Assembly (NCBI GenBank): GCA_964401215.1
Contig: CAYNXS010000002.1
Span: forward strand, 1-51,142
DNA length: 51,142 bases
Reading direction: 5' to 3'
Origin: an uncultured Methanolinea sp.
GTDB taxonomy: Archaea; Halobacteriota; Methanomicrobia; Methanomicrobiales; Methanospirillaceae
Of the stretch, positions 1 through 51,142 are shown piece after piece. The notes beneath the pieces are model-generated. The model ran no database searches. It was not told the DNA's origin and saw only the letters and a list, made by a program, of their open reading frames with translations. Position 1 is the stretch's first letter, and every line of letters starts with the position of its first letter. The translations under genes were made by a program, and so were the position numbers.

Positions 1-1516
1 CAGGGAGCCACTGGATGATTGGTGCCTTGTGCGCCCGTGCATCCGCAAGGGAATCGCCGGCATAGGATGCTGAGAAATCCGATCCTTCACAGGTCACCTT
101 GATATTGAAGAGATCCTTCAACCGGATCAATCCAGGGGATTTTTCCAGATCTTCCCGGGGCAGGATGACCTCCCCGGTGAAGTGAAGCGTTCTCGTCCCC
201 TTTTCAGGCTTTCCCGGGTGAAGTTGTGCCTGGGCTACCTGGGGCGGAGCATCCTTGATTGTCAGGTGTACTGGATCGGGAACAAAGAAATAACGATTCG
301 CCACAGGATCGACAATGGCCTTATTTTTTGCAAACAGGTTCTCCCATGAGAAGGAGATGTCCGTCTCGCCGATTCCAATGTCAAGGACCGCTTCCCGAAC
401 CGCCTCTGGCTTGATCCCCCGGCGGGCCATGGCCCGGAGCGTGCCAAGGCGGATATCATCCCATCCCTGGTATTCGCCTGCATTGATCCCCGCCCGCATC
501 TGCGAGGTCGAGAGGACGACCCCTTCGATCCCCATCCTGCCATAGTGCCGGTATACCGGTGGCTCCCAGCCGAAATAATCAAAGATGTACCGCTGCCTCC
601 GGGTATTGGCGATATGATCTTTCCCGCGGATAACATGGGTAATGCCGAGGAGGTGGTCATCAACAGTGACCGAGAAGTTCATCAGGGGGTAGAGACACCC
701 CTCCATCCTCGGGTGAGGCGGGCTCTTGAGGATGCGGAACGCCGGAAAGTCCCTCATCGCGGGATCGGGATGATCGAGATCGGTCCGGACGCGGAGGGTC
801 GCCTCTCCCTCTTCGAACCCGCCATCACGCATCTTTCTGAAGGATTCAAGGGTTTCGTCAATACCAGTGCTGCGGCAGGGGCAGGCCTCCTTTGCGAGCT
901 TCATTGCTTTGAAACGCTCGTTGTCGCAGGTGCACACATACGCACCACCCCTGCGAATCAGTTCCTCACCATACTGATAATAGAGGTCGAAACGATCGCT
1001 CTGGTACACGATGTCGGTAATGCCAAGACCCAGCCACCTGAGATCTTCCTGCACCATCTCATACGCGTTTGGATCAACCCTCTTTGGATCTGTATCCTCG
1101 ATGCGAAGCACATAGCGTCCCCCATAGCGCCTGACATAGGCATCGTTGAGGACCGCAGCTCTCGCATGCCCGAGATGAAGGGGGCCGCTCGGATTTGGAG
1201 CAAACCGCATCACGACCCCGTTCTGTGCCTTTTCGAGCTCGGGGAGCTCCCGGAGCTGCTCCCGTGGCTTGGCCATCTCCTCCACGAGTTCCGGGGCCAA
1301 CAGATTGAGACGGGCAGCCTGTTCTGCGGGGGAAAGTGCGGACACCTCATCAATTACCTCTTTGACGAGAACGGTTGCTTCCCTTGCCCTGCTCTTCATC
1401 TCAGGGTACTTCCCCATCACCATCCCGATCACGGCCCCTGCCTTGGGGATGCTCTGGTGCCTGACCGCGTTCTGGAGCGCAAAAAGGAGGAGGGCCTGCC
1501 TTAATGGGTCCTCCAT
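1..1516 (-). CDS. gltX: Glutamyl-tRNA synthetase, archaeal type (partial; C-terminus cut by the window edge)
   Basis: Not in the ORF track because there is no stop codon inside the window. My translation of the minus strand from the ATG at 1516-1514 gives MEDPLRQALLLFALQNAVRHQSIPK...VMRFAPNPSGPLHLGHARAAVLND...VLRIEDTDPKR...ITHVIRGKDH...APIIQWLP. It has a class I HIGH-type signature (HLGH) and the frame stays open to position 1. The + strand ORF 545..1504 is its antisense shadow. Confidence 0.85.
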   Translation of the reverse strand, partial: MEDPLRQALLLFALQNAVRHQSIPKAGAVIGMVMGKYPEMKSRAREATVLVKEVIDEVSALSPAEQAARLNLLAPELVEEMAKPREQLRELPELEKAQNGVVMRFAPNPSGPLHLGHARAAVLNDAYVRRYGGRYVLRIEDTDPKRVDPNAYEMVQEDLRWLGLGITDIVYQSDRFDLYYQYGEELIRRGGAYVCTCDNERFKAMKLAKEACPCRSTGIDETLESFRKMRDGGFEEGEATLRVRTDLDHPDPAMRDFPAFRILKSPPHPRMEGCLYPLMNFSVTVDDHLLGITHVIRGKDHIANTRRQRYIFDYFGWEPPVYRHYGRMGIEGVVLSTSQMRAGINAGEYQGWDDIRLGTLRAMARRGIKPEAVREAVLDIGIGETDISFSWENLFAKNKAIVDPVANRYFFVPDPVHLTIKDAPPQVAQAQLHPGKPEKGTRTLHFTGEVILPREDLEKSPGLIRLKDLFNIKVTCEGSDFSASYAGDSLADARAHKAPIIQWLP

Positions 1517-1518
1517 GT

Positions 1519-2505
1519 TCAGTAGCTCCGGCGAATGAAGTAATCACCCATCTGGATGAGGAGATCGCGCTCCTCGCTTGGTGGCAGGATTGAGATACGC
1601 TTGATGCCGGTCTTCACCAGGGTATCCGCAATTCCCTGCACCTCGGCAATCACCCCAAGTTTCTTCAGTGTGGCGATGATCTCCTCGATCTCCCCTGCAG
1701 AAAGACGCCGCGTGAAGGGCGACAGGTCGTATCCTTTTTCAAGGGCCTTGATATGGATGAGCGTCTTTTTTCCCTCCCTGATATCGGATGCCTGGTCCTT
1801 TCCGCTCACTTCAGGAGGGGCAAGGAGATCGATCAGGTCATCCTGGATCTGGAACGCCATGCCGATCCCCTGGCCAAAATGATAGAGGGCACTTGAGTAT
1901 GCGGGATTTCCGCCGGCGAGAATGCTGCCTATTCCTGCGGATGCTGCATAGAGCGCCCCGGTCTTCTTCTCGACCATCTTCAGGTATTCACCCTCGCTCA
2001 CATCGTCGCGCTCTTCAAAGGACATGTCAAGGTGCTGCCCCTCGCAGATCTCAACGCAGGTCCTGGCAAGCATTGAGGTTGCACGCACTTTTGCATTATC
2101 GGGGGAATCGGACATGGTGAGGAACTCAAAGGCACTGGCAAAGAGCACGTCTCCCGCGAGGATGGCCGTGGGCTCATCCCACCGGGTGTGGACGGTGGGG
2201 ACGCCCCGTCTCACTTCATCACCATCCATGATATCGTCGTGGATCAGGGTGAAGCTGTGGGTGAGCTCGAGTGCGAGCGCGGCAGGCAATAGGTCAATAG
2301 AACTCCCCTTCTTCACTGCATCTGCGGAGAGGAGCAGCACTGCAGGGCGCAGCCGTTTTCCTCCTGCAAGCAGCAGGTGGGCGCTCGCCTTGCCGAGGTT
2401 GTCACATGCCGATCCAAAATACCTGTCTATGAGAGCATCCACCTGATTCGCAGTCTGTTCCAGATATTCATTGAGATCCATTTCGTCCTCCTTGCGCCCC
2501 ACCAA
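1519..2505 (-). CDS. idsA: Polyprenyl (geranylgeranyl) diphosphate synthase
   Basis: 328-aa ORF with both Asp-rich trans-prenyltransferase motifs (LIHDDIMDGD and FQIQDDLID). It lies in the isoprenoid gene cluster. Confidence 0.85.
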   Translation of the reverse strand: MVGRKEDEMDLNEYLEQTANQVDALIDRYFGSACDNLGKASAHLLLAGGKRLRPAVLLLSADAVKKGSSIDLLPAALALELTHSFTLIHDDIMDGDEVRRGVPTVHTRWDEPTAILAGDVLFASAFEFLTMSDSPDNAKVRATSMLARTCVEICEGQHLDMSFEERDDVSEGEYLKMVEKKTGALYAASAGIGSILAGGNPAYSSALYHFGQGIGMAFQIQDDLIDLLAPPEVSGKDQASDIREGKKTLIHIKALEKGYDLSPFTRRLSAGEIEEIIATLKKLGVIAEVQGIADTLVKTGIKRISILPPSEERDLLIQMGDYFIRRSY

Positions 2506-2506
2506 A

Positions 2507-3844
2507 TCAGGCCATCTTGATCCGTTGCCCGTTGGAGAGGATGTGCACGTCGTTGTGCAGGGTATACCCGAGTGCTTCCGTGAATTCCGCGTAGCCGGAT
2601 GTCATGCGGATATGCCCGTGTGCCGGGATGATGTGCTGCGGGTTGAGCATACTGATGAACTCGTAGTGGTCTTCCCGGTATGCGTGGCCGGTGACATGCA
2701 GGTCCGGGAAGATCCGTGCCCCCGCCATGTTCAGGTGAGTCTCGACCATGTACCGCTGCCCTACGTTCATGGGATTGGGGATGACCTTGGCACTGAAGAT
2801 GATCTTGTCGCCCTTTTCCACCTTATACGGGGTATCTCCGAGTGCGACCCTGGTGAGTATGGACCCCGGTTCTCCCTGGTGTCCTGTGATGATGGGAACG
2901 AATTTCTCCTTGCCAGCCTTCATCATCCTCCGCAACGTACGGTCCACCGTCCTCCTGTTCCCGAACATGCTCGTCGTCTCAGGGTAGCCTACAAGTTTTA
3001 ATTGCTCGGCAGTGGACGAATACCTCTCCATCGACCTGCCGAGCAGCACAGGTTTTCTCCCGATCTCATGCGCACATTCGGCAATCGTCTTGACCCTCGC
3101 GATATGCGATGAGAAGGTTGAGACAATAATGGCCGCCTTGTCGTCCTCGTAGCTCGTCATGGTGTCGCGGACAAGATCCCTCGCGACCCTCTCGCTCGGT
3201 GCCCTGCCACGGTTGTCAATATACGTACTCTCCACGATAAGCGCGAGCACGCCTTCTTTTCCTATCTGGCGGAGCCGGGCAAAATCGGGAGGTTCGCCGA
3301 TCACGGGTGTCCTGTCAAGCTTGTAATCGCATGCATAGACAATCGCACCTTTCGGGGTGTGGAGCACTGCGGTCACGGTATCGATAATACTGTGCTGCAT
3401 CCTGACGAATTCGAGCGTCAGGTTCTGCGAGATCGTGTATTTCTGCCCGGCCTTCAATGCGAACAGCTTGTTGTTCACGCCGAACTTCTGCTCTCCTGCA
3501 ATCTGCTGACGGATCAGTTCAGTCGTGTAGGGAGTGCTGATGATTGGGGCATTATAACGGTGAGCCAGTTTGGGGATCGCCCCGATGTGGTCAAGGTGCC
3601 CGTGTGAACAGACAATAGCCTTGACACTCCCCTCCACCGTGTTCATCATCGTATCATCCGGAATAGCCTTCATCTGGATGAGATCCAGGGAGTGCATATT
3701 CTCAACTTCCGCATCCTCATGGATCATTACCTGGTCCAGACGAAGCCCCATGTCAAAAATAACAATGTCCTTTCCGCAGCGGACAGCGGTCATATTCCTC
3801 CCGACCTCGTCGTATCCGCCCACGGCAATTATTTCAATATCCAT
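2507..3844 (-). CDS. rnj: Beta-CASP metallo-beta-lactamase ribonuclease (archaeal RNase J family)
   Basis: 445 aa. It has the MBL motif HGHLDHIG after an N-terminal GGYDEVGRN segment, and its length and layout are typical of archaeal RNase J. It is packed between fni and the GGPP synthase gene. Confidence 0.75.
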   Translation of the reverse strand: MDIEIIAVGGYDEVGRNMTAVRCGKDIVIFDMGLRLDQVMIHEDAEVENMHSLDLIQMKAIPDDTMMNTVEGSVKAIVCSHGHLDHIGAIPKLAHRYNAPIISTPYTTELIRQQIAGEQKFGVNNKLFALKAGQKYTISQNLTLEFVRMQHSIIDTVTAVLHTPKGAIVYACDYKLDRTPVIGEPPDFARLRQIGKEGVLALIVESTYIDNRGRAPSERVARDLVRDTMTSYEDDKAAIIVSTFSSHIARVKTIAECAHEIGRKPVLLGRSMERYSSTAEQLKLVGYPETTSMFGNRRTVDRTLRRMMKAGKEKFVPIITGHQGEPGSILTRVALGDTPYKVEKGDKIIFSAKVIPNPMNVGQRYMVETHLNMAGARIFPDLHVTGHAYREDHYEFISMLNPQHIIPAHGHIRMTSGYAEFTEALGYTLHNDVHILSNGQRIKMA

Positions 3845-4923
3845 TATTCTCCTCCTTGTTGGTGTTTCAGCATCTGCCGGGTCTTACCGGTGATATACAC
3901 CCGAACACTCTTGAGGTCAGCAACCTTTGCGGACCCGCAGAGAAACATTGCGGTGATCAGTTCCCGGTGGAACGTCTCGATCGTTGAGAAGAGCGAATCG
4001 TCGCTCTCCATCGCCGGCTTGAGCAGGGGAAGGGCAATACCGCAGAGATCTGCACCAAGTGCCATTGCCTTTGCCATATCAAGGCCACTCCTGATGCCCC
4101 CCGTGGCGATGACCGGGCTTCCTGTGCTTGCGACCTCGCACAGGCTCGTTACGGTTGGGATACCCCACTCCTCAAAAAGAGCCCCGAGAGAGACAAGGCT
4201 GCCTGCCCCTGTATCGGTGAGAGTGTGGGCTCTGCACGCTTCAACTGCAGGCCAGGACGTCCCCCCCCAGCCACCGATATCGATTGCGCTGACTCCAGCA
4301 CCCCAGCATCTCCTTGCGGTCTCTCCAGAGATACCGCTCCCTGTCTCCTTGATCACAACCGGGACAGAAATATCGCGGCAGAGTGCTGCAAGAGCGTCAT
4401 AACAGCCGGTTGCGTCGTGATCGCCTTCGGGCTGGATAGCCTCCTGCAGGAAATTCACATGAATGGCGATTGCATCGGCATCGATCATGGCTATTGCCCT
4501 GTCTGCCCATTCCAGCCCGTGCTCACGTAACTGTACAATCCCCAGATTCGCCATGAGGAACGCGTGCGGTGCCTCTTCTCGAACCACCGAAAAGCTGTCT
4601 GCAAGACCTGCATCCTCGAGCGCTGCACGCTGCGAACCCACGCACATGCCGATACCATACTTCTCGGCCGCCTTTCCAAGACGGCGATTGACATCGGTCG
4701 TGTCAGGGTGTCCCCCTGTCATGGCAGCGATGAAGAGCGGGGATGAGAGCCGGTTCCCCAGGAATCTCGTAGAGAGATCGATTCTGTGCATGTCACACTC
4801 GGGAAGCGCAGAATGAACGAGCCGGATATCGTCAAAGCCTGGAATACCGCGTTCAATCTCCTGCCCGGCACAGATTCGCAGGTGGTCAATCTTCCGGCTT
4901 GAGGTACATCGCGTCTTATCCAT
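3844..4923 (-). CDS. fni: Isopentenyl-diphosphate delta-isomerase, type 2 (FMN-dependent)
   Basis: The ORF 3844..5019 contains KIDHLRI...FDDIRLVHSALPE...GGWGGTSW, a TIM-barrel IDI-2 pattern. I trimmed the start to the ATG at 4923 (MDKTRCTSSRKIDHL), which overlaps the IPK stop codon by 8 nt (ATGGATAA). Confidence 0.85.
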   Translation of the reverse strand: MDKTRCTSSRKIDHLRICAGQEIERGIPGFDDIRLVHSALPECDMHRIDLSTRFLGNRLSSPLFIAAMTGGHPDTTDVNRRLGKAAEKYGIGMCVGSQRAALEDAGLADSFSVVREEAPHAFLMANLGIVQLREHGLEWADRAIAMIDADAIAIHVNFLQEAIQPEGDHDATGCYDALAALCRDISVPVVIKETGSGISGETARRCWGAGVSAIDIGGWGGTSWPAVEACRAHTLTDTGAGSLVSLGALFEEWGIPTVTSLCEVASTGSPVIATGGIRSGLDMAKAMALGADLCGIALPLLKPAMESDDSLFSTIETFHRELITAMFLCGSAKVADLKSVRVYITGKTRQMLKHQQGGE

Positions 4924-5686
4924 GCTCCCTCCCGCACACAATCCTGGTCCCCCCGTGCGGCCTGCCATGCAGGAAATCCAGAAGGTGTGATACATGAAAT
5001 ACCTCCGACTGGATGCCAAGAGCTGCCAGATCTGAGAGTTCCTTGAGCTTTCCTTCCATGCCGCCTGTTACATCTGTATGCCTTGATCCCATAGCAGCGA
5101 TATCATCATTGAAGCCCCGGGTGATCTCTTCGATCACAGACCCTTCCCTGGAGAGGACACCGGGGACATCAGTGGCAAGACCGATCCTGGTAAAGGGCAG
5201 GTGTTCACCAAGATATCGGATGATCTGGTCGCCTGAGATGATGCAGGCACCCTGCGCTTCGTCCATGACCACGTCCCCATGAAGCACAGGGATTATTCCC
5301 ATGTCCATCAGGTGCTGCAGCGGCCGGGTCTCGAGAGAGACCAGGCGGCCTGCACGGGCAAAAGAGCCTGCAAGAGGATGAATGCCTACCGCATCAGCCC
5401 CTGCATCCCGCAGTGCCTCCACCATCATCTGGTTCAGACGGGAAACCGCGATATGCGTCAAGGCAATTCCCTGCCTGTTGGTCCGGTCTGCACCATGCGC
5501 AAGGCCATACTCGTGCGCTTCCGGATGCCCGAACGACCCTGCTCCATGCACAAGGCAGAGCGATGTGTCAGGACATGCTGCGATATCCCTGGCAATCATT
5601 TCAATCACCCGGCAATCAGCAGTACCTTTCCTGCCTTTTTCGGTGAGCACACTTCCTCCTACCTTGATGAGCAGCCTTTCAGACAT
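4916..5686 (-). CDS. Isopentenyl phosphate kinase (amino-acid kinase fold)
   Basis: MSERLLIKVGGSVLTEK...LVHGAGSFGHP matches the IPK/amino-acid-kinase N-terminus. I trimmed the start to the ATG at 5686, which overlaps the mvk stop by 8 nt (ATGTCTGA). Confidence 0.8.
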   Translation of the reverse strand: MSERLLIKVGGSVLTEKGRKGTADCRVIEMIARDIAACPDTSLCLVHGAGSFGHPEAHEYGLAHGADRTNRQGIALTHIAVSRLNQMMVEALRDAGADAVGIHPLAGSFARAGRLVSLETRPLQHLMDMGIIPVLHGDVVMDEAQGACIISGDQIIRYLGEHLPFTRIGLATDVPGVLSREGSVIEEITRGFNDDIAAMGSRHTDVTGGMEGKLKELSDLAALGIQSEVFHVSHLLDFLHGRPHGGTRIVCGREHG

Positions 5687-6548
5687 CCTTCTCTTTCCTC
5701 GCACCTTCGGTGTCAAGATTGGTGACGAACGCTTTGGCATCGCAGGATTCAACCGCTCCGACCACCCGGCTTTTCAGGTGCTTGGGGCAGATGGCGATCA
5801 TGCAACCTCCGCCACCCGCTCCGGTCAGTTTGGCCCCGTGTGCTCCCGCAGCCCTTGCCGCAAGCACGAGGCGTGACAGAGTGGGATGACCGGCCCCAAG
5901 GGCATCGAGGAGGGCATGGTTCATGTTCATCAGCGTCCCGAGCTTGTGCGGGTCGGAGAAATTCCGTATGGCGCACATCGTGATTCCTCCGATAGAATCC
6001 ATGATCGGATCACAAATCTCAGGGTTCGTCTTCTTGAGTTCAGCAACCTTTTCCACCATCTTTGACGTGCTGTGAGACACAAGGGAATTTCCAATTACCA
6101 GTGGAAAGTTCTGGGGAGGAAGCCGTCTTCGCTGGGTACCTGTGATCAGGACAATTCCCCCGAACGTCGAGACACTCGTGTCTGTGGGACTCGCCTTTCC
6201 CTTCTGGACCTTCTTCTCGATTCCATACGCCATCGTGGCGATCTCTTCCATGCTCAGGTTTTTTTCGAATTCATCGTTGATTGCCGAGAGGGTTGCGACA
6301 GTGACTGCGGCTGATGAACCGAGCCCGGAAGAACTCGGGAGCTGGGAGTTCACATAGACACTCCCTTTCACGCCCATCTCGTCAAAGCAGCTGTCGATAT
6401 AGGGGGATCGTGCATGATGCGCAGACTTGCTCCTTCTAACCGTCACGAACACCCTGGGCTTGATTGCCATTGCAACCCCTGGTTTCCCGTACACTACCGC
6501 ATGTTCTCCAAAGAGGAACACCTTGCCAGGGGCACTCCATGTTGCCAC
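5679..6548 (-). CDS. mvk: Mevalonate kinase (GHMP kinase)
   Basis: 289 aa. It has the N-terminal APGKVFLFGEHAVVYG, the GHMP motif PSSSGLGSSAA and a C-terminal KLTGAGGGGC. Confidence 0.9.
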   Translation of the reverse strand: MATWSAPGKVFLFGEHAVVYGKPGVAMAIKPRVFVTVRRSKSAHHARSPYIDSCFDEMGVKGSVYVNSQLPSSSGLGSSAAVTVATLSAINDEFEKNLSMEEIATMAYGIEKKVQKGKASPTDTSVSTFGGIVLITGTQRRRLPPQNFPLVIGNSLVSHSTSKMVEKVAELKKTNPEICDPIMDSIGGITMCAIRNFSDPHKLGTLMNMNHALLDALGAGHPTLSRLVLAARAAGAHGAKLTGAGGGGCMIAICPKHLKSRVVGAVESCDAKAFVTNLDTEGARKEKDV

Positions 6549-6549
6549 C

Positions 6550-7341
6550 CTATATCACCGCAATGGCGGCGTACCCGACTACCTCCGGGTCACCTGTCAC
6601 ATCACCGCTGGTGGCGTACCGAAGCAGCTTTGCTTCCCTTGCGCCGAGATCGCGGCATACTGAACACATGGTAGCGATCGGCCCGTACCCGCACGCACTG
6701 ATCCCTTTTCCCATGATTCTCCGGTAGAATTCCGTGATATCAAGGTTTTCCAGCCCCGATATTGCATAGAGGTCATGTTCCCTTGCGACGGCATCAGGTA
6801 CGTAGTGGGAAAAATCGCTTGATGCGACTATCCGCATATCACGGCGTCCGCTCTTCCTGATCCCGTCGATGAGCAGGGCTCCAAGCGCAACCGCCCCCTC
6901 CAGGCTCTGGTCACCCATCAATATGGGAACAATTCTTGCCCTTGGAAACCGGTACTTGATGAAGGGGATCTGCACTTCAAGAGAGTTCTCCTGCTCCTGG
7001 TGCGAGCTTTCATCCACCTCTAGATCGAGAGATTCCCCGAATTCCCAATCGTTATCAACGATACCAAGCGGAGTCTCCCATGGGAGGTGGGAGATACAGG
7101 TCCTGTATCCCCTGTGACTGGGTCCGATCACGATAAAAGTCCCGGAAAATGACGCAGGGATGGCACTGTATGCGAGGGCTGATACTTCCCCCGAGTAGGG
7201 ATATCCTGCGTGCGGTGAGACTATCCCAAGCGCCTCTATACCGGGATTCTTATTCCTGAAGAATGTCTCCAGCAGCTGTTCGAGATGGTGAGGGTCCCGG
7301 GGGTAGAACATGCCGGCAACCGCGCACCGCCGAGTCTTCAT
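6550..7341 (-). CDS. MEMO1 / AmmeMemoRadiSam system protein B family protein
   Basis: 263 aa. The pattern CAVAGMFYP...SPHAGYPYSG...GPSH...SSDFSHY is typical of the MEMO-like family. Its stop codon lies directly upstream of the mvk start codon, with no unpaired base between (6550 vs 6548). Confidence 0.7.
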   Translation of the reverse strand: MKTRRCAVAGMFYPRDPHHLEQLLETFFRNKNPGIEALGIVSPHAGYPYSGEVSALAYSAIPASFSGTFIVIGPSHRGYRTCISHLPWETPLGIVDNDWEFGESLDLEVDESSHQEQENSLEVQIPFIKYRFPRARIVPILMGDQSLEGAVALGALLIDGIRKSGRRDMRIVASSDFSHYVPDAVAREHDLYAISGLENLDITEFYRRIMGKGISACGYGPIATMCSVCRDLGAREAKLLRYATSGDVTGDPEVVGYAAIAVI

Positions 7342-7369
7342 CGGATCTCCCTCTTGTATCGCAGCTATA

Positions 7370-7978
7370 TTAGAGTTCGGTCTCGAAATCTTCCGCGGTG
7401 AGCGAGGTGGTGATCCCCCGATTCCGCAGCATTTCCCTGGTGAGCAGGAAATAGATCATCGAGAGGGCCTTTCTCCCCTTGTTGTTGGTGGGGATCACCA
7501 GGTCCACAAGGCTTGTCATGTTATTGGTGTCGCACAGCGCAAGGATAGGGATCCCGCACTGGACTGCTTCCTTGACTGCCTGGGCATCGCCTATCGGATC
7601 GGTGACAACAAGGACCTGGGGCTCGATATATCGCGAGAGGTTCTGGTTGGTGAGCATCCCGGGGATGAACCGCCCGGTTTCTGCGATGCCCCCGATCGAC
7701 TCCGCGAATTTTTTTGCCGGGTACTGGCCGTACTGCCTTGATGTGACCACCAGGATGTTCGAAGGATCAAACTGGGAGAGGAATTTTGCTGCGGTCTTGA
7801 TTCGCTCATCGGTCTCCCTGATGTCCAGGATATACAGTCCATCGCCCCTCACGCGGTAGATGAACTTCATCATGTCCTTGCTCTTCTGCTGGGTGCCTAT
7901 ATGGACCCCCGCGGCGAGGTACTCTTCCACGGGAACCAGAGGCTCCTTCAATTCAATTTCCATTTCTGCTTCTGTCAT
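7370..7978 (-). CDS. rps2: 30S ribosomal protein S2 (uS2)
   Basis: I trimmed the listed ORF 7370..8293 to the ATG at 7978 ([32 protein letters not shown]). This start forms an ATGA overlap with the eno stop. The longer N-terminal extension runs through eno and is Arg/Gly junk. Confidence 0.9.
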
Positions 7979-9171
7979 GCTATCTGTTCCTCGATTCGTA
8001 TCAGTTCGTTCAATTTGGCGATCCGTTCCCCGCCGACGGCCCCCGTCTTGAGGAATACACACCCGAACGCCGTTGCAAGATGCGCGATTGTGGAATCGGT
8101 AGTCTCCCCGGAGCGGTGGCTCATCACCGTATCCATTCCATGGACATGCGATAAGTGAATTGCCGCGAATGTATCGGAGAGGGTCCCCACCTGGTTCGGC
8201 TTGATGAGAACACAGTTGGCGGATCCCATCTCGATCCCTTCCGCGATCCGGCTTGCATTGGTCACAAAGAGATCGTCCCCGCACACGAGGCACCGGTCCC
8301 CAACCTGGGCGGTGAGATCGGCAAAGCCCGAGAAGTCATCTTCATGGAGCGGATCCTCGATGTATACCAGTTCGTACCGGTCTACAAGTTCGGCCAGGTA
8401 CGCAATGTAATCAGCGGTCGTTCGGGTCCCGTTTCTGTCGGTATAGCACTCGTTCTCATGGTTCCACATCTGGCTCGCTGCGACATCTATCCCCATCCCG
8501 ATAGGCATGGAGAGTTCGTCTGATACCTCGCCAATAGCCTGGTGGATGATCTCAAAAGCCTCGAGATCCCCGATCTGCGGTGCCCAGGCACCTTCATCCC
8601 CCTTTCCACAGGATTTACCCCTGGCTTTCAGGATATCCTTTACCTTCCTGTGGACCCTGGCATTCGCAAAGACTGCCTGGGTCGGACCTTCCGCACCGGT
8701 TGCAACAACCAGGAATTCCTGGATATCGGTTGCATTCGCTGCATGGGCCCCGCCACCGATGATATTTCCGAGTGGAAGGGGCATCTCAGGGACAAACACG
8801 CCACCAAGGTAAGAGAAGAGCTCCATCCCGAGAGACGAGGCTGCTGCCTTGGCATTTGCGAGTGATAAGGCAACTGCAACGTTTGCCCCAATAACCGAAA
8901 AGTCAGAGGTCCCATCCAGTTCCCGAAGAAGAGAGTCGAACGCGACCTGGTCTCTCGCATCCATCCCCTCGAGCTCCGGAATGAGGTTCGCGTATGCGTT
9001 GGGAATTGCCTCCCCCGGGTCTATCACCTTTGCCTCGTAGAGTCCCGTGCTGGCCCCGCTTGGTGCGGCTGACCTGCCGAATCCGCTGTCAGTGAGAATA
9101 TCTGCCTCCACTGTCGGATTGCCCCTGCTGTCCAGTATGGTGCGCAGTTGGATGCTGCGTATGAGCGTCAT
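7975..9171 (-). CDS. eno: Enolase
   Basis: 398 aa with [14 protein letters not shown]...SGASTG...[16 protein letters not shown], which are enolase signature segments. Confidence 0.9.
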
Positions 9172-9177
9172 GGCTGA

Positions 9178-9348
9178 CTACTTCCTCTTCACCGTTATAG
9201 GTATGACATCGTGCTGGTACTCTTCGAGCGCGATCTCCAGCGGGTCAATCCTGCTGGTCCTGATCAGGAGCGGGGCACCCATCGAGATCTGGAGTGCCCG
9301 GGCTCCGATGATCCGGGCCCGCTCATACCGAGTAAAACTCTCTTTCAT
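9178..9348 (-). CDS. rpoK: DNA-directed RNA polymerase subunit K (Rpo6)
   Basis: Too short for the ORF track (56 aa). My translation is [56 protein letters not shown]. The motif [16 protein letters not shown] is the RpoK/Rpb6 core. Confidence 0.85.
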
Positions 9349-9378
9349 ATACCCTCAAATGTATCCACTATCTTAAAA

Positions 9379-9453
9379 TGGGGTCGCTGAGATTCGAACT
9401 CAGGTCACAGCATCCCGAACGCCATAGGATGGTCCAGGCTACCCCACGACCCC
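9379..9453 (-). tRNA. tRNA-Pro (anticodon CGG)
   Basis: The reverse complement GGGGTCGTGGGGTAGCCTGGACCATCCTATGGCGTTCGGGATGCTGTGACCTGAGTTCGAATCTCAGCGACCCCA folds as a cloverleaf. The acceptor stem is GGGGTCG/CGACCCC, the T-arm is CTGAG-TTCGAAT-CTCAG and the anticodon loop is TTCGGGA. The anticodon stem has three G-U pairs, which fixes the strand. The tRNA 5' end abuts the rpoN stop codon. Confidence 0.8.
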
Positions 9454-9642
9454 TCATTGGTATGGATTGAGATCATCGATTATCTCTTTGTGGGCAAGGA
9501 ACATCCTGCGACAGCAATAGCGGTCCATGCCGAGGTCGTCGAGGATCTTTTTGGGATCCTCGCCTGCCTCCTTACGGCGCTTATACTCCTCATATGCAGG
9601 TGAGATGACTTTCCCACAGGTGAAACATCGTACGGGTATCAT
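9454..9642 (-). CDS. rpoN: DNA-directed RNA polymerase subunit N (Rpo10)
   Basis: 62 aa: [13 protein letters not shown]...YCCRRM, the zinc-binding Rpb10/RpoN pattern. Confidence 0.9.
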
Positions 9643-9674
9643 GCCGGTATGATCTCCAAGTTAATTTCCATATC

Positions 9675-10076
9675 TCAACGATAAGACTTTTGGAACTTCT
9701 TTCTCGCACCCCTGCCATGGGGTTTCTTCGATTCTTTCTGCCTGGAGTCGTTCACAAGCAGTGTCCTGTCGTATTGCAGGAAGATATCCTTGATCTGGGG
9801 ATCGTTCGACCATTTGAGGATTCCCCTCGCAAGCGCGGTGCGGACTGCCTCGGCCTGGCCCATCATCCCACCACCCTTCACATCGATCGAGATATCAATC
9901 CCCTCGATTGCTTTCGGGGCAAGAAGGATTGGCTCTGCAATCTTCAATCGCACCATCTCATTCGGGTAGAAATCCAGGGGAACGGTGTTGATCCTCACAA
10001 TACCTTTCCCTGCCCTGACAGTTGCCCTGGCAATCGCGGTCTTCCTTTTTCCGCTGGTGTTGATTATCTTTCCCAT
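9675..10076 (-). CDS. rps9: 30S ribosomal protein S9 (uS9)
   Basis: I trimmed the start to the ATG at 10076 ([20 protein letters not shown]...). The C-terminus [10 protein letters not shown] is typical of uS9. Confidence 0.9.
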
Positions 10077-10089
10077 CCTGTGCTCCCTC

Positions 10090-10512
10090 CTAGTACTTCG
10101 CTCCGAGGTACGTGCTGACAGCACCCACGGTCACGGATTTCGGGCTGTTCAGCCTGTTCATGTGCGCCTGCTCGAGAACCTCCATTTCCTGACCTACAAG
10201 GTCAACAGGGATTCCCACATACACCTTCACTCTCTTGAAGGCCTCCATTCCGGGTGCTCTCTTGTAAGGGAGCATGCCCCTGATTGTCCTCCGGACAATG
10301 TGGTCGGGCCTTCGCGGGAAGAACGGGCCACCCTCGCGTGATCCACGGCTTCTCTTCTGGCCGTACAACGCAAGGACCCGCGCCCTGCTCCCGGATATGA
10401 TCGCTTTCTCGGCATTGACAATGGCAATAGTCTCACCATTGAGGGCACGCTTGGCCACGATACTTGCCATCCTCCCAAGGAGGAGGCCTTCACCATTGAT
10501 GATTGTGGTCAT
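10090..10512 (-). CDS. rpl13: 50S ribosomal protein L13 (uL13)
   Basis: 140 aa: [20 protein letters not shown]... Its position between L18e and S9 is the conserved archaeal order. Confidence 0.9.
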
Positions 10513-10518
10513 CTCATC

Positions 10519-10887
10519 TCACCTGAGTACCCTTATCTTGCTCCCCTTGGGGTTGTCCTTCAACAGTTCTTCGATGGTGAGGCACTGTCCGTTCGCTTCG
10601 CGAATCTTGGTCTCGGCTGACTGCGAGAACGTGAGCGCAGCAATCTTCACTGACATCTCGATCATACCGCTCCCGAGTACTTTTCCAGGGACCACAATGG
10701 TCTCGCCATTGCTGGCATAACGGTTGATCTTGCTCAGATTCACCTCAGCGTAATTGCGCACCGGTGCTTCCAGCCTCGTGGCCACATCCCGCCAGATATT
10801 CGCTTCATTCTGCCGTGATGTATCCTTCAGCAGGGATATCAGGTTAATCAGGCGGGGGTTAGTCTTATTATTCGTTCTTCTCTTCAT
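10519..10887 (-). CDS. rpl18e: 50S ribosomal protein L18e (eL18)
   Basis: 122 aa: KTNPRLINLISLLK...VPGKVLGSG, the typical L18e pattern. It overlaps the rpoD 3' end by 20 nt. Confidence 0.85.
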   Translation of the reverse strand: MKRRTNNKTNPRLINLISLLKDTSRQNEANIWRDVATRLEAPVRNYAEVNLSKINRYASNGETIVVPGKVLGSGMIEMSVKIAALTFSQSAETKIREANGQCLTIEELLKDNPKGSKIRVLR

Positions 10888-11713
10888 CTCCGGTCACTCC
10901 CGATAGTTCACCGATCTTTTCGCACAATTCGTCCGACTGGCTCTTCAGGTACTTCAGTGCCTCCCGGATTATAGCGTGCACCGGGAGGGATCCGTCACCC
11001 TCTACGACGAATATATACCTGGATTCCTCAGATTTGATGGTTATTGCCGATTCTTCACCGATGCCGGTATTGAGGCAGGCCTTTTCGCACAGGCGGCAGA
11101 GCGAACATTCCTCGACACGCCCTTCGGCTACGGTTACCCTCCCGTCCTTGATAACGAGGATTCCTCTCGGGCATTCATCCACGCACTGGCCGCAGGCATC
11201 GCACCGGTCATTCACAGTAACTATAGGGTAATTCTTGTACCCACAGGTGGTGGTCGGTTGCCACTTTGCATGGACCCTGCCTTTGTTAAGGATCGCTCTT
11301 GCCTCGAGGACCACCTTCTGGTCCTTTGCGAGTTTCACGATGGGAATTCCATCGAGAGCAGGGGCAGCACGGGGATCCTGGGGGATGAGGTCCCGTGAAT
11401 AGACGATTCCGGGCCCTTCGACAGAGAGTGTGTACATTACACTGCACCGGTCACATCCGGCTCCCTCGCAACTGCACATATCCTGGGGAATATAACATTC
11501 AAGGTCTGTCCGTATTGGTATCAGACCCAGCCGGTGTCCCAGCATCTCGTCAAAGAGCGCACTGGTGTTGTCATAAATACGAACATCCTCTATCGCAAGA
11601 GTCGGTACCTCCCCTATCATCGCCCTCCTCAGGGCGTTTGCGAAAGGCTGGGCAGTTCCCGACAGCGTGAATCGGGCAGCATAATCATCCAGGCGCGAAA
11701 ATCCGATGTCCAT
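10868..11713 (-). CDS. rpoD: DNA-directed RNA polymerase subunit D (Rpo3) with an inserted 4Fe-4S ferredoxin-like domain
   Basis: 281 aa: FANALRRAMIGEVPTLAIEDV... plus two Cys clusters, CDACGQCVDECP and CSLCRLCEKAC. Confidence 0.9.
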   Translation of the reverse strand: MDIGFSRLDDYAARFTLSGTAQPFANALRRAMIGEVPTLAIEDVRIYDNTSALFDEMLGHRLGLIPIRTDLECYIPQDMCSCEGAGCDRCSVMYTLSVEGPGIVYSRDLIPQDPRAAPALDGIPIVKLAKDQKVVLEARAILNKGRVHAKWQPTTTCGYKNYPIVTVNDRCDACGQCVDECPRGILVIKDGRVTVAEGRVEECSLCRLCEKACLNTGIGEESAITIKSEESRYIFVVEGDGSLPVHAIIREALKYLKSQSDELCEKIGELSGVTGDEEKNE

Positions 11714-12108
11714 CAGACTCTCCTGCCCCTCCGGCCTCCTTTCTGGCGAATGGAGTCATGAGGAACCGGAGTGACGTCCTCAATACGCCCGATGCGCATA
11801 CCTGCTCTGGCAAGAGCCCGGATTGCTGCCTGGGCTCCTGGTCCCGGGCTTCTCTGCTTTCCCCTTCCGGGGGCTCTTACCTTGACGTGCACACCGACAA
11901 TCCCCTTCTCCATGGCAGTCTGGGCAACATTTGATGCCATCTGCATGGCGGCATACGGCGAGCTCTCGTTCCTGTCCTGCTTGACTACCATGCCGCCACT
12001 GCTCTTGCAGACCGTTTCCGCACCCGAGAGATCCGTGACGGTGATAATGGTATTGTTAAAGGAGGCGAAGATATGGGCGATTCCCCATTTTTCTTTATCC
12101 GCTGCCAT
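11713..12108 (-). CDS. rps11: 30S ribosomal protein S11 (uS11)
   Basis: 131 aa: [18 protein letters not shown]...TPVPHDSIR. Confidence 0.9.
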
Positions 12109-12111
12109 TGC

Positions 12112-12657
12112 TTATCTCCCCACCTTGCTGATGCGTGCCCGCTCGGCATGATCGGGATTCGAAACAGGGGACCTGCTGTAATACGATACCTCCGTCTCTT
12201 CATCCCTCGATACCTTATAACCAGGAATGCTCACGCGCTTGCCACGGATTGCGATGTGCCCGTGCGTGATCATCTGTCGCGCCTGTTTCGGCGACCTTGC
12301 AAGACCCTGACGGTATACGAGAGTCTGGAGGCGACGCTCGAGCTGGTTCTGGACCTTCAGCGAGAGAACATTGCCGATATCTGCATCAGGACCAAGAAGC
12401 CCGAGGCGCTGCAGGTGTCCGATCAGCTCGCCTTTCTTGGCATCGAAGAGAGCCTGGTCTGATCCGGTGGACATGAGGGCAAGCAGCCCTCTTGCTGCTT
12501 TCCTGTAACGGCGCAGGTTACTGGACGCCTTCCACACTTCGCGCTTGTTCCGAAGGCCATATTCGATCATCAGGCGGTTCTCATCCTCAATGCGGGTCTT
12601 CTCATACGGCCGCTTGGGAGTCTGGTATTGCTTATGGTTCTTTCCCGGGTATCCCAT
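12112..12657 (-). CDS. rps4: 30S ribosomal protein S4 (uS4)
   Basis: [20 protein letters not shown]... I chose the second ATG (12657) because the AGGTGA Shine-Dalgarno sequence lies 6 nt upstream of it and abuts the first ATG (12663). Confidence 0.9.
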
Positions 12658-12674
12658 TGACATTCACCTGGTGA

Positions 12675-13133
12675 TTACTCCTTTGCCTTCCTCTTCACAC
12701 CCACAGTGGCGCCTGTACGACCGGTAGACTTGGTCCTCTGGCCCCTCACTTTCTGGCCGGTCTCATGCCTGATACCCCTGTAACTGCGAATCTTCCTCAT
12801 AAGGTTGATATCCTCATCAAGGGTTGTCGCAACCTCCGTCCCAAGGAGATGACGCGATTCCCCGGTGTAGATATCCTTGGGGCGGTTGACCATCCAGTCA
12901 GGAACATTCGTTGAGTATGTATCCACTACTTGCCGGAGTTTCTCCACGTCCTCTTCCTTGAGCTTGCCCATCAGTTCGCGGCCGTTGACTTGTGCCATTG
13001 CAGCAATAACCGAGGCAGTATGCCTTCCCACGCCCTTGATCCCTGTCAGGGCAGTGAGAACAGGCTTCGTGCCATCGAGGTCTGTATTGCTGATCCGTAC
13101 GAAATATCGTATCTCTTCTTCTTCCTTCGCCAT
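12675..13133 (-). CDS. rps13: 30S ribosomal protein S13 (uS13)
   Basis: I trimmed the start to the ATG at 13133 ([25 protein letters not shown]...). The listed extension to 13211 runs into the tRNA-Ser gene. Confidence 0.9.
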
Positions 13134-13169
13134 CCAATCCCTCGCTGATTCGTGAGAATTCTTCTGAAA

Positions 13170-13254
13170 CGCTGAGGGAGGGATTTGAACCCTCGAGTCC
13201 CAAGGGGACACAGGTTTAGCAAACCTGCGCCATACCTGGCTTGGCTACCTCAAC
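13170..13254 (-). tRNA. tRNA-Ser (anticodon GCT), class II with a long variable arm
   Basis: The reverse complement is GTTGAGGTAGCCAAGCCAGGTATGGCGCAGGTTTGCTAAACCTGTGTCCCCTTGGGACTCGAGGGTTCAAATCCCTCCCTCAGCG. The acceptor stem is GTTGAGG/CCTCAGC, the anticodon arm is CAGGT-TTGCTAA-ACCTG, there is a long variable arm, and the T-arm is GAGGG-TTCAAAT-CCCTC. Confidence 0.85.
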
Positions 13255-13465
13255 AGAGAATCTCGCATCTTTCGATACTCGCAGCACCACACGGCGCTGC
13301 TCCATGAATGGTGCTTTATTATTTTGACGGCCGGTTATAAAAACCCTTTCCACTATCCCGCAGTGCGGTCTCTGGCATACCTGTATTCCGGCATCGAATA
13401 AAAACTACAGGGTTCACGTTGTGAAGCCACGCATACAGAATAAAAATAGCAGATGCGATATTCAT

Positions 13466-13474
13466 AAAAAAAAA
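13466..13474 (-). terminator. Oligo-T tract (T9 on the minus strand) directly after the deoxyhypusine synthase stop codon
   Basis: The plus strand reads cat-AAAAAAAAA-ggg-tca. The run of nine T residues starts 4 nt downstream of the TGA at 13478-13480. Archaeal intrinsic terminators are oligo-T tracts. Confidence 0.5.
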
Positions 13475-13477
13475 GGG

Positions 13478-14590
13478 TCAATCAATTCCCTGGCGGACAA
13501 TTCTTCCCTTTTTCGACCCCTGCTTCTTCACCCGCGTGATGCCGCTTGCAACAAGGGCAGATACCACAATGGGTAGCGCGATTGTTGCGTCAACATGGAC
13601 CTGCACCTGCATGGTATGCTCCGACTCCTTGCCCCAGCTGATCGCTTCATCGAATGTGCACCCTGAAAGGCCACCCCAGTGGGGCGAATCCGCCGTATAC
13701 TGGATTGCATAGTCATGGCCCCCGAGGTCTTTCTTATGGATCGATCCTATCACCTGGGTCTGCTGGATGAAGTTCTTGGGAACTCCCCCTCCCACGTACA
13801 CCACACCGGTCTTATTCACCCCCTCCACAACAGAAGTGACCTCATCAGTATCAGCGATCTGGTCGATATCAATCGACACGCCACGCCGTCGTGCTATCAG
13901 GGTCCCGATGCCGATGGAAGAATCGCAGAGTGCTGGGACGAAGACGGGGATGTTTTCCTTCACACACGTTGAAAGGAAAGATTCCCCATCCGGAGCCTCC
14001 CTTCCCAGCCATTCCCCGAACCGAGCCAGGAATTCCCGTGATGACCCCCTGAATGGTGCAATGCTCTCTGCGAAATTTGCAAACCCGCGATCAACCCAGC
14101 GGAACTCCTCTTCATAGGCAAACACGTCGTAAATGCGGTCAATTCCTTTTTGGTAGAGATCAACGTCACTGACATGGTGGTGACCCAGGTAATGGCAGAC
14201 ACCAAGGTGCTCGCACACATCATGGAATATGTTTGCCCCCGTGGACACCACGACATCAATATAATGACGGCGTGCCATTTCGATGAGGACCTTCTGCATC
14301 CCGGCCGGGATCATGGCTCCAGAGAGGCCAAAGAGGATAGTGACATCGGGATCACGGATCATCCGTTTCCAGACTTCCACAGACTCGCCCAGTTTCCTCC
14401 CCTGAAAACCAGTCTTCGACATTCCCTCAAGCAATTCAGCCACATTGCCCGTCGGGACGACCGGTTGGGTGGTACACATTCCGTCGTGGCCGTGCACCTT
14501 TGTCGGGCGCCCCAGGATAGCATCAAATTCCCTTTGTTGATTCTGGCCTTTCTTCTTCCTATCCACCATTATTCTAAGATGGACGGGCAT
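13478..14590 (-). CDS. dys: Deoxyhypusine synthase
   Basis: GAMIPAGMQ...VVSTGANIFHD...VYVGGGVPKNF... matches the DHS NAD-binding fold signatures. I set the start at the ATG at 14590 (MPVHLRIMVDRKKK); the ATG at 14569 is an alternative. The listed extension to 14710 overlaps the upstream CBS gene end. Confidence 0.8.
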   Translation of the reverse strand: MPVHLRIMVDRKKKGQNQQREFDAILGRPTKVHGHDGMCTTQPVVPTGNVAELLEGMSKTGFQGRKLGESVEVWKRMIRDPDVTILFGLSGAMIPAGMQKVLIEMARRHYIDVVVSTGANIFHDVCEHLGVCHYLGHHHVSDVDLYQKGIDRIYDVFAYEEEFRWVDRGFANFAESIAPFRGSSREFLARFGEWLGREAPDGESFLSTCVKENIPVFVPALCDSSIGIGTLIARRRGVSIDIDQIADTDEVTSVVEGVNKTGVVYVGGGVPKNFIQQTQVIGSIHKKDLGGHDYAIQYTADSPHWGGLSGCTFDEAISWGKESEHTMQVQVHVDATIALPIVVSALVASGITRVKKQGSKKGRIVRQGID

Positions 14591-14699
14591 GCGATAAGAA
14601 ATATATCCCCTGCCTGGAGCAAGAGTGCAGGTATAATCTGATAGCCATGAGCAGGAATTGCAAGAATACAGAGAGAAAAAAATGGTGATGCTTTGGGTA

Positions 14700-15476
14700 T
14701 CAGAGCGCACGTACCAGGGACGACCGGGTCACAAGACCGGCAATTCTACCCTTACTGGTGACGGGGATGGAGCTGATAGCCTTCGAGAGCATGAGATCCA
14801 CTACCTCGCCAATACCTGCGCCTGCATCAATGCACATGACGGGGCTCGTCATGATATCCCTTATCAACAGGTTCCGGATGCGATGATCCTGGTGCCGGTC
14901 CTCGACCATCTCACGGAACTTTCTCATGGATACCGCAACATCTGTCTCGGTCACAATACCTACGACCTGGTCATTCTCTGTGACAACGCACCGGTGGAGG
15001 TCGTCATCGATCATCCGTCGCCTCCAGTGAACGACACGCTCGTCGGCATCAATGGTGCATGCAGGTTCCATGACATCGGCAAGCGTTCCCGACGGGCGCA
15101 TGATACGAAGGAGATCTCCTGCAGTTATCTGTCCGACAAGACGGTGATCCTCATCATATACCACCACCAGTTTATACGCCTGGAGCAGGGGAATGACTAC
15201 GTCAAGATCCTGATCGGGATACACCGTGGTGAAATCCTCTTCGACGGTGTTTGCCACATGGATTGATGTTGGGGATATCGAGGAGTTCCGCTTTGTCCCA
15301 AGCTTCTCCGCGACAGTCTGGCGGGAGACTGTCCCCACTACCGTATTATGATTCACCACAATCAGGGGATCGATCCCTTCATCCAGCATCCTGTCGAGTG
15401 CCTCGGTGATGGGTGCGGACTTGGATATGGTGACCGGCTTTGACATAATGTCTTTTACGAGAATTTCTTCGCTCAT
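14700..15476 (-). CDS. CBS-domain protein (size fits two Bateman modules)
   Basis: 258 aa with repeated CBS-like segments (VKDIMSKPVTI..., GIDPLIVV..., VGIVTETDV..., AISSIPVT...GLVTRSSLVRAL). Its start forms an ATGA overlap with the upstream gene's stop. Confidence 0.8.
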   Translation of the reverse strand: MSEEILVKDIMSKPVTISKSAPITEALDRMLDEGIDPLIVVNHNTVVGTVSRQTVAEKLGTKRNSSISPTSIHVANTVEEDFTTVYPDQDLDVVIPLLQAYKLVVVYDEDHRLVGQITAGDLLRIMRPSGTLADVMEPACTIDADERVVHWRRRMIDDDLHRCVVTENDQVVGIVTETDVAVSMRKFREMVEDRHQDHRIRNLLIRDIMTSPVMCIDAGAGIGEVVDLMLSKAISSIPVTSKGRIAGLVTRSSLVRAL

Positions 15477-16321
15477 TCTGCCACTTCTCTTATAATATCA
15501 TCTCTTTTCAGAATTCCCTTGATCTCGTTGTCTTCCATTGCCACAATACTGTTGATATGGTTGGTCTGCATTACCTGCACGGCTTCGGTCAGTTTTTCGT
15601 CGCTTGGGACAGTGATGACCGGTCGGGACATAAGGTCCTCGGCGACCGCAGCTGCCCCCATCATGTAGCGGAACTGCTTCTTGCCCTTGGACTCCCTGCG
15701 TCGCAGCATTTTGACATCTTTCTTGGAGGGTTCCCGCTTTTCCGTCTCGTAAAGATAGAATGCGAGATTGCTCTCCGTGATGATGCCTGCAAGTGTGCCA
15801 TCATTATTCAACACGACTACCTTATCATTTCTTTCCCTCATGATGTCGATGACATGATCCAGCGAATGATACCTGCTGACGGAAATCGCATCCTCCATCA
15901 CATCGGCAACGGTCTGCGTGAGGGTATTGACCGCTGCAGAGCGCATGAAATCCGATTTTGTCACGATACCGGTAATATGGCCCTCGTCCATTACTGGCAG
16001 TCCGCTGATATTCCACTGGATCATCAGCGCTGCAATCTGGCGGGTGGTGGTATCAGGTGAGATAGTGAGAGGATCCCTGGTCATCAGTATGCTGACCGGG
16101 ATGTTATCGATTGGTCTTCTTCGCCAGATAGGTTCACTCTGACGCAAACGGTACCCGATATCTTTCTTGGTCAGGACACCTATGAGTGTGCCTGCTTCCA
16201 CTACCGGGACCCGGGAAATCCTGTGTTTCAGCATAAGGTTTCGTGCATATGCGATATGCTCCCCGGGGCTTACGATGTAAACCGGGGATGACATAATATC
16301 GTGTGCCAGCATGGTGTTCAC
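15473..16321 (-). CDS. CBS-domain protein
   Basis: 282 aa: AHDIMSSPVYIV...ISRVPVV...GVLTKKDI... repeated four times. The GTG start at 16321 overlaps the upstream stop (GTGA). The ATG at 16312 is an alternative start. Confidence 0.8.
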   Translation of the reverse strand: MNTMLAHDIMSSPVYIVSPGEHIAYARNLMLKHRISRVPVVEAGTLIGVLTKKDIGYRLRQSEPIWRRRPIDNIPVSILMTRDPLTISPDTTTRQIAALMIQWNISGLPVMDEGHITGIVTKSDFMRSAAVNTLTQTVADVMEDAISVSRYHSLDHVIDIMRERNDKVVVLNNDGTLAGIITESNLAFYLYETEKREPSKKDVKMLRRRESKGKKQFRYMMGAAAVAEDLMSRPVITVPSDEKLTEAVQVMQTNHINSIVAMEDNEIKGILKRDDIIREVAE

Positions 16322-17262
16322 CCCCTTGAAAGTGCTTTTACCAGATCGAATTCGGTCACAAGTCCAATCAGCCTTGCATCTTCAATCACCGGGAGGGCCC
16401 CTGCGTTTTTCTTCACCATCTCCCCTGCCGCCTGGTTGACACTCCTGTCTGGAGTAATGGTATAGAGGTTCCCGGACACAAGCGTCCTGACCGGGAGTGC
16501 CATGACCTCCGCGATATCACCGGTTTCGAGCTGGTCGAATACGCGCTTGCTCCCGAGGTACTTCATGATGTCTGTCGTGGTAATGATTCCATACAGGACA
16601 TCATCACTCACCACAGGAAGCCTGCGGAACCGGTATTTTGTCATTTCCCGGGTGACCTTCCCAATAGGACAATCGGGTTCGGTAACCCGGAGCGACCTGC
16701 TCATGATCTCTTCCACGGAGCAGGAGACTCGTTCATTGGCAAGCACAGTCATCACGTCTCTCTCCGTGACAATACCGGCAACGGACTGGTCCTGGTGAAG
16801 TATCGGTATTCCTCCTACCATCTTTCCTGTGATGATGTCAATTGCATCACGAAGCGAGGATGAGTCGGGGAGCGTTGTCACCTGGGTCGTCATGATGCTC
16901 CTGATACTCTCGTTGACCGCAGAGAGGAGATTTCCCCCGTGCTTGACCTGGACGAGGTTGAATTTATCCCCCCCTCCAAGGAAGTTGATGATGTCGCCTG
17001 ATGTGACAATCCCCCGTACTTTCCGGGAGCCGGCATCCACAACAGGGAGCCTGCGAAAACCACAACGGGTCATCGTCTCAACTGCACCAAGGATGCTCAT
17101 GGTCTGTGGTACCGTGATCACGTCACCCGTGGCGATCGCCATGATCTCGCCTTCCTGTTCAACGACCCTTGATCTGAATTCTATGGGCCCCCGGTCAAAT
17201 TTTCCGGGCATTTTCAGTAATTTATCACTCTGTTTGAAGTTCTTCTCACTGTGATGCACCAT
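16318..17262 (-). CDS. CBS-domain protein
   Basis: Repeated CBS segments (FRRLPVVDAGSRKVRGIVTSGDI..., GGIPILHQDQSVAGIVTERDV..., FRRLPVVSDDVLYGIITTTDI..., GALPVIEDARLIGLVTEFDL). I set the start at the ATG at 17262 (MVHHSEK), which has an AGGGG-type SD-like element upstream. The listed GTG at 17328 is an alternative. Confidence 0.75.
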   Translation of the reverse strand: MVHHSEKNFKQSDKLLKMPGKFDRGPIEFRSRVVEQEGEIMAIATGDVITVPQTMSILGAVETMTRCGFRRLPVVDAGSRKVRGIVTSGDIINFLGGGDKFNLVQVKHGGNLLSAVNESIRSIMTTQVTTLPDSSSLRDAIDIITGKMVGGIPILHQDQSVAGIVTERDVMTVLANERVSCSVEEIMSRSLRVTEPDCPIGKVTREMTKYRFRRLPVVSDDVLYGIITTTDIMKYLGSKRVFDQLETGDIAEVMALPVRTLVSGNLYTITPDRSVNQAAGEMVKKNAGALPVIEDARLIGLVTEFDLVKALSRG

Positions 17263-17340
17263 GTTCGGCCCCTTTTTTTGTATGTATGGGTATTTCGGTT
17301 TGCGGGCAGTATTGCACTGTTTCAGCACGAAACCCGCTTG

Positions 17341-18090
17341 TTACGAAATTGCATTCAGCACATCGTGCCTGTCGATGATTCCAATTAAATCATCCCCGTT
17401 CAGGACGGGAAGGCGGCTCACATCGTGCCTGACCATAATCTCGGCGGCATGTTGGAGGCTTTCTTCAGGTGGGACAGACATCACTGGCGTGGTCATTACT
17501 CCGGAAACAGGTGTATTTGATGAGCCATCGACTGAGGCACGCCACCTGCCGTCCTTAAGGAGATCACGCCGTGATATTATGCCGACGAGGTGCTTTTTCT
17601 TCATCACGGGAAATGCTGAGAAACCGCTCTCTGTCATGAGTACATGAATTTTATGGATGGGTTCATCAGGAGAGCACACCACGACATTCCCTGACATGAA
17701 TTCCCTGACCGTTCCGGGGATCCTGTGCTGGGTGATGATCACGGGAAAGATCTCGGAGAGGAGCACTCCCCCGAGGATCAGGCCCTGGTCATTCACAACC
17801 GGGATGCTGTCTGTGCCCTGGGTCCGGATGCTTTTCACCACATTCTCAATACTAAAATCTGCTTTGGCCGGGGTGATCTCCCTGATGAAACCCTCAATGG
17901 TCACATTCGACCTGGTTGCCGTGACATTGAGTACTCCTGTGATGTCCACATAGCCTGTGAGTTTTCTTTTACCGTCGTGAACATAGATCTCACGATAGAT
18001 ATCATCCCGCAGTACCTGCCTCGCCCTTGTTGCTTTTTCATTGTATTTGAGGACCGGTACTTCAACCATGAAATCCCGGGCCATCTTCAT
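17341..18090 (-). CDS. CBS-domain protein
   Basis: I trimmed the start to the ATG at 18090 (MKMARDFMVEVPVL...), which forms an ATGA overlap with the upstream stop. Repeated CBS segments are present (DSIPVVNDQGLILGGV..., FSAFPVMKKKHLVGIISRRDL..., VSRLPVLNGDDLIGIIDRHDV). Confidence 0.8.
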   Translation of the reverse strand: MKMARDFMVEVPVLKYNEKATRARQVLRDDIYREIYVHDGKRKLTGYVDITGVLNVTATRSNVTIEGFIREITPAKADFSIENVVKSIRTQGTDSIPVVNDQGLILGGVLLSEIFPVIITQHRIPGTVREFMSGNVVVCSPDEPIHKIHVLMTESGFSAFPVMKKKHLVGIISRRDLLKDGRWRASVDGSSNTPVSGVMTTPVMSVPPEESLQHAAEIMVRHDVSRLPVLNGDDLIGIIDRHDVLNAIS

Positions 18091-18656
18091 TGCAACAGTT
18101 CCTCCTCGCGGCACAACGGGCAGAGCATCATATTATCGATTCGCCGGAGATCATCTGACATCTGGCTGCACCTGCTGCAGATTCCAACTTCTACTTCTTC
18201 AAGGCGGTTGATCTCGACGAGGTCGGACATAAGCTCATTAATTTCCGTTGATACCGTAAGGATATCCCGAACTGTTACAATTCCAATAACCTTGTTCCCC
18301 TCGTCAACCACAGGGAGCCGTCTGACCCGGTGCTTGATCATCATGTGCGCTGCATCCTTTACGGACTTGTCTGCACTGATGGTAATGAGGGGAGTGCTCA
18401 TGATCTCGTGAGCCTGAATGGCCCCGGGCTTCAAATCCTTTGCCACAACTTTACAATTGATATCCTCCTCGGTAACTATCCCGAGGGGGAGGTTGTCCCG
18501 ACCGAGAACAATGCAGCTTCCCACCTCATCCCGGCACATGAGCATGGCTGCACGGGCAACAGTACCTTCGTATCCTACGGTGGTAGGGTTGCGCCGCATG
18601 ACCTCGCGAAGTGACACCCGGGTATCGAAGCGGATGGTATCGGATGATTTTTTCAA
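18087..18656 (-). CDS. CBS-pair protein with a C-terminal CxxC...CxxC zinc ribbon
   Basis: One Bateman module (VGSCIVLGRDNLPLGIVTEEDI...; VRRLPVVDEGNKVIGIVTVRDI) is followed by a helix and then CSRCSQ...CPLCREEE. I set the start at the TTG at 18656 because a GGAGGTGA Shine-Dalgarno sequence (18661-18668) lies 4 nt upstream. The listed start at 18683 is an alternative. Confidence 0.75.
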   Translation of the reverse strand: MKKSSDTIRFDTRVSLREVMRRNPTTVGYEGTVARAAMLMCRDEVGSCIVLGRDNLPLGIVTEEDINCKVVAKDLKPGAIQAHEIMSTPLITISADKSVKDAAHMMIKHRVRRLPVVDEGNKVIGIVTVRDILTVSTEINELMSDLVEINRLEEVEVGICSRCSQMSDDLRRIDNMMLCPLCREEELLQ

Positions 18657-18861
18657 TCCATCACCTCCATGTAATTGACACAAGTGGGGTTATTGCAGTT
18701 ACCAATACGGCAAATGGTGTCTATATACTTTGTGTAGTGACGTCCCGACCGGAAACAGGGGATAATAAATCTAATAACCACACCACCCCTAAATGGATAG
18801 GTAAGGATTTCCTTGGCCAGGGATGACAAGATCCCCAGGCACGGCCATGAAGAGGTGTACC

Positions 18862-19503
18862 ATGAATATCCTGGTCCAGACAAAAAAACGTCTCTCAAAA
18901 TTCCTCAAGGCTTTTTTCCAGAAAAATAGAGCCAGAATAGGGATATACGGCCCGCCTAACGCGGGAAAAACCACGCTTGCCAATCGCATCGCAAAAGACT
19001 GGACCGGGGAGGATATGGGCCCTGTGAGTGAGATCCCGCACGAGACCCGGAGGGCAGTGCGTAAGACCGATATCAGCATTACGGGATCGAATGGCAGTAA
19101 TATCACGATCGATATTGTTGATACCCCCGGTGTCACGACAAAGATCGATTACAAGGATTTTCTGGAATACGGCATCGATAAGGACACCGCCGTGACCCGC
19201 GCCCGTGAAGCAACTGAAGGTGTTGCAGAAGCGATGCACTGGCTCAGGGAGGATATCAATGGCGTCATCTATATGCTTGATGCAACCGAGGACCCTTTCC
19301 TGCAGGTCAATATCATGATGATCGGGATCATCGAGAGCCGCAAACTACCGGTCATCATCGTGGCAAACAAGATAGATCTCCCCGATGCTGCTCCGCAGCG
19401 GATTCGTAGTGCCTTTCCCCAGCATCCCATGGTGTCAATTTCCTGCCTTGAGGGGAAGAACATCGAGGAACTGTATGAGAAGATGGTGGAGTATTTTGGA
19501 TAG
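18862..19503 (+). CDS. Small P-loop GTPase (TRAFAC class, Era/EngB-like)
   Basis: G1 is GIYGPPNAGKTT, G3 is DTPG and G4 is NKID. I chose the ATG at 18862 because GAGGTG lies 5 nt upstream. The ATGs at 18823 and 18847 are alternatives. Confidence 0.8.
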   Translation: MNILVQTKKRLSKFLKAFFQKNRARIGIYGPPNAGKTTLANRIAKDWTGEDMGPVSEIPHETRRAVRKTDISITGSNGSNITIDIVDTPGVTTKIDYKDFLEYGIDKDTAVTRAREATEGVAEAMHWLREDINGVIYMLDATEDPFLQVNIMMIGIIESRKLPVIIVANKIDLPDAAPQRIRSAFPQHPMVSISCLEGKNIEELYEKMVEYFG

Positions 19504-19509
19504 GTGTGG

Positions 19510-19875
19510 ATGATGCAAGGGATACAGATTGACCTGATATCGTCGGAAAAACTCTCCTCGCTCACTTCGCTTGAGAAGATCCATCTCATCCTTGATCACG
19601 TTCGAAAAGGTTCCATCATCATACTCGAAAAAGGCCTCTCTCCGGATGAGCAGAGTACCCTCATAGAGATGACAATGAGGGAGATTCTCCCTGACGGGTT
19701 CAACGGTATCGAGATTGAGACCTACCCCTCCAGGGAACAAAGCCCGGGTTTTCTCCAGAAACTTCTCGGGAAATCCCAGAGCGAGACGCGTCTGACCGTG
19801 ATAGGCCCTGCAAACCAGCTCCGTATGATCCGTAAGGAGAAAGATATCATAAGCGCCTGGGTCTCAACCCGGTGA
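19510..19875 (+). CDS. Conserved archaeal protein, DUF2073-like (unknown function)
   Basis: About 121 aa: MMQGIQIDLISSEKLSSLTSLEKIHLILDHVRKGSIIILEKGLSPDEQSTLIE... It starts 7 nt after the GTPase stop. The family assignment is from memory of the conserved GTPase-DUF2073-Zn-ribbon neighbourhood and is not verified. Confidence 0.55.
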   Translation: MMQGIQIDLISSEKLSSLTSLEKIHLILDHVRKGSIIILEKGLSPDEQSTLIEMTMREILPDGFNGIEIETYPSREQSPGFLQKLLGKSQSETRLTVIGPANQLRMIRKEKDIISAWVSTR

Positions 19876-19881
19876 ACACCG

Positions 19882-20262
19882 ATGCCTCACCGATGTGTCA
19901 AGTGCGGGAGAGAATACCGGACCAATGAATGTGAGATCCTCAAGGGGTGCAGAGAGTGCGGAGGGAAGAAGTTCATCTTTGTTCCCCTTGTCGAGAGGCA
20001 GATAGAGCAAAAACCCCCTGAACACGTCACCGTAAGGGAGGAGAAAAAACCAAAGGAAGAGGAGAATGAAGACATTATTCCCGTTTCCGACTACAACCGC
20101 CTTGAGAGCATCAGGATTGTATCCCCGGGCACATACGAACTGAACATCGAAAAACTCGCAGGTTCGGATGAACGGGTCGTCGGGGTAGGGAAAGGGGAAG
20201 GCAGCTACCTTGTAGACCTTCTCTCCATGGTCAGGCCAAAAAAGAAGAAAAACAGGAAATAA
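19882..20262 (+). CDS. Zn-ribbon protein (CxxC...CxxC) with an acidic/basic tail, DUF2072-like
   Basis: MPHRCVKCGREYRTNECEILKGCRECGGKKFIF, then a Lys/Glu-rich linker and a KKKKNRK tail. A GGTGA Shine-Dalgarno sequence lies 5 nt upstream. Confidence 0.6.
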   Translation: MPHRCVKCGREYRTNECEILKGCRECGGKKFIFVPLVERQIEQKPPEHVTVREEKKPKEEENEDIIPVSDYNRLESIRIVSPGTYELNIEKLAGSDERVVGVGKGEGSYLVDLLSMVRPKKKKNRK

Positions 20263-20280
20263 GGTATAATCTAGATCATT

Positions 20281-20586
20281 TCAGTTGATATTATCCACGC
20301 TATATCCCTTGTTCACCAGCAGGTTCTTTACCCTCTCTTTGTGATTTCCCTGCAGCTCGATCGATGTTCCCTTCACCGTTCCGCCACATGCAAGTCTCCC
20401 TTTCATGTATTTGGAGAGGTCTTCAAGGTCGATATCCGTAGGGTTCAGGCCTTCGATCACGGTCACTTCTTTCCCGTACCGCCGCCTGTCGACCTTGACA
20501 CTGATCCGCTGTTGTTCCTTTGCGACTTCTTCGCAGATGCATAGCTCTTTCGGCAGTCCACACGTTGGACATATACCTCCGTTCAT
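20281..20586 (-). CDS. Translation initiation factor aSUI1 (eIF1 homologue)
   Basis: [20 protein letters not shown]...[13 protein letters not shown]...[15 protein letters not shown] is the SUI1 fold pattern. I prefer the ATG at 20586 because an AAATATATAA element is centred about 27 nt upstream, which would make the transcript leaderless. Confidence 0.85.
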
Positions 20587-20608
20587 CACAAGTACCTTCA
20601 AGTTCTCG

Positions 20609-20618
20609 TTATATATTT
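20609..20618 (-). promoter_or_regulatory. Putative TATA box for aSUI1
   Basis: The minus strand reads AAATATATAA, centred about 27 nt upstream of the ATG at 20586. Archaeal TATA boxes sit at about -26/-27. Confidence 0.4.
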
Positions 20619-20681
20619 GTTGGCATCATTAAAACCCGTTAAACACCGGATAGCACCTGATTTTCGGAAATTCATGAGTTC

Positions 20682-22334
20682 TCATGCATTCACGGTATCG
20701 ACCCTGCAGGTATCGCATCCCCTGGAGAGCACCTGGTCACCCCGGCTGTGGTAGCGGTAGACTGTGATCCCCTTACAGCCAAGATCCCGGGCACGTGTAA
20801 AGATACGGGAGATATCCTCCGGGGTGGCATCTTCCGGGAGGTTCACGGTCTTCGAGACGGCGTTGTCAACGTATTTCTGGAAGGTCGCCTGCATGTTCAC
20901 GTGATGGGTGGGATCGATCTCCCCTGCATTCCGGAAGAGTTCCCTGATTTCATCCGGCAATGCCAGGTGCTGAACACTCCCCGTCTTCATCATTTCTCTC
21001 ATGATCTCCCTTCCATTCGGCAGGTCCTTACAAAGGCGTTTTAATCCCGGGTGGATGATCCGGAACACCCTGCTCTCGATTCTCCTCTCTCCGGCACACG
21101 AGAAGATGGGTTCAATACCGCTGCTTGTGCAGGCTATCAGGTGCAGTGAGCCTGTCGGGGCGATGGTCGTGACCGTGGCATTCCTCATCGGTCCTGAGTA
21201 GATGCTACGGTCAATCGCCGGAAATGAACCTTTTTCTTCGCCCAGCGTGCGGGATGCATCATGGGACTCCTCCTGGATACACCGCATAATGCGTTCTCCA
21301 TACATGAGAGCTTCATCCGACTGGTAGGGAATCCCCATCTGGATAAGCGCATCTGCAAATCCCATCACACCAAGGCCAATCTTTCTTGTCTGAAGCGTCT
21401 GCGTTTTGATTCGCCGGATGGGGAATTTGTTCACATCAATCACTGCATCAAGGAATTCGACTGCCAGGTGCACAGTGTCAGAGAGTGATTCCCAGTCTAC
21501 CTCATTTACATGGATGAAGCGTGAAAGGTTGATGCTCCCCAGATTGCAGCTCTCCCAGGGGAGGAGTGGCTGTTCTCCGCATGGATTGGTGGCCTCCATC
21601 ACCCCAAGTCCCGGGACCGTGTTTTTCTCGTTGATACAATCAAGAAAGAGGGCCCCGGGATCCCCGCATTTCCACGCGGAACGTGACAGGGAATTCCAGA
21701 GATCACGGGGATCGATGTCACGGGAGACGGATCCGTCTCTGGGATTGACAAGGTCATACCGGTGTCCCTTCTCCAGGCATGAGAAGAATGCCCGGTCAAA
21801 ACCCACCGAGAGGTTGAAGTTCTGGAGTCCCCCTGCCTCTTTTGCCCGGATGAATTCGATGATATCAGGGTGGCTGCTCGCGAGCACGCCCATGTTCGCC
21901 CCCCTTCGCTTTCCTCCCTGCCTGAGGGCATTCGTGGCCTCATCAAAGACATGGATGAAAGAGAGGGGGCCGCTGGCGACTCCCGCTATGCCATTCACGA
22001 CATCGCCGCGTGGCCTGATATGTGAGAATGAGAAACCCGTTCCTCCCCCGCTCTTGTGGAGAAGTGCCGTATGTCCCAGCACCGAGAAAATCTGCCTGAT
22101 GGAGTCCTCCACGGGAAGCACAAAGCATGCAGAGAGCTGACCGGAACGGGTTCCTGCATTCATGAGGGTCGGTGAATTGGGAAGAAAACGAAGGTCACCC
22201 ATGATCTTTGAAAAACGCGATGTCTTTTTGGTCCCGACAGCGCGGGCAACCCTGCAAAACATTCCTTCAGGCGTCTCGCCCGGCAGCAGGTAGCGGCTGG
22301 CCAGGAGCATATTCGCCGGGTCACAGAGATCCAT
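20682..22334 (-). CDS. nrdJ: Adenosylcobalamin-dependent (class II) ribonucleotide reductase, short form
   Basis: 550 aa: LPNSPTLMNAGT..., the active-site region NPCGEQPLLPWESCNLGSINL, and a C-terminal Cys pair (GCDTC). Confidence 0.85.
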   Translation of the reverse strand: MDLCDPANMLLASRYLLPGETPEGMFCRVARAVGTKKTSRFSKIMGDLRFLPNSPTLMNAGTRSGQLSACFVLPVEDSIRQIFSVLGHTALLHKSGGGTGFSFSHIRPRGDVVNGIAGVASGPLSFIHVFDEATNALRQGGKRRGANMGVLASSHPDIIEFIRAKEAGGLQNFNLSVGFDRAFFSCLEKGHRYDLVNPRDGSVSRDIDPRDLWNSLSRSAWKCGDPGALFLDCINEKNTVPGLGVMEATNPCGEQPLLPWESCNLGSINLSRFIHVNEVDWESLSDTVHLAVEFLDAVIDVNKFPIRRIKTQTLQTRKIGLGVMGFADALIQMGIPYQSDEALMYGERIMRCIQEESHDASRTLGEEKGSFPAIDRSIYSGPMRNATVTTIAPTGSLHLIACTSSGIEPIFSCAGERRIESRVFRIIHPGLKRLCKDLPNGREIMREMMKTGSVQHLALPDEIRELFRNAGEIDPTHHVNMQATFQKYVDNAVSKTVNLPEDATPEDISRIFTRARDLGCKGITVYRYHSRGDQVLSRGCDTCRVDTVNA

Positions 22335-22354
22335 TACGAGTGAGAGGAATGCCC

Positions 22355-22365
22355 TTTATTTAAAA
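22355..22365. promoter_or_regulatory. Putative shared bidirectional TATA element between nrdJ and cobQ
   Basis: TTTATTTAAAA is centred at 22360. That is 26 nt from the nrdJ ATG (22334, minus strand) and 26 nt from the cobQ ATG at 22386 (plus strand). Confidence 0.4.
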
Positions 22366-22385
22366 TCATGCCGATTTTTACATGT

Positions 22386-23822
22386 ATGTCCATTATGGTG
22401 CTGGGTACCTCTTCCCATGCAGGGAAGAGCACGGTCGTCGCTGCGCTGTGCAGAGTCCTGGCCAATAAGGGCATCAGCGTGGTTCCGTTCAAGTCCCAGA
22501 ACATGAGCCTGAATTCTTACGTCACCCGTGATGGATGCGAGATAGGGATTGCCCAGGCAATACAGGCATTTGCCGCACGGGTGGAACCGCGGCCCGAGAT
22601 GAACCCTGTGCTCCTGAAACCAAAGGGCGATGCCACGTCACAGGTTGTCCTGATGGGGCATCCCTACAAGGATGTCCCCGCACGGGAATATTACAAAGAG
22701 ACCTCCTCTCTCCTTGAAAAGGCCGTCGGAGCTGCCCGTGTTCTTGAGAGGGAGTATGGGCATCTCGTTGTCGAAGGGGCCGGGGGGGCTGCGGAGGTGA
22801 ACCTCTACTCCCGGGATATTGCCAATATCCTGCTCGCAAGAGCGCTACAGTTCCCTATCATCCTCGTGGCTGACATCGAACGGGGCGGTGTATTCGCGCA
22901 GGTATACGGCACCATGAAACTCCTCCCTGATGATATCGCACCTCTCGTGAAGGGTATCATTATCAATAAATTCCGTGGTGATCCTGCCATCTTTGCAGAG
23001 GGTATCAATATCCTGGAAGAGATAAGCGGTGTCCCCGTCCTGGGAGTCCTTCCGTATGCTACAATCGACCTCCCCAGTGAAGACTCGCTCTCTCTTGGAG
23101 AGAAAAAGGCAGGAGTTTTCCCGGTTCGGATTGCCATCATCAGGCTGCCCCATATCTCTAATTTTTCCGATTTCGAAGCACTCGAGCGCCGCGCCCGGGT
23201 TGAGTATACTCCCCTTGGAGATTCCCTTGAGAACTTTGACTGCATCATAGTCCCGGGAACAAAGAACACGGTGGATGATCTCTCACACCTGTGGAACTCG
23301 GGATCCGCTCGTATGATCCAGCATGCTCACAAAAGGGGCGTTCCCGTCATTGGGATCTGTGGCGGCTACCAGATGCTTGGAAAAGAGGTTATAGATTCAG
23401 GTGTGGAGTCCTGCGAGGGAACCCACCGCGGGCTGGGTATCCTCGATGTCGTGACCCGCTTTGATCGGTATGAGAAACGAACCGAGCAGGTCACACTCGC
23501 GGCACGACCGGTAGGGCCGATCCTCTCTCATATGGGGCAAGTATCAGGTTATGAAATCCACATGGGAGTGACCGAGCGTGGTAAGGAGGCAGAGGCATTC
23601 GATGGTGATGGTGCGGTCTCGAAGGATGGTATGGTGTTCGGCACGTATCTTCACGGCCTTTTTTCAAACACCTCTGCGGTGGATGCCCTGCTCTCGTTTC
23701 TCTATACCAGGAAAGGGCTGTCATATACACCATGCCTGAATGTCTCTGATCCATACGATGATCTCGCAGATCTCTTCTTACTCCACGTCCGGACAGATCT
23801 TCTCCTCGGGTATTTTGAGTGA
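22386..23822 (+). CDS. cobQ: Cobyric acid synthase (CobQ/CbiP)
   Basis: [23 protein letters not shown] (a P-loop-like N-domain) plus a C-terminal glutamine amidotransferase segment with [10 protein letters not shown]...YLHGLF. I set the start at 22386 because the listed ATG at 22368 sits only 2 nt from the TATA-like element. Confidence 0.85.
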
Positions 23823-23934
23823 TTCTTGCATATCCGGTAACCAGAACCCGCATTCCGCCTGCCTGTATCGACAGGGGGATTTTTCAGGGAGGACGATCAA
23901 CCTCAGTTGCAGAGAGAGGCGAGGTGGATACGTC

Positions 23935-24273
23935 ATGCCCATGAGGGTTTCAATCACCATTGATCCGGACACCATGGACCTAATCGATAAATTTGCCAAG
24001 GAGCACGGCCTTGACAGGAACAGGGCAATTCTTGAATGCATTGAACAGGGTTACGCAAGGCTAACCGATGGAACGCCGGTCACATTCAACGAGACCAGGG
24101 CATTTGAGGAATACAACGATCTCAAACATGCCATAACAGACGTGAAATCATCCCTCGAAAGGCTTACAGAAGAAGTCAGGCTGATGCACCACACGGTTGA
24201 GGTCGAGTGGAGCAATGAGGTCCGCCCTGTACCTTACCAGAGCAGAAAGTGGTTCGAATTCTGGAGAACCTGA
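23935..24273 (+). CDS. Ribbon-helix-helix (CopG-like) protein with a C-terminal helical region
   Basis: I trimmed the start to the ATG at 23935, which has a GGTGGA Shine-Dalgarno sequence upstream. MPMRVSITIDPDTMDLIDKFAKEHGLDRNRAILECIEQGY fits a beta-strand/helix/helix RHH pattern. Confidence 0.6.
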   Translation: MPMRVSITIDPDTMDLIDKFAKEHGLDRNRAILECIEQGYARLTDGTPVTFNETRAFEEYNDLKHAITDVKSSLERLTEEVRLMHHTVEVEWSNEVRPVPYQSRKWFEFWRT

Positions 24274-24301
24274 CACTCTCATCCAGGGGACCGGCATCTC
24301 A

Positions 24302-24568
24302 TTATCCGATGATACTCATCATGCTCCTGTAACCTTCGCCACGCTTATCCCCACATTTCACTGCTTCCACTTTTTTCATGTTGACCTCATTGGCATCGCG
24401 GTGCCGGAGGCAGAATGCCAGCGCTGGTGATTTGACATACACGCCATCAACCCTGAAAAAGCGTGAATGAACACAGAATCTGCAATGGTCCACGGTTTCA
24501 TCATATCCGGGAAGGCATGGAACTTTACCATCGCGCACTTCAAGGATCCGGTACTCATCATCTGGCAT
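24302..24568 (-). CDS. Hypothetical small Cys-containing protein
   Basis: 88-aa ORF with five Cys residues, including CRFC. I recognise no family. It is convergent with the RHH gene. Confidence 0.35.
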   Translation of the reverse strand: MPDDEYRILEVRDGKVPCLPGYDETVDHCRFCVHSRFFRVDGVYVKSPALAFCLRHRDANEVNMKKVEAVKCGDKRGEGYRSMMSIIG

Positions 24569-24794
24569 GATTGCTCACACGAATATTCACTCCAGGGTTA
24601 TAAGTACACTTCAGCGGGCATTTGAGGGAAGGGTTATGTGAAATACTCTTGTAAGTGCCGGGAAACATCGCCATTATGGGGATTTTATTCAGAAATTGTT
24701 GAGATGTGTCGCCGCATTCATGAGGTTTTCCCTGACAGGAACAGTGCTCAGGATTATGATGGGGATCGTTCAGTCTTTGCAGAGGGGTTTGTAT

Positions 24795-26078
24795 CTATCG
24801 GCCTGATGAAATCCGGATCTTCTTTCCAAGCAGTGATGAGATCTCCGTTTCCATGCGGGAATAACTTGCAGGTATCTGTGGAAGAATCTCCTCTCGTTTT
24901 CCCTTGAGTTCCAAAAGGCGCTTCTCCTTCTCTTTGATACTGGTCTCGAGGGATGTTAGTTCAGATTCTATGCTCTCAAGGTCAAGGATCGGAGGATATG
25001 CTGCCAGGCGGTGGTTCGTCTCGTCTGCCTTCTGATGAATACTATCCCACTGTTTCAGAAGGCCGTACAGGATCGAAGGTATCTTTTCATGATCTGCGAG
25101 GAGGGTTCTCTCCTCGTGGTTTTTCAACTGTATATCGCCGGACTGGATCATGCTCACTACGATAGGGAGGACCGTTGTTATGCCCTTCTTGACTTCCTCG
25201 GCAGGGGGCATCCCGTTTCCTGTAAGCAGGGTAGCTACCTGGTTCAGTTCCTTTGCGAGTTTTTCGGAAGCCCCGTGATGCGCTATCTTTTCTGCTTTTC
25301 GAAGGACATGCGCAAGCGTTGAGACGACAGTGTGCGCTTCCCTCTCTGCGTCACGCAATGCATGTTCCACAGAAGAAACCTCATCTTTAAGGTCCCTGTA
25401 TGCGGGATCGTTCTCAAGCGCTCTTTCAGACACCTCCTTGTGTTCATGACGTTTCTTGAAGGTGAGATTGAGATCTGCGATTTCTGCTTCTATTACAGGG
25501 ATATCCCGCGAGAGTCCCTGGATGGTTGATTCCATCTCCATGGTATGGGCTATTGATTCGCGGAGCGCACTCACTTTTTCCTTTCTCCTCCTCCATTCAG
25601 CAACCCTCGGGGTGAGGATATTGATCTCCTTTCCGAATGCGTCAACGAGCAGCCCGATCTCCTTCATCTCTTCCGGGAGCACATTCCTCAGATATCGTCC
25701 AGGTCCGGCAAGCCCTTTCACGCATCCCTTCAGGATCTCGGTACAGGCCTGGTAGAACGCATCGGGATCCTCAGGCAGCTGACGGTTTAGCGCAAAAAGA
25801 AGGGCTTTTTCACACTGGGGAAGGGAATTTTTCGCAATTTTCTCAAGTTTGGGATGAAATGCAACTTCCCTCTCAGTTTTTGAGAGAGCGTTGACCGCAA
25901 TGATCAGGTTATCCCTGATCTCGAGAATCCTCGTACGTCCATCAGATGTCGATTGTGAATACTCGTCTTCCCATGCCCTCTCATTGAGTGAGAGAATACC
26001 AGGTATTTCATCGGGCGTAACCTCCTGGATATCCTCAACCTCTTTCCGGCCAAGAAGATCTTTTACTCTGCGGAACAT
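24795..26078 (-). CDS. Hypothetical alpha-helical / coiled-coil protein
   Basis: 427 aa, rich in Glu, Lys and Leu with heptad-like stretches (for example ESELTSLETSIKEKEKRLLELKGKREE). It starts 7 nt after the nadM stop, so it is probably co-transcribed. Confidence 0.6.
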   Translation of the reverse strand: MFRRVKDLLGRKEVEDIQEVTPDEIPGILSLNERAWEDEYSQSTSDGRTRILEIRDNLIIAVNALSKTEREVAFHPKLEKIAKNSLPQCEKALLFALNRQLPEDPDAFYQACTEILKGCVKGLAGPGRYLRNVLPEEMKEIGLLVDAFGKEINILTPRVAEWRRRKEKVSALRESIAHTMEMESTIQGLSRDIPVIEAEIADLNLTFKKRHEHKEVSERALENDPAYRDLKDEVSSVEHALRDAEREAHTVVSTLAHVLRKAEKIAHHGASEKLAKELNQVATLLTGNGMPPAEEVKKGITTVLPIVVSMIQSGDIQLKNHEERTLLADHEKIPSILYGLLKQWDSIHQKADETNHRLAAYPPILDLESIESELTSLETSIKEKEKRLLELKGKREEILPQIPASYSRMETEISSLLGKKIRISSGR

Positions 26079-26085
26079 TCAAATC

Positions 26086-26613
26086 TCACGATACTTCGCG
26101 GCAATCGCCATCGCTTCTCGCAATCTGTCGTATCCGTCCTGCCCCGTCAATCTCCCGCATAACCTGCACCACTGCAGGAGGAACCAGCGACTCCCATAGA
26201 TCACCGGCAAGAATACGCCGCCGTATCTCCGTCCCGCTGTGCGATTCCCGTTCGTACATCACCGGGGTCTCCACAGGAATCCCCTCTTCTTCAAAAAGGC
26301 GGATTACCAGGGGATTGCCCGAGTACACGAGATCGAAAGGAGGAGCCATCGAACGAACATGGGCAACCCACAGAGCGTTCCTCCTGATATCCTCAATGGG
26401 GATGACATACAAAGGACACCCGATACCTTCCAGTGCGCGGGTGATCATCAGGATCCTCTCTCCCGCAGTGAAGGGATTGTCGGCCTCGTGTGAGAGCTGA
26501 GCACTGCCAATACCGATGATGATCTCGTCAGCACTTCCTGCGATGTTCTCAAGGATATGCTGGTGCCCGTTGTGGTATGGCTGGAACCTTCCAATGTAAA
26601 AAACCCTGCTCAT
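26086..26613 (-). CDS. nadM: Nicotinamide-nucleotide adenylyltransferase (archaeal NMNAT)
   Basis: 175 aa with [19 protein letters not shown], the (H/T)xGH nucleotidyltransferase motif in the archaeal NMNAT context. Confidence 0.85.
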
Positions 26614-27386
26614 ATCTTCCTCGCCATGTTGGCAATCTGGGCTGCAAACGCCCCCGCGACAAACCCGGCATCAATATTGACGACCGCGATCACCGAGCAT
26701 GACTGAAGCATACTGGCAAGTGCCGCCCTTCCGCGACCCATATACCCATATCCTGTGCTCACCGGGACCCCGATAACCGGTCGATCAACGAGTCCTGCTA
26801 CAACCCCTGGCAAGGTCCCCTCTCTCCCGGCAGCCACGACAAAGACATGTGCATCGAGACACTTCTTTATGGCAGGAAACAAGCGGTGGATTCCCGCCGC
26901 GCCCACGTCATATGCGGTCTTTACCTGGCATCCCATTTCACTCGCGATGACCCTCGCCTCTTCGGCAACACGGATGTCCGAGGTCCCCGCAGTGATAATC
27001 GCCACGATCCCTCCATCTGCTGCAGGTGCAGGGGATGTGGAGATCACCGCCATCGATGCCTGCTCGTGTGACTCGAGCAGAAAATTCCTGTCCCTGCAGA
27101 GGACAGCAAGGGCAGCAGAATGATCAGGGGACAACCGCGATACAATAATCCTCCGTCCCTCCCGGACCGCCTTTTCGGATATCTCTGAAACCTGCAATGG
27201 AGTCTTACCTTCGGCAAGTATCACCTCAGGGATACCGCACCTCACACTCCTCCCTGCATCAAGGTTTGCCATCCCGGCCACCATATCTATCCGAAGCCCG
27301 TTGATCTCTTTGATGGTGTCTTCGAGGGTTATCCTGCCCTCCTTGAACCCTGAAAGCACTTCTTCGACGCGGTGATTCGATGGCAT
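26610..27386 (-). CDS. larB: LarB-type PurE-like carboxylase/hydrolase (pyridinium-3,5-biscarboxylic acid mononucleotide synthase family)
   Basis: [16 protein letters not shown]...[32 protein letters not shown] is an AIR-carboxylase-like C-domain preceded by the LarB-type N-domain. I trimmed the start to the ATG at 27386. There is an ATGA overlap with nadM. Confidence 0.7.
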
Positions 27387-27435
27387 GCTGTGATAATTAA
27401 GATATGGGCCGGGGTATAATAATTGATGCAACAGC

Positions 27436-27762
27436 ATGAGTTACCTCGTCTATGTTGCCCTGTTTGGAATGCTGGTGGTATTCTTCTTATGGCTCCGCGA
27501 TGCCAGGATTTTCCTGCGCACCGGTCTTCCCGGGTACCGGAATGCGGCGTTCCGCGGAGTATTGTATGGAGCACTGGCGATACTCGGCTTTGCATTCACC
27601 AATTTCTCAACGGAACGTTTCCCGACCGAACTTCTGGGCCTTGGGATAATCCTCGCTGCACTCTATTTTCAGGGGAAGATCACAAGGGAAAAAGTATTTT
27701 CTGATGAGAATGCCTGGGATCGCCTGACGGGAAACGCTCCCAGGAGCATTATACCGCCATAA
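27436..27762 (+). CDS. Hypothetical small membrane protein
   Basis: 108 aa with three hydrophobic segments (YLVYVALFGMLVVFFLWL, VLYGALAILGFAF, LGLGIILAALYF). Confidence 0.5.
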   Translation: MSYLVYVALFGMLVVFFLWLRDARIFLRTGLPGYRNAAFRGVLYGALAILGFAFTNFSTERFPTELLGLGIILAALYFQGKITREKVFSDENAWDRLTGNAPRSIIPP

Positions 27763-27781
27763 AGGGGGATTTGAGTCACCG

Positions 27782-29014
27782 ATGCTTCAAAAACCGCGTG
27801 GTACACGGGATTTTCTCCCGGATGAGATGGAATCGAGGCGTGAAGTCGAGAGCATGATGCGGAAAATTTCCGGGACCTGGGGTTACCGGGAGATCTGCAC
27901 TCCGGAATTCGAGGAACTTGACCTCTTCACTGTCCGATCAGGTGAGGGGATCATCCAGGAGATGTACGTCTTTGAAGATAAGGGAGGGAGAAAACTTGCC
28001 CTCCGGCCTGAACTTACCGCTCCGGTACTGCGAATGTATGTCAACGAGGGGAAGACACTCCCAAAACCCCTCCGCTGGTTTTACTTTGCAGACTGCTTCC
28101 GCTATGAACGACCCCAGAAAGGCCGTTATCGCCAGTTCTGGCAGTTCGGTGTCGAGCTGATAGGCGCAGATACGCCTTTTGCAGAAGCGGAAGTGATCAT
28201 GCTCGCCCATGAAATCCTCTCATCCTGTGGCATTTCCTTTACTCTCCACGTCAGTCACCTCTCGTTCATGCGTAACATTCTTAAGGAACTTGACCCGGCA
28301 GACCAGAAGAGATCCAGGATGTTTCTCGACAAGAGGGACACTGCAGGGCTTGAGGAATATCTCTCATCAAGGGATCAATCATCCCTCTCTGAACGCCTTA
28401 TCACGCTCGCAGGGTGTCGTGACCTCGGGGAGGCTTTTACAATAACCGGTGATTTCCCGGAGCGGGGAAGAATAGAGGAATTATTCAATATTCTGGAACA
28501 GTCTGGAATACCGTATACCCTCAATCCCGGTATTGCCCGGGGTCTTGATTACTATACCGGCATGGTCTTTGAGGCCTTCGCCGAGAACCTTGGAGCAGAG
28601 AACCAGGTGCTTGGCGGGGGGACATATCGCCTGGCCCACCTTTTCGGAGGCGAGGATACCCCCTCGTGCGGGTTCGCCATTGGGTTTGACCGCATCATGG
28701 TTGCGAGAGGTGAGAAGCCTGCAGCAGTCGGGAAGTCTGCAGGCGTTGCGTGTACCAGCGAGGGACGATCATGGGCTCTCCATGTTGCAGGAAAGTTCCG
28801 CAAAGCCGGGATCCGCACACTCTTCGATCTTACGGGGAAGTCAATCGGGCAGCAACTCTCATGGATATCGCGATTCGCTGACTACGCCATTATTATCGGG
28901 TCACGGGAACAGGAAACCAGCACGGTCACGCTCAAGGATCTCCATTCAGGTGTCCAGAAGACCCTCTCGCTCCAGGATGCTTTGCAGGAGGTGTGCGGCG
29001 GTGACACTCGCTGA
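27782..29014 (+). CDS. hisS: Histidyl-tRNA synthetase
   Basis: 410 aa: PRGTRDFLP..., class II motif 2 region FRYERPQKGRYRQFWQ, and GGGRYD-like GGGTYRL. Confidence 0.9.
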   Translation: MLQKPRGTRDFLPDEMESRREVESMMRKISGTWGYREICTPEFEELDLFTVRSGEGIIQEMYVFEDKGGRKLALRPELTAPVLRMYVNEGKTLPKPLRWFYFADCFRYERPQKGRYRQFWQFGVELIGADTPFAEAEVIMLAHEILSSCGISFTLHVSHLSFMRNILKELDPADQKRSRMFLDKRDTAGLEEYLSSRDQSSLSERLITLAGCRDLGEAFTITGDFPERGRIEELFNILEQSGIPYTLNPGIARGLDYYTGMVFEAFAENLGAENQVLGGGTYRLAHLFGGEDTPSCGFAIGFDRIMVARGEKPAAVGKSAGVACTSEGRSWALHVAGKFRKAGIRTLFDLTGKSIGQQLSWISRFADYAIIIGSREQETSTVTLKDLHSGVQKTLSLQDALQEVCGGDTR

Positions 29015-30806
29015 AGATCTTGCACGGCATCAGAGGAGCATCAGCGTTGCAGAGTTCTTCGAGAAGAACAAGCACCTCCTGGGATTTGACTCCCCGACAC
29101 GGGGAATCATCACCACGATAAAAGAGGCAGTTGACAATGCACTCGACGCCTGCGAGGAGGCCACAGTCCTGCCGGACGTTTTTGTCCTGATAAAAAAAAT
29201 GGAAAGCGATGTCTTCCGCATCGTTGTCGAGGACAATGGCCCGGGGATCGTCCCCGAGCAGGTCCCGTTCGTCTTTGGAAAGCTCCTCTATGGATCGAGG
29301 TTCCACCAGATCCGGCAGAGCAGAGGGCAGCAGGGGATCGGTATCAGCGCGGCGGTGCTGTATGCCCAGCTGACGACAGGCATTCCCACGATTGTCATCT
29401 CGAGGACAGGGCCTGACCAGAAGGCCTACCGTGTCCTTCTCCAGATCAACATCAAGACCAACGAGCCGGAGGTGCTCGAGGAGGAGGAGGTAGCATGGGA
29501 CAGGACGCACGGGACAAGGGTACAGATCGAGTTCAAAAGTACTATGGCGGCCAAGAAGAGGCTGCTAGAATATCTCAAATACACCTCAGTGGTCAACCCC
29601 CACGCCAGGATACGGGTTGAACTCGATGACGAGACCTACCTTTTTGAACGGGTCAGTGACGAGGCGATCGCCTGCCCACAGGCCATCAAGCCCCATCCCC
29701 ATGGTATCGAGATAGGCCAGCTGATGCGGATGCTGGCTGCATCAGAAGAGACGTGCACCGAATTCCTCGTCGAAACTTTCACCAGAGTCGGAAAAAAGAC
29801 CGCGGATGAGATGTGCAGGAATGCCGGAATATCACCGGGATCACGGGCATCTTCACTCACCCCTGTCGAACAGAAGAGACTGTTGCAGGCGATGCAGGAA
29901 GTAAAGGTGCCTGCACCCCCGACTCAAGCATGCCTCTCACCCATTGGTGAGGATCTGATTGCAAAAGGTCTTGAAAAAGAGTTCCAGATGGATTTCGTCA
30001 AAGCAAGGACCCGGGCAAGTTCAGTCTATTCCGGCCACCCGTTCCTTGTCGAAGCTGCGATAGGGTATGGTGGAAAACTTCCTCCCGATGGAAATGCCCA
30101 GATCCTCAGGTTTGCCAACAGGGTCCCGCTTCTCTACCAGCAGGGTGCCTGTGCGATAACAGGATGTATTGCAGGAGTATCCTGGAAAGCCTACAATATC
30201 TCACAGTCCACTCTCCCGACCGGACCACTCCTCATCCTCATCCACGTAGCATCCACGCACGTCCCCTTCACGAGCGAGTCCAAGGACGCAATTGCTGCGA
30301 TACCCGAGATAGAGCGCGAGATAACCCTGGTGCTTCAGGAACTCGGGCGGGAACTCAAAACGTACCTTTCACGCCGCGACAAGAACCGGCTGCAGGAGGA
30401 CAGAGCAAGAGCGGTATGCGCGATCATCCCTGAGCTTGCTGCCAAGGTAGCCGAGATCGTGGACCTTCCTGTTCCCGATATTGCTCCTATCGAGGGGAAG
30501 ATCATGAAGAAGGTGGTGGTCAAACGGTATACCAGGGGAGGTAAAGTCATCCTTGAAGGAAGGAATTACACGTCTCATCCCGCAGAATTTACCGTCTATG
30601 ACATCTCTCCGGACAACGGGCAGGGGGCATCAACGGAGCCTGCGATCGTCACCGAGCTTGACGGGGAGTTCACGAAGATGTGGAAACTGACACTTCAGCC
30701 CGGAGATGGGTGGACCGCAGAATATAAAGGATCAGGTGGGGGCACCATTGAAGTCCGGGGATTAGCCCCAGAGCAGGTTGTGGTGGTGGACATTGACTCC
30801 CAGTGA
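29001..30806 (+). CDS. top6B: DNA topoisomerase VI subunit B
   Basis: [17 protein letters not shown]..., with Bergerat-fold boxes EAVDNALDA and DNGPGI. The listed 757-aa ORF starts inside hisS. I prefer the GTG at 29001, which has a GGAGGTG Shine-Dalgarno sequence 8 nt upstream. The ATG at 28977 is an alternative. Confidence 0.85.
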
Positions 30807-30810
30807 CGAG

Positions 30811-31887
30811 ATGGATACAAAGACGAACGAGCGCCTCGTATCCATCGCAATGAGATGGTACGACCAGATAAAGGAGGGTGCAATCCCTTCTATCTCGATG
30901 CCAACAAGGACGAAGCAGAATATTGCATTCGATGATGAATCCGAGGTATGGAAATACGGAGATAAAGAGAGCGTGCGTTCGGCGAACACGGCCAAGAGTG
31001 CGTTACACCTGCTGAAGATGTCCTATGTCATCTGGTTCCTAAAGACCCAGCTCATCGAAAAACGCTCGTCTACGCTGAGAGAGCTGTATTACATCTCGGA
31101 GGGATGGAAAAGGGCCAAGTTCTCGGCACAGGACGAGAGTAACTTCCTGATTGAAGATCTGGAAATACTCACTGACCTGCAGCGGGAGGCATTCCACCTC
31201 CGTCCCGAGGAGGACGGGGCAACCATCTTTGGCCCTCTCCGCATCAAGGAGATGACAAGGAGAGGAGATCGGGCTATCCACTGCCAGGACGACGTTGGCG
31301 AGGCAGGGTACCAGATACCGAGCAATGTTGAGAATATCGAACTCCTGGAACATGATGCGAATTTCGTGATTGCCATAGAGACGGGAGGTATGTATGCGCG
31401 TCTGATCGAGAACGGGTTTGACCAGGATCACCGGGCAATTCTTGTACATCTGAAAGGACAACCTGCACGATCGACCCGCCGGATGCTGCACCGCATCAAT
31501 GAAGAGTTCGGGCTTCCCGTGCTTGTGTTCACCGATGGCGATCCATGGTCATACCGGATTTATGCAAGCGTGGCATACGGGGCAATCAAGAGTGCGCATA
31601 TGTCCGAACTCCTTGCAACACCCCGCGCCCAGTTCATTGGTGTCCAGCCGAGCGATATCCGGGATTACAACCTTCCGTCTGATATTCTCACCGACAAAGA
31701 TGTCGGTGCCCTCCAGAGTGAACTCTCCGACCCCAGGTTTGCTTCCGAATACTGGAAGTCCCAGATTGACCTTCAATTAAAACTCAACCTCAAATCGGAA
31801 CAGCAGGCTTTTGCCGCACGCGGCCTGGACTTCGTGACAAGGGAATACCTCCCCAGAAGACTCACCGAGATGGGCGTTCTGTCATGA
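30811..31887 (+). CDS. top6A: DNA topoisomerase VI subunit A (Spo11 homologue)
   Basis: I trimmed the start to the ATG at 30811, 4 nt after the top6B stop. The protein has [13 protein letters not shown] (catalytic Tyr region) and Toprim segments VIAIETGG and [13 protein letters not shown]. Confidence 0.9.
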
Positions 31888-31955
31888 GATTATTCCATTC
31901 GCGACAAATATCCCTGAAAACTTCCTTTTAACCCAATTTTTCCCGGGCTCTCCCT

Positions 31956-33152
31956 TCAGATCATGAACCTGAATATCACCCAGGCGATGATGAGCATGAT
32001 GGCAGAGTATTTCAAGCCAGCAACCACCCTCCCTTCGCCCATCTGCCCGGCGACAAGGCCCGAACAGACACCCTGGATCATCGCGGCATGTGAGAAAAGC
32101 CGGGTATAGAAGAAGAGGTCAATATTCCCGATGAAGGACGCAGCACCAGCACCCGCTGCAGATGCTGCACTGCCTGCCGTGGCCATCGTGGTGAGGAACG
32201 TGCTGACCAGGATGAAAATCACGAATACGAACACGAGGAACGATATCAGGACTATGATCACATAGATCAGCATGTTATTCGATCGTTCCGCCCGAAGCGC
32301 CAGAACCTCGTACGTGTCACGGGCCGCTGCCCGCAGAACCTCACTCACGTCTCCGCCTGCCTTACTCGCTTTTGCAATAAGGTCGATGCTCCTGTCAGAA
32401 AGCGGGGTTCCAAGGCGGGTCCTGAACCGCTGGATGGCCTCGATAAACGTGGTGTTCCATGACATCTCGTTGTCAAGGCGCCGGATATACGGGGTGAGCG
32501 TGCTGTACTCCCCCTGGGCAACGAGATGAATGGCATTCGGGAGCGTCATCCCGCTGTCGTTCATGCCGGCCAGATCACGGAAGAAGTTCGGCAGCGCTTC
32601 CTCGAGGTTCTTCATGCGCCTGTTCTCACGAAAGTCCATGAATGCGACCGGAACGATTGCAATGAGGAGGGACAAGATCAAGATGTCATCAAGAAGGGTT
32701 GTCGTGAAAAACACGCTCATCCCGTAGTCCCTTACAATGAATGCTGTTCCCAGCAGGAACACGATGATCGCGAGGGGGAGTGTGACAATCAGGATGTTAA
32801 GTGGTTTTTCAAAGAGAACCTTGAGGGGGTGCTTAAGAATCCGCTTCAATCCCGAACGCTCGCTCTTGTGCTTCTCAAGCTTTTTGCTGATCTCTACCTG
32901 TTCCCTCGAGAATTTGCCTATCTCGCCGGGACTGAGATCGACTGAATAGGGTTTTTCTCCTTTCAATATACCCCAGAATCCCGGATCTCTCGCAGTAATT
33001 GTCGGACTCTGAACCGTCCCTGAAACTTTGGAGACGGTCTGTTTTGTCACCTGCGGGGGTGCAATTCCTGTCCCTTTCCTGCCAGCCGCTTCACTCAGGC
33101 TGCCTTTTTTCGGCACTATGTTCCTGAAGGAGTCCTTGAGTCCCATGTTCAC
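31956..33152 (-). CDS. Type IV filament platform protein, half-size T2SSF domain (EpdJ/K- or TadB/C-like), second copy
   Basis: 398 aa. It has an N-terminal soluble region of about 100 aa, transmembrane segments, a cytoplasmic helical block (LPNFFRDLAGMNDSGMTLPNAIHLV...IDLIAKASKAGGDVSEVL) and C-terminal transmembrane segments. Its start overlaps the upstream stop. Confidence 0.7.
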   Translation of the reverse strand: MNMGLKDSFRNIVPKKGSLSEAAGRKGTGIAPPQVTKQTVSKVSGTVQSPTITARDPGFWGILKGEKPYSVDLSPGEIGKFSREQVEISKKLEKHKSERSGLKRILKHPLKVLFEKPLNILIVTLPLAIIVFLLGTAFIVRDYGMSVFFTTTLLDDILILSLLIAIVPVAFMDFRENRRMKNLEEALPNFFRDLAGMNDSGMTLPNAIHLVAQGEYSTLTPYIRRLDNEMSWNTTFIEAIQRFRTRLGTPLSDRSIDLIAKASKAGGDVSEVLRAAARDTYEVLALRAERSNNMLIYVIIVLISFLVFVFVIFILVSTFLTTMATAGSAASAAGAGAASFIGNIDLFFYTRLFSHAAMIQGVCSGLVAGQMGEGRVVAGLKYSAIMLIIAWVIFRFMI

Positions 33153-34072
33153 GTCTCCGGAGTCATCGAGCTGATGAGAATCACGAACATGAGACTTCCA
33201 AAGGGAATGATCATGTAAATGATGACATACAGCATCATTGGCTGCGTTGACTGGCTCAGGATGGTCATGATAGATTGCAGGATGATCAGGAAGAGCGGCC
33301 CTGCAACCATTGCGGTTACATAGGATTCGGATATCAGGCCGAGAGTATCAAGGAATAGTTTCTGGCTCTGCCTGTTCTCGAGGGAATACTGTTCTGCTTT
33401 GGTTCTGAAATAATCCGTAAGGCTGCTTCCTGCTGATATACATCCCATTGCACCCTGCAGGAATTCCTTCATGCGAAGACTCGGGGTCGTTGCAGAGATC
33501 AGCCGGAGTGCGTCGATCAGGTCCCTTCCGAAGAGATCGATCTCCATGGAAACGAACCGCGCCTCGACAGCGCTCTCTCCATACATGGGACTGCTCCCGA
33601 GCTGCCTGAAGATCTCTGCAGGTGGGATTCCTGCAGTGGACATGGCGGTGATGTAGTTGATGGCGTAGGGCAGGGTTGCGTCGATATTCCTGCGCCGGTT
33701 CCCTGCAATCATACTGGGATAGATGAGAAATATCAGGAAGGTTATTCCTCCGACTACCGCAAGCGAGATAACCACCGCAAGGATTGTGCCGATTATCAGG
33801 CTGTATTGGGAGATGACCAGCATGAAATCGGGAACAGCTCCCTGGTACTTGATCATTGAGGGTATATTGAGAAGATACGTCACAATGCCGAGGAGGACTG
33901 CTGCCACAAGACCTGCGATGACCGATGAAAGATATGCGGTGGAGAGATATACCTCGAAGGGAACTTTCATCCGGGCAGTTACAAGATCATTGCGGAGTTG
34001 GGAGTAGGCATCCCTCTTCTTCTCTGCATACGACCCCAGTAACTTGAATGCAACCCGTTCGAACCCGTTCAT
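33149..34072 (-). CDS. Type IV filament platform protein, half-size T2SSF domain, first copy
   Basis: 307 aa. Transmembrane segments flank LPYAINYITAMSTAGIPPAEIFRQLG...LIDALRLISATTPSLRMKEFLQGAM, a T2SSF-type helical bundle. There is an ATGA overlap with the ATPase gene. Confidence 0.7.
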   Translation of the reverse strand: MNGFERVAFKLLGSYAEKKRDAYSQLRNDLVTARMKVPFEVYLSTAYLSSVIAGLVAAVLLGIVTYLLNIPSMIKYQGAVPDFMLVISQYSLIIGTILAVVISLAVVGGITFLIFLIYPSMIAGNRRRNIDATLPYAINYITAMSTAGIPPAEIFRQLGSSPMYGESAVEARFVSMEIDLFGRDLIDALRLISATTPSLRMKEFLQGAMGCISAGSSLTDYFRTKAEQYSLENRQSQKLFLDTLGLISESYVTAMVAGPLFLIILQSIMTILSQSTQPMMLYVIIYMIIPFGSLMFVILISSMTPET

Positions 34073-36345
34073 GATTCTCCGTACAGTTCAGCCCTGATCT
34101 TCTCCATGAGGTTTACAGGGTCACGATAGTACTGGACAAGGATATTACCGACGTCACGGAAATGCCGGACCTTCTTGATTCTCATCCATTCAAGCACTTC
34201 CTGGCGCCGTTTGAGTTCTTCTTTCATCCGTTCCTCGTCCCACCCTCTGGACTCCATGATCTCCTCAAGAACGTATGATTTCCCTGAATAGGTGATCTCA
34301 TCGGTTGCCGGGTGCCACCTGAAGACCTCGTTCGTGATCAGTTCGTTTGTTCGGGGATCTATATCGAGGATCTCGATGATCTGCTTGTTTCTCCTGATAC
34401 GCTGACCTCCGACACGGGCCTGAACCTGGACCGATACCAGGTCAAGCGCGGAGAGCATGTTTCTTGGCACATTCAACGGGGGATTCTCCAGGCGGTGAAC
34501 GATACTTGCCACCGAATCAGCGTGGATAGTGGAGTAGGTGACGTGGCCGGTACTCATAGCCTGGAACAGTGTGAGGGCTTCCTTGCCGCGGACTTCTCCT
34601 ACAAGGATATACTCCGGGCGCTGCCTCAATGCAGCCCTGAGAAGCTCGTACATATCGATCTCCCCTTTTCCATTGGTGTCAAAAGATGTCCTGGTGATGC
34701 TCGGGATCCAGTTAGGGTGAGGGAGCTTGAGTTCACGGGTATCTTCAAGGGTTACAATCTTCGCAAGGGGAGGCATAAAAAGCGAGATGGCATTGAGCGA
34801 AGTGGTCTTCCCGGATGCAGTTCCTCCTGCAAACAGGCATGATTTCCCGCTTTCCACCGCCATCCAGAAGAATGCGATTGAGAGGGGTGAGAAGGTATGC
34901 CATTCTATCAGGTCTGTCGGGGTAATTGGTTCATCCTTGAATTTCCTGATAGTATAGGTTGAACCATGTGCAGTCACTTCGGTCCCGAGGGTCATCTGGA
35001 TACGTGACCCATCGCTCATCGTGGCATCGAGCATGGGTTCGGCGATGGAGATGTACTTCCCGGCCCTCTGCGCAAGCTTGGTGACAAAGGAATCCAGTTC
35101 TTCTGAACTCCTGTACATCAGGTTCGTACGCATCGATTCGTAGCGGTTGTGGTAGACAAAGAGATTGGCATTGACCCCGTCGCACGAGATATCCTCGATA
35201 AACCGGTCATGCATGAGCGGGTCGATCATACCGTTTCCAAGGAACTCCTTGTACATGGCATAGAGGATCTTTTCCCTCTGGAGGGGGCTTAGGGAGAGGC
35301 CGTAATCGTCAATGATATCATCAGTTACATCGCGGAGGGTCTTTTTTGCAACTTCCTCGAGAACGTTCTGGGTATTGATATCAAGACGTTCGAAGATACG
35401 CTCCTTGATGTCCTTGAAGAGGTCGTTTTCTGCAGGGGTGAGCTTAGGTTCCAGAACTTCATACAGGTATTCATGCGTGGCATTGTCATAGGTGATCCGG
35501 ACATAGGCATACGGTTCGTTGACCGGGTAGATCTCGGTCTGCTCCACCCCTGGCCGTGGCCTGAAGGTTAGATCTACGAGAGCCCCATGCGTTCGTGAAT
35601 TGTATTCGATGGGTACTTTGCGGATTACATTGATAGGGTTGAGCTTTGCAAGGATTCCACCTTTCCCTGCCTCGGCATGGACCTCGGATGCTGCATCTGA
35701 GACCGTCTTGATTCCGGCATCTGAAATATCTGATTTAAAAAGGTCTTTTCCATCGATTGCATCATTTCCTCCCTTGATGGTGAAAATATTGCTCCGGTCC
35801 TGGATTTTGATCTCTTCAACCTGGAAGGTAGCGCCCTTGGGAAGGATGAGCCCGGAGAGATCGTTGATCTGGTCGACCGAGATGACCGTTTCTTCAAGGA
35901 CAGGTTTTTCTGCCGACCAGATGGTCTTTTTTGCAGGCTCGAATTTTGGAGGAGTATGGGCAGGGATTGGTGCTTTCTTTTCAGGGGGGGAATATTTTGA
36001 AGGCCGGGACGTGGGTGTTATCTCCTTCTCGCGCCCGCTCTCTCGTGCAGGTGTATCGGTATCGCTTCCTTGAGGGATGCTGCTCTTGCCCGGCTCCCTT
36101 GTCTGGGAACCGGGTGGAAACACAGGAAAAACATCCGGCTTCTCCTTCTCTTCTGGAGAGAGCCCAAGTCGTTTCATGAAGCCGTCAAGGTCGTCTTCTG
36201 CTACGGGGGGAACCGATACACCTTTCTTTTCCTCTCTTGTTGTCACACCAGGTGTTTCAGGAAGGCTTTTCGTCTTCCTCCTTGAGAACAGGTTCTTGAT
36301 TGAAATCCCTTGTTTATCATCTGCAGTCATGCCCGCACCCCACAT
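34069..36345 (-). CDS. Type II/IV secretion-family assembly ATPase (FlaI/PilB/TadA-like) with a long low-complexity N-terminal extension
   Basis: The C-terminal ~500 aa carry Walker A (FAGGTASGKTTSLNA), Walker B/Asp box (PEYILVGEVRG) and a His box (TYSTIHADS). The N-terminal ~240 aa are rich in Pro, Lys, Glu and Ser. The ATG at 36330 is an alternative start. Confidence 0.85.
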   Translation of the reverse strand: MWGAGMTADDKQGISIKNLFSRRKTKSLPETPGVTTREEKKGVSVPPVAEDDLDGFMKRLGLSPEEKEKPDVFPVFPPGSQTREPGKSSIPQGSDTDTPARESGREKEITPTSRPSKYSPPEKKAPIPAHTPPKFEPAKKTIWSAEKPVLEETVISVDQINDLSGLILPKGATFQVEEIKIQDRSNIFTIKGGNDAIDGKDLFKSDISDAGIKTVSDAASEVHAEAGKGGILAKLNPINVIRKVPIEYNSRTHGALVDLTFRPRPGVEQTEIYPVNEPYAYVRITYDNATHEYLYEVLEPKLTPAENDLFKDIKERIFERLDINTQNVLEEVAKKTLRDVTDDIIDDYGLSLSPLQREKILYAMYKEFLGNGMIDPLMHDRFIEDISCDGVNANLFVYHNRYESMRTNLMYRSSEELDSFVTKLAQRAGKYISIAEPMLDATMSDGSRIQMTLGTEVTAHGSTYTIRKFKDEPITPTDLIEWHTFSPLSIAFFWMAVESGKSCLFAGGTASGKTTSLNAISLFMPPLAKIVTLEDTRELKLPHPNWIPSITRTSFDTNGKGEIDMYELLRAALRQRPEYILVGEVRGKEALTLFQAMSTGHVTYSTIHADSVASIVHRLENPPLNVPRNMLSALDLVSVQVQARVGGQRIRRNKQIIEILDIDPRTNELITNEVFRWHPATDEITYSGKSYVLEEIMESRGWDEERMKEELKRRQEVLEWMRIKKVRHFRDVGNILVQYYRDPVNLMEKIRAELYGES

Positions 36346-36391
36346 CCTGCCGGGAAAGGCCTCATCCTCCGCCTTTCATGCCCGGCCTTAC

Positions 36392-37090
36392 CTAGCCCCT
36401 TCCTTCCAATTCAATCTGGATATTATGAATGGCCAGCCTTATAAGCCCAAGGTTTACGTCCCTGTTGGTGAGCAGGCAGAGGTAGAGGTCCCCATATGGT
36501 GCTATGATACACTTTCTCTCGTCACTCTCAAGAATAATCTGGTCGAGCACCCCCATTCGCAGATTCTCAGCCATCTTCTTACCCGCCCTGAGGAAATCCT
36601 CGGCCATGGCAGCAACCTGCTCGAAATCCCCCTCACCAATTGACTGTACCGGAAACCCTTCGAAGAAGACTGAAACCGCGATAACCCCCCGCTGGTTGAA
36701 AAGGCGATGTAACAGAGCATCATCAAGCCCGTTCTTCGTAGGGGGTTGGGAACCTACGTCCTTCTCCAGCATGCACAGCCCTTCCTTCCGGCATATCTTT
36801 TTTGCCTCTGCAATCTGCTCCGGGGTGTACTTGTACTGGACATACTGAAGATTGAGGTCTTTGTCCCCGGCACTGCGCATAAGGTGTGCGATTACTTCCT
36901 TCCCCTTGAAATCACTGGTCTGGTTCCTGAAATGTGCAGCAATAACCCGTCCTTTGTCAATAATCAGGATTCCAGAACCATTCCCCGTGAGCACCTCCAC
37001 TCTCCCGGAAAAAGGGTGGGTGCCATCGGGATGCTCCTCCTGCAGGGGTACCGCTGAGATCCCTGCGTATGTGCCTTCAGGAAGACTCAT
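36392..37090 (-). CDS. Two-domain protein: N-terminal small module (PATAN/DUF4388-like?) plus C-terminal Roadblock/LC7 domain
   Basis: 232 aa. The C-terminal half, GVIAVSVFFEGFPVQSIGEGDFEQVAAMAEDFLRAGKKMAENLRMGVLDQIILESDERKCIIAPYGDLYLCLLT, follows the Roadblock/LC7 pattern. The N-terminal half, FSGRVEVLTGNGSGILIIDKGRVIAAHF...GKEVIAHL, recurs in two neighbouring proteins. Confidence 0.6.
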   Translation of the reverse strand: MSLPEGTYAGISAVPLQEEHPDGTHPFSGRVEVLTGNGSGILIIDKGRVIAAHFRNQTSDFKGKEVIAHLMRSAGDKDLNLQYVQYKYTPEQIAEAKKICRKEGLCMLEKDVGSQPPTKNGLDDALLHRLFNQRGVIAVSVFFEGFPVQSIGEGDFEQVAAMAEDFLRAGKKMAENLRMGVLDQIILESDERKCIIAPYGDLYLCLLTNRDVNLGLIRLAIHNIQIELEGRG

Positions 37091-37093
37091 ACC

Positions 37094-37441
37094 TTATAAT
37101 GCTGCGATGAGGCGTTCTTTATTTTTCTTTAACTCGTAGCGGACACGTCCTACGTTCGCTTCGTTGCTTGCCACCACTGCAATCAGTTCATCCGCTGAAA
37201 GGGGGGACATGATAATCGGGCCGTGATCAAGCTCAACAAGCATCTGGTGGAGCTCCCCCTTGCCGAGTTCTTTCCCCATGGCTTCAGAAGTACCCATACC
37301 GGTTGATGCCATCGCACCAAGGGCATCGATATCCATTTTTCCTGACACTGCACTCTCGATCACAAATCCGTCGCGACCAACAACTACTGCAGCATTCACA
37401 CCATCAATCTTCAAGAATTCTCCTAAAATTTGTTTCAGCAT
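37094..37441 (-). CDS. Roadblock/LC7 (MglB-like) domain protein
   Basis: 115 aa: FLKIDGVNAAVVVGRDGFVIESA...DALGAMAS...LHQMLVELDHGPIIMSPLSADELIAVVASNEANVGRV is a textbook Roadblock/LC7 pattern. An AGGTGG Shine-Dalgarno sequence lies 5 nt upstream of the ATG at 37441. Confidence 0.8.
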   Translation of the reverse strand: MLKQILGEFLKIDGVNAAVVVGRDGFVIESAVSGKMDIDALGAMASTGMGTSEAMGKELGKGELHQMLVELDHGPIIMSPLSADELIAVVASNEANVGRVRYELKKNKERLIAAL

Positions 37442-37456
37442 TCATGCCACCTACAC

Positions 37457-37494
37457 TTATAAAGCATCTTTCTTGATATATAAAAATAAAAATG
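37457..37494. promoter_or_regulatory. AT-rich divergent promoter region with TATA-like elements
   Basis: TTATAAA (37457-37463) and GATATATAAAAATAAAAATG (37475-37494) lie in the 164-nt gap between the divergent operons that start at 37441 (minus) and 37606 (plus). Confidence 0.4.
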
Positions 37495-37605
37495 TTTGCT
37501 CTATCGATACGCAGGATCCTTGGGATTATTCGCTGCCCAATGGAATGAAATTATGGCTCAACGTTACCAATACAATTATGAATAGAGGAGTAGTGATCTT
37601 TAATA

Positions 37606-38346
37606 ATGCAACTTCCCCGTGGCACGTTTCATTCCATGAAAAAAGGCATGAAAATTGCTCTCATCGTAAATAGCCTCAAGGAAGAAGGTTTTACCGGCTC
37701 CTGTTCGATTGCCTGCGGGGACCATGCAATCGATCTTGTTGTGAAAGAGGGAAATATTCTGCTCGCCAGTTGTGACGCTTCCTGTGGAAATAATGCCATG
37801 GAAATAATAGGAACACTGTATGAGCAGGCTGCGGACGCATCCCTGGCTGACCTGACGCAGGCACAGATGAAACTCACCCTTGAATTCAATGAACAATGCA
37901 GGGTCAGCCAGAGACGGGAGACTCCTCCAAAGGCCAAGATCCCTTCTGGTGAAGAGATGAAAAGCGTCCTGATCGATAATTCTCAGAATGCCACACCAGC
38001 GAATCGCGAAAGAGAGAGAGAAAAGATCATAAAACCCGTATCCCGACCCATTGAGCAGAGACCACTGATACAGAAAATTCCACCTGCTCCACTTCAACAT
38101 ACTCCCCCTCAACCTGAACCTTCCCGACAATCCCTAACAACTCCATCCCCAACTCCATTCACCACGAAGAACAGCCCAGTTGACATATTCGCCCGTGAAG
38201 GAGAAGATGTGACCATGGTGGACAGGGATCTCAATGCCCTTGATTCGATGGACCTCAATACCATGAGCAATAAGATCCGTGAAAACTGTAAGATCATGGT
38301 TGAAAAATTGCACCTGGAACATCTTATGGAACAACAGAAGGATTGA
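37606..38346 (+). CDS. Hypothetical protein: N-terminal small module (PATAN/DUF4388-like?) plus a Pro-rich linker and a short C-terminal helix
   Basis: 246 aa. FTGSCSIACGDHAIDLVVKEGNILLASCDASCGNNAMEIIGTL aligns by eye with the N-terminal half of the 36392..37090 protein. The middle region is low-complexity (PPAPLQHTPPQPEPSRQSLTTPSPTPF). The start is uncertain (37606, 37636 or 37648). Confidence 0.5.
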   Translation: MQLPRGTFHSMKKGMKIALIVNSLKEEGFTGSCSIACGDHAIDLVVKEGNILLASCDASCGNNAMEIIGTLYEQAADASLADLTQAQMKLTLEFNEQCRVSQRRETPPKAKIPSGEEMKSVLIDNSQNATPANREREREKIIKPVSRPIEQRPLIQKIPPAPLQHTPPQPEPSRQSLTTPSPTPFTTKNSPVDIFAREGEDVTMVDRDLNALDSMDLNTMSNKIRENCKIMVEKLHLEHLMEQQKD

Positions 38347-38358
38347 AGGGATTTTATC

Positions 38359-38967
38359 ATGGAAATCATAAGCTACGACACTTTCCTGCTGCTGGTACTG
38401 CTCATCCTTGTCGGGATTGTTTTGTTCCTCTCGCTTGTGATTGCGATATACGTAATCCGGCTCTCACGGAGGATAACAGACCTGGAGAAGAAGGATGCCC
38501 GGGCTGTTAAACCGGCCGTACCCCGGTCGGTTGCGAAGAGCAAGGCAGATGTCGCAGTACCACGCCCGGAAACAACCGCATTTACACAGGAAGTCACTCA
38601 GAAAGTCCAGACTCCTCCAAAGACTGAAGTAAAGAAAAAATTCGATGTGAACACCGACGCGCCTGATATCCCCACAGGAATAAAAAACCTGTGTACCCTG
38701 TACGGCCTCGATTCTCTCACCGTCTCGTCACCCGATGGACTTGTCATAGCATCATCGGGACATCCCTCAGCAGTCACGGAGGCGGCCCAATTCAGTTATG
38801 CCTTCCAGACGGGAGCACCAATTACTGATGAAGGCGTTTTTGTATTCCCTGTCGATTATCATGCGAGTCCACTTGTGGGCATCCTTCGCAGTCAGGGGAC
38901 AATACAGGATTCCTTGCTTGAAGCAATGAAAAAAGATCTCGAATTAATTCTTGAAAAATGGATTTGA
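38359..38967 (+). CDS. Membrane-anchored protein with a C-terminal Roadblock/LC7-like domain
   Basis: 202 aa. It has an N-terminal transmembrane segment (FLLLVLLILVGIVLFLSLVIAIYVI), a charged linker, then LYGLDSLTVSSPDGLVIASSGHPSAVTEAAQFSYAF...FVFPVDYHASPLVGILRS, which resembles the Roadblock pattern. Confidence 0.5.
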   Translation: MEIISYDTFLLLVLLILVGIVLFLSLVIAIYVIRLSRRITDLEKKDARAVKPAVPRSVAKSKADVAVPRPETTAFTQEVTQKVQTPPKTEVKKKFDVNTDAPDIPTGIKNLCTLYGLDSLTVSSPDGLVIASSGHPSAVTEAAQFSYAFQTGAPITDEGVFVFPVDYHASPLVGILRSQGTIQDSLLEAMKKDLELILEKWI

Positions 38968-39036
38968 TGATGTGCCATGTATTGTTCATTAACCTTAAAT
39001 AAGCACGCAGTCAAACAAAACTCAATGGAGGGTTGA

Positions 39037-39822
39037 ATGGTCAGGGTATTTACCGTTGCATCCGGAAAAGGGGGGACCGGAAAAACCACAACAACAGTCA
39101 ATCTCGGCACGAGTCTGGCCCAGTTCGGGAAGAACACCATTATCATGGATGCCGATATCGGGATGGCAAACCTTGGATTGGCCCTTGGACTCGAGGATGC
39201 ACCGATAACACTCCATGAGGTTCTTGCCGGTAAAGCCAATATCCACGAAGCTATCTACGATGGCCCGGCAGATGTAAAGGTTGTCCCAAGCGGGATATCA
39301 CTCCAGGGATTTCAGCAGGCAAATCCGGAACGACTCAAGGACGTCCTGAAAGAACTCGTGGAGGAATGTGATTTCCTCATCATCGATGCCCCCGCAGGTA
39401 TCAGCCGTGACGGTGTAATACCACTCGCTGTGGCTGATGATGTGATCCTGGTGGTCAACCCTGAGCTCTCTTCTATCGTTGATGCATTAAAGACCAAGAT
39501 ACTCACGGAAGTCGTCGGGGGACACGTGCTCGGTGTCATTATCAACCGCGTGGGTACTGAAAAGACAGAGGTCGTGAAGCAAAAGATGGAGAAAGTGCTC
39601 GGGGTTCAGGTGATAGGAACGATTCCTGAAGACCCGAATGTCAGGAAGGCTGCCTCCTTCAAGACACCTGTCGTAATCAAGTATCCTTTATCCCCTGCAT
39701 CGGTGGCCATCAAGAACCTGGCAGCGGAACTCGCAGGAATCCCGATAGAACAACGAGGGGCAGAGACCCAGGATAAATTCATCGAGAGATTTGCAAAAGT
39801 ACTGTTCAGGGGGAAAAAATGA
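39037..39822 (+). CDS. minD: MinD/ParA-family ATPase with a C-terminal amphipathic helix
   Basis: It has the deviant Walker A motif ASGKGGTGKTTTT, then IIMDADIGMANL and LIIDAPAG. The C-terminal DKFIERFAKVLFRGKK looks like a membrane-targeting amphipathic helix. A GGAGGG Shine-Dalgarno sequence lies 4 nt upstream. Confidence 0.85.
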   Translation: MVRVFTVASGKGGTGKTTTTVNLGTSLAQFGKNTIIMDADIGMANLGLALGLEDAPITLHEVLAGKANIHEAIYDGPADVKVVPSGISLQGFQQANPERLKDVLKELVEECDFLIIDAPAGISRDGVIPLAVADDVILVVNPELSSIVDALKTKILTEVVGGHVLGVIINRVGTEKTEVVKQKMEKVLGVQVIGTIPEDPNVRKAASFKTPVVIKYPLSPASVAIKNLAAELAGIPIEQRGAETQDKFIERFAKVLFRGKK

Positions 39823-40016
39823 CGCTGGAGATGATCCTGCTCATCGTCAGCAGCCTGGTTATTCTGTTCCTCCTTATTCTTGTCGTCTTTATGTATATCA
39901 GGATTCGACAGCTGGTAAGGGATTTCGAACTGCTCGAATCACAGATTATGGTCACAGATTCAGAATTTGACGCCCTGATGCAGAATGTTGATGAGATAGG
40001 ACATCTCAAGATCTGA
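39819..40016 (+). CDS. Small single-pass membrane protein, translationally coupled to minD
   Basis: 65 aa: MTLEMILLIVSSLVILFLLILVVFMYIRIRQ followed by an acidic helix. There is an ATGA overlap with the minD stop. Confidence 0.5.
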   Translation: MTLEMILLIVSSLVILFLLILVVFMYIRIRQLVRDFELLESQIMVTDSEFDALMQNVDEIGHLKI

Positions 40017-40043
40017 TGCACCAGCGAGAATCCGCCCTCTCTC

Positions 40044-40048
40044 TTTTT
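40044..40048 (+). terminator. Short oligo-T tract after the minD operon
   Basis: The sequence ctcTTTTTcatc lies 28 nt after the stop at 40016, in a convergent intergenic region. This is weak evidence. Confidence 0.25.
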
Positions 40049-40216
40049 CATCATCCCTGGAGCCAAGAACCGATTCCCGTATGTTTGAGCAAAGGGTATG
40101 AAAAAAATTATGAAAAAGGTTGCACCTTATGATTCATCTGAAAATTGTTGGAAACTCTCCATCCCATTTGCCAGTGTTAAGTGGAGTAGCGAGATATGAA
40201 GAGTGAATTTTAGGAT

Positions 40217-41776
40217 TCACTCTGCCCTGTTTTTAATCTGGAACACGCAGTGCTCGTCTCCCTTTGACCTGCACTTAACCTCCCTGGCCTGGACTTTTAT
40301 TCCGAATGCACCTTCAACAATGCCGGCGAGAAGCCCGGCAGTGCAGTAACAGACGTTTTTCCCGATATTCCCGAAGGACTCGGACTCAACGGTATGGGAG
40401 AGGGTAATCGTCTTTGTCTTGGTGGCCTCGTCCCACTCCTCCTTGACTAAGTTGAACCAGCCCATCTGGGAATAGAAGGCAAACGCCATGTCGCAGATTG
40501 TCTTGGGATTGATCTTTCGCAGTTTCTCTTCCATTAACGGGCCGTAGACAATCTCTTCAGGAATTCCGACAAAAAGGATACCTATGATCTCATCTGCGGA
40601 ATTCCTGATTGGCTCATACGCCACGACCATCTTTTTCCCAACCACATCTGCAGTGCCATAATAGGTCTGCCCTTTGTTGATCACGGCATCGTAGACAATA
40701 CTTGAAATCTCAGTTCCAACAGCCCGCTTGCCGTCAGCCCCAACAACGTTGGTAGATACACGGATAGCCTTATCACCGACTTTCTGGAAGACGGTAGCCT
40801 TGCTGCCCAAGTCCTTTTCAATGGAATCGACAACCTCAAAGTTATTGTTGACGATATGGCTGCCAAACGCAATCTGGCCTCCGGAAACTGAAGGAGCCCC
40901 GTGTGCTGCGAAACGGCTGTGCAGCTGGTTGAGATCCGCGTCAAGCTTGGTCCTGGAGAGGTCATATGAGATACTCATTTTCTTGTAGTGTTCCACATTC
41001 TCCTTTCCCATGTCCATGTAGGCACGGTAGTTGACCCCGCTTGCCGGCGCCTCTCCCATGGTCTTCTTCAACGAATTGGTCATGGACGTGAAGATGAACC
41101 GGGGCATCATGACAACCGGTTCATCCATGAGGGAGATCTTGCCCTCCAGGGGCTTATGTTCAATGAATTCGGTGATGGCCGAATCGCCCTTGACCACCGC
41201 TTCGGCCTTGAATTTCCAGCTCGCGGGAACCTGATCTGCCTGGAACGTACAGTATTCATCACCCTTCGCATGGCAGGTCTTCTCAAGGCAAAACCAATTT
41301 TTCCCGGTAATCGCCATCAGGATTCCTTCGATCCATCCCTGGTGAATCCCACAGACGGGCATCTTCCAATCCTTGAGGATCTCAGATTCAAACGTCTTCT
41401 TGCACCTGAGCACTATCCGCTTGTCACTGGCTTCAACGAGCTCGAAGGGAGCTCCCCACCCCTGCTGGTGCTGGAGCTTGAAGACAAGCATCAGGAATTC
41501 CTCGGGTTTCAGGTTCATTCCGAGTTTCTTCAAAAGGTTGTTGAGACCGACGGAGCCCTTGCCCACAGAACGGAAAATCTTGCGCATGGCCTTATTGGCA
41601 AGTTTCTTATCCAGGTTGGCTTCGTACATCTCATACAGAGCTTTTATGAGATAATTCGGGTTACTTGCAGTCCTTACTCCAAAACAGGTGGTGACTCCTT
41701 CAGCAGGGTTCATCTGCATATAGGCAGAAATATCCTTGCTCCCATTGAGGATGGCCTCAAAATCTTGTTTATCCAT
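40217..41776 (-). CDS. Cytoplasmic sensor-like protein: V4R-type domain, Cache-like domain, V4R-type domain, with no output domain
   Basis: I trimmed the start to the ATG at 41776 (MDKQDFEAIL), which has a GAGGAG Shine-Dalgarno sequence upstream. There are two V4R-like ends: VCGIHQGWIEGILMAITG...EKTCHAKGDEYCTFQ and CYCTAGLLAGIVEGAFG...EVKCRSKGDEHCVFQI. The central block ATVFQKVGDKAIRVSTNVVGADGKRAVGTEI...TYYGTADVVGKKMVVAYEPIRNSADEIIGILFVGI matches the Cache_3/Cache_2-type pattern. I see no transmembrane segment. Confidence 0.65.
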   Translation of the reverse strand: MDKQDFEAILNGSKDISAYMQMNPAEGVTTCFGVRTASNPNYLIKALYEMYEANLDKKLANKAMRKIFRSVGKGSVGLNNLLKKLGMNLKPEEFLMLVFKLQHQQGWGAPFELVEASDKRIVLRCKKTFESEILKDWKMPVCGIHQGWIEGILMAITGKNWFCLEKTCHAKGDEYCTFQADQVPASWKFKAEAVVKGDSAITEFIEHKPLEGKISLMDEPVVMMPRFIFTSMTNSLKKTMGEAPASGVNYRAYMDMGKENVEHYKKMSISYDLSRTKLDADLNQLHSRFAAHGAPSVSGGQIAFGSHIVNNNFEVVDSIEKDLGSKATVFQKVGDKAIRVSTNVVGADGKRAVGTEISSIVYDAVINKGQTYYGTADVVGKKMVVAYEPIRNSADEIIGILFVGIPEEIVYGPLMEEKLRKINPKTICDMAFAFYSQMGWFNLVKEEWDEATKTKTITLSHTVESESFGNIGKNVCYCTAGLLAGIVEGAFGIKVQAREVKCRSKGDEHCVFQIKNRAE

Positions 41777-41880
41777 TGTTTCAGACTCCTCAAACCAGAT
41801 ATCTGCTGTGCACTCAAATAAAATTGGTGTATGCTGGCCACCCCATCCCCATGTCGGGGATATCATGGGGAGCAGGAAAA

Positions 41881-42504
41881 TCAGGAAATATCCAGGGTCA
41901 CAATCTGGTTGAGAAGCCCTGCATGAAACTCGAACTCGTATACCCGCGTGGAGAGGTCTTTTTCATGGACCACACACTCATACTTCCCAAAAAGCAGCCT
42001 GAATGATACTTTCCCCTCTGAACTTGTAGTATCGCTGCCTATGACCTGGCCAGCTCTCCTGATCGAGATTCGGCGACCCTGCACTGGGTTGCCCCCCATG
42101 ATCAGCTTCATGGCAAAGATGCCGGCTCCGGTCTCGCCAACCTTCTTCATCTCAGGAATGTCGCATGCTTTTCCCCTGTTGAAAAGGTTCCTGTCAAAGA
42201 CACGACATCCCAGCGTGATGCGCTCGATAAGGGGAGGATCCTCGGGGTAGAACATGAACTGCTCATTCCCTTTCAGGAGGTAGATGGCCTTGTTCCCAAA
42301 CAGGCATCCCTTGTCATCGTAAAGGATTGCGCCATCAGGTTCCCCTTCATAAAAGAGGATGTACCACTCCTGACGCTTTTCCGCAGATTTTCCAATGCCA
42401 CAAAGAGCGTTGTTTTTTGCCTTTTCAAGAAGCGCCTGCAGGGAATAAGGTCCCTCCCCGGATGAACCTTCAAGGACCGATTCCAGAACCTCCCTGCTGG
42501 TCAT
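41881..42504 (-). CDS. Hypothetical protein: N-terminal small module (weak PATAN/DUF4388-like?) plus a C-terminal beta-sandwich-like region
   Basis: 207 aa. CGIGKSAEKRQEWYILFYEGEPDGAILYDDKGCLFGNKAIYLL loosely matches the module seen in two neighbouring proteins. The C-terminal GNPVQGRRISIRRAGQVIGSDTTSSEGKVSFRLLFGKYECVV resembles CarboxypepD_reg/PEGA-type strands. Confidence 0.45.
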   Translation of the reverse strand: MTSREVLESVLEGSSGEGPYSLQALLEKAKNNALCGIGKSAEKRQEWYILFYEGEPDGAILYDDKGCLFGNKAIYLLKGNEQFMFYPEDPPLIERITLGCRVFDRNLFNRGKACDIPEMKKVGETGAGIFAMKLIMGGNPVQGRRISIRRAGQVIGSDTTSSEGKVSFRLLFGKYECVVHEKDLSTRVYEFEFHAGLLNQIVTLDIS

Positions 42505-42650
42505 AGTGTATCAAACCCAGTCGATCTCATCTGCCACTGCCATGATTCAACCATGGGCGGATTTATCAGCGAGCGTATCCGGGACATTGTATCTTACTCG
42601 CGAAATGGAGAGAATTTCCAGATGCCGCTCCATGGCGCGGCGGTGGGACC

Positions 42651-43481
42651 ATGCATAAGAACCTGCACGACTCATATGTACCTGTATCCATGATAATCCC
42701 TCTGGCCATAGGTGCGGCAGCCGTGTTATGTACTTTTTGTTACGCGTCTTACCGCGACCTGAAAGAGAGGAGAGTTCCCTTTGCCACATGGTATCCAATG
42801 CTGGCAGTCGCAATCCCAATGGCGTTCTGGTTCTATATGGGTGTATGGACCCGGAACGGATGGGAGACCGTTGCATATTTTCTCATCCTCACCATCATCT
42901 TCTCAGCCGTATTCTACCTTTTCGCATGGGTCAACCTTTTCGGGGGGGCAGATGCATGGGCTCTCATATTCCTTTCCGCATCAGTCCCTGCGTTCCCACT
43001 CGAACCTCTCACAGGATATCCTCCACTTGGGTTCTTTCCATTCACTGTTCTTGTGAATGCGCTTATCCTGAACCTTTTCACTCCTCTTTTTCTTTTCATG
43101 AGGAATCTCTTCAAAGGCCACCGGGCCCCATTTCCGTATATGTTCCTGGGTTTCCCCCTGCCCTCGGACTCATTGCCAAAAGCCTATGGATTCATCATGG
43201 AAGAGATTGAAGAAGAGGCGGACGGCTCACTGAAAAGGCGTTTTATACGCCCAGGGGAAGCATTGCAGAAGATGGTATCCGGGAAGAAGAGGGTCTATAC
43301 GAAGGAACTGCGCCTCCACCCGGAGAAATATACCCATGAAATGGCCCTGTATTCGAAGGCGGGGCACGTCTGGATCTCCTACGGGATACCATTCATTGTT
43401 CCCCTCACGGCAGGGATGATTTCTGCTCTCTTCTTCGGAGATATCCTCTTCTTTGCGATGAAAATCCTGGCTGGTGTCTAG
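42651..43481 (+). CDS. Archaeal type IV prepilin/preflagellin peptidase (A24 family, FlaK/PibD/EppA-like)
   Basis: 276 aa and polytopic. The first catalytic Asp context is [13 protein letters not shown] and the second is [10 protein letters not shown] soluble insert ([15 protein letters not shown]...) precedes the last transmembrane segment, as in FlaK-type enzymes. The 3' end overlaps hisI by 8 nt. Confidence 0.75.
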
Positions 43482-43863
43482 CGTGCTCAGACTAAACTAC
43501 AAGGACGGACTTGTCCCGGTCGTGGTGCAGGATGCTTGTACCCGGGATGTATTGATGGTGGCGTATGCCAATGCACAGGCGGTTGAACTCACCAGGGAGA
43601 CCGGTTTTGGCCATTACTACTCCCGGAGCAGGAAGAAATTGTGGAAGAAGGGTGAAGAGAGCGGACACCTGCAGAGAGTGCTCCGGGTTCTTGTTGACTG
43701 CGACGAAGATTGCATCCTTTACGAAGTTGAGCAGTCAGGGGCAGCCTGCCATATGGGATACCGATCCTGCTTCTTCAGGACTGTTGACGGGGAGATCGTG
43801 GCAGAAAAAGTCTTTGATCCCGACATGGTATACCAGAAGAAGACCCCTTCCTCGTCTTCATGA
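43474..43863 (+). CDS. hisI: Phosphoribosyl-AMP cyclohydrolase
   Basis: LVPVVVQD...[11 protein letters not shown]...[18 protein letters not shown]...[26 protein letters not shown]. The start codon is GTG (43474 or 43483). Confidence 0.85.
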
Positions 43864-44037
43864 CCGGTTCGGGGAGTTCCCCAATACCTCCGTCTGTTTT
43901 CCGGATGAACAAGATGGGGATTCTCCACCTCTTTTTTACCTGACAGAACTTTCATGTATTTCCTCGAGTAATAATAATCGTGGACATAATACAGAAGGAC
44001 GGGGGGCCATATACACTGCTGATGAAAGATACCTCCA

Positions 44038-45984
44038 GTGGCAAAAATACGCCCGATACCCGCCAGAATCCACAAAATAGAACCAAAAAAACAGGTGAGG
44101 CTTTTGAAAGTAGTACCGGATACAAGTGTCGTAATAGACGGTCGCATCACCTCCATGATACAAACTGGAGAATATAAGGGTGCATCAATAATAATCCCGG
44201 AAGCAGTGGTCGCAGAACTCGAAGCACAGGCAAATCAGGGACGGGAAATAGGATTTTCGGGGCTGACCGAGCTTCAGGCGTTATGCAAACTTGCAGAGGA
44301 AGGCACTATTGAGCTCAAGTTCGTGGGCGTGCGTCCAAGCCTTGAACAGGTAAAGCTCGCCAGCGGCGGAGAGATCGATGCCCTTATTCGAAATGCTGCG
44401 ATCGAGAACAATGCAAAGTTCATCACAAGCGACGTGGTCCAGGCCGAGGTTGCCAAAGCCAAGGGGCTCGATGTGATTTACTTAAAGCCCCAGGTCGAGG
44501 GGTTCACTCCTCTTGGTATCGACCAGTTCTTCGATGAGCATACCATCGCCGTCTATCTCAAGGATAGAGTGTCCCCGATGGCCAAGAAGGGGACGGTCAA
44601 AGAGATGCGCCTTCTGAAAATTAGGGATCAGGTCAGCACTGACTACGAGTTGAGAAACCTTGCCCAGGAGATCCTGGAGAGGGCAAAACGCGATCCTGAC
44701 GGCTTCATCGAGCTTGAGAAGAGGGGAGTGACAGTCGTCCAGATCGGATCCATGAGGATCGCCATCACACGAAGGCCATTTTCAGATGGGATGGAGATCA
44801 CTGCAGTCCGCCCGATTGCTGATGTGAGCCTTGAACAGTTCAACAAAGCAAATATCATCAAGACAAGAATTGTCGGGGATAAGTGTGGCCTCCTGATTGC
44901 AGGCCCACCGGGCGGAGGTAAGACTACCCTTGCCCAGAGCATTGCTACCTATCTCGCGGACCATGGATACGTAGTCAAGACGATGGAGGCCCCACGCGAG
45001 CTTCAGGTCCCGGATCACATTACCCAGTATACCTCGCTTGACGGTAGCATGGAGAACACTGCGGATGTTCTCATGCTGGTAAGACCCGATTTTGTCATAT
45101 TCGATGAACTTCGGAAGAACGAGGATTTCCGGGTCTTTGCCGACATGCGCCTCGCTGGAATTGGGATGATAGGGGTCATCCATGCAATCGGTGCACACGA
45201 TGCCCTTCAACGCTTCTCGGACAGGGTTGATTTCGGTGTTCTCCCTCAGATCATCAATACTATCATTTTCGTCGATAAGGGAGAAATTACCAACATCTAC
45301 GATGTCGGTTTCACCATCAAGGTACCCGAAGGGATGTCCTCAGAAATCAACCTCCGGCCCGTGACCACGGTCTCCGATTATGAGACCGGCGATCTGGTCT
45401 TTGAGATCTTCAAATACGATGGCGAGACCATCGTGATGCCCGTCATGAATCCTATCGCAGCACCTGCACCCCTGAAATCCCCGGCAATGCCAAAAGAGGA
45501 GGAGAATACACAATGGAAGATCCTCGAGAAAGAGATCCAGAGGGAGATCGGACGGTATACCGACGGGTACGTGGATGTTCACATGCTCTCTGACTCAAAA
45601 GCAGTGGTCTATATAGAGGACAAGGATGTTCCGGCAGCCATCGGCAAGGGAGGTAAGAATATCGCTGCAATAGTGAACAAGGTGGGAATTGGTATCGACA
45701 TCAGGCCCAGGACCGAGCTTGAAAAGGCACCAGCACCTCCCACTCAGGAAGAAGAACTGCAGCTCGGCGGCGGGGTGAAGATACGCATGGACAAGAAGCA
45801 GCTGGCCATTATCTGCCCTGAGCAGGGCGGGAAGATCGTGGATGTCTTCTCGGGAAAGGAATACCTGTTCACCGCGACGGTCAACGACTCCGGGGAGATC
45901 CACCTTGCCAAGAATTCAACGATTGCACTCGAGCTCATCAAGCGATACAACGAGGGCGACATCATAAAACTGAGGCCGGTATAA
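44038..45984 (+). CDS. PIN-domain / P-loop ATPase / KH-domain protein (often labelled 'PilT-family ATPase' in archaea)
   Basis: The N-terminus is PIN-like ([14 protein letters not shown]...[12 protein letters not shown]), Walker A is [15 protein letters not shown], and the C-terminus is KH-like ([18 protein letters not shown]). The start is uncertain. The TTG at 44104 (MKVVPDTS), with GGTGAGG upstream, is a good alternative to the listed GTG at 44038. Confidence 0.75.
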
Positions 45985-46026
45985 CCATTTTCTTTTATGT
46001 AAAAATTACGGAGAGGGTGAGAGGAC

Positions 46027-48807
46027 TTGAGCCTACCTGAAATGCGGCAGCTTGAGGAAGCTGCCCTGAAAGAATGGGAGCATGCATTTGAATCTGATCC
46101 AGGAGAAAAAGAGAAATTCTACCTCACTGTAGCGTATCCCTACCCGAGTGGCGCCATGCACGTCGGTCATGGTAGGACCTATATCGTCCCTGATGTGATT
46201 GCCCGGTTCTGGAGGATGAGGGGTCGCCAGGTTCTGTATCCCATGGCTTTTCATGTCACCGGAGCACCGGTGATCGGAATATCAAAAAGGATTGCGAGAG
46301 GTGATGAGAAAGCCATCCATCTCTACCGCGATCTCTACAGGGTCCCCGAAGAGACCCTTAAGGAGTTTGTGAACCCCCTCACGATTGTCCGGCATTTCTC
46401 GGAAGAATACCAGCGGGTCATGACTGCGTGCGGGATATCCATTGACTGGAGGCGCCGTTTCACCACTGTGGATCCCCAGTACAGCAAGTTCATAGAATGG
46501 CAATGGAAGCATCTTGGAGAAGGGGGCCATGTCAACAAAGGGGCGCATCCCGTGCGTTTCTGCCCCCAGTGCGACAACCCTGTGGGGGATCACGACCTGC
46601 TTGAGGGGGATAAGGCTGAGATATTGAAATTTGTACTGGTGATGTTCCGGTGGAAGGACTCATTCATCCCGACTGCCACCCTGCGCCCCGAGACCATCTA
46701 CGGTGTGACAAACCTGTGGGTGAATCCTTCCGTCACCTATGTCAGGGCATTGGTCGATGGCACTCCCTGGATTGTGAGCCGTGAGGCTGCCAACAAGCTC
46801 GCCCTCCAGGACCATACTGTCACAATCGTGGAGGACATTCCCGGCACTACCCTCGTGGACCAGATCGTCAACCACCCCCTCTGTGGAGATGTCCGGATTC
46901 TCCCCGCAACATTCGTGGATCCTGATATGGCAAGCGGAATTGTCATGAGCGTCCCGGCGCATGCACCCTTTGATTACATTGCACTCAGGGATCTGCAGGC
47001 AAGAGGAAACTACAAGGAGATACAGCCGGTTGCCCTGATAAAAGTCCCCCGCTATGGTGAATTCCCGGCAAAAGACGCGGTGGAAAAGGCGAAAATTGTT
47101 GACCAGAATGATCCCAGGATGGACGCCCTTACGCAGGAGGTGTACAGTGCTGAATTCGCATCAGGGCAGATGCTGGAAAAATACGGCGGTGAGATGGTCC
47201 GACAGGCCCGCGAGAGTGTCGGAGCCCTGATGATCGATTCATACCATTCTTCGGTCATGTACGAATTTGACAGCCGGCCTGTTGTCTGCCGTTGTGGCGG
47301 GCGTGTGTATGTGAAGATTCTCCACGACCAGTGGTTCCTCCAGTACAGCGATCCCGCCTGGAAAGCACAGGTAGCAGCCCATCTGGCAGAAATGTCACTT
47401 GTCCCCCCCGAAGTCCGTGCGGAATTTGAGCGTACGATTGACTGGCTGAAGGACTGGGCCTGCACCCGGAAGGTTGGTCTTGGCACGAGACTGCCCTGGG
47501 ATCCAGACTGGCTCATTGAGCCTCTCAGTGATTCGACCATCTACATGTCGTACTATACGATTGCCCACCACCTGAAACAGTTCAATCCTGAGGATCTCAC
47601 TCCCGAAACATTTGACTTCCTCTTCCTCGGAAAGGAATCTCCCAACCTCAAAAACAGGGGTGCGCTGGAGATGATGCGAAAGGAGTTTGAGTATTGGTAC
47701 CCCTACGACTACAGGTTCTCTGCAAAGGATCTCATATCCAACCATCTCACATTCCAGCTCTTCCACCATGCAGCAATATTCCCGAAAAAGAGCATGCCAC
47801 GGGGCATGGTGGTCTTTGGAATGGGACTCCTGGAAGGTGCCAAGATGTCATCCTCAAAGGGAAACGTATTTCTGCTTGAAGATGCGCTCCGCGAGTTCGG
47901 AGCAGACACCGTCCGCATGTTTCTCGTGGGAAGTGCAGAACCCTGGCAGGACTTTGACTGGAGAAAGGAACTGGTCTATTCAACCCGCAAGCAGATAGAG
48001 AGATTCTGGAACACGATAGAAGAGAGTTCCATGTCCGGTAGCCTTACTACGGATGTGGACCTCTGGCTTATTTCAAGGCTCCAGCAGCACATCCAGAAGG
48101 CAACAGAAGCTCTCGAGCGTTTCCAGACGCGTCAGGCACTTCAGGAGGCATTCTATTCCATCGAATCAGACCTGAAATGGTACCGGAAGCGCCTCCCGGA
48201 AGGAGTGGCCGGAGGGAGTGCACTCCGCGAGCTCCAATCTGTCTGGATCCGGCTCCTTGCCCCGGTTATTCCATTCACCTGCGAGACAATGTGGAAGAAG
48301 ACGGGTGGAGAAGGACTGGTCTCGTTTGCACCCTGGCCCATTGCAGATATGTCAAAGACGGATCCAAATCTCGAACTTGCAGAAGAGTTACTGCTCAGGA
48401 CAATAGAAGATATCGAGTCTATCCGGAAGGTTATCCAGATAACTCCTTCGTCAATCACCATCTGCACTGCTCCCTCCTGGAAAAAAGGCGTGTTCGCCGC
48501 TGTCGCAACTGCTCCTGACAAGAATACCGTGATACGGGAGATTATGAAAGACGAGCAGATGCGCAGGAAAGGAAAATCTGCCCAGGACACGGTAAAACAG
48601 TGCATCACGCTGATTCACAGGCTCCCTCCTGCACTCGTGGAGCAGTATCTCAGAGCGGATATGGATGAAATGAATGTATTCCAGAAAGCCCGTGAATTTC
48701 TTGAGAGAGAATGCTCAGTCAGCGTGGAGATTGTGGATGCGGGGGAGAGCACGCATACCAAGGCATCTGCAGCGCTCCCCTTCAAACCAGCGATCGTGAT
48801 GGAGTGA
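46027..48807 (+). CDS. leuS: Leucyl-tRNA synthetase (archaeal type)
   Basis: 926 aa. The HIGH motif is [14 protein letters not shown] and the KMSKS-type motif is KMSSSKGN. The listed start is TTG at 46027, with GGGTGA upstream. The ATG at 46042 is an alternative. Confidence 0.9.
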
Positions 48808-48809
48808 TA

Positions 48810-49127
48810 TTAGTCGGGTTCCACACTTTTTGATTTTTTCACCCTTTCCTTCGTGGAATACCCCGTGACTTCATCAAGATATCGCCGGAAACGCCGGTTG
48901 GTATCAAGGATTACCTCATCGGTTGCACCGGTATCAGATACGGTGTTGACAAGGAGTGTCTTCCCCTCCTTTCCACATGAGACATCGAGCATCTTCAATG
49001 CCCCGTATGTGATCCTGAAGTGCCCGGCGTCCCTTACTGGAACAACGCCAAAGCATTCTTTCAGCTTGATACCGATGGTCTCCTGGAGATTCTTCGTATA
49101 GCCCCGCTTTACAGGATATTCTTGCAT
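48810..49127 (-). CDS. Conserved hypothetical protein (small alpha/beta protein)
   Basis: 105-aa ORF, convergent with leuS with a 2-nt gap. I can name no family-defining motif with confidence. Confidence 0.5.
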   Translation of the reverse strand: MQEYPVKRGYTKNLQETIGIKLKECFGVVPVRDAGHFRITYGALKMLDVSCGKEGKTLLVNTVSDTGATDEVILDTNRRFRRYLDEVTGYSTKERVKKSKSVEPD

Positions 49128-49144
49128 AATACTTTTTTAGGTGT

Positions 49145-49891
49145 ATGAAATATGTTAATCTAATGTCATCCGACCCAGACAGCGATATAAAGATCTTCTC
49201 GAAGCCTCTTTCCAGCCACGGCTCATCTGTTCTTATGGGATTCCCGGGGAGCGGGCTTGTGGGAAGCATCGCACTCCAGTACATGATCGATCAACTGGAA
49301 TTTGAGCAGATCGGGAGCATCAACAGCAAGTATTTCCCCCCTCTTGCGATGATGAGCAAGGGTGTCGTCAATGTGCCTGTCCGTGTATACGAAAAAGGTA
49401 ATATTGTCTCAATTATTGCTGATATCCCCATCCACCCGAATATATGCTATGAGGTTGCCAGCGGGATCATGGACTGGCTGGAACCATTCTCTGTCAGGGA
49501 AGTGGTTGCCATTGCGGGTATCATCACCAATGAACCGGAAAAGAGGGTTTTTGGGGTGGCAAGCAACGAACAGGCTCTTTCCCGGATTCAGGATGCCACC
49601 ATAATCCTCCCTGTCGGCAGCATCTCGGGAATTGCAAGCAGTATTCTTACCGAATGTAAGATCCGCAATATCGCAGGATACGGACTCCTCGGCGAGACTA
49701 TCAACGCCCCGGATCCAAGGGCGTCGGCAGCGGCGATTGAGGTTCTCAAGAAGATGTATGATATCGACCTTGACGTGCAGCCATTGATCGAACAGGCTGA
49801 AGAAATTGAGTCGACGATGCAGAAACTGGCCGAACAGGTGAAGACTGCCGAGACCATGCCCAAGAAAGAGCAGCTTCCCATGTACGGGTGA
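49145..49891 (+). CDS. PAC2-family proteasome assembly chaperone-like protein
   Basis: 248 aa. VLMGFPGSGLVGSIALQYMIDQL... matches the typical PAC2 N-terminal strand/loop/helix, and there is an acidic C-terminal tail. Confidence 0.65.
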   Translation: MKYVNLMSSDPDSDIKIFSKPLSSHGSSVLMGFPGSGLVGSIALQYMIDQLEFEQIGSINSKYFPPLAMMSKGVVNVPVRVYEKGNIVSIIADIPIHPNICYEVASGIMDWLEPFSVREVVAIAGIITNEPEKRVFGVASNEQALSRIQDATIILPVGSISGIASSILTECKIRNIAGYGLLGETINAPDPRASAAAIEVLKKMYDIDLDVQPLIEQAEEIESTMQKLAEQVKTAETMPKKEQLPMYG

Positions 49892-49896
49892 TACAG

Positions 49897-50289
49897 ATGA
49901 AGTGCCTTGCATTAACCGGGATCGCCCCTCAGGTGATCAGAGAGCTCCAGGAAGGAAAGGCCCGAACCCTGGAACTACAGAGTACGCATAACGTGGTGAC
50001 CCTTGCCGGAATACCTGCTGGTTCGCTGGTGTTCATGACTGCGGTGGACATGGAGGATCTCTCCCCCGGGGATTCAGGGATCATCGTGGAAATTATTACG
50101 GTGAGCATTACCATGAAAAGGATAATGGAATATGCGCATGGCCTCCATTATGAAGAACGTGAACGCATGTCCGCACGAATAAAGGTGAAATGTGCAGGAT
50201 CATCTACTGTCAAGAGCGTAACGTTTGAAGGGATGATACAGCCTATTACTGTCGAAGTGCTGAAATCTGCATGCTATCATGCGGGATAA
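49897..50289 (+). CDS. Hypothetical protein
   Basis: About 130 aa. I chose the ATG at 49897, which has GGGTGA 5 nt upstream. The listed GTG at 49888 overlaps the PAC2 stop. No recognisable motif. Confidence 0.45.
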   Translation: MKCLALTGIAPQVIRELQEGKARTLELQSTHNVVTLAGIPAGSLVFMTAVDMEDLSPGDSGIIVEIITVSITMKRIMEYAHGLHYEERERMSARIKVKCAGSSTVKSVTFEGMIQPITVEVLKSACYHAG

Positions 50290-50425
50290 CGAATGCCCGT
50301 TTTTTCCCATGACATCAATTTTCCTCCATTATAATCCTGCACTGGCACCATTATCGGAACGGTCAGGTATTGCCCAGGGATAAGGAATATTTATTTCAGT
50401 GCCTGAATGAAGTAGTACGTGCATC

Positions 50426-50944
50426 ATGCCCCACACTCAACTCTTGAATCGTGCAATTGATGATCCCAAAATCTGGAAGAGATCGGGAAACAAATTATTC
50501 AAGAGAGGATTATACAAGATTGCACTGAAATTCTATGCCAGGGCAATTGAATTGAATCCCGGTTTCATTGAGGCATGGAACAACCTGGGGCTTTCATTTC
50601 TGAAGATAGGCAAAATCGAAGAGGCCAGACGTTGTAACGAAAAAGTCAGAGAACTGAAACAGATCTCTGTGGTATCCAGGAAAGACGCTCCAACTCCTGC
50701 GAGTAAAGAGGACGATTCTCTGTATTCTTTCAGACACTCAAAGTCACAAACCCTGATGAATGATAATTTCTGGTACGCATTCTGTATTGCCATCCTGGGG
50801 GGCATGTGCCTTGTAATACTGAATATCAACAACCCGATTGATACCCAGCTCCAGACACTGGGTTTTATCCTTGGTCTCTCTGCATTGTGTTTTATCGTAC
50901 TATTCCTGCTCCTGCAATTCGTACTGCGCATCCCAAAAAAATGA
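50426..50944 (+). CDS. TPR-repeat protein with C-terminal membrane segments
   Basis: KIALKFYARAIELNPGFIEAWNNLGLSFLKIGKIEEARRCNEKV is a TPR consensus. Two C-terminal hydrophobic segments are present (FWYAFCIAILGGMCLVIL, LGFILGLSALCFIVLFLLL). Confidence 0.65.
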   Translation: MPHTQLLNRAIDDPKIWKRSGNKLFKRGLYKIALKFYARAIELNPGFIEAWNNLGLSFLKIGKIEEARRCNEKVRELKQISVVSRKDAPTPASKEDDSLYSFRHSKSQTLMNDNFWYAFCIAILGGMCLVILNINNPIDTQLQTLGFILGLSALCFIVLFLLLQFVLRIPKK

Positions 50945-51010
50945 TATTTTTCCTTCAGGTACAAAACAACGATTAATTATCCACAGATCCAATATTATAC
51001 CAGAGGAATG

Positions 51011-51085
51011 GGGCTTGTGGCTTAGCCAGGATAGAGCGCCGGGCTTCTAACCCGGATGTCGAGGGTTCGAATCCCTCCAGGCCCG
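51011..51085 (+). tRNA. tRNA-Arg (anticodon TCT)
   Basis: GGGCTTGTGGCTTAGCCAGGATAGAGCGCCGGGCTTCTAACCCGGATGTCGAGGGTTCGAATCCCTCCAGGCCCG. The acceptor stem is GGGCTTG/CAGGCCC, the D-arm is GCTT/GAGC, the anticodon arm is CCGGG-CTTCTAA-CCCGG and the T-arm is GAGGG-TTCGAAT-CCCTC. Confidence 0.85.
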
Positions 51086-51142
51086 TCACGCAGTTCTCTT
51101 CTTCAGTTACATCTCAAATCCCTGTTTTCAGTACTGTACATT

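Follow-up and report, generated by a model that had tools for sequence, protein, structure and literature searches.

A conserved set of putative regulators around a PilB3/afGspE-like type IV pilus assembly locus in a methanogen

Among archaeal type IV pilus (T4P) systems, the euryarchaeal clade 2 (system 2) includes PilB3-PilC3 of Haloferax volcanii, pil1 of Halobacterium and afGspE of Archaeoglobus. As early as 2016, this type was described as having its pilins in trans, a pair of tadC genes, MinD, and Roadblock genes in the vicinity; according to Makarova et al. (2016, PMC4858521), many of its loci hold two tadC genes, and MinD is an expected partner. In Haloferax and Halobacterium, the PilB3 loci encode no pilins of their own and rely on PilA pilins encoded elsewhere (PMC4858521), and the system 2 platform has been described as one gene (2026 survey). 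Epd of Methanococcus maripaludis and bacterial Tad (type IVc) have their platform in two half-size genes, with a single T2SSF domain apiece. Regarding regulation, PATAN of Synechocystis is an output domain which binds PilB1 and the N-terminus of PilC (bioRxiv 10.1101/2021.06.11.447907), and a genomic association of PATAN with Roadblock is known (Makarova 2006, as cited in PMC4316618). In Myxococcus, the MglA/MglB/MglC polarity module brings multiple Roadblock-fold proteins together with a type IV pilus machine.

The window analyzed here is a stretch of 51,142 nucleotides from an uncultured Methanolinea sp., assigned here to Methanoregulaceae, and it was compared with 80 related loci, accessory genes being counted in 36 Methanomicrobiales species genomes. 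The locus has housekeeping surroundings, HisRS and TopoVI on one side and hisI and a PINA-like ATPase on the other, as in many relatives. A first-pass annotation had placed twelve genes in it, and the ORF coordinates agree exactly with that placement. On the minus strand, the gene of a stand-alone 115-aa Roadblock/LC7 protein (37094..37441) is followed, after 3 nt, by that of a 232-aa fusion protein (36392..37090) and, after 46 nt, by that of a 758-aa assembly ATPase (34069..36345), which overlaps by 4 nt the gene of the N-terminal platform half (307 aa; 33149..34072), itself overlapping by 4 nt that of the C-terminal half (398 aa; 31956..33152). An AT-rich intergenic region of 164 nt (37442..37605), containing TTGATATATAAAAATAAAAATG and putatively the promoter region, separates this operon from a divergent plus-strand one encoding a 246-aa protein (37606..38346), a 202-aa membrane protein (38359..38967), a 261-aa MinD (39037..39822) and a 65-aa protein (39819..40016), the last overlapping the minD stop by 4 nt. 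Again on the minus strand, the gene of a 207-aa protein (41881..42504) precedes by 14 nt that of a 549-aa sensor (40217..41866), and a 276-aa A24 prepilin/preflagellin-type peptidase is divergently transcribed (42651..43481, plus strand). ORF coordinates and spacings bear out the operon layout proposed earlier, and nearly all of the domain calls were recovered by family searches: two Pfam Roadblock domains, T2SSE, the split platform, MinD, V4R-Cache-V4R and A24.

The 758-aa ATPase belongs to T2SSE (E 5e-35), with weak Pfam matches to PilB3_C and PilB3_N, both of which are also matched by its close homologues. Its top NCBIfam match is FlaI at 412 bits, under the cutoff of 550, followed by the bindosome ATPase BasE (208 bits, cutoff 1000). 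In the PDB, it matches Archaeoglobus afGspE (2OAP) at 432 bits, Sulfolobus FlaI at 298 and bacterial CpaF/TadA at 161. Homologues across Methanomicrobiales are 57-91% identical. Within the N-terminal extension of about 265 aa, Methanomicrobiales conserve the segment 150-245, and its occurrence goes with that of the 207-aa protein (both present in 41 cases, the segment only in 5, the protein only in 1, neither in 14, the counts not being phylogenetically independent). Each TadC/PilC/FlaJ-like platform half carries one T2SSF domain, at residues 190-316 (E 1e-16) in the 398-aa half, which has four TM-like segments, and at residues 138-265 (E 6e-11) in the 307-aa half. Since the 307-aa half aligns to positions 28-249 of the 555 in the ArlJ/FlaJ model and the 398-aa half to positions 273-541, the platform is split. 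ATPase and platform are conserved in Methanomicrobia, in Thermoplasmata and in one Halorutilales genome; tblastn recovered the 398-aa half from 65 of the 80 related loci, and the remainder mostly stop at a contig edge.

Two half-size platform genes had led to the core being called Epd/Tad-like, and a MinD/ParA-family ATPase in the role of TadZ is a further likeness to Tad; in Methanohalophilus, the order minD-ATPase-platform-platform mirrors tadZ-tadA-tadB-tadC. This affiliation is not retained. The ATPase is much nearer afGspE and FlaI than CpaF/TadA, the locus is without short Flp/Epd-type pilins, minor pilins or secretin, and the split taken as a hallmark of Epd/Tad is not exclusive to them, two tadC genes being present in many clade 2 loci (PMC4858521). 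Moreover, the first platform gene here is the N-terminal half, unlike in Tad, where TadB corresponds to the C-terminal half and TadC to the N-terminal one (Denise et al., PMC6668835). The platform of Methanohalophilus is likewise split (307 and 327 aa), and other Methanomicrobia relatives probably share this state, which differs from the single-gene platform of system 2; as the platform of the Halorutilales relative is undivided (a single 692-aa gene), the fission may be independent. The similarity to afGspE, the PilB3_N and PilB3_C matches and the long N-terminal extension, to which the lack of pilins in the locus can be added, fit an assignment of the core to clade 2 / system 2, with PilB3 of Haloferax and afGspE of Archaeoglobus.

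The 276-aa protein matches Peptidase_A24 and Arc_PepC_II in Pfam and has both catalytic Asp motifs, one of them GGAD, in agreement with its initial identification as a prepilin peptidase; the FlaK model gives just 60 bits for a cutoff of 330. Two motif-based scans using all start codons, one on ORFs of at least 30 aa and the other of at least 25 aa, revealed no credible class III signal peptide in the whole 51-kb window, extending the same negative made before for the locus. Pilin absence had been presented as a distinguishing feature, but it is the described norm for clade 2, and relatives do carry adjacent Pilin_N genes. While pilin genes are absent within 10 kb from most Methanomicrobiales loci, Methanospirillum lacunae has three Pilin_N genes no more than about 5 kb from those of the platform, and in Thermoplasmata loci Pilin_N and class III-like genes, some very large, lie beside the core. 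A pilus function is indicated by these neighbors, together with the A24 peptidase adjoining the core in 34 of 36 Methanomicrobiales loci.

Three proteins of the locus share a small N-terminal module, as proposed from their sequences, the modules of the 232-, 246- and 207-aa proteins being mutually homologous (hhalign probabilities of 94, 93.5 and 73%). DUF4388 is the sole recurrent Pfam family for this module, matched by 11 of 28 members (best E 0.0019) and by 12 of 59 distant relatives (best E 2e-5); the window's own modules reach at best a sub-threshold E of 0.17, and no member of the module family attains the Pfam gathering score. No PATAN structure was found by sequence search of the PDB, and an AF2 model of moderate confidence gave no identification in Foldseek. 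The shared module is real, and its sequence points to a remote, sub-threshold relative of DUF4388/PATAN. In the 232-aa protein, the module is associated with a Roadblock domain. The 246-aa protein has no Pfam or NCBIfam family; in its family alignment the module is conserved, the Pro-rich linker variable and a C-terminal helical motif conserved, and a homologue is found in 18 of 36 loci. In the 207-aa protein, the beta-sandwich already suspected is modeled at residues 127-205 (AF2 pLDDT about 90), with Foldseek matches to transthyretin, CnaB and carboxypeptidase-D regulatory (carboxypeptidase-regulatory-like) folds. Present in 34 of 36 Methanomicrobiales loci, this protein is the most constant companion of the ATPase, and in Methanospirillum it is fused to REC-PAS, the fusion adjoining a CHASE4-HAMP-PAS histidine kinase and pilins on the same strand. 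Such a module next to a PilB-type ATPase and platform, with a receiver domain fused to it in Methanospirillum, resembles the cyanobacterial PATAN regulators. The two differ in that the similarity is remote, the order is REC-PAS-module rather than PATAN-REC, and the module is here combined with Roadblock, a beta-sandwich or a Pro-rich linker; binding in archaea is putative.

Regarding the Roadblock proteins, the 115-aa protein matches Robl_LC7 (E 3e-16), and homologues 70-90% identical occur in 22 of 36 Methanomicrobiales loci. The 232-aa fusion has Robl_LC7 at residues 123-207 (E 1e-8); its homologue, present in 23 of 36 loci, was wherever checked on the same strand as the ATPase gene, or as a 207-aa homologue preceding the latter, and immediately ahead of it. 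The 202-aa protein, said to be membrane-anchored and Roadblock-like, has no Pfam family and hhalign gave no Roadblock support, but its AF2 model (TM helix 6-47, disordered 50-85, C-terminal domain 97-201 with pLDDT above 90) supports a third Roadblock-fold protein, single-pass and with a cytoplasmic domain for which the top Foldseek PDB matches are nearly all Roadblock, MglB or LAMTOR. Its 90 homologues are all without names, and the named sources are Methanoregulaceae or Methanomicrobiales. Although the MglB matches and the plurality of Roadblock folds recall Myxococcus, no MglA-type GTPase is present in the window, as had been noted for the locus, the 115-aa protein gives 22 bits against the NCBIfam MglB model (cutoff 200), and one of the Roadblock proteins is membrane-anchored here. 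The sole small GTPase in the window is OapA-like, 18 kb away in an oapABC operon.

The 261-aa protein is the archaeal MinD of TIGR01969 (334 bits, cutoff 202). Its Walker A motif is of the deviant kind (SGKGGTGKT), and its C-terminal tail, FIERFAKVLFRGKK, is amphipathic and would target it to the membrane. Loci of Methanocellales, Methanosarcinales and Halorutilales have MinD directly upstream of the ATPase, with 16 nt between MinD end and ATPase start in Methanohalophilus. The 65-aa protein has one TM segment and a coiled coil, and six other loci, as well as that of Halorutilales, have a comparable small TM ORF with an identical 4-nt overlap. In the 549-aa protein, sCache_3_3 lies between two terminal V4R domains, related by an internal repeat (Cache_3-Cache_2 E 2e-35, V4R E 4e-25, N-terminal V4R E 2e-10). 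Taken as cytoplasmic, it shows no convincing TM segment and no output domain, as expected from the earlier description of a transmembrane-less sensor; judging from the sequence, its actual start may be the ATG at 41776. The gene follows that of the 207-aa protein in 15 of 36 loci, and REC-PAS genes come after V4R-Cache in Methanoregula loci.

The accessory genes are co-located with the ATPase and platform genes in relatives. At least 12 of the 36 Methanomicrobiales species genomes keep the complete accessory set in synteny, and in 3 further ones only the TM-Roadblock gene was missed by tblastn. Various arrangements can be found: N-module protein, MinD, 207-aa homologue and ATPase in that order at L009; these four all on a single strand at L040; the Roadblock pair with the 207-aa homologue and ATPase, without MinD, at L032, L035 and L048; protoglobin, MinD, small TM protein, N-module protein and ATPase in Halorutilales. 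Nine Methanomicrobiales genomes have the core, 207-aa and peptidase genes with no MinD, Roadblock or V4R within 10 kb, and Methanoculleus is among the many with the core and the 207-aa protein but without these three nearby, which are therefore dispensable or encoded elsewhere.

With some confidence, we read the locus as a signal-gated, MinD-assisted pilus motor of the PilB3/afGspE type, with pilins in trans and a cytoplasmic control layer around the core. Alternatively, the pilus core and an independent MinD/Roadblock/PATAN-like/V4R module for polarity, division or signaling could be unrelated neighbors kept together by vertically inherited gene order. The stable housekeeping context and the nine genomes above would suit this, as would the archaellum, chemosensory arrays and cell shape being among the other known cargoes of archaeal MinD proteins (PMC11588486). 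It is nonetheless unlikely, given that the linkage survives several independent rearrangements, across classes, with MinD immediately upstream of the ATPase; that the Roadblock pair is immediately upstream of the ATPase operon and codirectional with it; that an N-module protein lies between MinD and ATPase in Halorutilales; and that the Methanospirillum N-module response regulator shares a same-strand cluster with pilins. The synteny in 12 of 36 genomes and the adjacency surviving rearrangement argue for a functional link of the accessory genes.

The motor might also serve no adhesive pilus and have instead a ligand-gated non-filament or short-pseudopilus role, such as protein secretion, DNA uptake or a bindosome-like display, in which substrate-binding proteins carry class III signal peptides. 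The lack of pilins in the window, and within 10 kb in most Methanomicrobiales loci, can be so explained; binding proteins with class III signal peptides have been proposed to functionalize archaeal TFF machines (2026 survey, 10.64898/2026.04.22.720090), and a V4R-Cache small-molecule sensor would suit nutrient-linked control. We hold this to be improbable: BasE, although the second NCBIfam match, scores far under its cutoff and under FlaI and afGspE, Pilin_N pilins and large class III proteins resembling adhesins lie beside related cores, and the characterized clade members Haloferax PilB3 and Halobacterium pil1 build adhesion pili. Hardly any credence can be given to a reduced or alternative archaellum motor. 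The ATPase has FlaI as top NCBIfam match, the platform halves match ArlJ/FlaJ, homologues are publicly annotated as 'flagellar protein FlaI', and in a Methanoregula MAG (L059) an Arch_flagellin-family gene directly follows the platform genes. However, the FlaI score is under the curated cutoff, L059 is alone of the 80 loci in having archaellin-family genes (two), and FlaF, FlaG, FlaH and FlaC/D/E are absent from the window and from L059; archaellum ATPases are also minimal, without domains such as the 265-aa N-terminal extension (2026 survey).

With the pilus motor and its control layer as the preferred reading, the locus would be the Methanoregulaceae version of the widespread clade 2 / system 2 assembly motor. 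Its core would consist of a hexameric-type ATPase, a platform halved by gene fission with translationally coupled halves, and an A24 peptidase of predicted activity, the pilins being encoded elsewhere in the genome. By analogy with PATAN of cyanobacterial PatA-type regulators, which acts with PilB1 and PilC, the three PATAN-like modules may dock onto the ATPase, probably on its lineage-specific N-terminal extension, of which segment 150-245 is a possible docking site, and/or onto the platform. Each would bring a different partner domain: Roadblock, a Pro-rich linker with a C-terminal helix, or the transthyretin-like beta-sandwich. The beta-sandwich protein, presumably co-transcribed with the V4R-Cache-V4R small-molecule sensor and fused or adjacent to REC-PAS two-component elements in relatives, would be a point of signal input. 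The three Roadblock-fold proteins, probably dimeric scaffolds, would serve at the membrane to tether the adaptors or to switch them, and MinD, through its putative membrane-targeting tail and small TM partner, would license or position assembly like TadZ or FlhG. All of these physical interactions, and the direction of regulation, are inferred.

The first-pass idea of a sensor-linked, MinD-associated assembly ATPase thus stands, while the departure from known systems is smaller than claimed, as MinD (arCOG00589) and Roadblock (arCOG02603) had already been reported near archaeal T4P loci. In the searched literature, the PATAN-like trio, the Roadblock trio, the MinD-coupled TM protein and V4R-Cache are undescribed for the Haloferax and Halobacterium loci, and a PATAN-like adaptor family, Roadblock trio and V4R-Cache were not found as a single conserved module. 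The control layer probably sets the timing and place of pilus building, and what is new is a conserved regulator set around a known kind of archaeal type IV pilus motor.

All twelve open reading frames (ORFs) that the first-pass annotation had placed between positions 31956 and 43481 were recovered at their coordinates, and its Roadblock, T2SSE, T2SSF, MinD, V4R-Cache-V4R and A24 assignments were borne out in profile searches. Judging from ORF coordinates, neighboring genes of the minus-strand operon (37441 to 31956) either leave short gaps (3 nt and 46 nt) or overlap (twice, by 4 nt). Its 115-aa and 232-aa products match Robl_LC7 above the Pfam cutoff, and the 758-aa ATPase matches T2SSE (PF00437, E 5e-35) and displays the Walker A sequence GGTASGKTT. 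The two adjacent platform genes encode proteins of 307 and 398 aa with one T2SSF domain each, the first matching the N-terminal and the second the C-terminal half of full-length ArlJ/FlaJ. In the plus-strand operon (37606 to 40016), the last gene, an ORF of 65 aa, overlaps minD by 4 nt; the 261-aa product of the latter is an archaeal MinD (TIGR01969, 334 bits vs. a cutoff of 202) with a deviant Walker A motif (SGKGGTGKT) and an amphipathic C-terminal tail. The genes for the 207-aa and 549-aa proteins lie 14 nt apart, and the latter protein harbors an sCache_3 domain between two V4R domains. The first 30 codons of this 549-aa ORF (41776-41866, MISPTWGWGG...) look non-native, and translation may instead begin at the ATG at 41776 (MDKQDF...). 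Many of the Methanoregula homologues of V4R-Cache obtained by tblastn are ORFs of only about 370 aa, with boundaries set by an automatic ATG-first start rule. The 276-aa peptidase combines Peptidase_A24 with Arc_PepC_II, the archaeal type II C-terminal domain, and has both catalytic aspartate motifs; against the FlaK model it scores 60 bits (cutoff 330). No curated family was matched by the 246-, 202-, 207- and 65-aa proteins in these profile searches.

Regarding the type of motor core, twelve relatives of the ATPase are found in the PDB, among which afGspE from Archaeoglobus (432 bits) is matched ahead of FlaI from Sulfolobus (298 bits) and CpaF from Caulobacter (161 bits). The score against the FlaI equivalog NF058587 (412 bits) lies below the cutoff of 550, and the matches to PilB3_C (25.3 bits) and PilB3_N (18.2 bits) lie below Pfam cutoffs of 27, PilB3_C being matched at 29.2 bits by a close homologue. 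A partly conserved N-terminal extension of about 265 residues precedes the region aligned to afGspE and FlaI. Since afGspE gives the top score, FlaI stays under its cutoff, both PilB3 domains are matched by the ATPase and its homologues and the extension is present, the core appears, at the level of sequence, to fit the PilB3- and afGspE-like type of euryarchaeal clade 2 of Makarova, Koonin and Albers, which is system 2 in the preprint of Sivabalasarma and Albers (2026). Two tadC genes are present in many loci of clade 2, for which a FleN/MinD ATPase partner is anticipated (PMC4858521). The core appears to be of a known kind.

The first-pass annotation had labeled this core Epd/Tad-like and had taken its split platform as the hallmark of that lineage. 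Two platform genes and a TadZ/MinD-like ATPase are indeed shared by the window with Epd and bacterial Tad systems; however, these systems have short Flp/Epd-type pilins and minor pilins in the operon and a dedicated EppA-type peptidase, whereas the window has no detectable class III ORF. Sequence similarity does not support the label, CpaF being the weakest of the three solved relatives, and the locus indicates that split platforms occur outside the Epd/Tad lineage too. According to the 2026 survey, the platform of system 2 is encoded by a single gene (10.64898/2026.04.22.720090), whereas it is split in the window and in the Methanohalophilus locus L062. The Methanomicrobia members examined contradict this generalization.

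The absence of a class III signal peptide from the ORFs of the locus, already proposed in the first-pass annotation, holds in two motif scans, which detected no such subunit anywhere in the 51-kb window. This is normal for clade 2, because the PilB3-type loci of Haloferax and Halobacterium are themselves devoid of pilin genes and are supplied with PilA pilins in trans (PMC4858521). Candidate subunits can be found next to the core in several relatives. In Methanospirillum lacunae Ki8-1, whose ATPase is 73% identical to that of the window, a same-strand cluster (13415-21443 of its locus L052, minus strand), apparently one operon, follows the platform genes on the opposite strand and is convergent with the ATPase/platform operon. 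It comprises three Pilin_N genes, a putative DUF4114 surface protein, a response regulator in which REC-PAS is fused to the N-terminal module and beta-sandwich of the 207-aa protein, and a CHASE4-HAMP-PAS histidine kinase. This fusion argues that the N-terminal module together with the beta-sandwich is a signaling output element tied to pilus genes. Stand-alone REC-PAS genes follow the V4R-Cache gene in Methanoregula loci, and in Thermoplasmata the core is adjoined by Pilin_N and class III-like genes, some of them very large. In one Methanoregula metagenome-assembled genome (MAG; locus L059), an Arch_flagellin-family gene (13973-14542, plus strand, E 6.5e-41) directly follows the second platform gene; a second one (3300-3932, minus strand) lies 6 kb upstream, with no other archaellum genes nearby. 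The former may encode a subunit for this motor, or its position may be coincidental.

A small N-terminal module, claimed in the first-pass annotation to be common to the 232-, 246- and 207-aa proteins, is confirmed by family alignments drawn from 80 related loci: these regions, of about 105-115 residues, are mutually homologous (hhalign 94, 93.5, and 73%). Its relationship to DUF4388 (PATAN) stands as a remote similarity that recurs across the family but does not reach the gathering score. The window's own module matches PF14332 with an E-value of 0.17 (12.4 bits, gathering score 25). When members were scanned singly, DUF4388 was the most recurrent family, matched by 11 of 28 (best E 0.0019), and it was also matched by 12 of 59 distant relatives from an exhaustive profile search (best E 2e-5); DUF2226 was matched in five of the 28 members (best E 1e-4), and no family besides DUF4388 recurs in more than five. 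As the similarity is consistent but sub-threshold, the module is named PATAN-like rather than PATAN. Its profile gave noise only against PDB sequences (KP4 toxin, E 0.99). An AlphaFold2 model of the 207-aa protein is of moderate quality in this module and confident in the C-terminal beta-sandwich, in line with the original reading of that region; Foldseek searches with the model were dominated by the beta-sandwich, which resembles transthyretin, CnaB and carboxypeptidase-regulatory-like folds, and carried no information on the module. A single-sequence search with the 207-aa protein retrieved only 15 close relatives. The fusion of the PATAN-like module with a Roadblock domain is enlarged in a Methanomicrobiales MAG (L040, 4109-6133, plus strand), where a large insertion separates the domains (674 aa vs. 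about 232 aa).

Work on Synechocystis has shown that PatA-type regulators contact PilB1 and the cytoplasmic N-terminal part of PilC through their PATAN domain, which is sufficient for signal output; binding to PilB or PilC is known for PixE (bioRxiv 10.1101/2021.06.11.447907). Within the N-terminal extension of the archaeal ATPase, segment 150-245 shows conservation in Methanomicrobiales, and its occurrence goes together with that of the 207-aa protein (both, 41; only the segment, five; only the protein, one; neither, 14), these counts not being phylogenetically independent.

The 202-aa protein owes its Roadblock status to AlphaFold2 and Foldseek. In the model, a long transmembrane helix is connected through a disordered linker to a C-terminal domain (pLDDT above 90), and Roadblock, MglB or LAMTOR structures account for nearly all of the top Foldseek matches of this domain. 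The description of this protein as membrane-anchored and Roadblock-like therefore holds despite a miss in hhalign, and its dismissal as a non-Roadblock protein on account of that miss was overturned by the structure prediction. The reported lack of an MglA-type GTPase is likewise upheld, and an MglA partner for the Roadblock proteins was discarded: the only small GTPase of the window is OapA-like (MMR_HSR1), not MglA-like, and belongs, 18 kb away, to an operon (18823-20262, plus strand) with OapB (PF09846, E 1e-44) and OapC (PF09845, E 3e-28). These being origin-associated proteins, a chromosomal replication origin may be close by. Elsewhere in the window, at least three adjacent genes (14700-18683, minus strand) encode N-terminal sequences that look CBS-domain-like by eye.

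Metagenome bins of Methanoregulaceae or Methanolinea type contain the closest ATPases (90-99% identity). With one genome taken per species, genes for the ATPase and the platform are found in Methanomicrobiales (57-81% identity), Methanocellales and Methanosarcinales (about 50-56%), Thermoplasmata (about 49-55%) and one Halorutilales genome (52%). When the 36 Methanomicrobiales genomes with 8 kb or more of upstream sequence are compared, the 207-aa protein and the A24 peptidase are each present in 34, the PATAN-like-Roadblock fusion in 23, the 115-aa Roadblock protein in 22, MinD in 20, the 246-aa protein in 18, V4R-Cache in 15 and the membrane-anchored Roadblock protein in 14; the co-occurrence of the roughly twelve genes extends to the complete set in 12 of the 36. 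The linkage of the accessory genes to the ATPase survives rearrangement. Thus, one locus (L009) carries on a single strand an N-module protein, MinD, the 207-aa homologue and the ATPase, and three others (L032, L035, and L048) have the Roadblock pair and the 207-aa homologue directly ahead of the ATPase, MinD being absent from the vicinity. A minimal minD-ATPase-platform-platform operon, flanked by housekeeping genes, is found in Methanohalophilus, where 16 nt separate the end of minD from the start of the ATPase gene. The Halorutilales archaeon Cl-col2-1 (L077, 6850-14312) displays a protoglobin, MinD, a 69-aa transmembrane protein, a divergent N-module protein, the ATPase, an unsplit platform of 692 aa and a KaiC-like DUF7125 protein, which is the same control logic with another sensor. 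Its small transmembrane gene also overlaps minD by 4 nt, so that this protein is conserved from Methanoregulaceae to Halorutilales.

[quoted passage not shown] A PIN-ATPase-KH protein (44038-45984, plus strand; NCBIfam PRK13764, 836 bits; PINA-like, 348 bits) brings a second, unrelated T2SSE-type ATPase domain within 0.6 kb of the pilus locus, and its gene is syntenic with the peptidase and hisI in most Methanomicrobiales loci. The G+C content of the locus is 0.47-0.51, vs. 0.50-0.58 elsewhere; horizontal transfer was dismissed as an explanation, the same housekeeping neighbors being found in seven related genomes.

Other readings of the locus have to be weighed. The accessory genes could form an independent polarity module that was kept nearby through vertical inheritance, but the adjacency has been re-created repeatedly and across classes, and we consider this improbable. 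A non-pilus role of the core, bindosome-like or in secretion, appears to us quite doubtful. An archaellum role is unlikely. The best matches are indeed to FlaI and ArlJ, and L059 has its archaellin-family gene; however, the FlaI score remains below cutoff, archaellin-family genes occur in only one of the 80 loci, and FlaF, FlaG, FlaH and FlaC/D/E were not found among those window ORFs that were searched against family libraries. The motif scans gave no archaellin-like class III N-terminus in the window, and the ORF list, part of which was searched against the family libraries, suggests mainly housekeeping genes. Archaellum identity was rejected on the FlaI score, the rarity of archaellins and the accessory genes not found.

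For a type IV pilus motor of clade 2 type with a dedicated control module, the following scheme can be proposed. By analogy with the PATAN domain of Synechocystis, the three PATAN-like modules would dock on the ATPase or the platform, with segment 150-245 of the ATPase as a candidate docking site. The signal would be supplied by the V4R-Cache-V4R protein and, in relatives, by REC-PAS or protoglobin. MinD and its small transmembrane partner would license or position pilus assembly, as does the MinD-like TadZ in Tad systems (PMC6668835). The Roadblock proteins would serve as dimeric scaffolds, one of them membrane-tethered, and we think that their target is the ATPase complex and not MinD, because the Roadblock pair accompanies the ATPase operon even where MinD is missing. 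As a tentative and still doubtful generalization, the PATAN-like module would represent an ancient domain for docking on type IV pilus motors, common to Bacteria and Archaea, and in this lineage would connect exchangeable sensors (V4R-Cache, REC-PAS two-component input, protoglobin) with a PilB-type ATPase, and Roadblock dimers, one membrane-anchored, would switch the PilB-type or MinD-type ATPase directly, without a small GTPase. To our knowledge, such a Roadblock-NTPase pairing has not been described.

The novelty claimed in the first-pass annotation is thus to be relocated: it does not extend to the core, but the control module (PATAN-like family, three Roadblock proteins, MinD-coupled transmembrane protein and V4R-Cache) is not described as a unit in the searchable literature. 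In work on DUF2226, arCOG02603 and DUF4388 in archaea, the PATAN-like module is not described beyond one sentence in Makarova et al. (2016; PMC4858521). The regulation of archaeal type IV pili is almost unexplored, and extra ATPase domains as interfaces for accessory proteins are a hypothesis only in the 2026 survey (10.64898/2026.04.22.720090). For these pili, a concrete and conserved candidate for a control system is now at hand in the locus and its relatives, comprising three paralogous PATAN-like adaptors, a Roadblock trio, MinD with a coupled small membrane partner and sensor inputs that can be swapped. Specific, testable interactions are suggested by the Methanospirillum fusion and by the correlation with the N-terminal segment of the ATPase. 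If the PATAN link is true, the motor-docking principle shown in cyanobacteria would also operate in methanogens.
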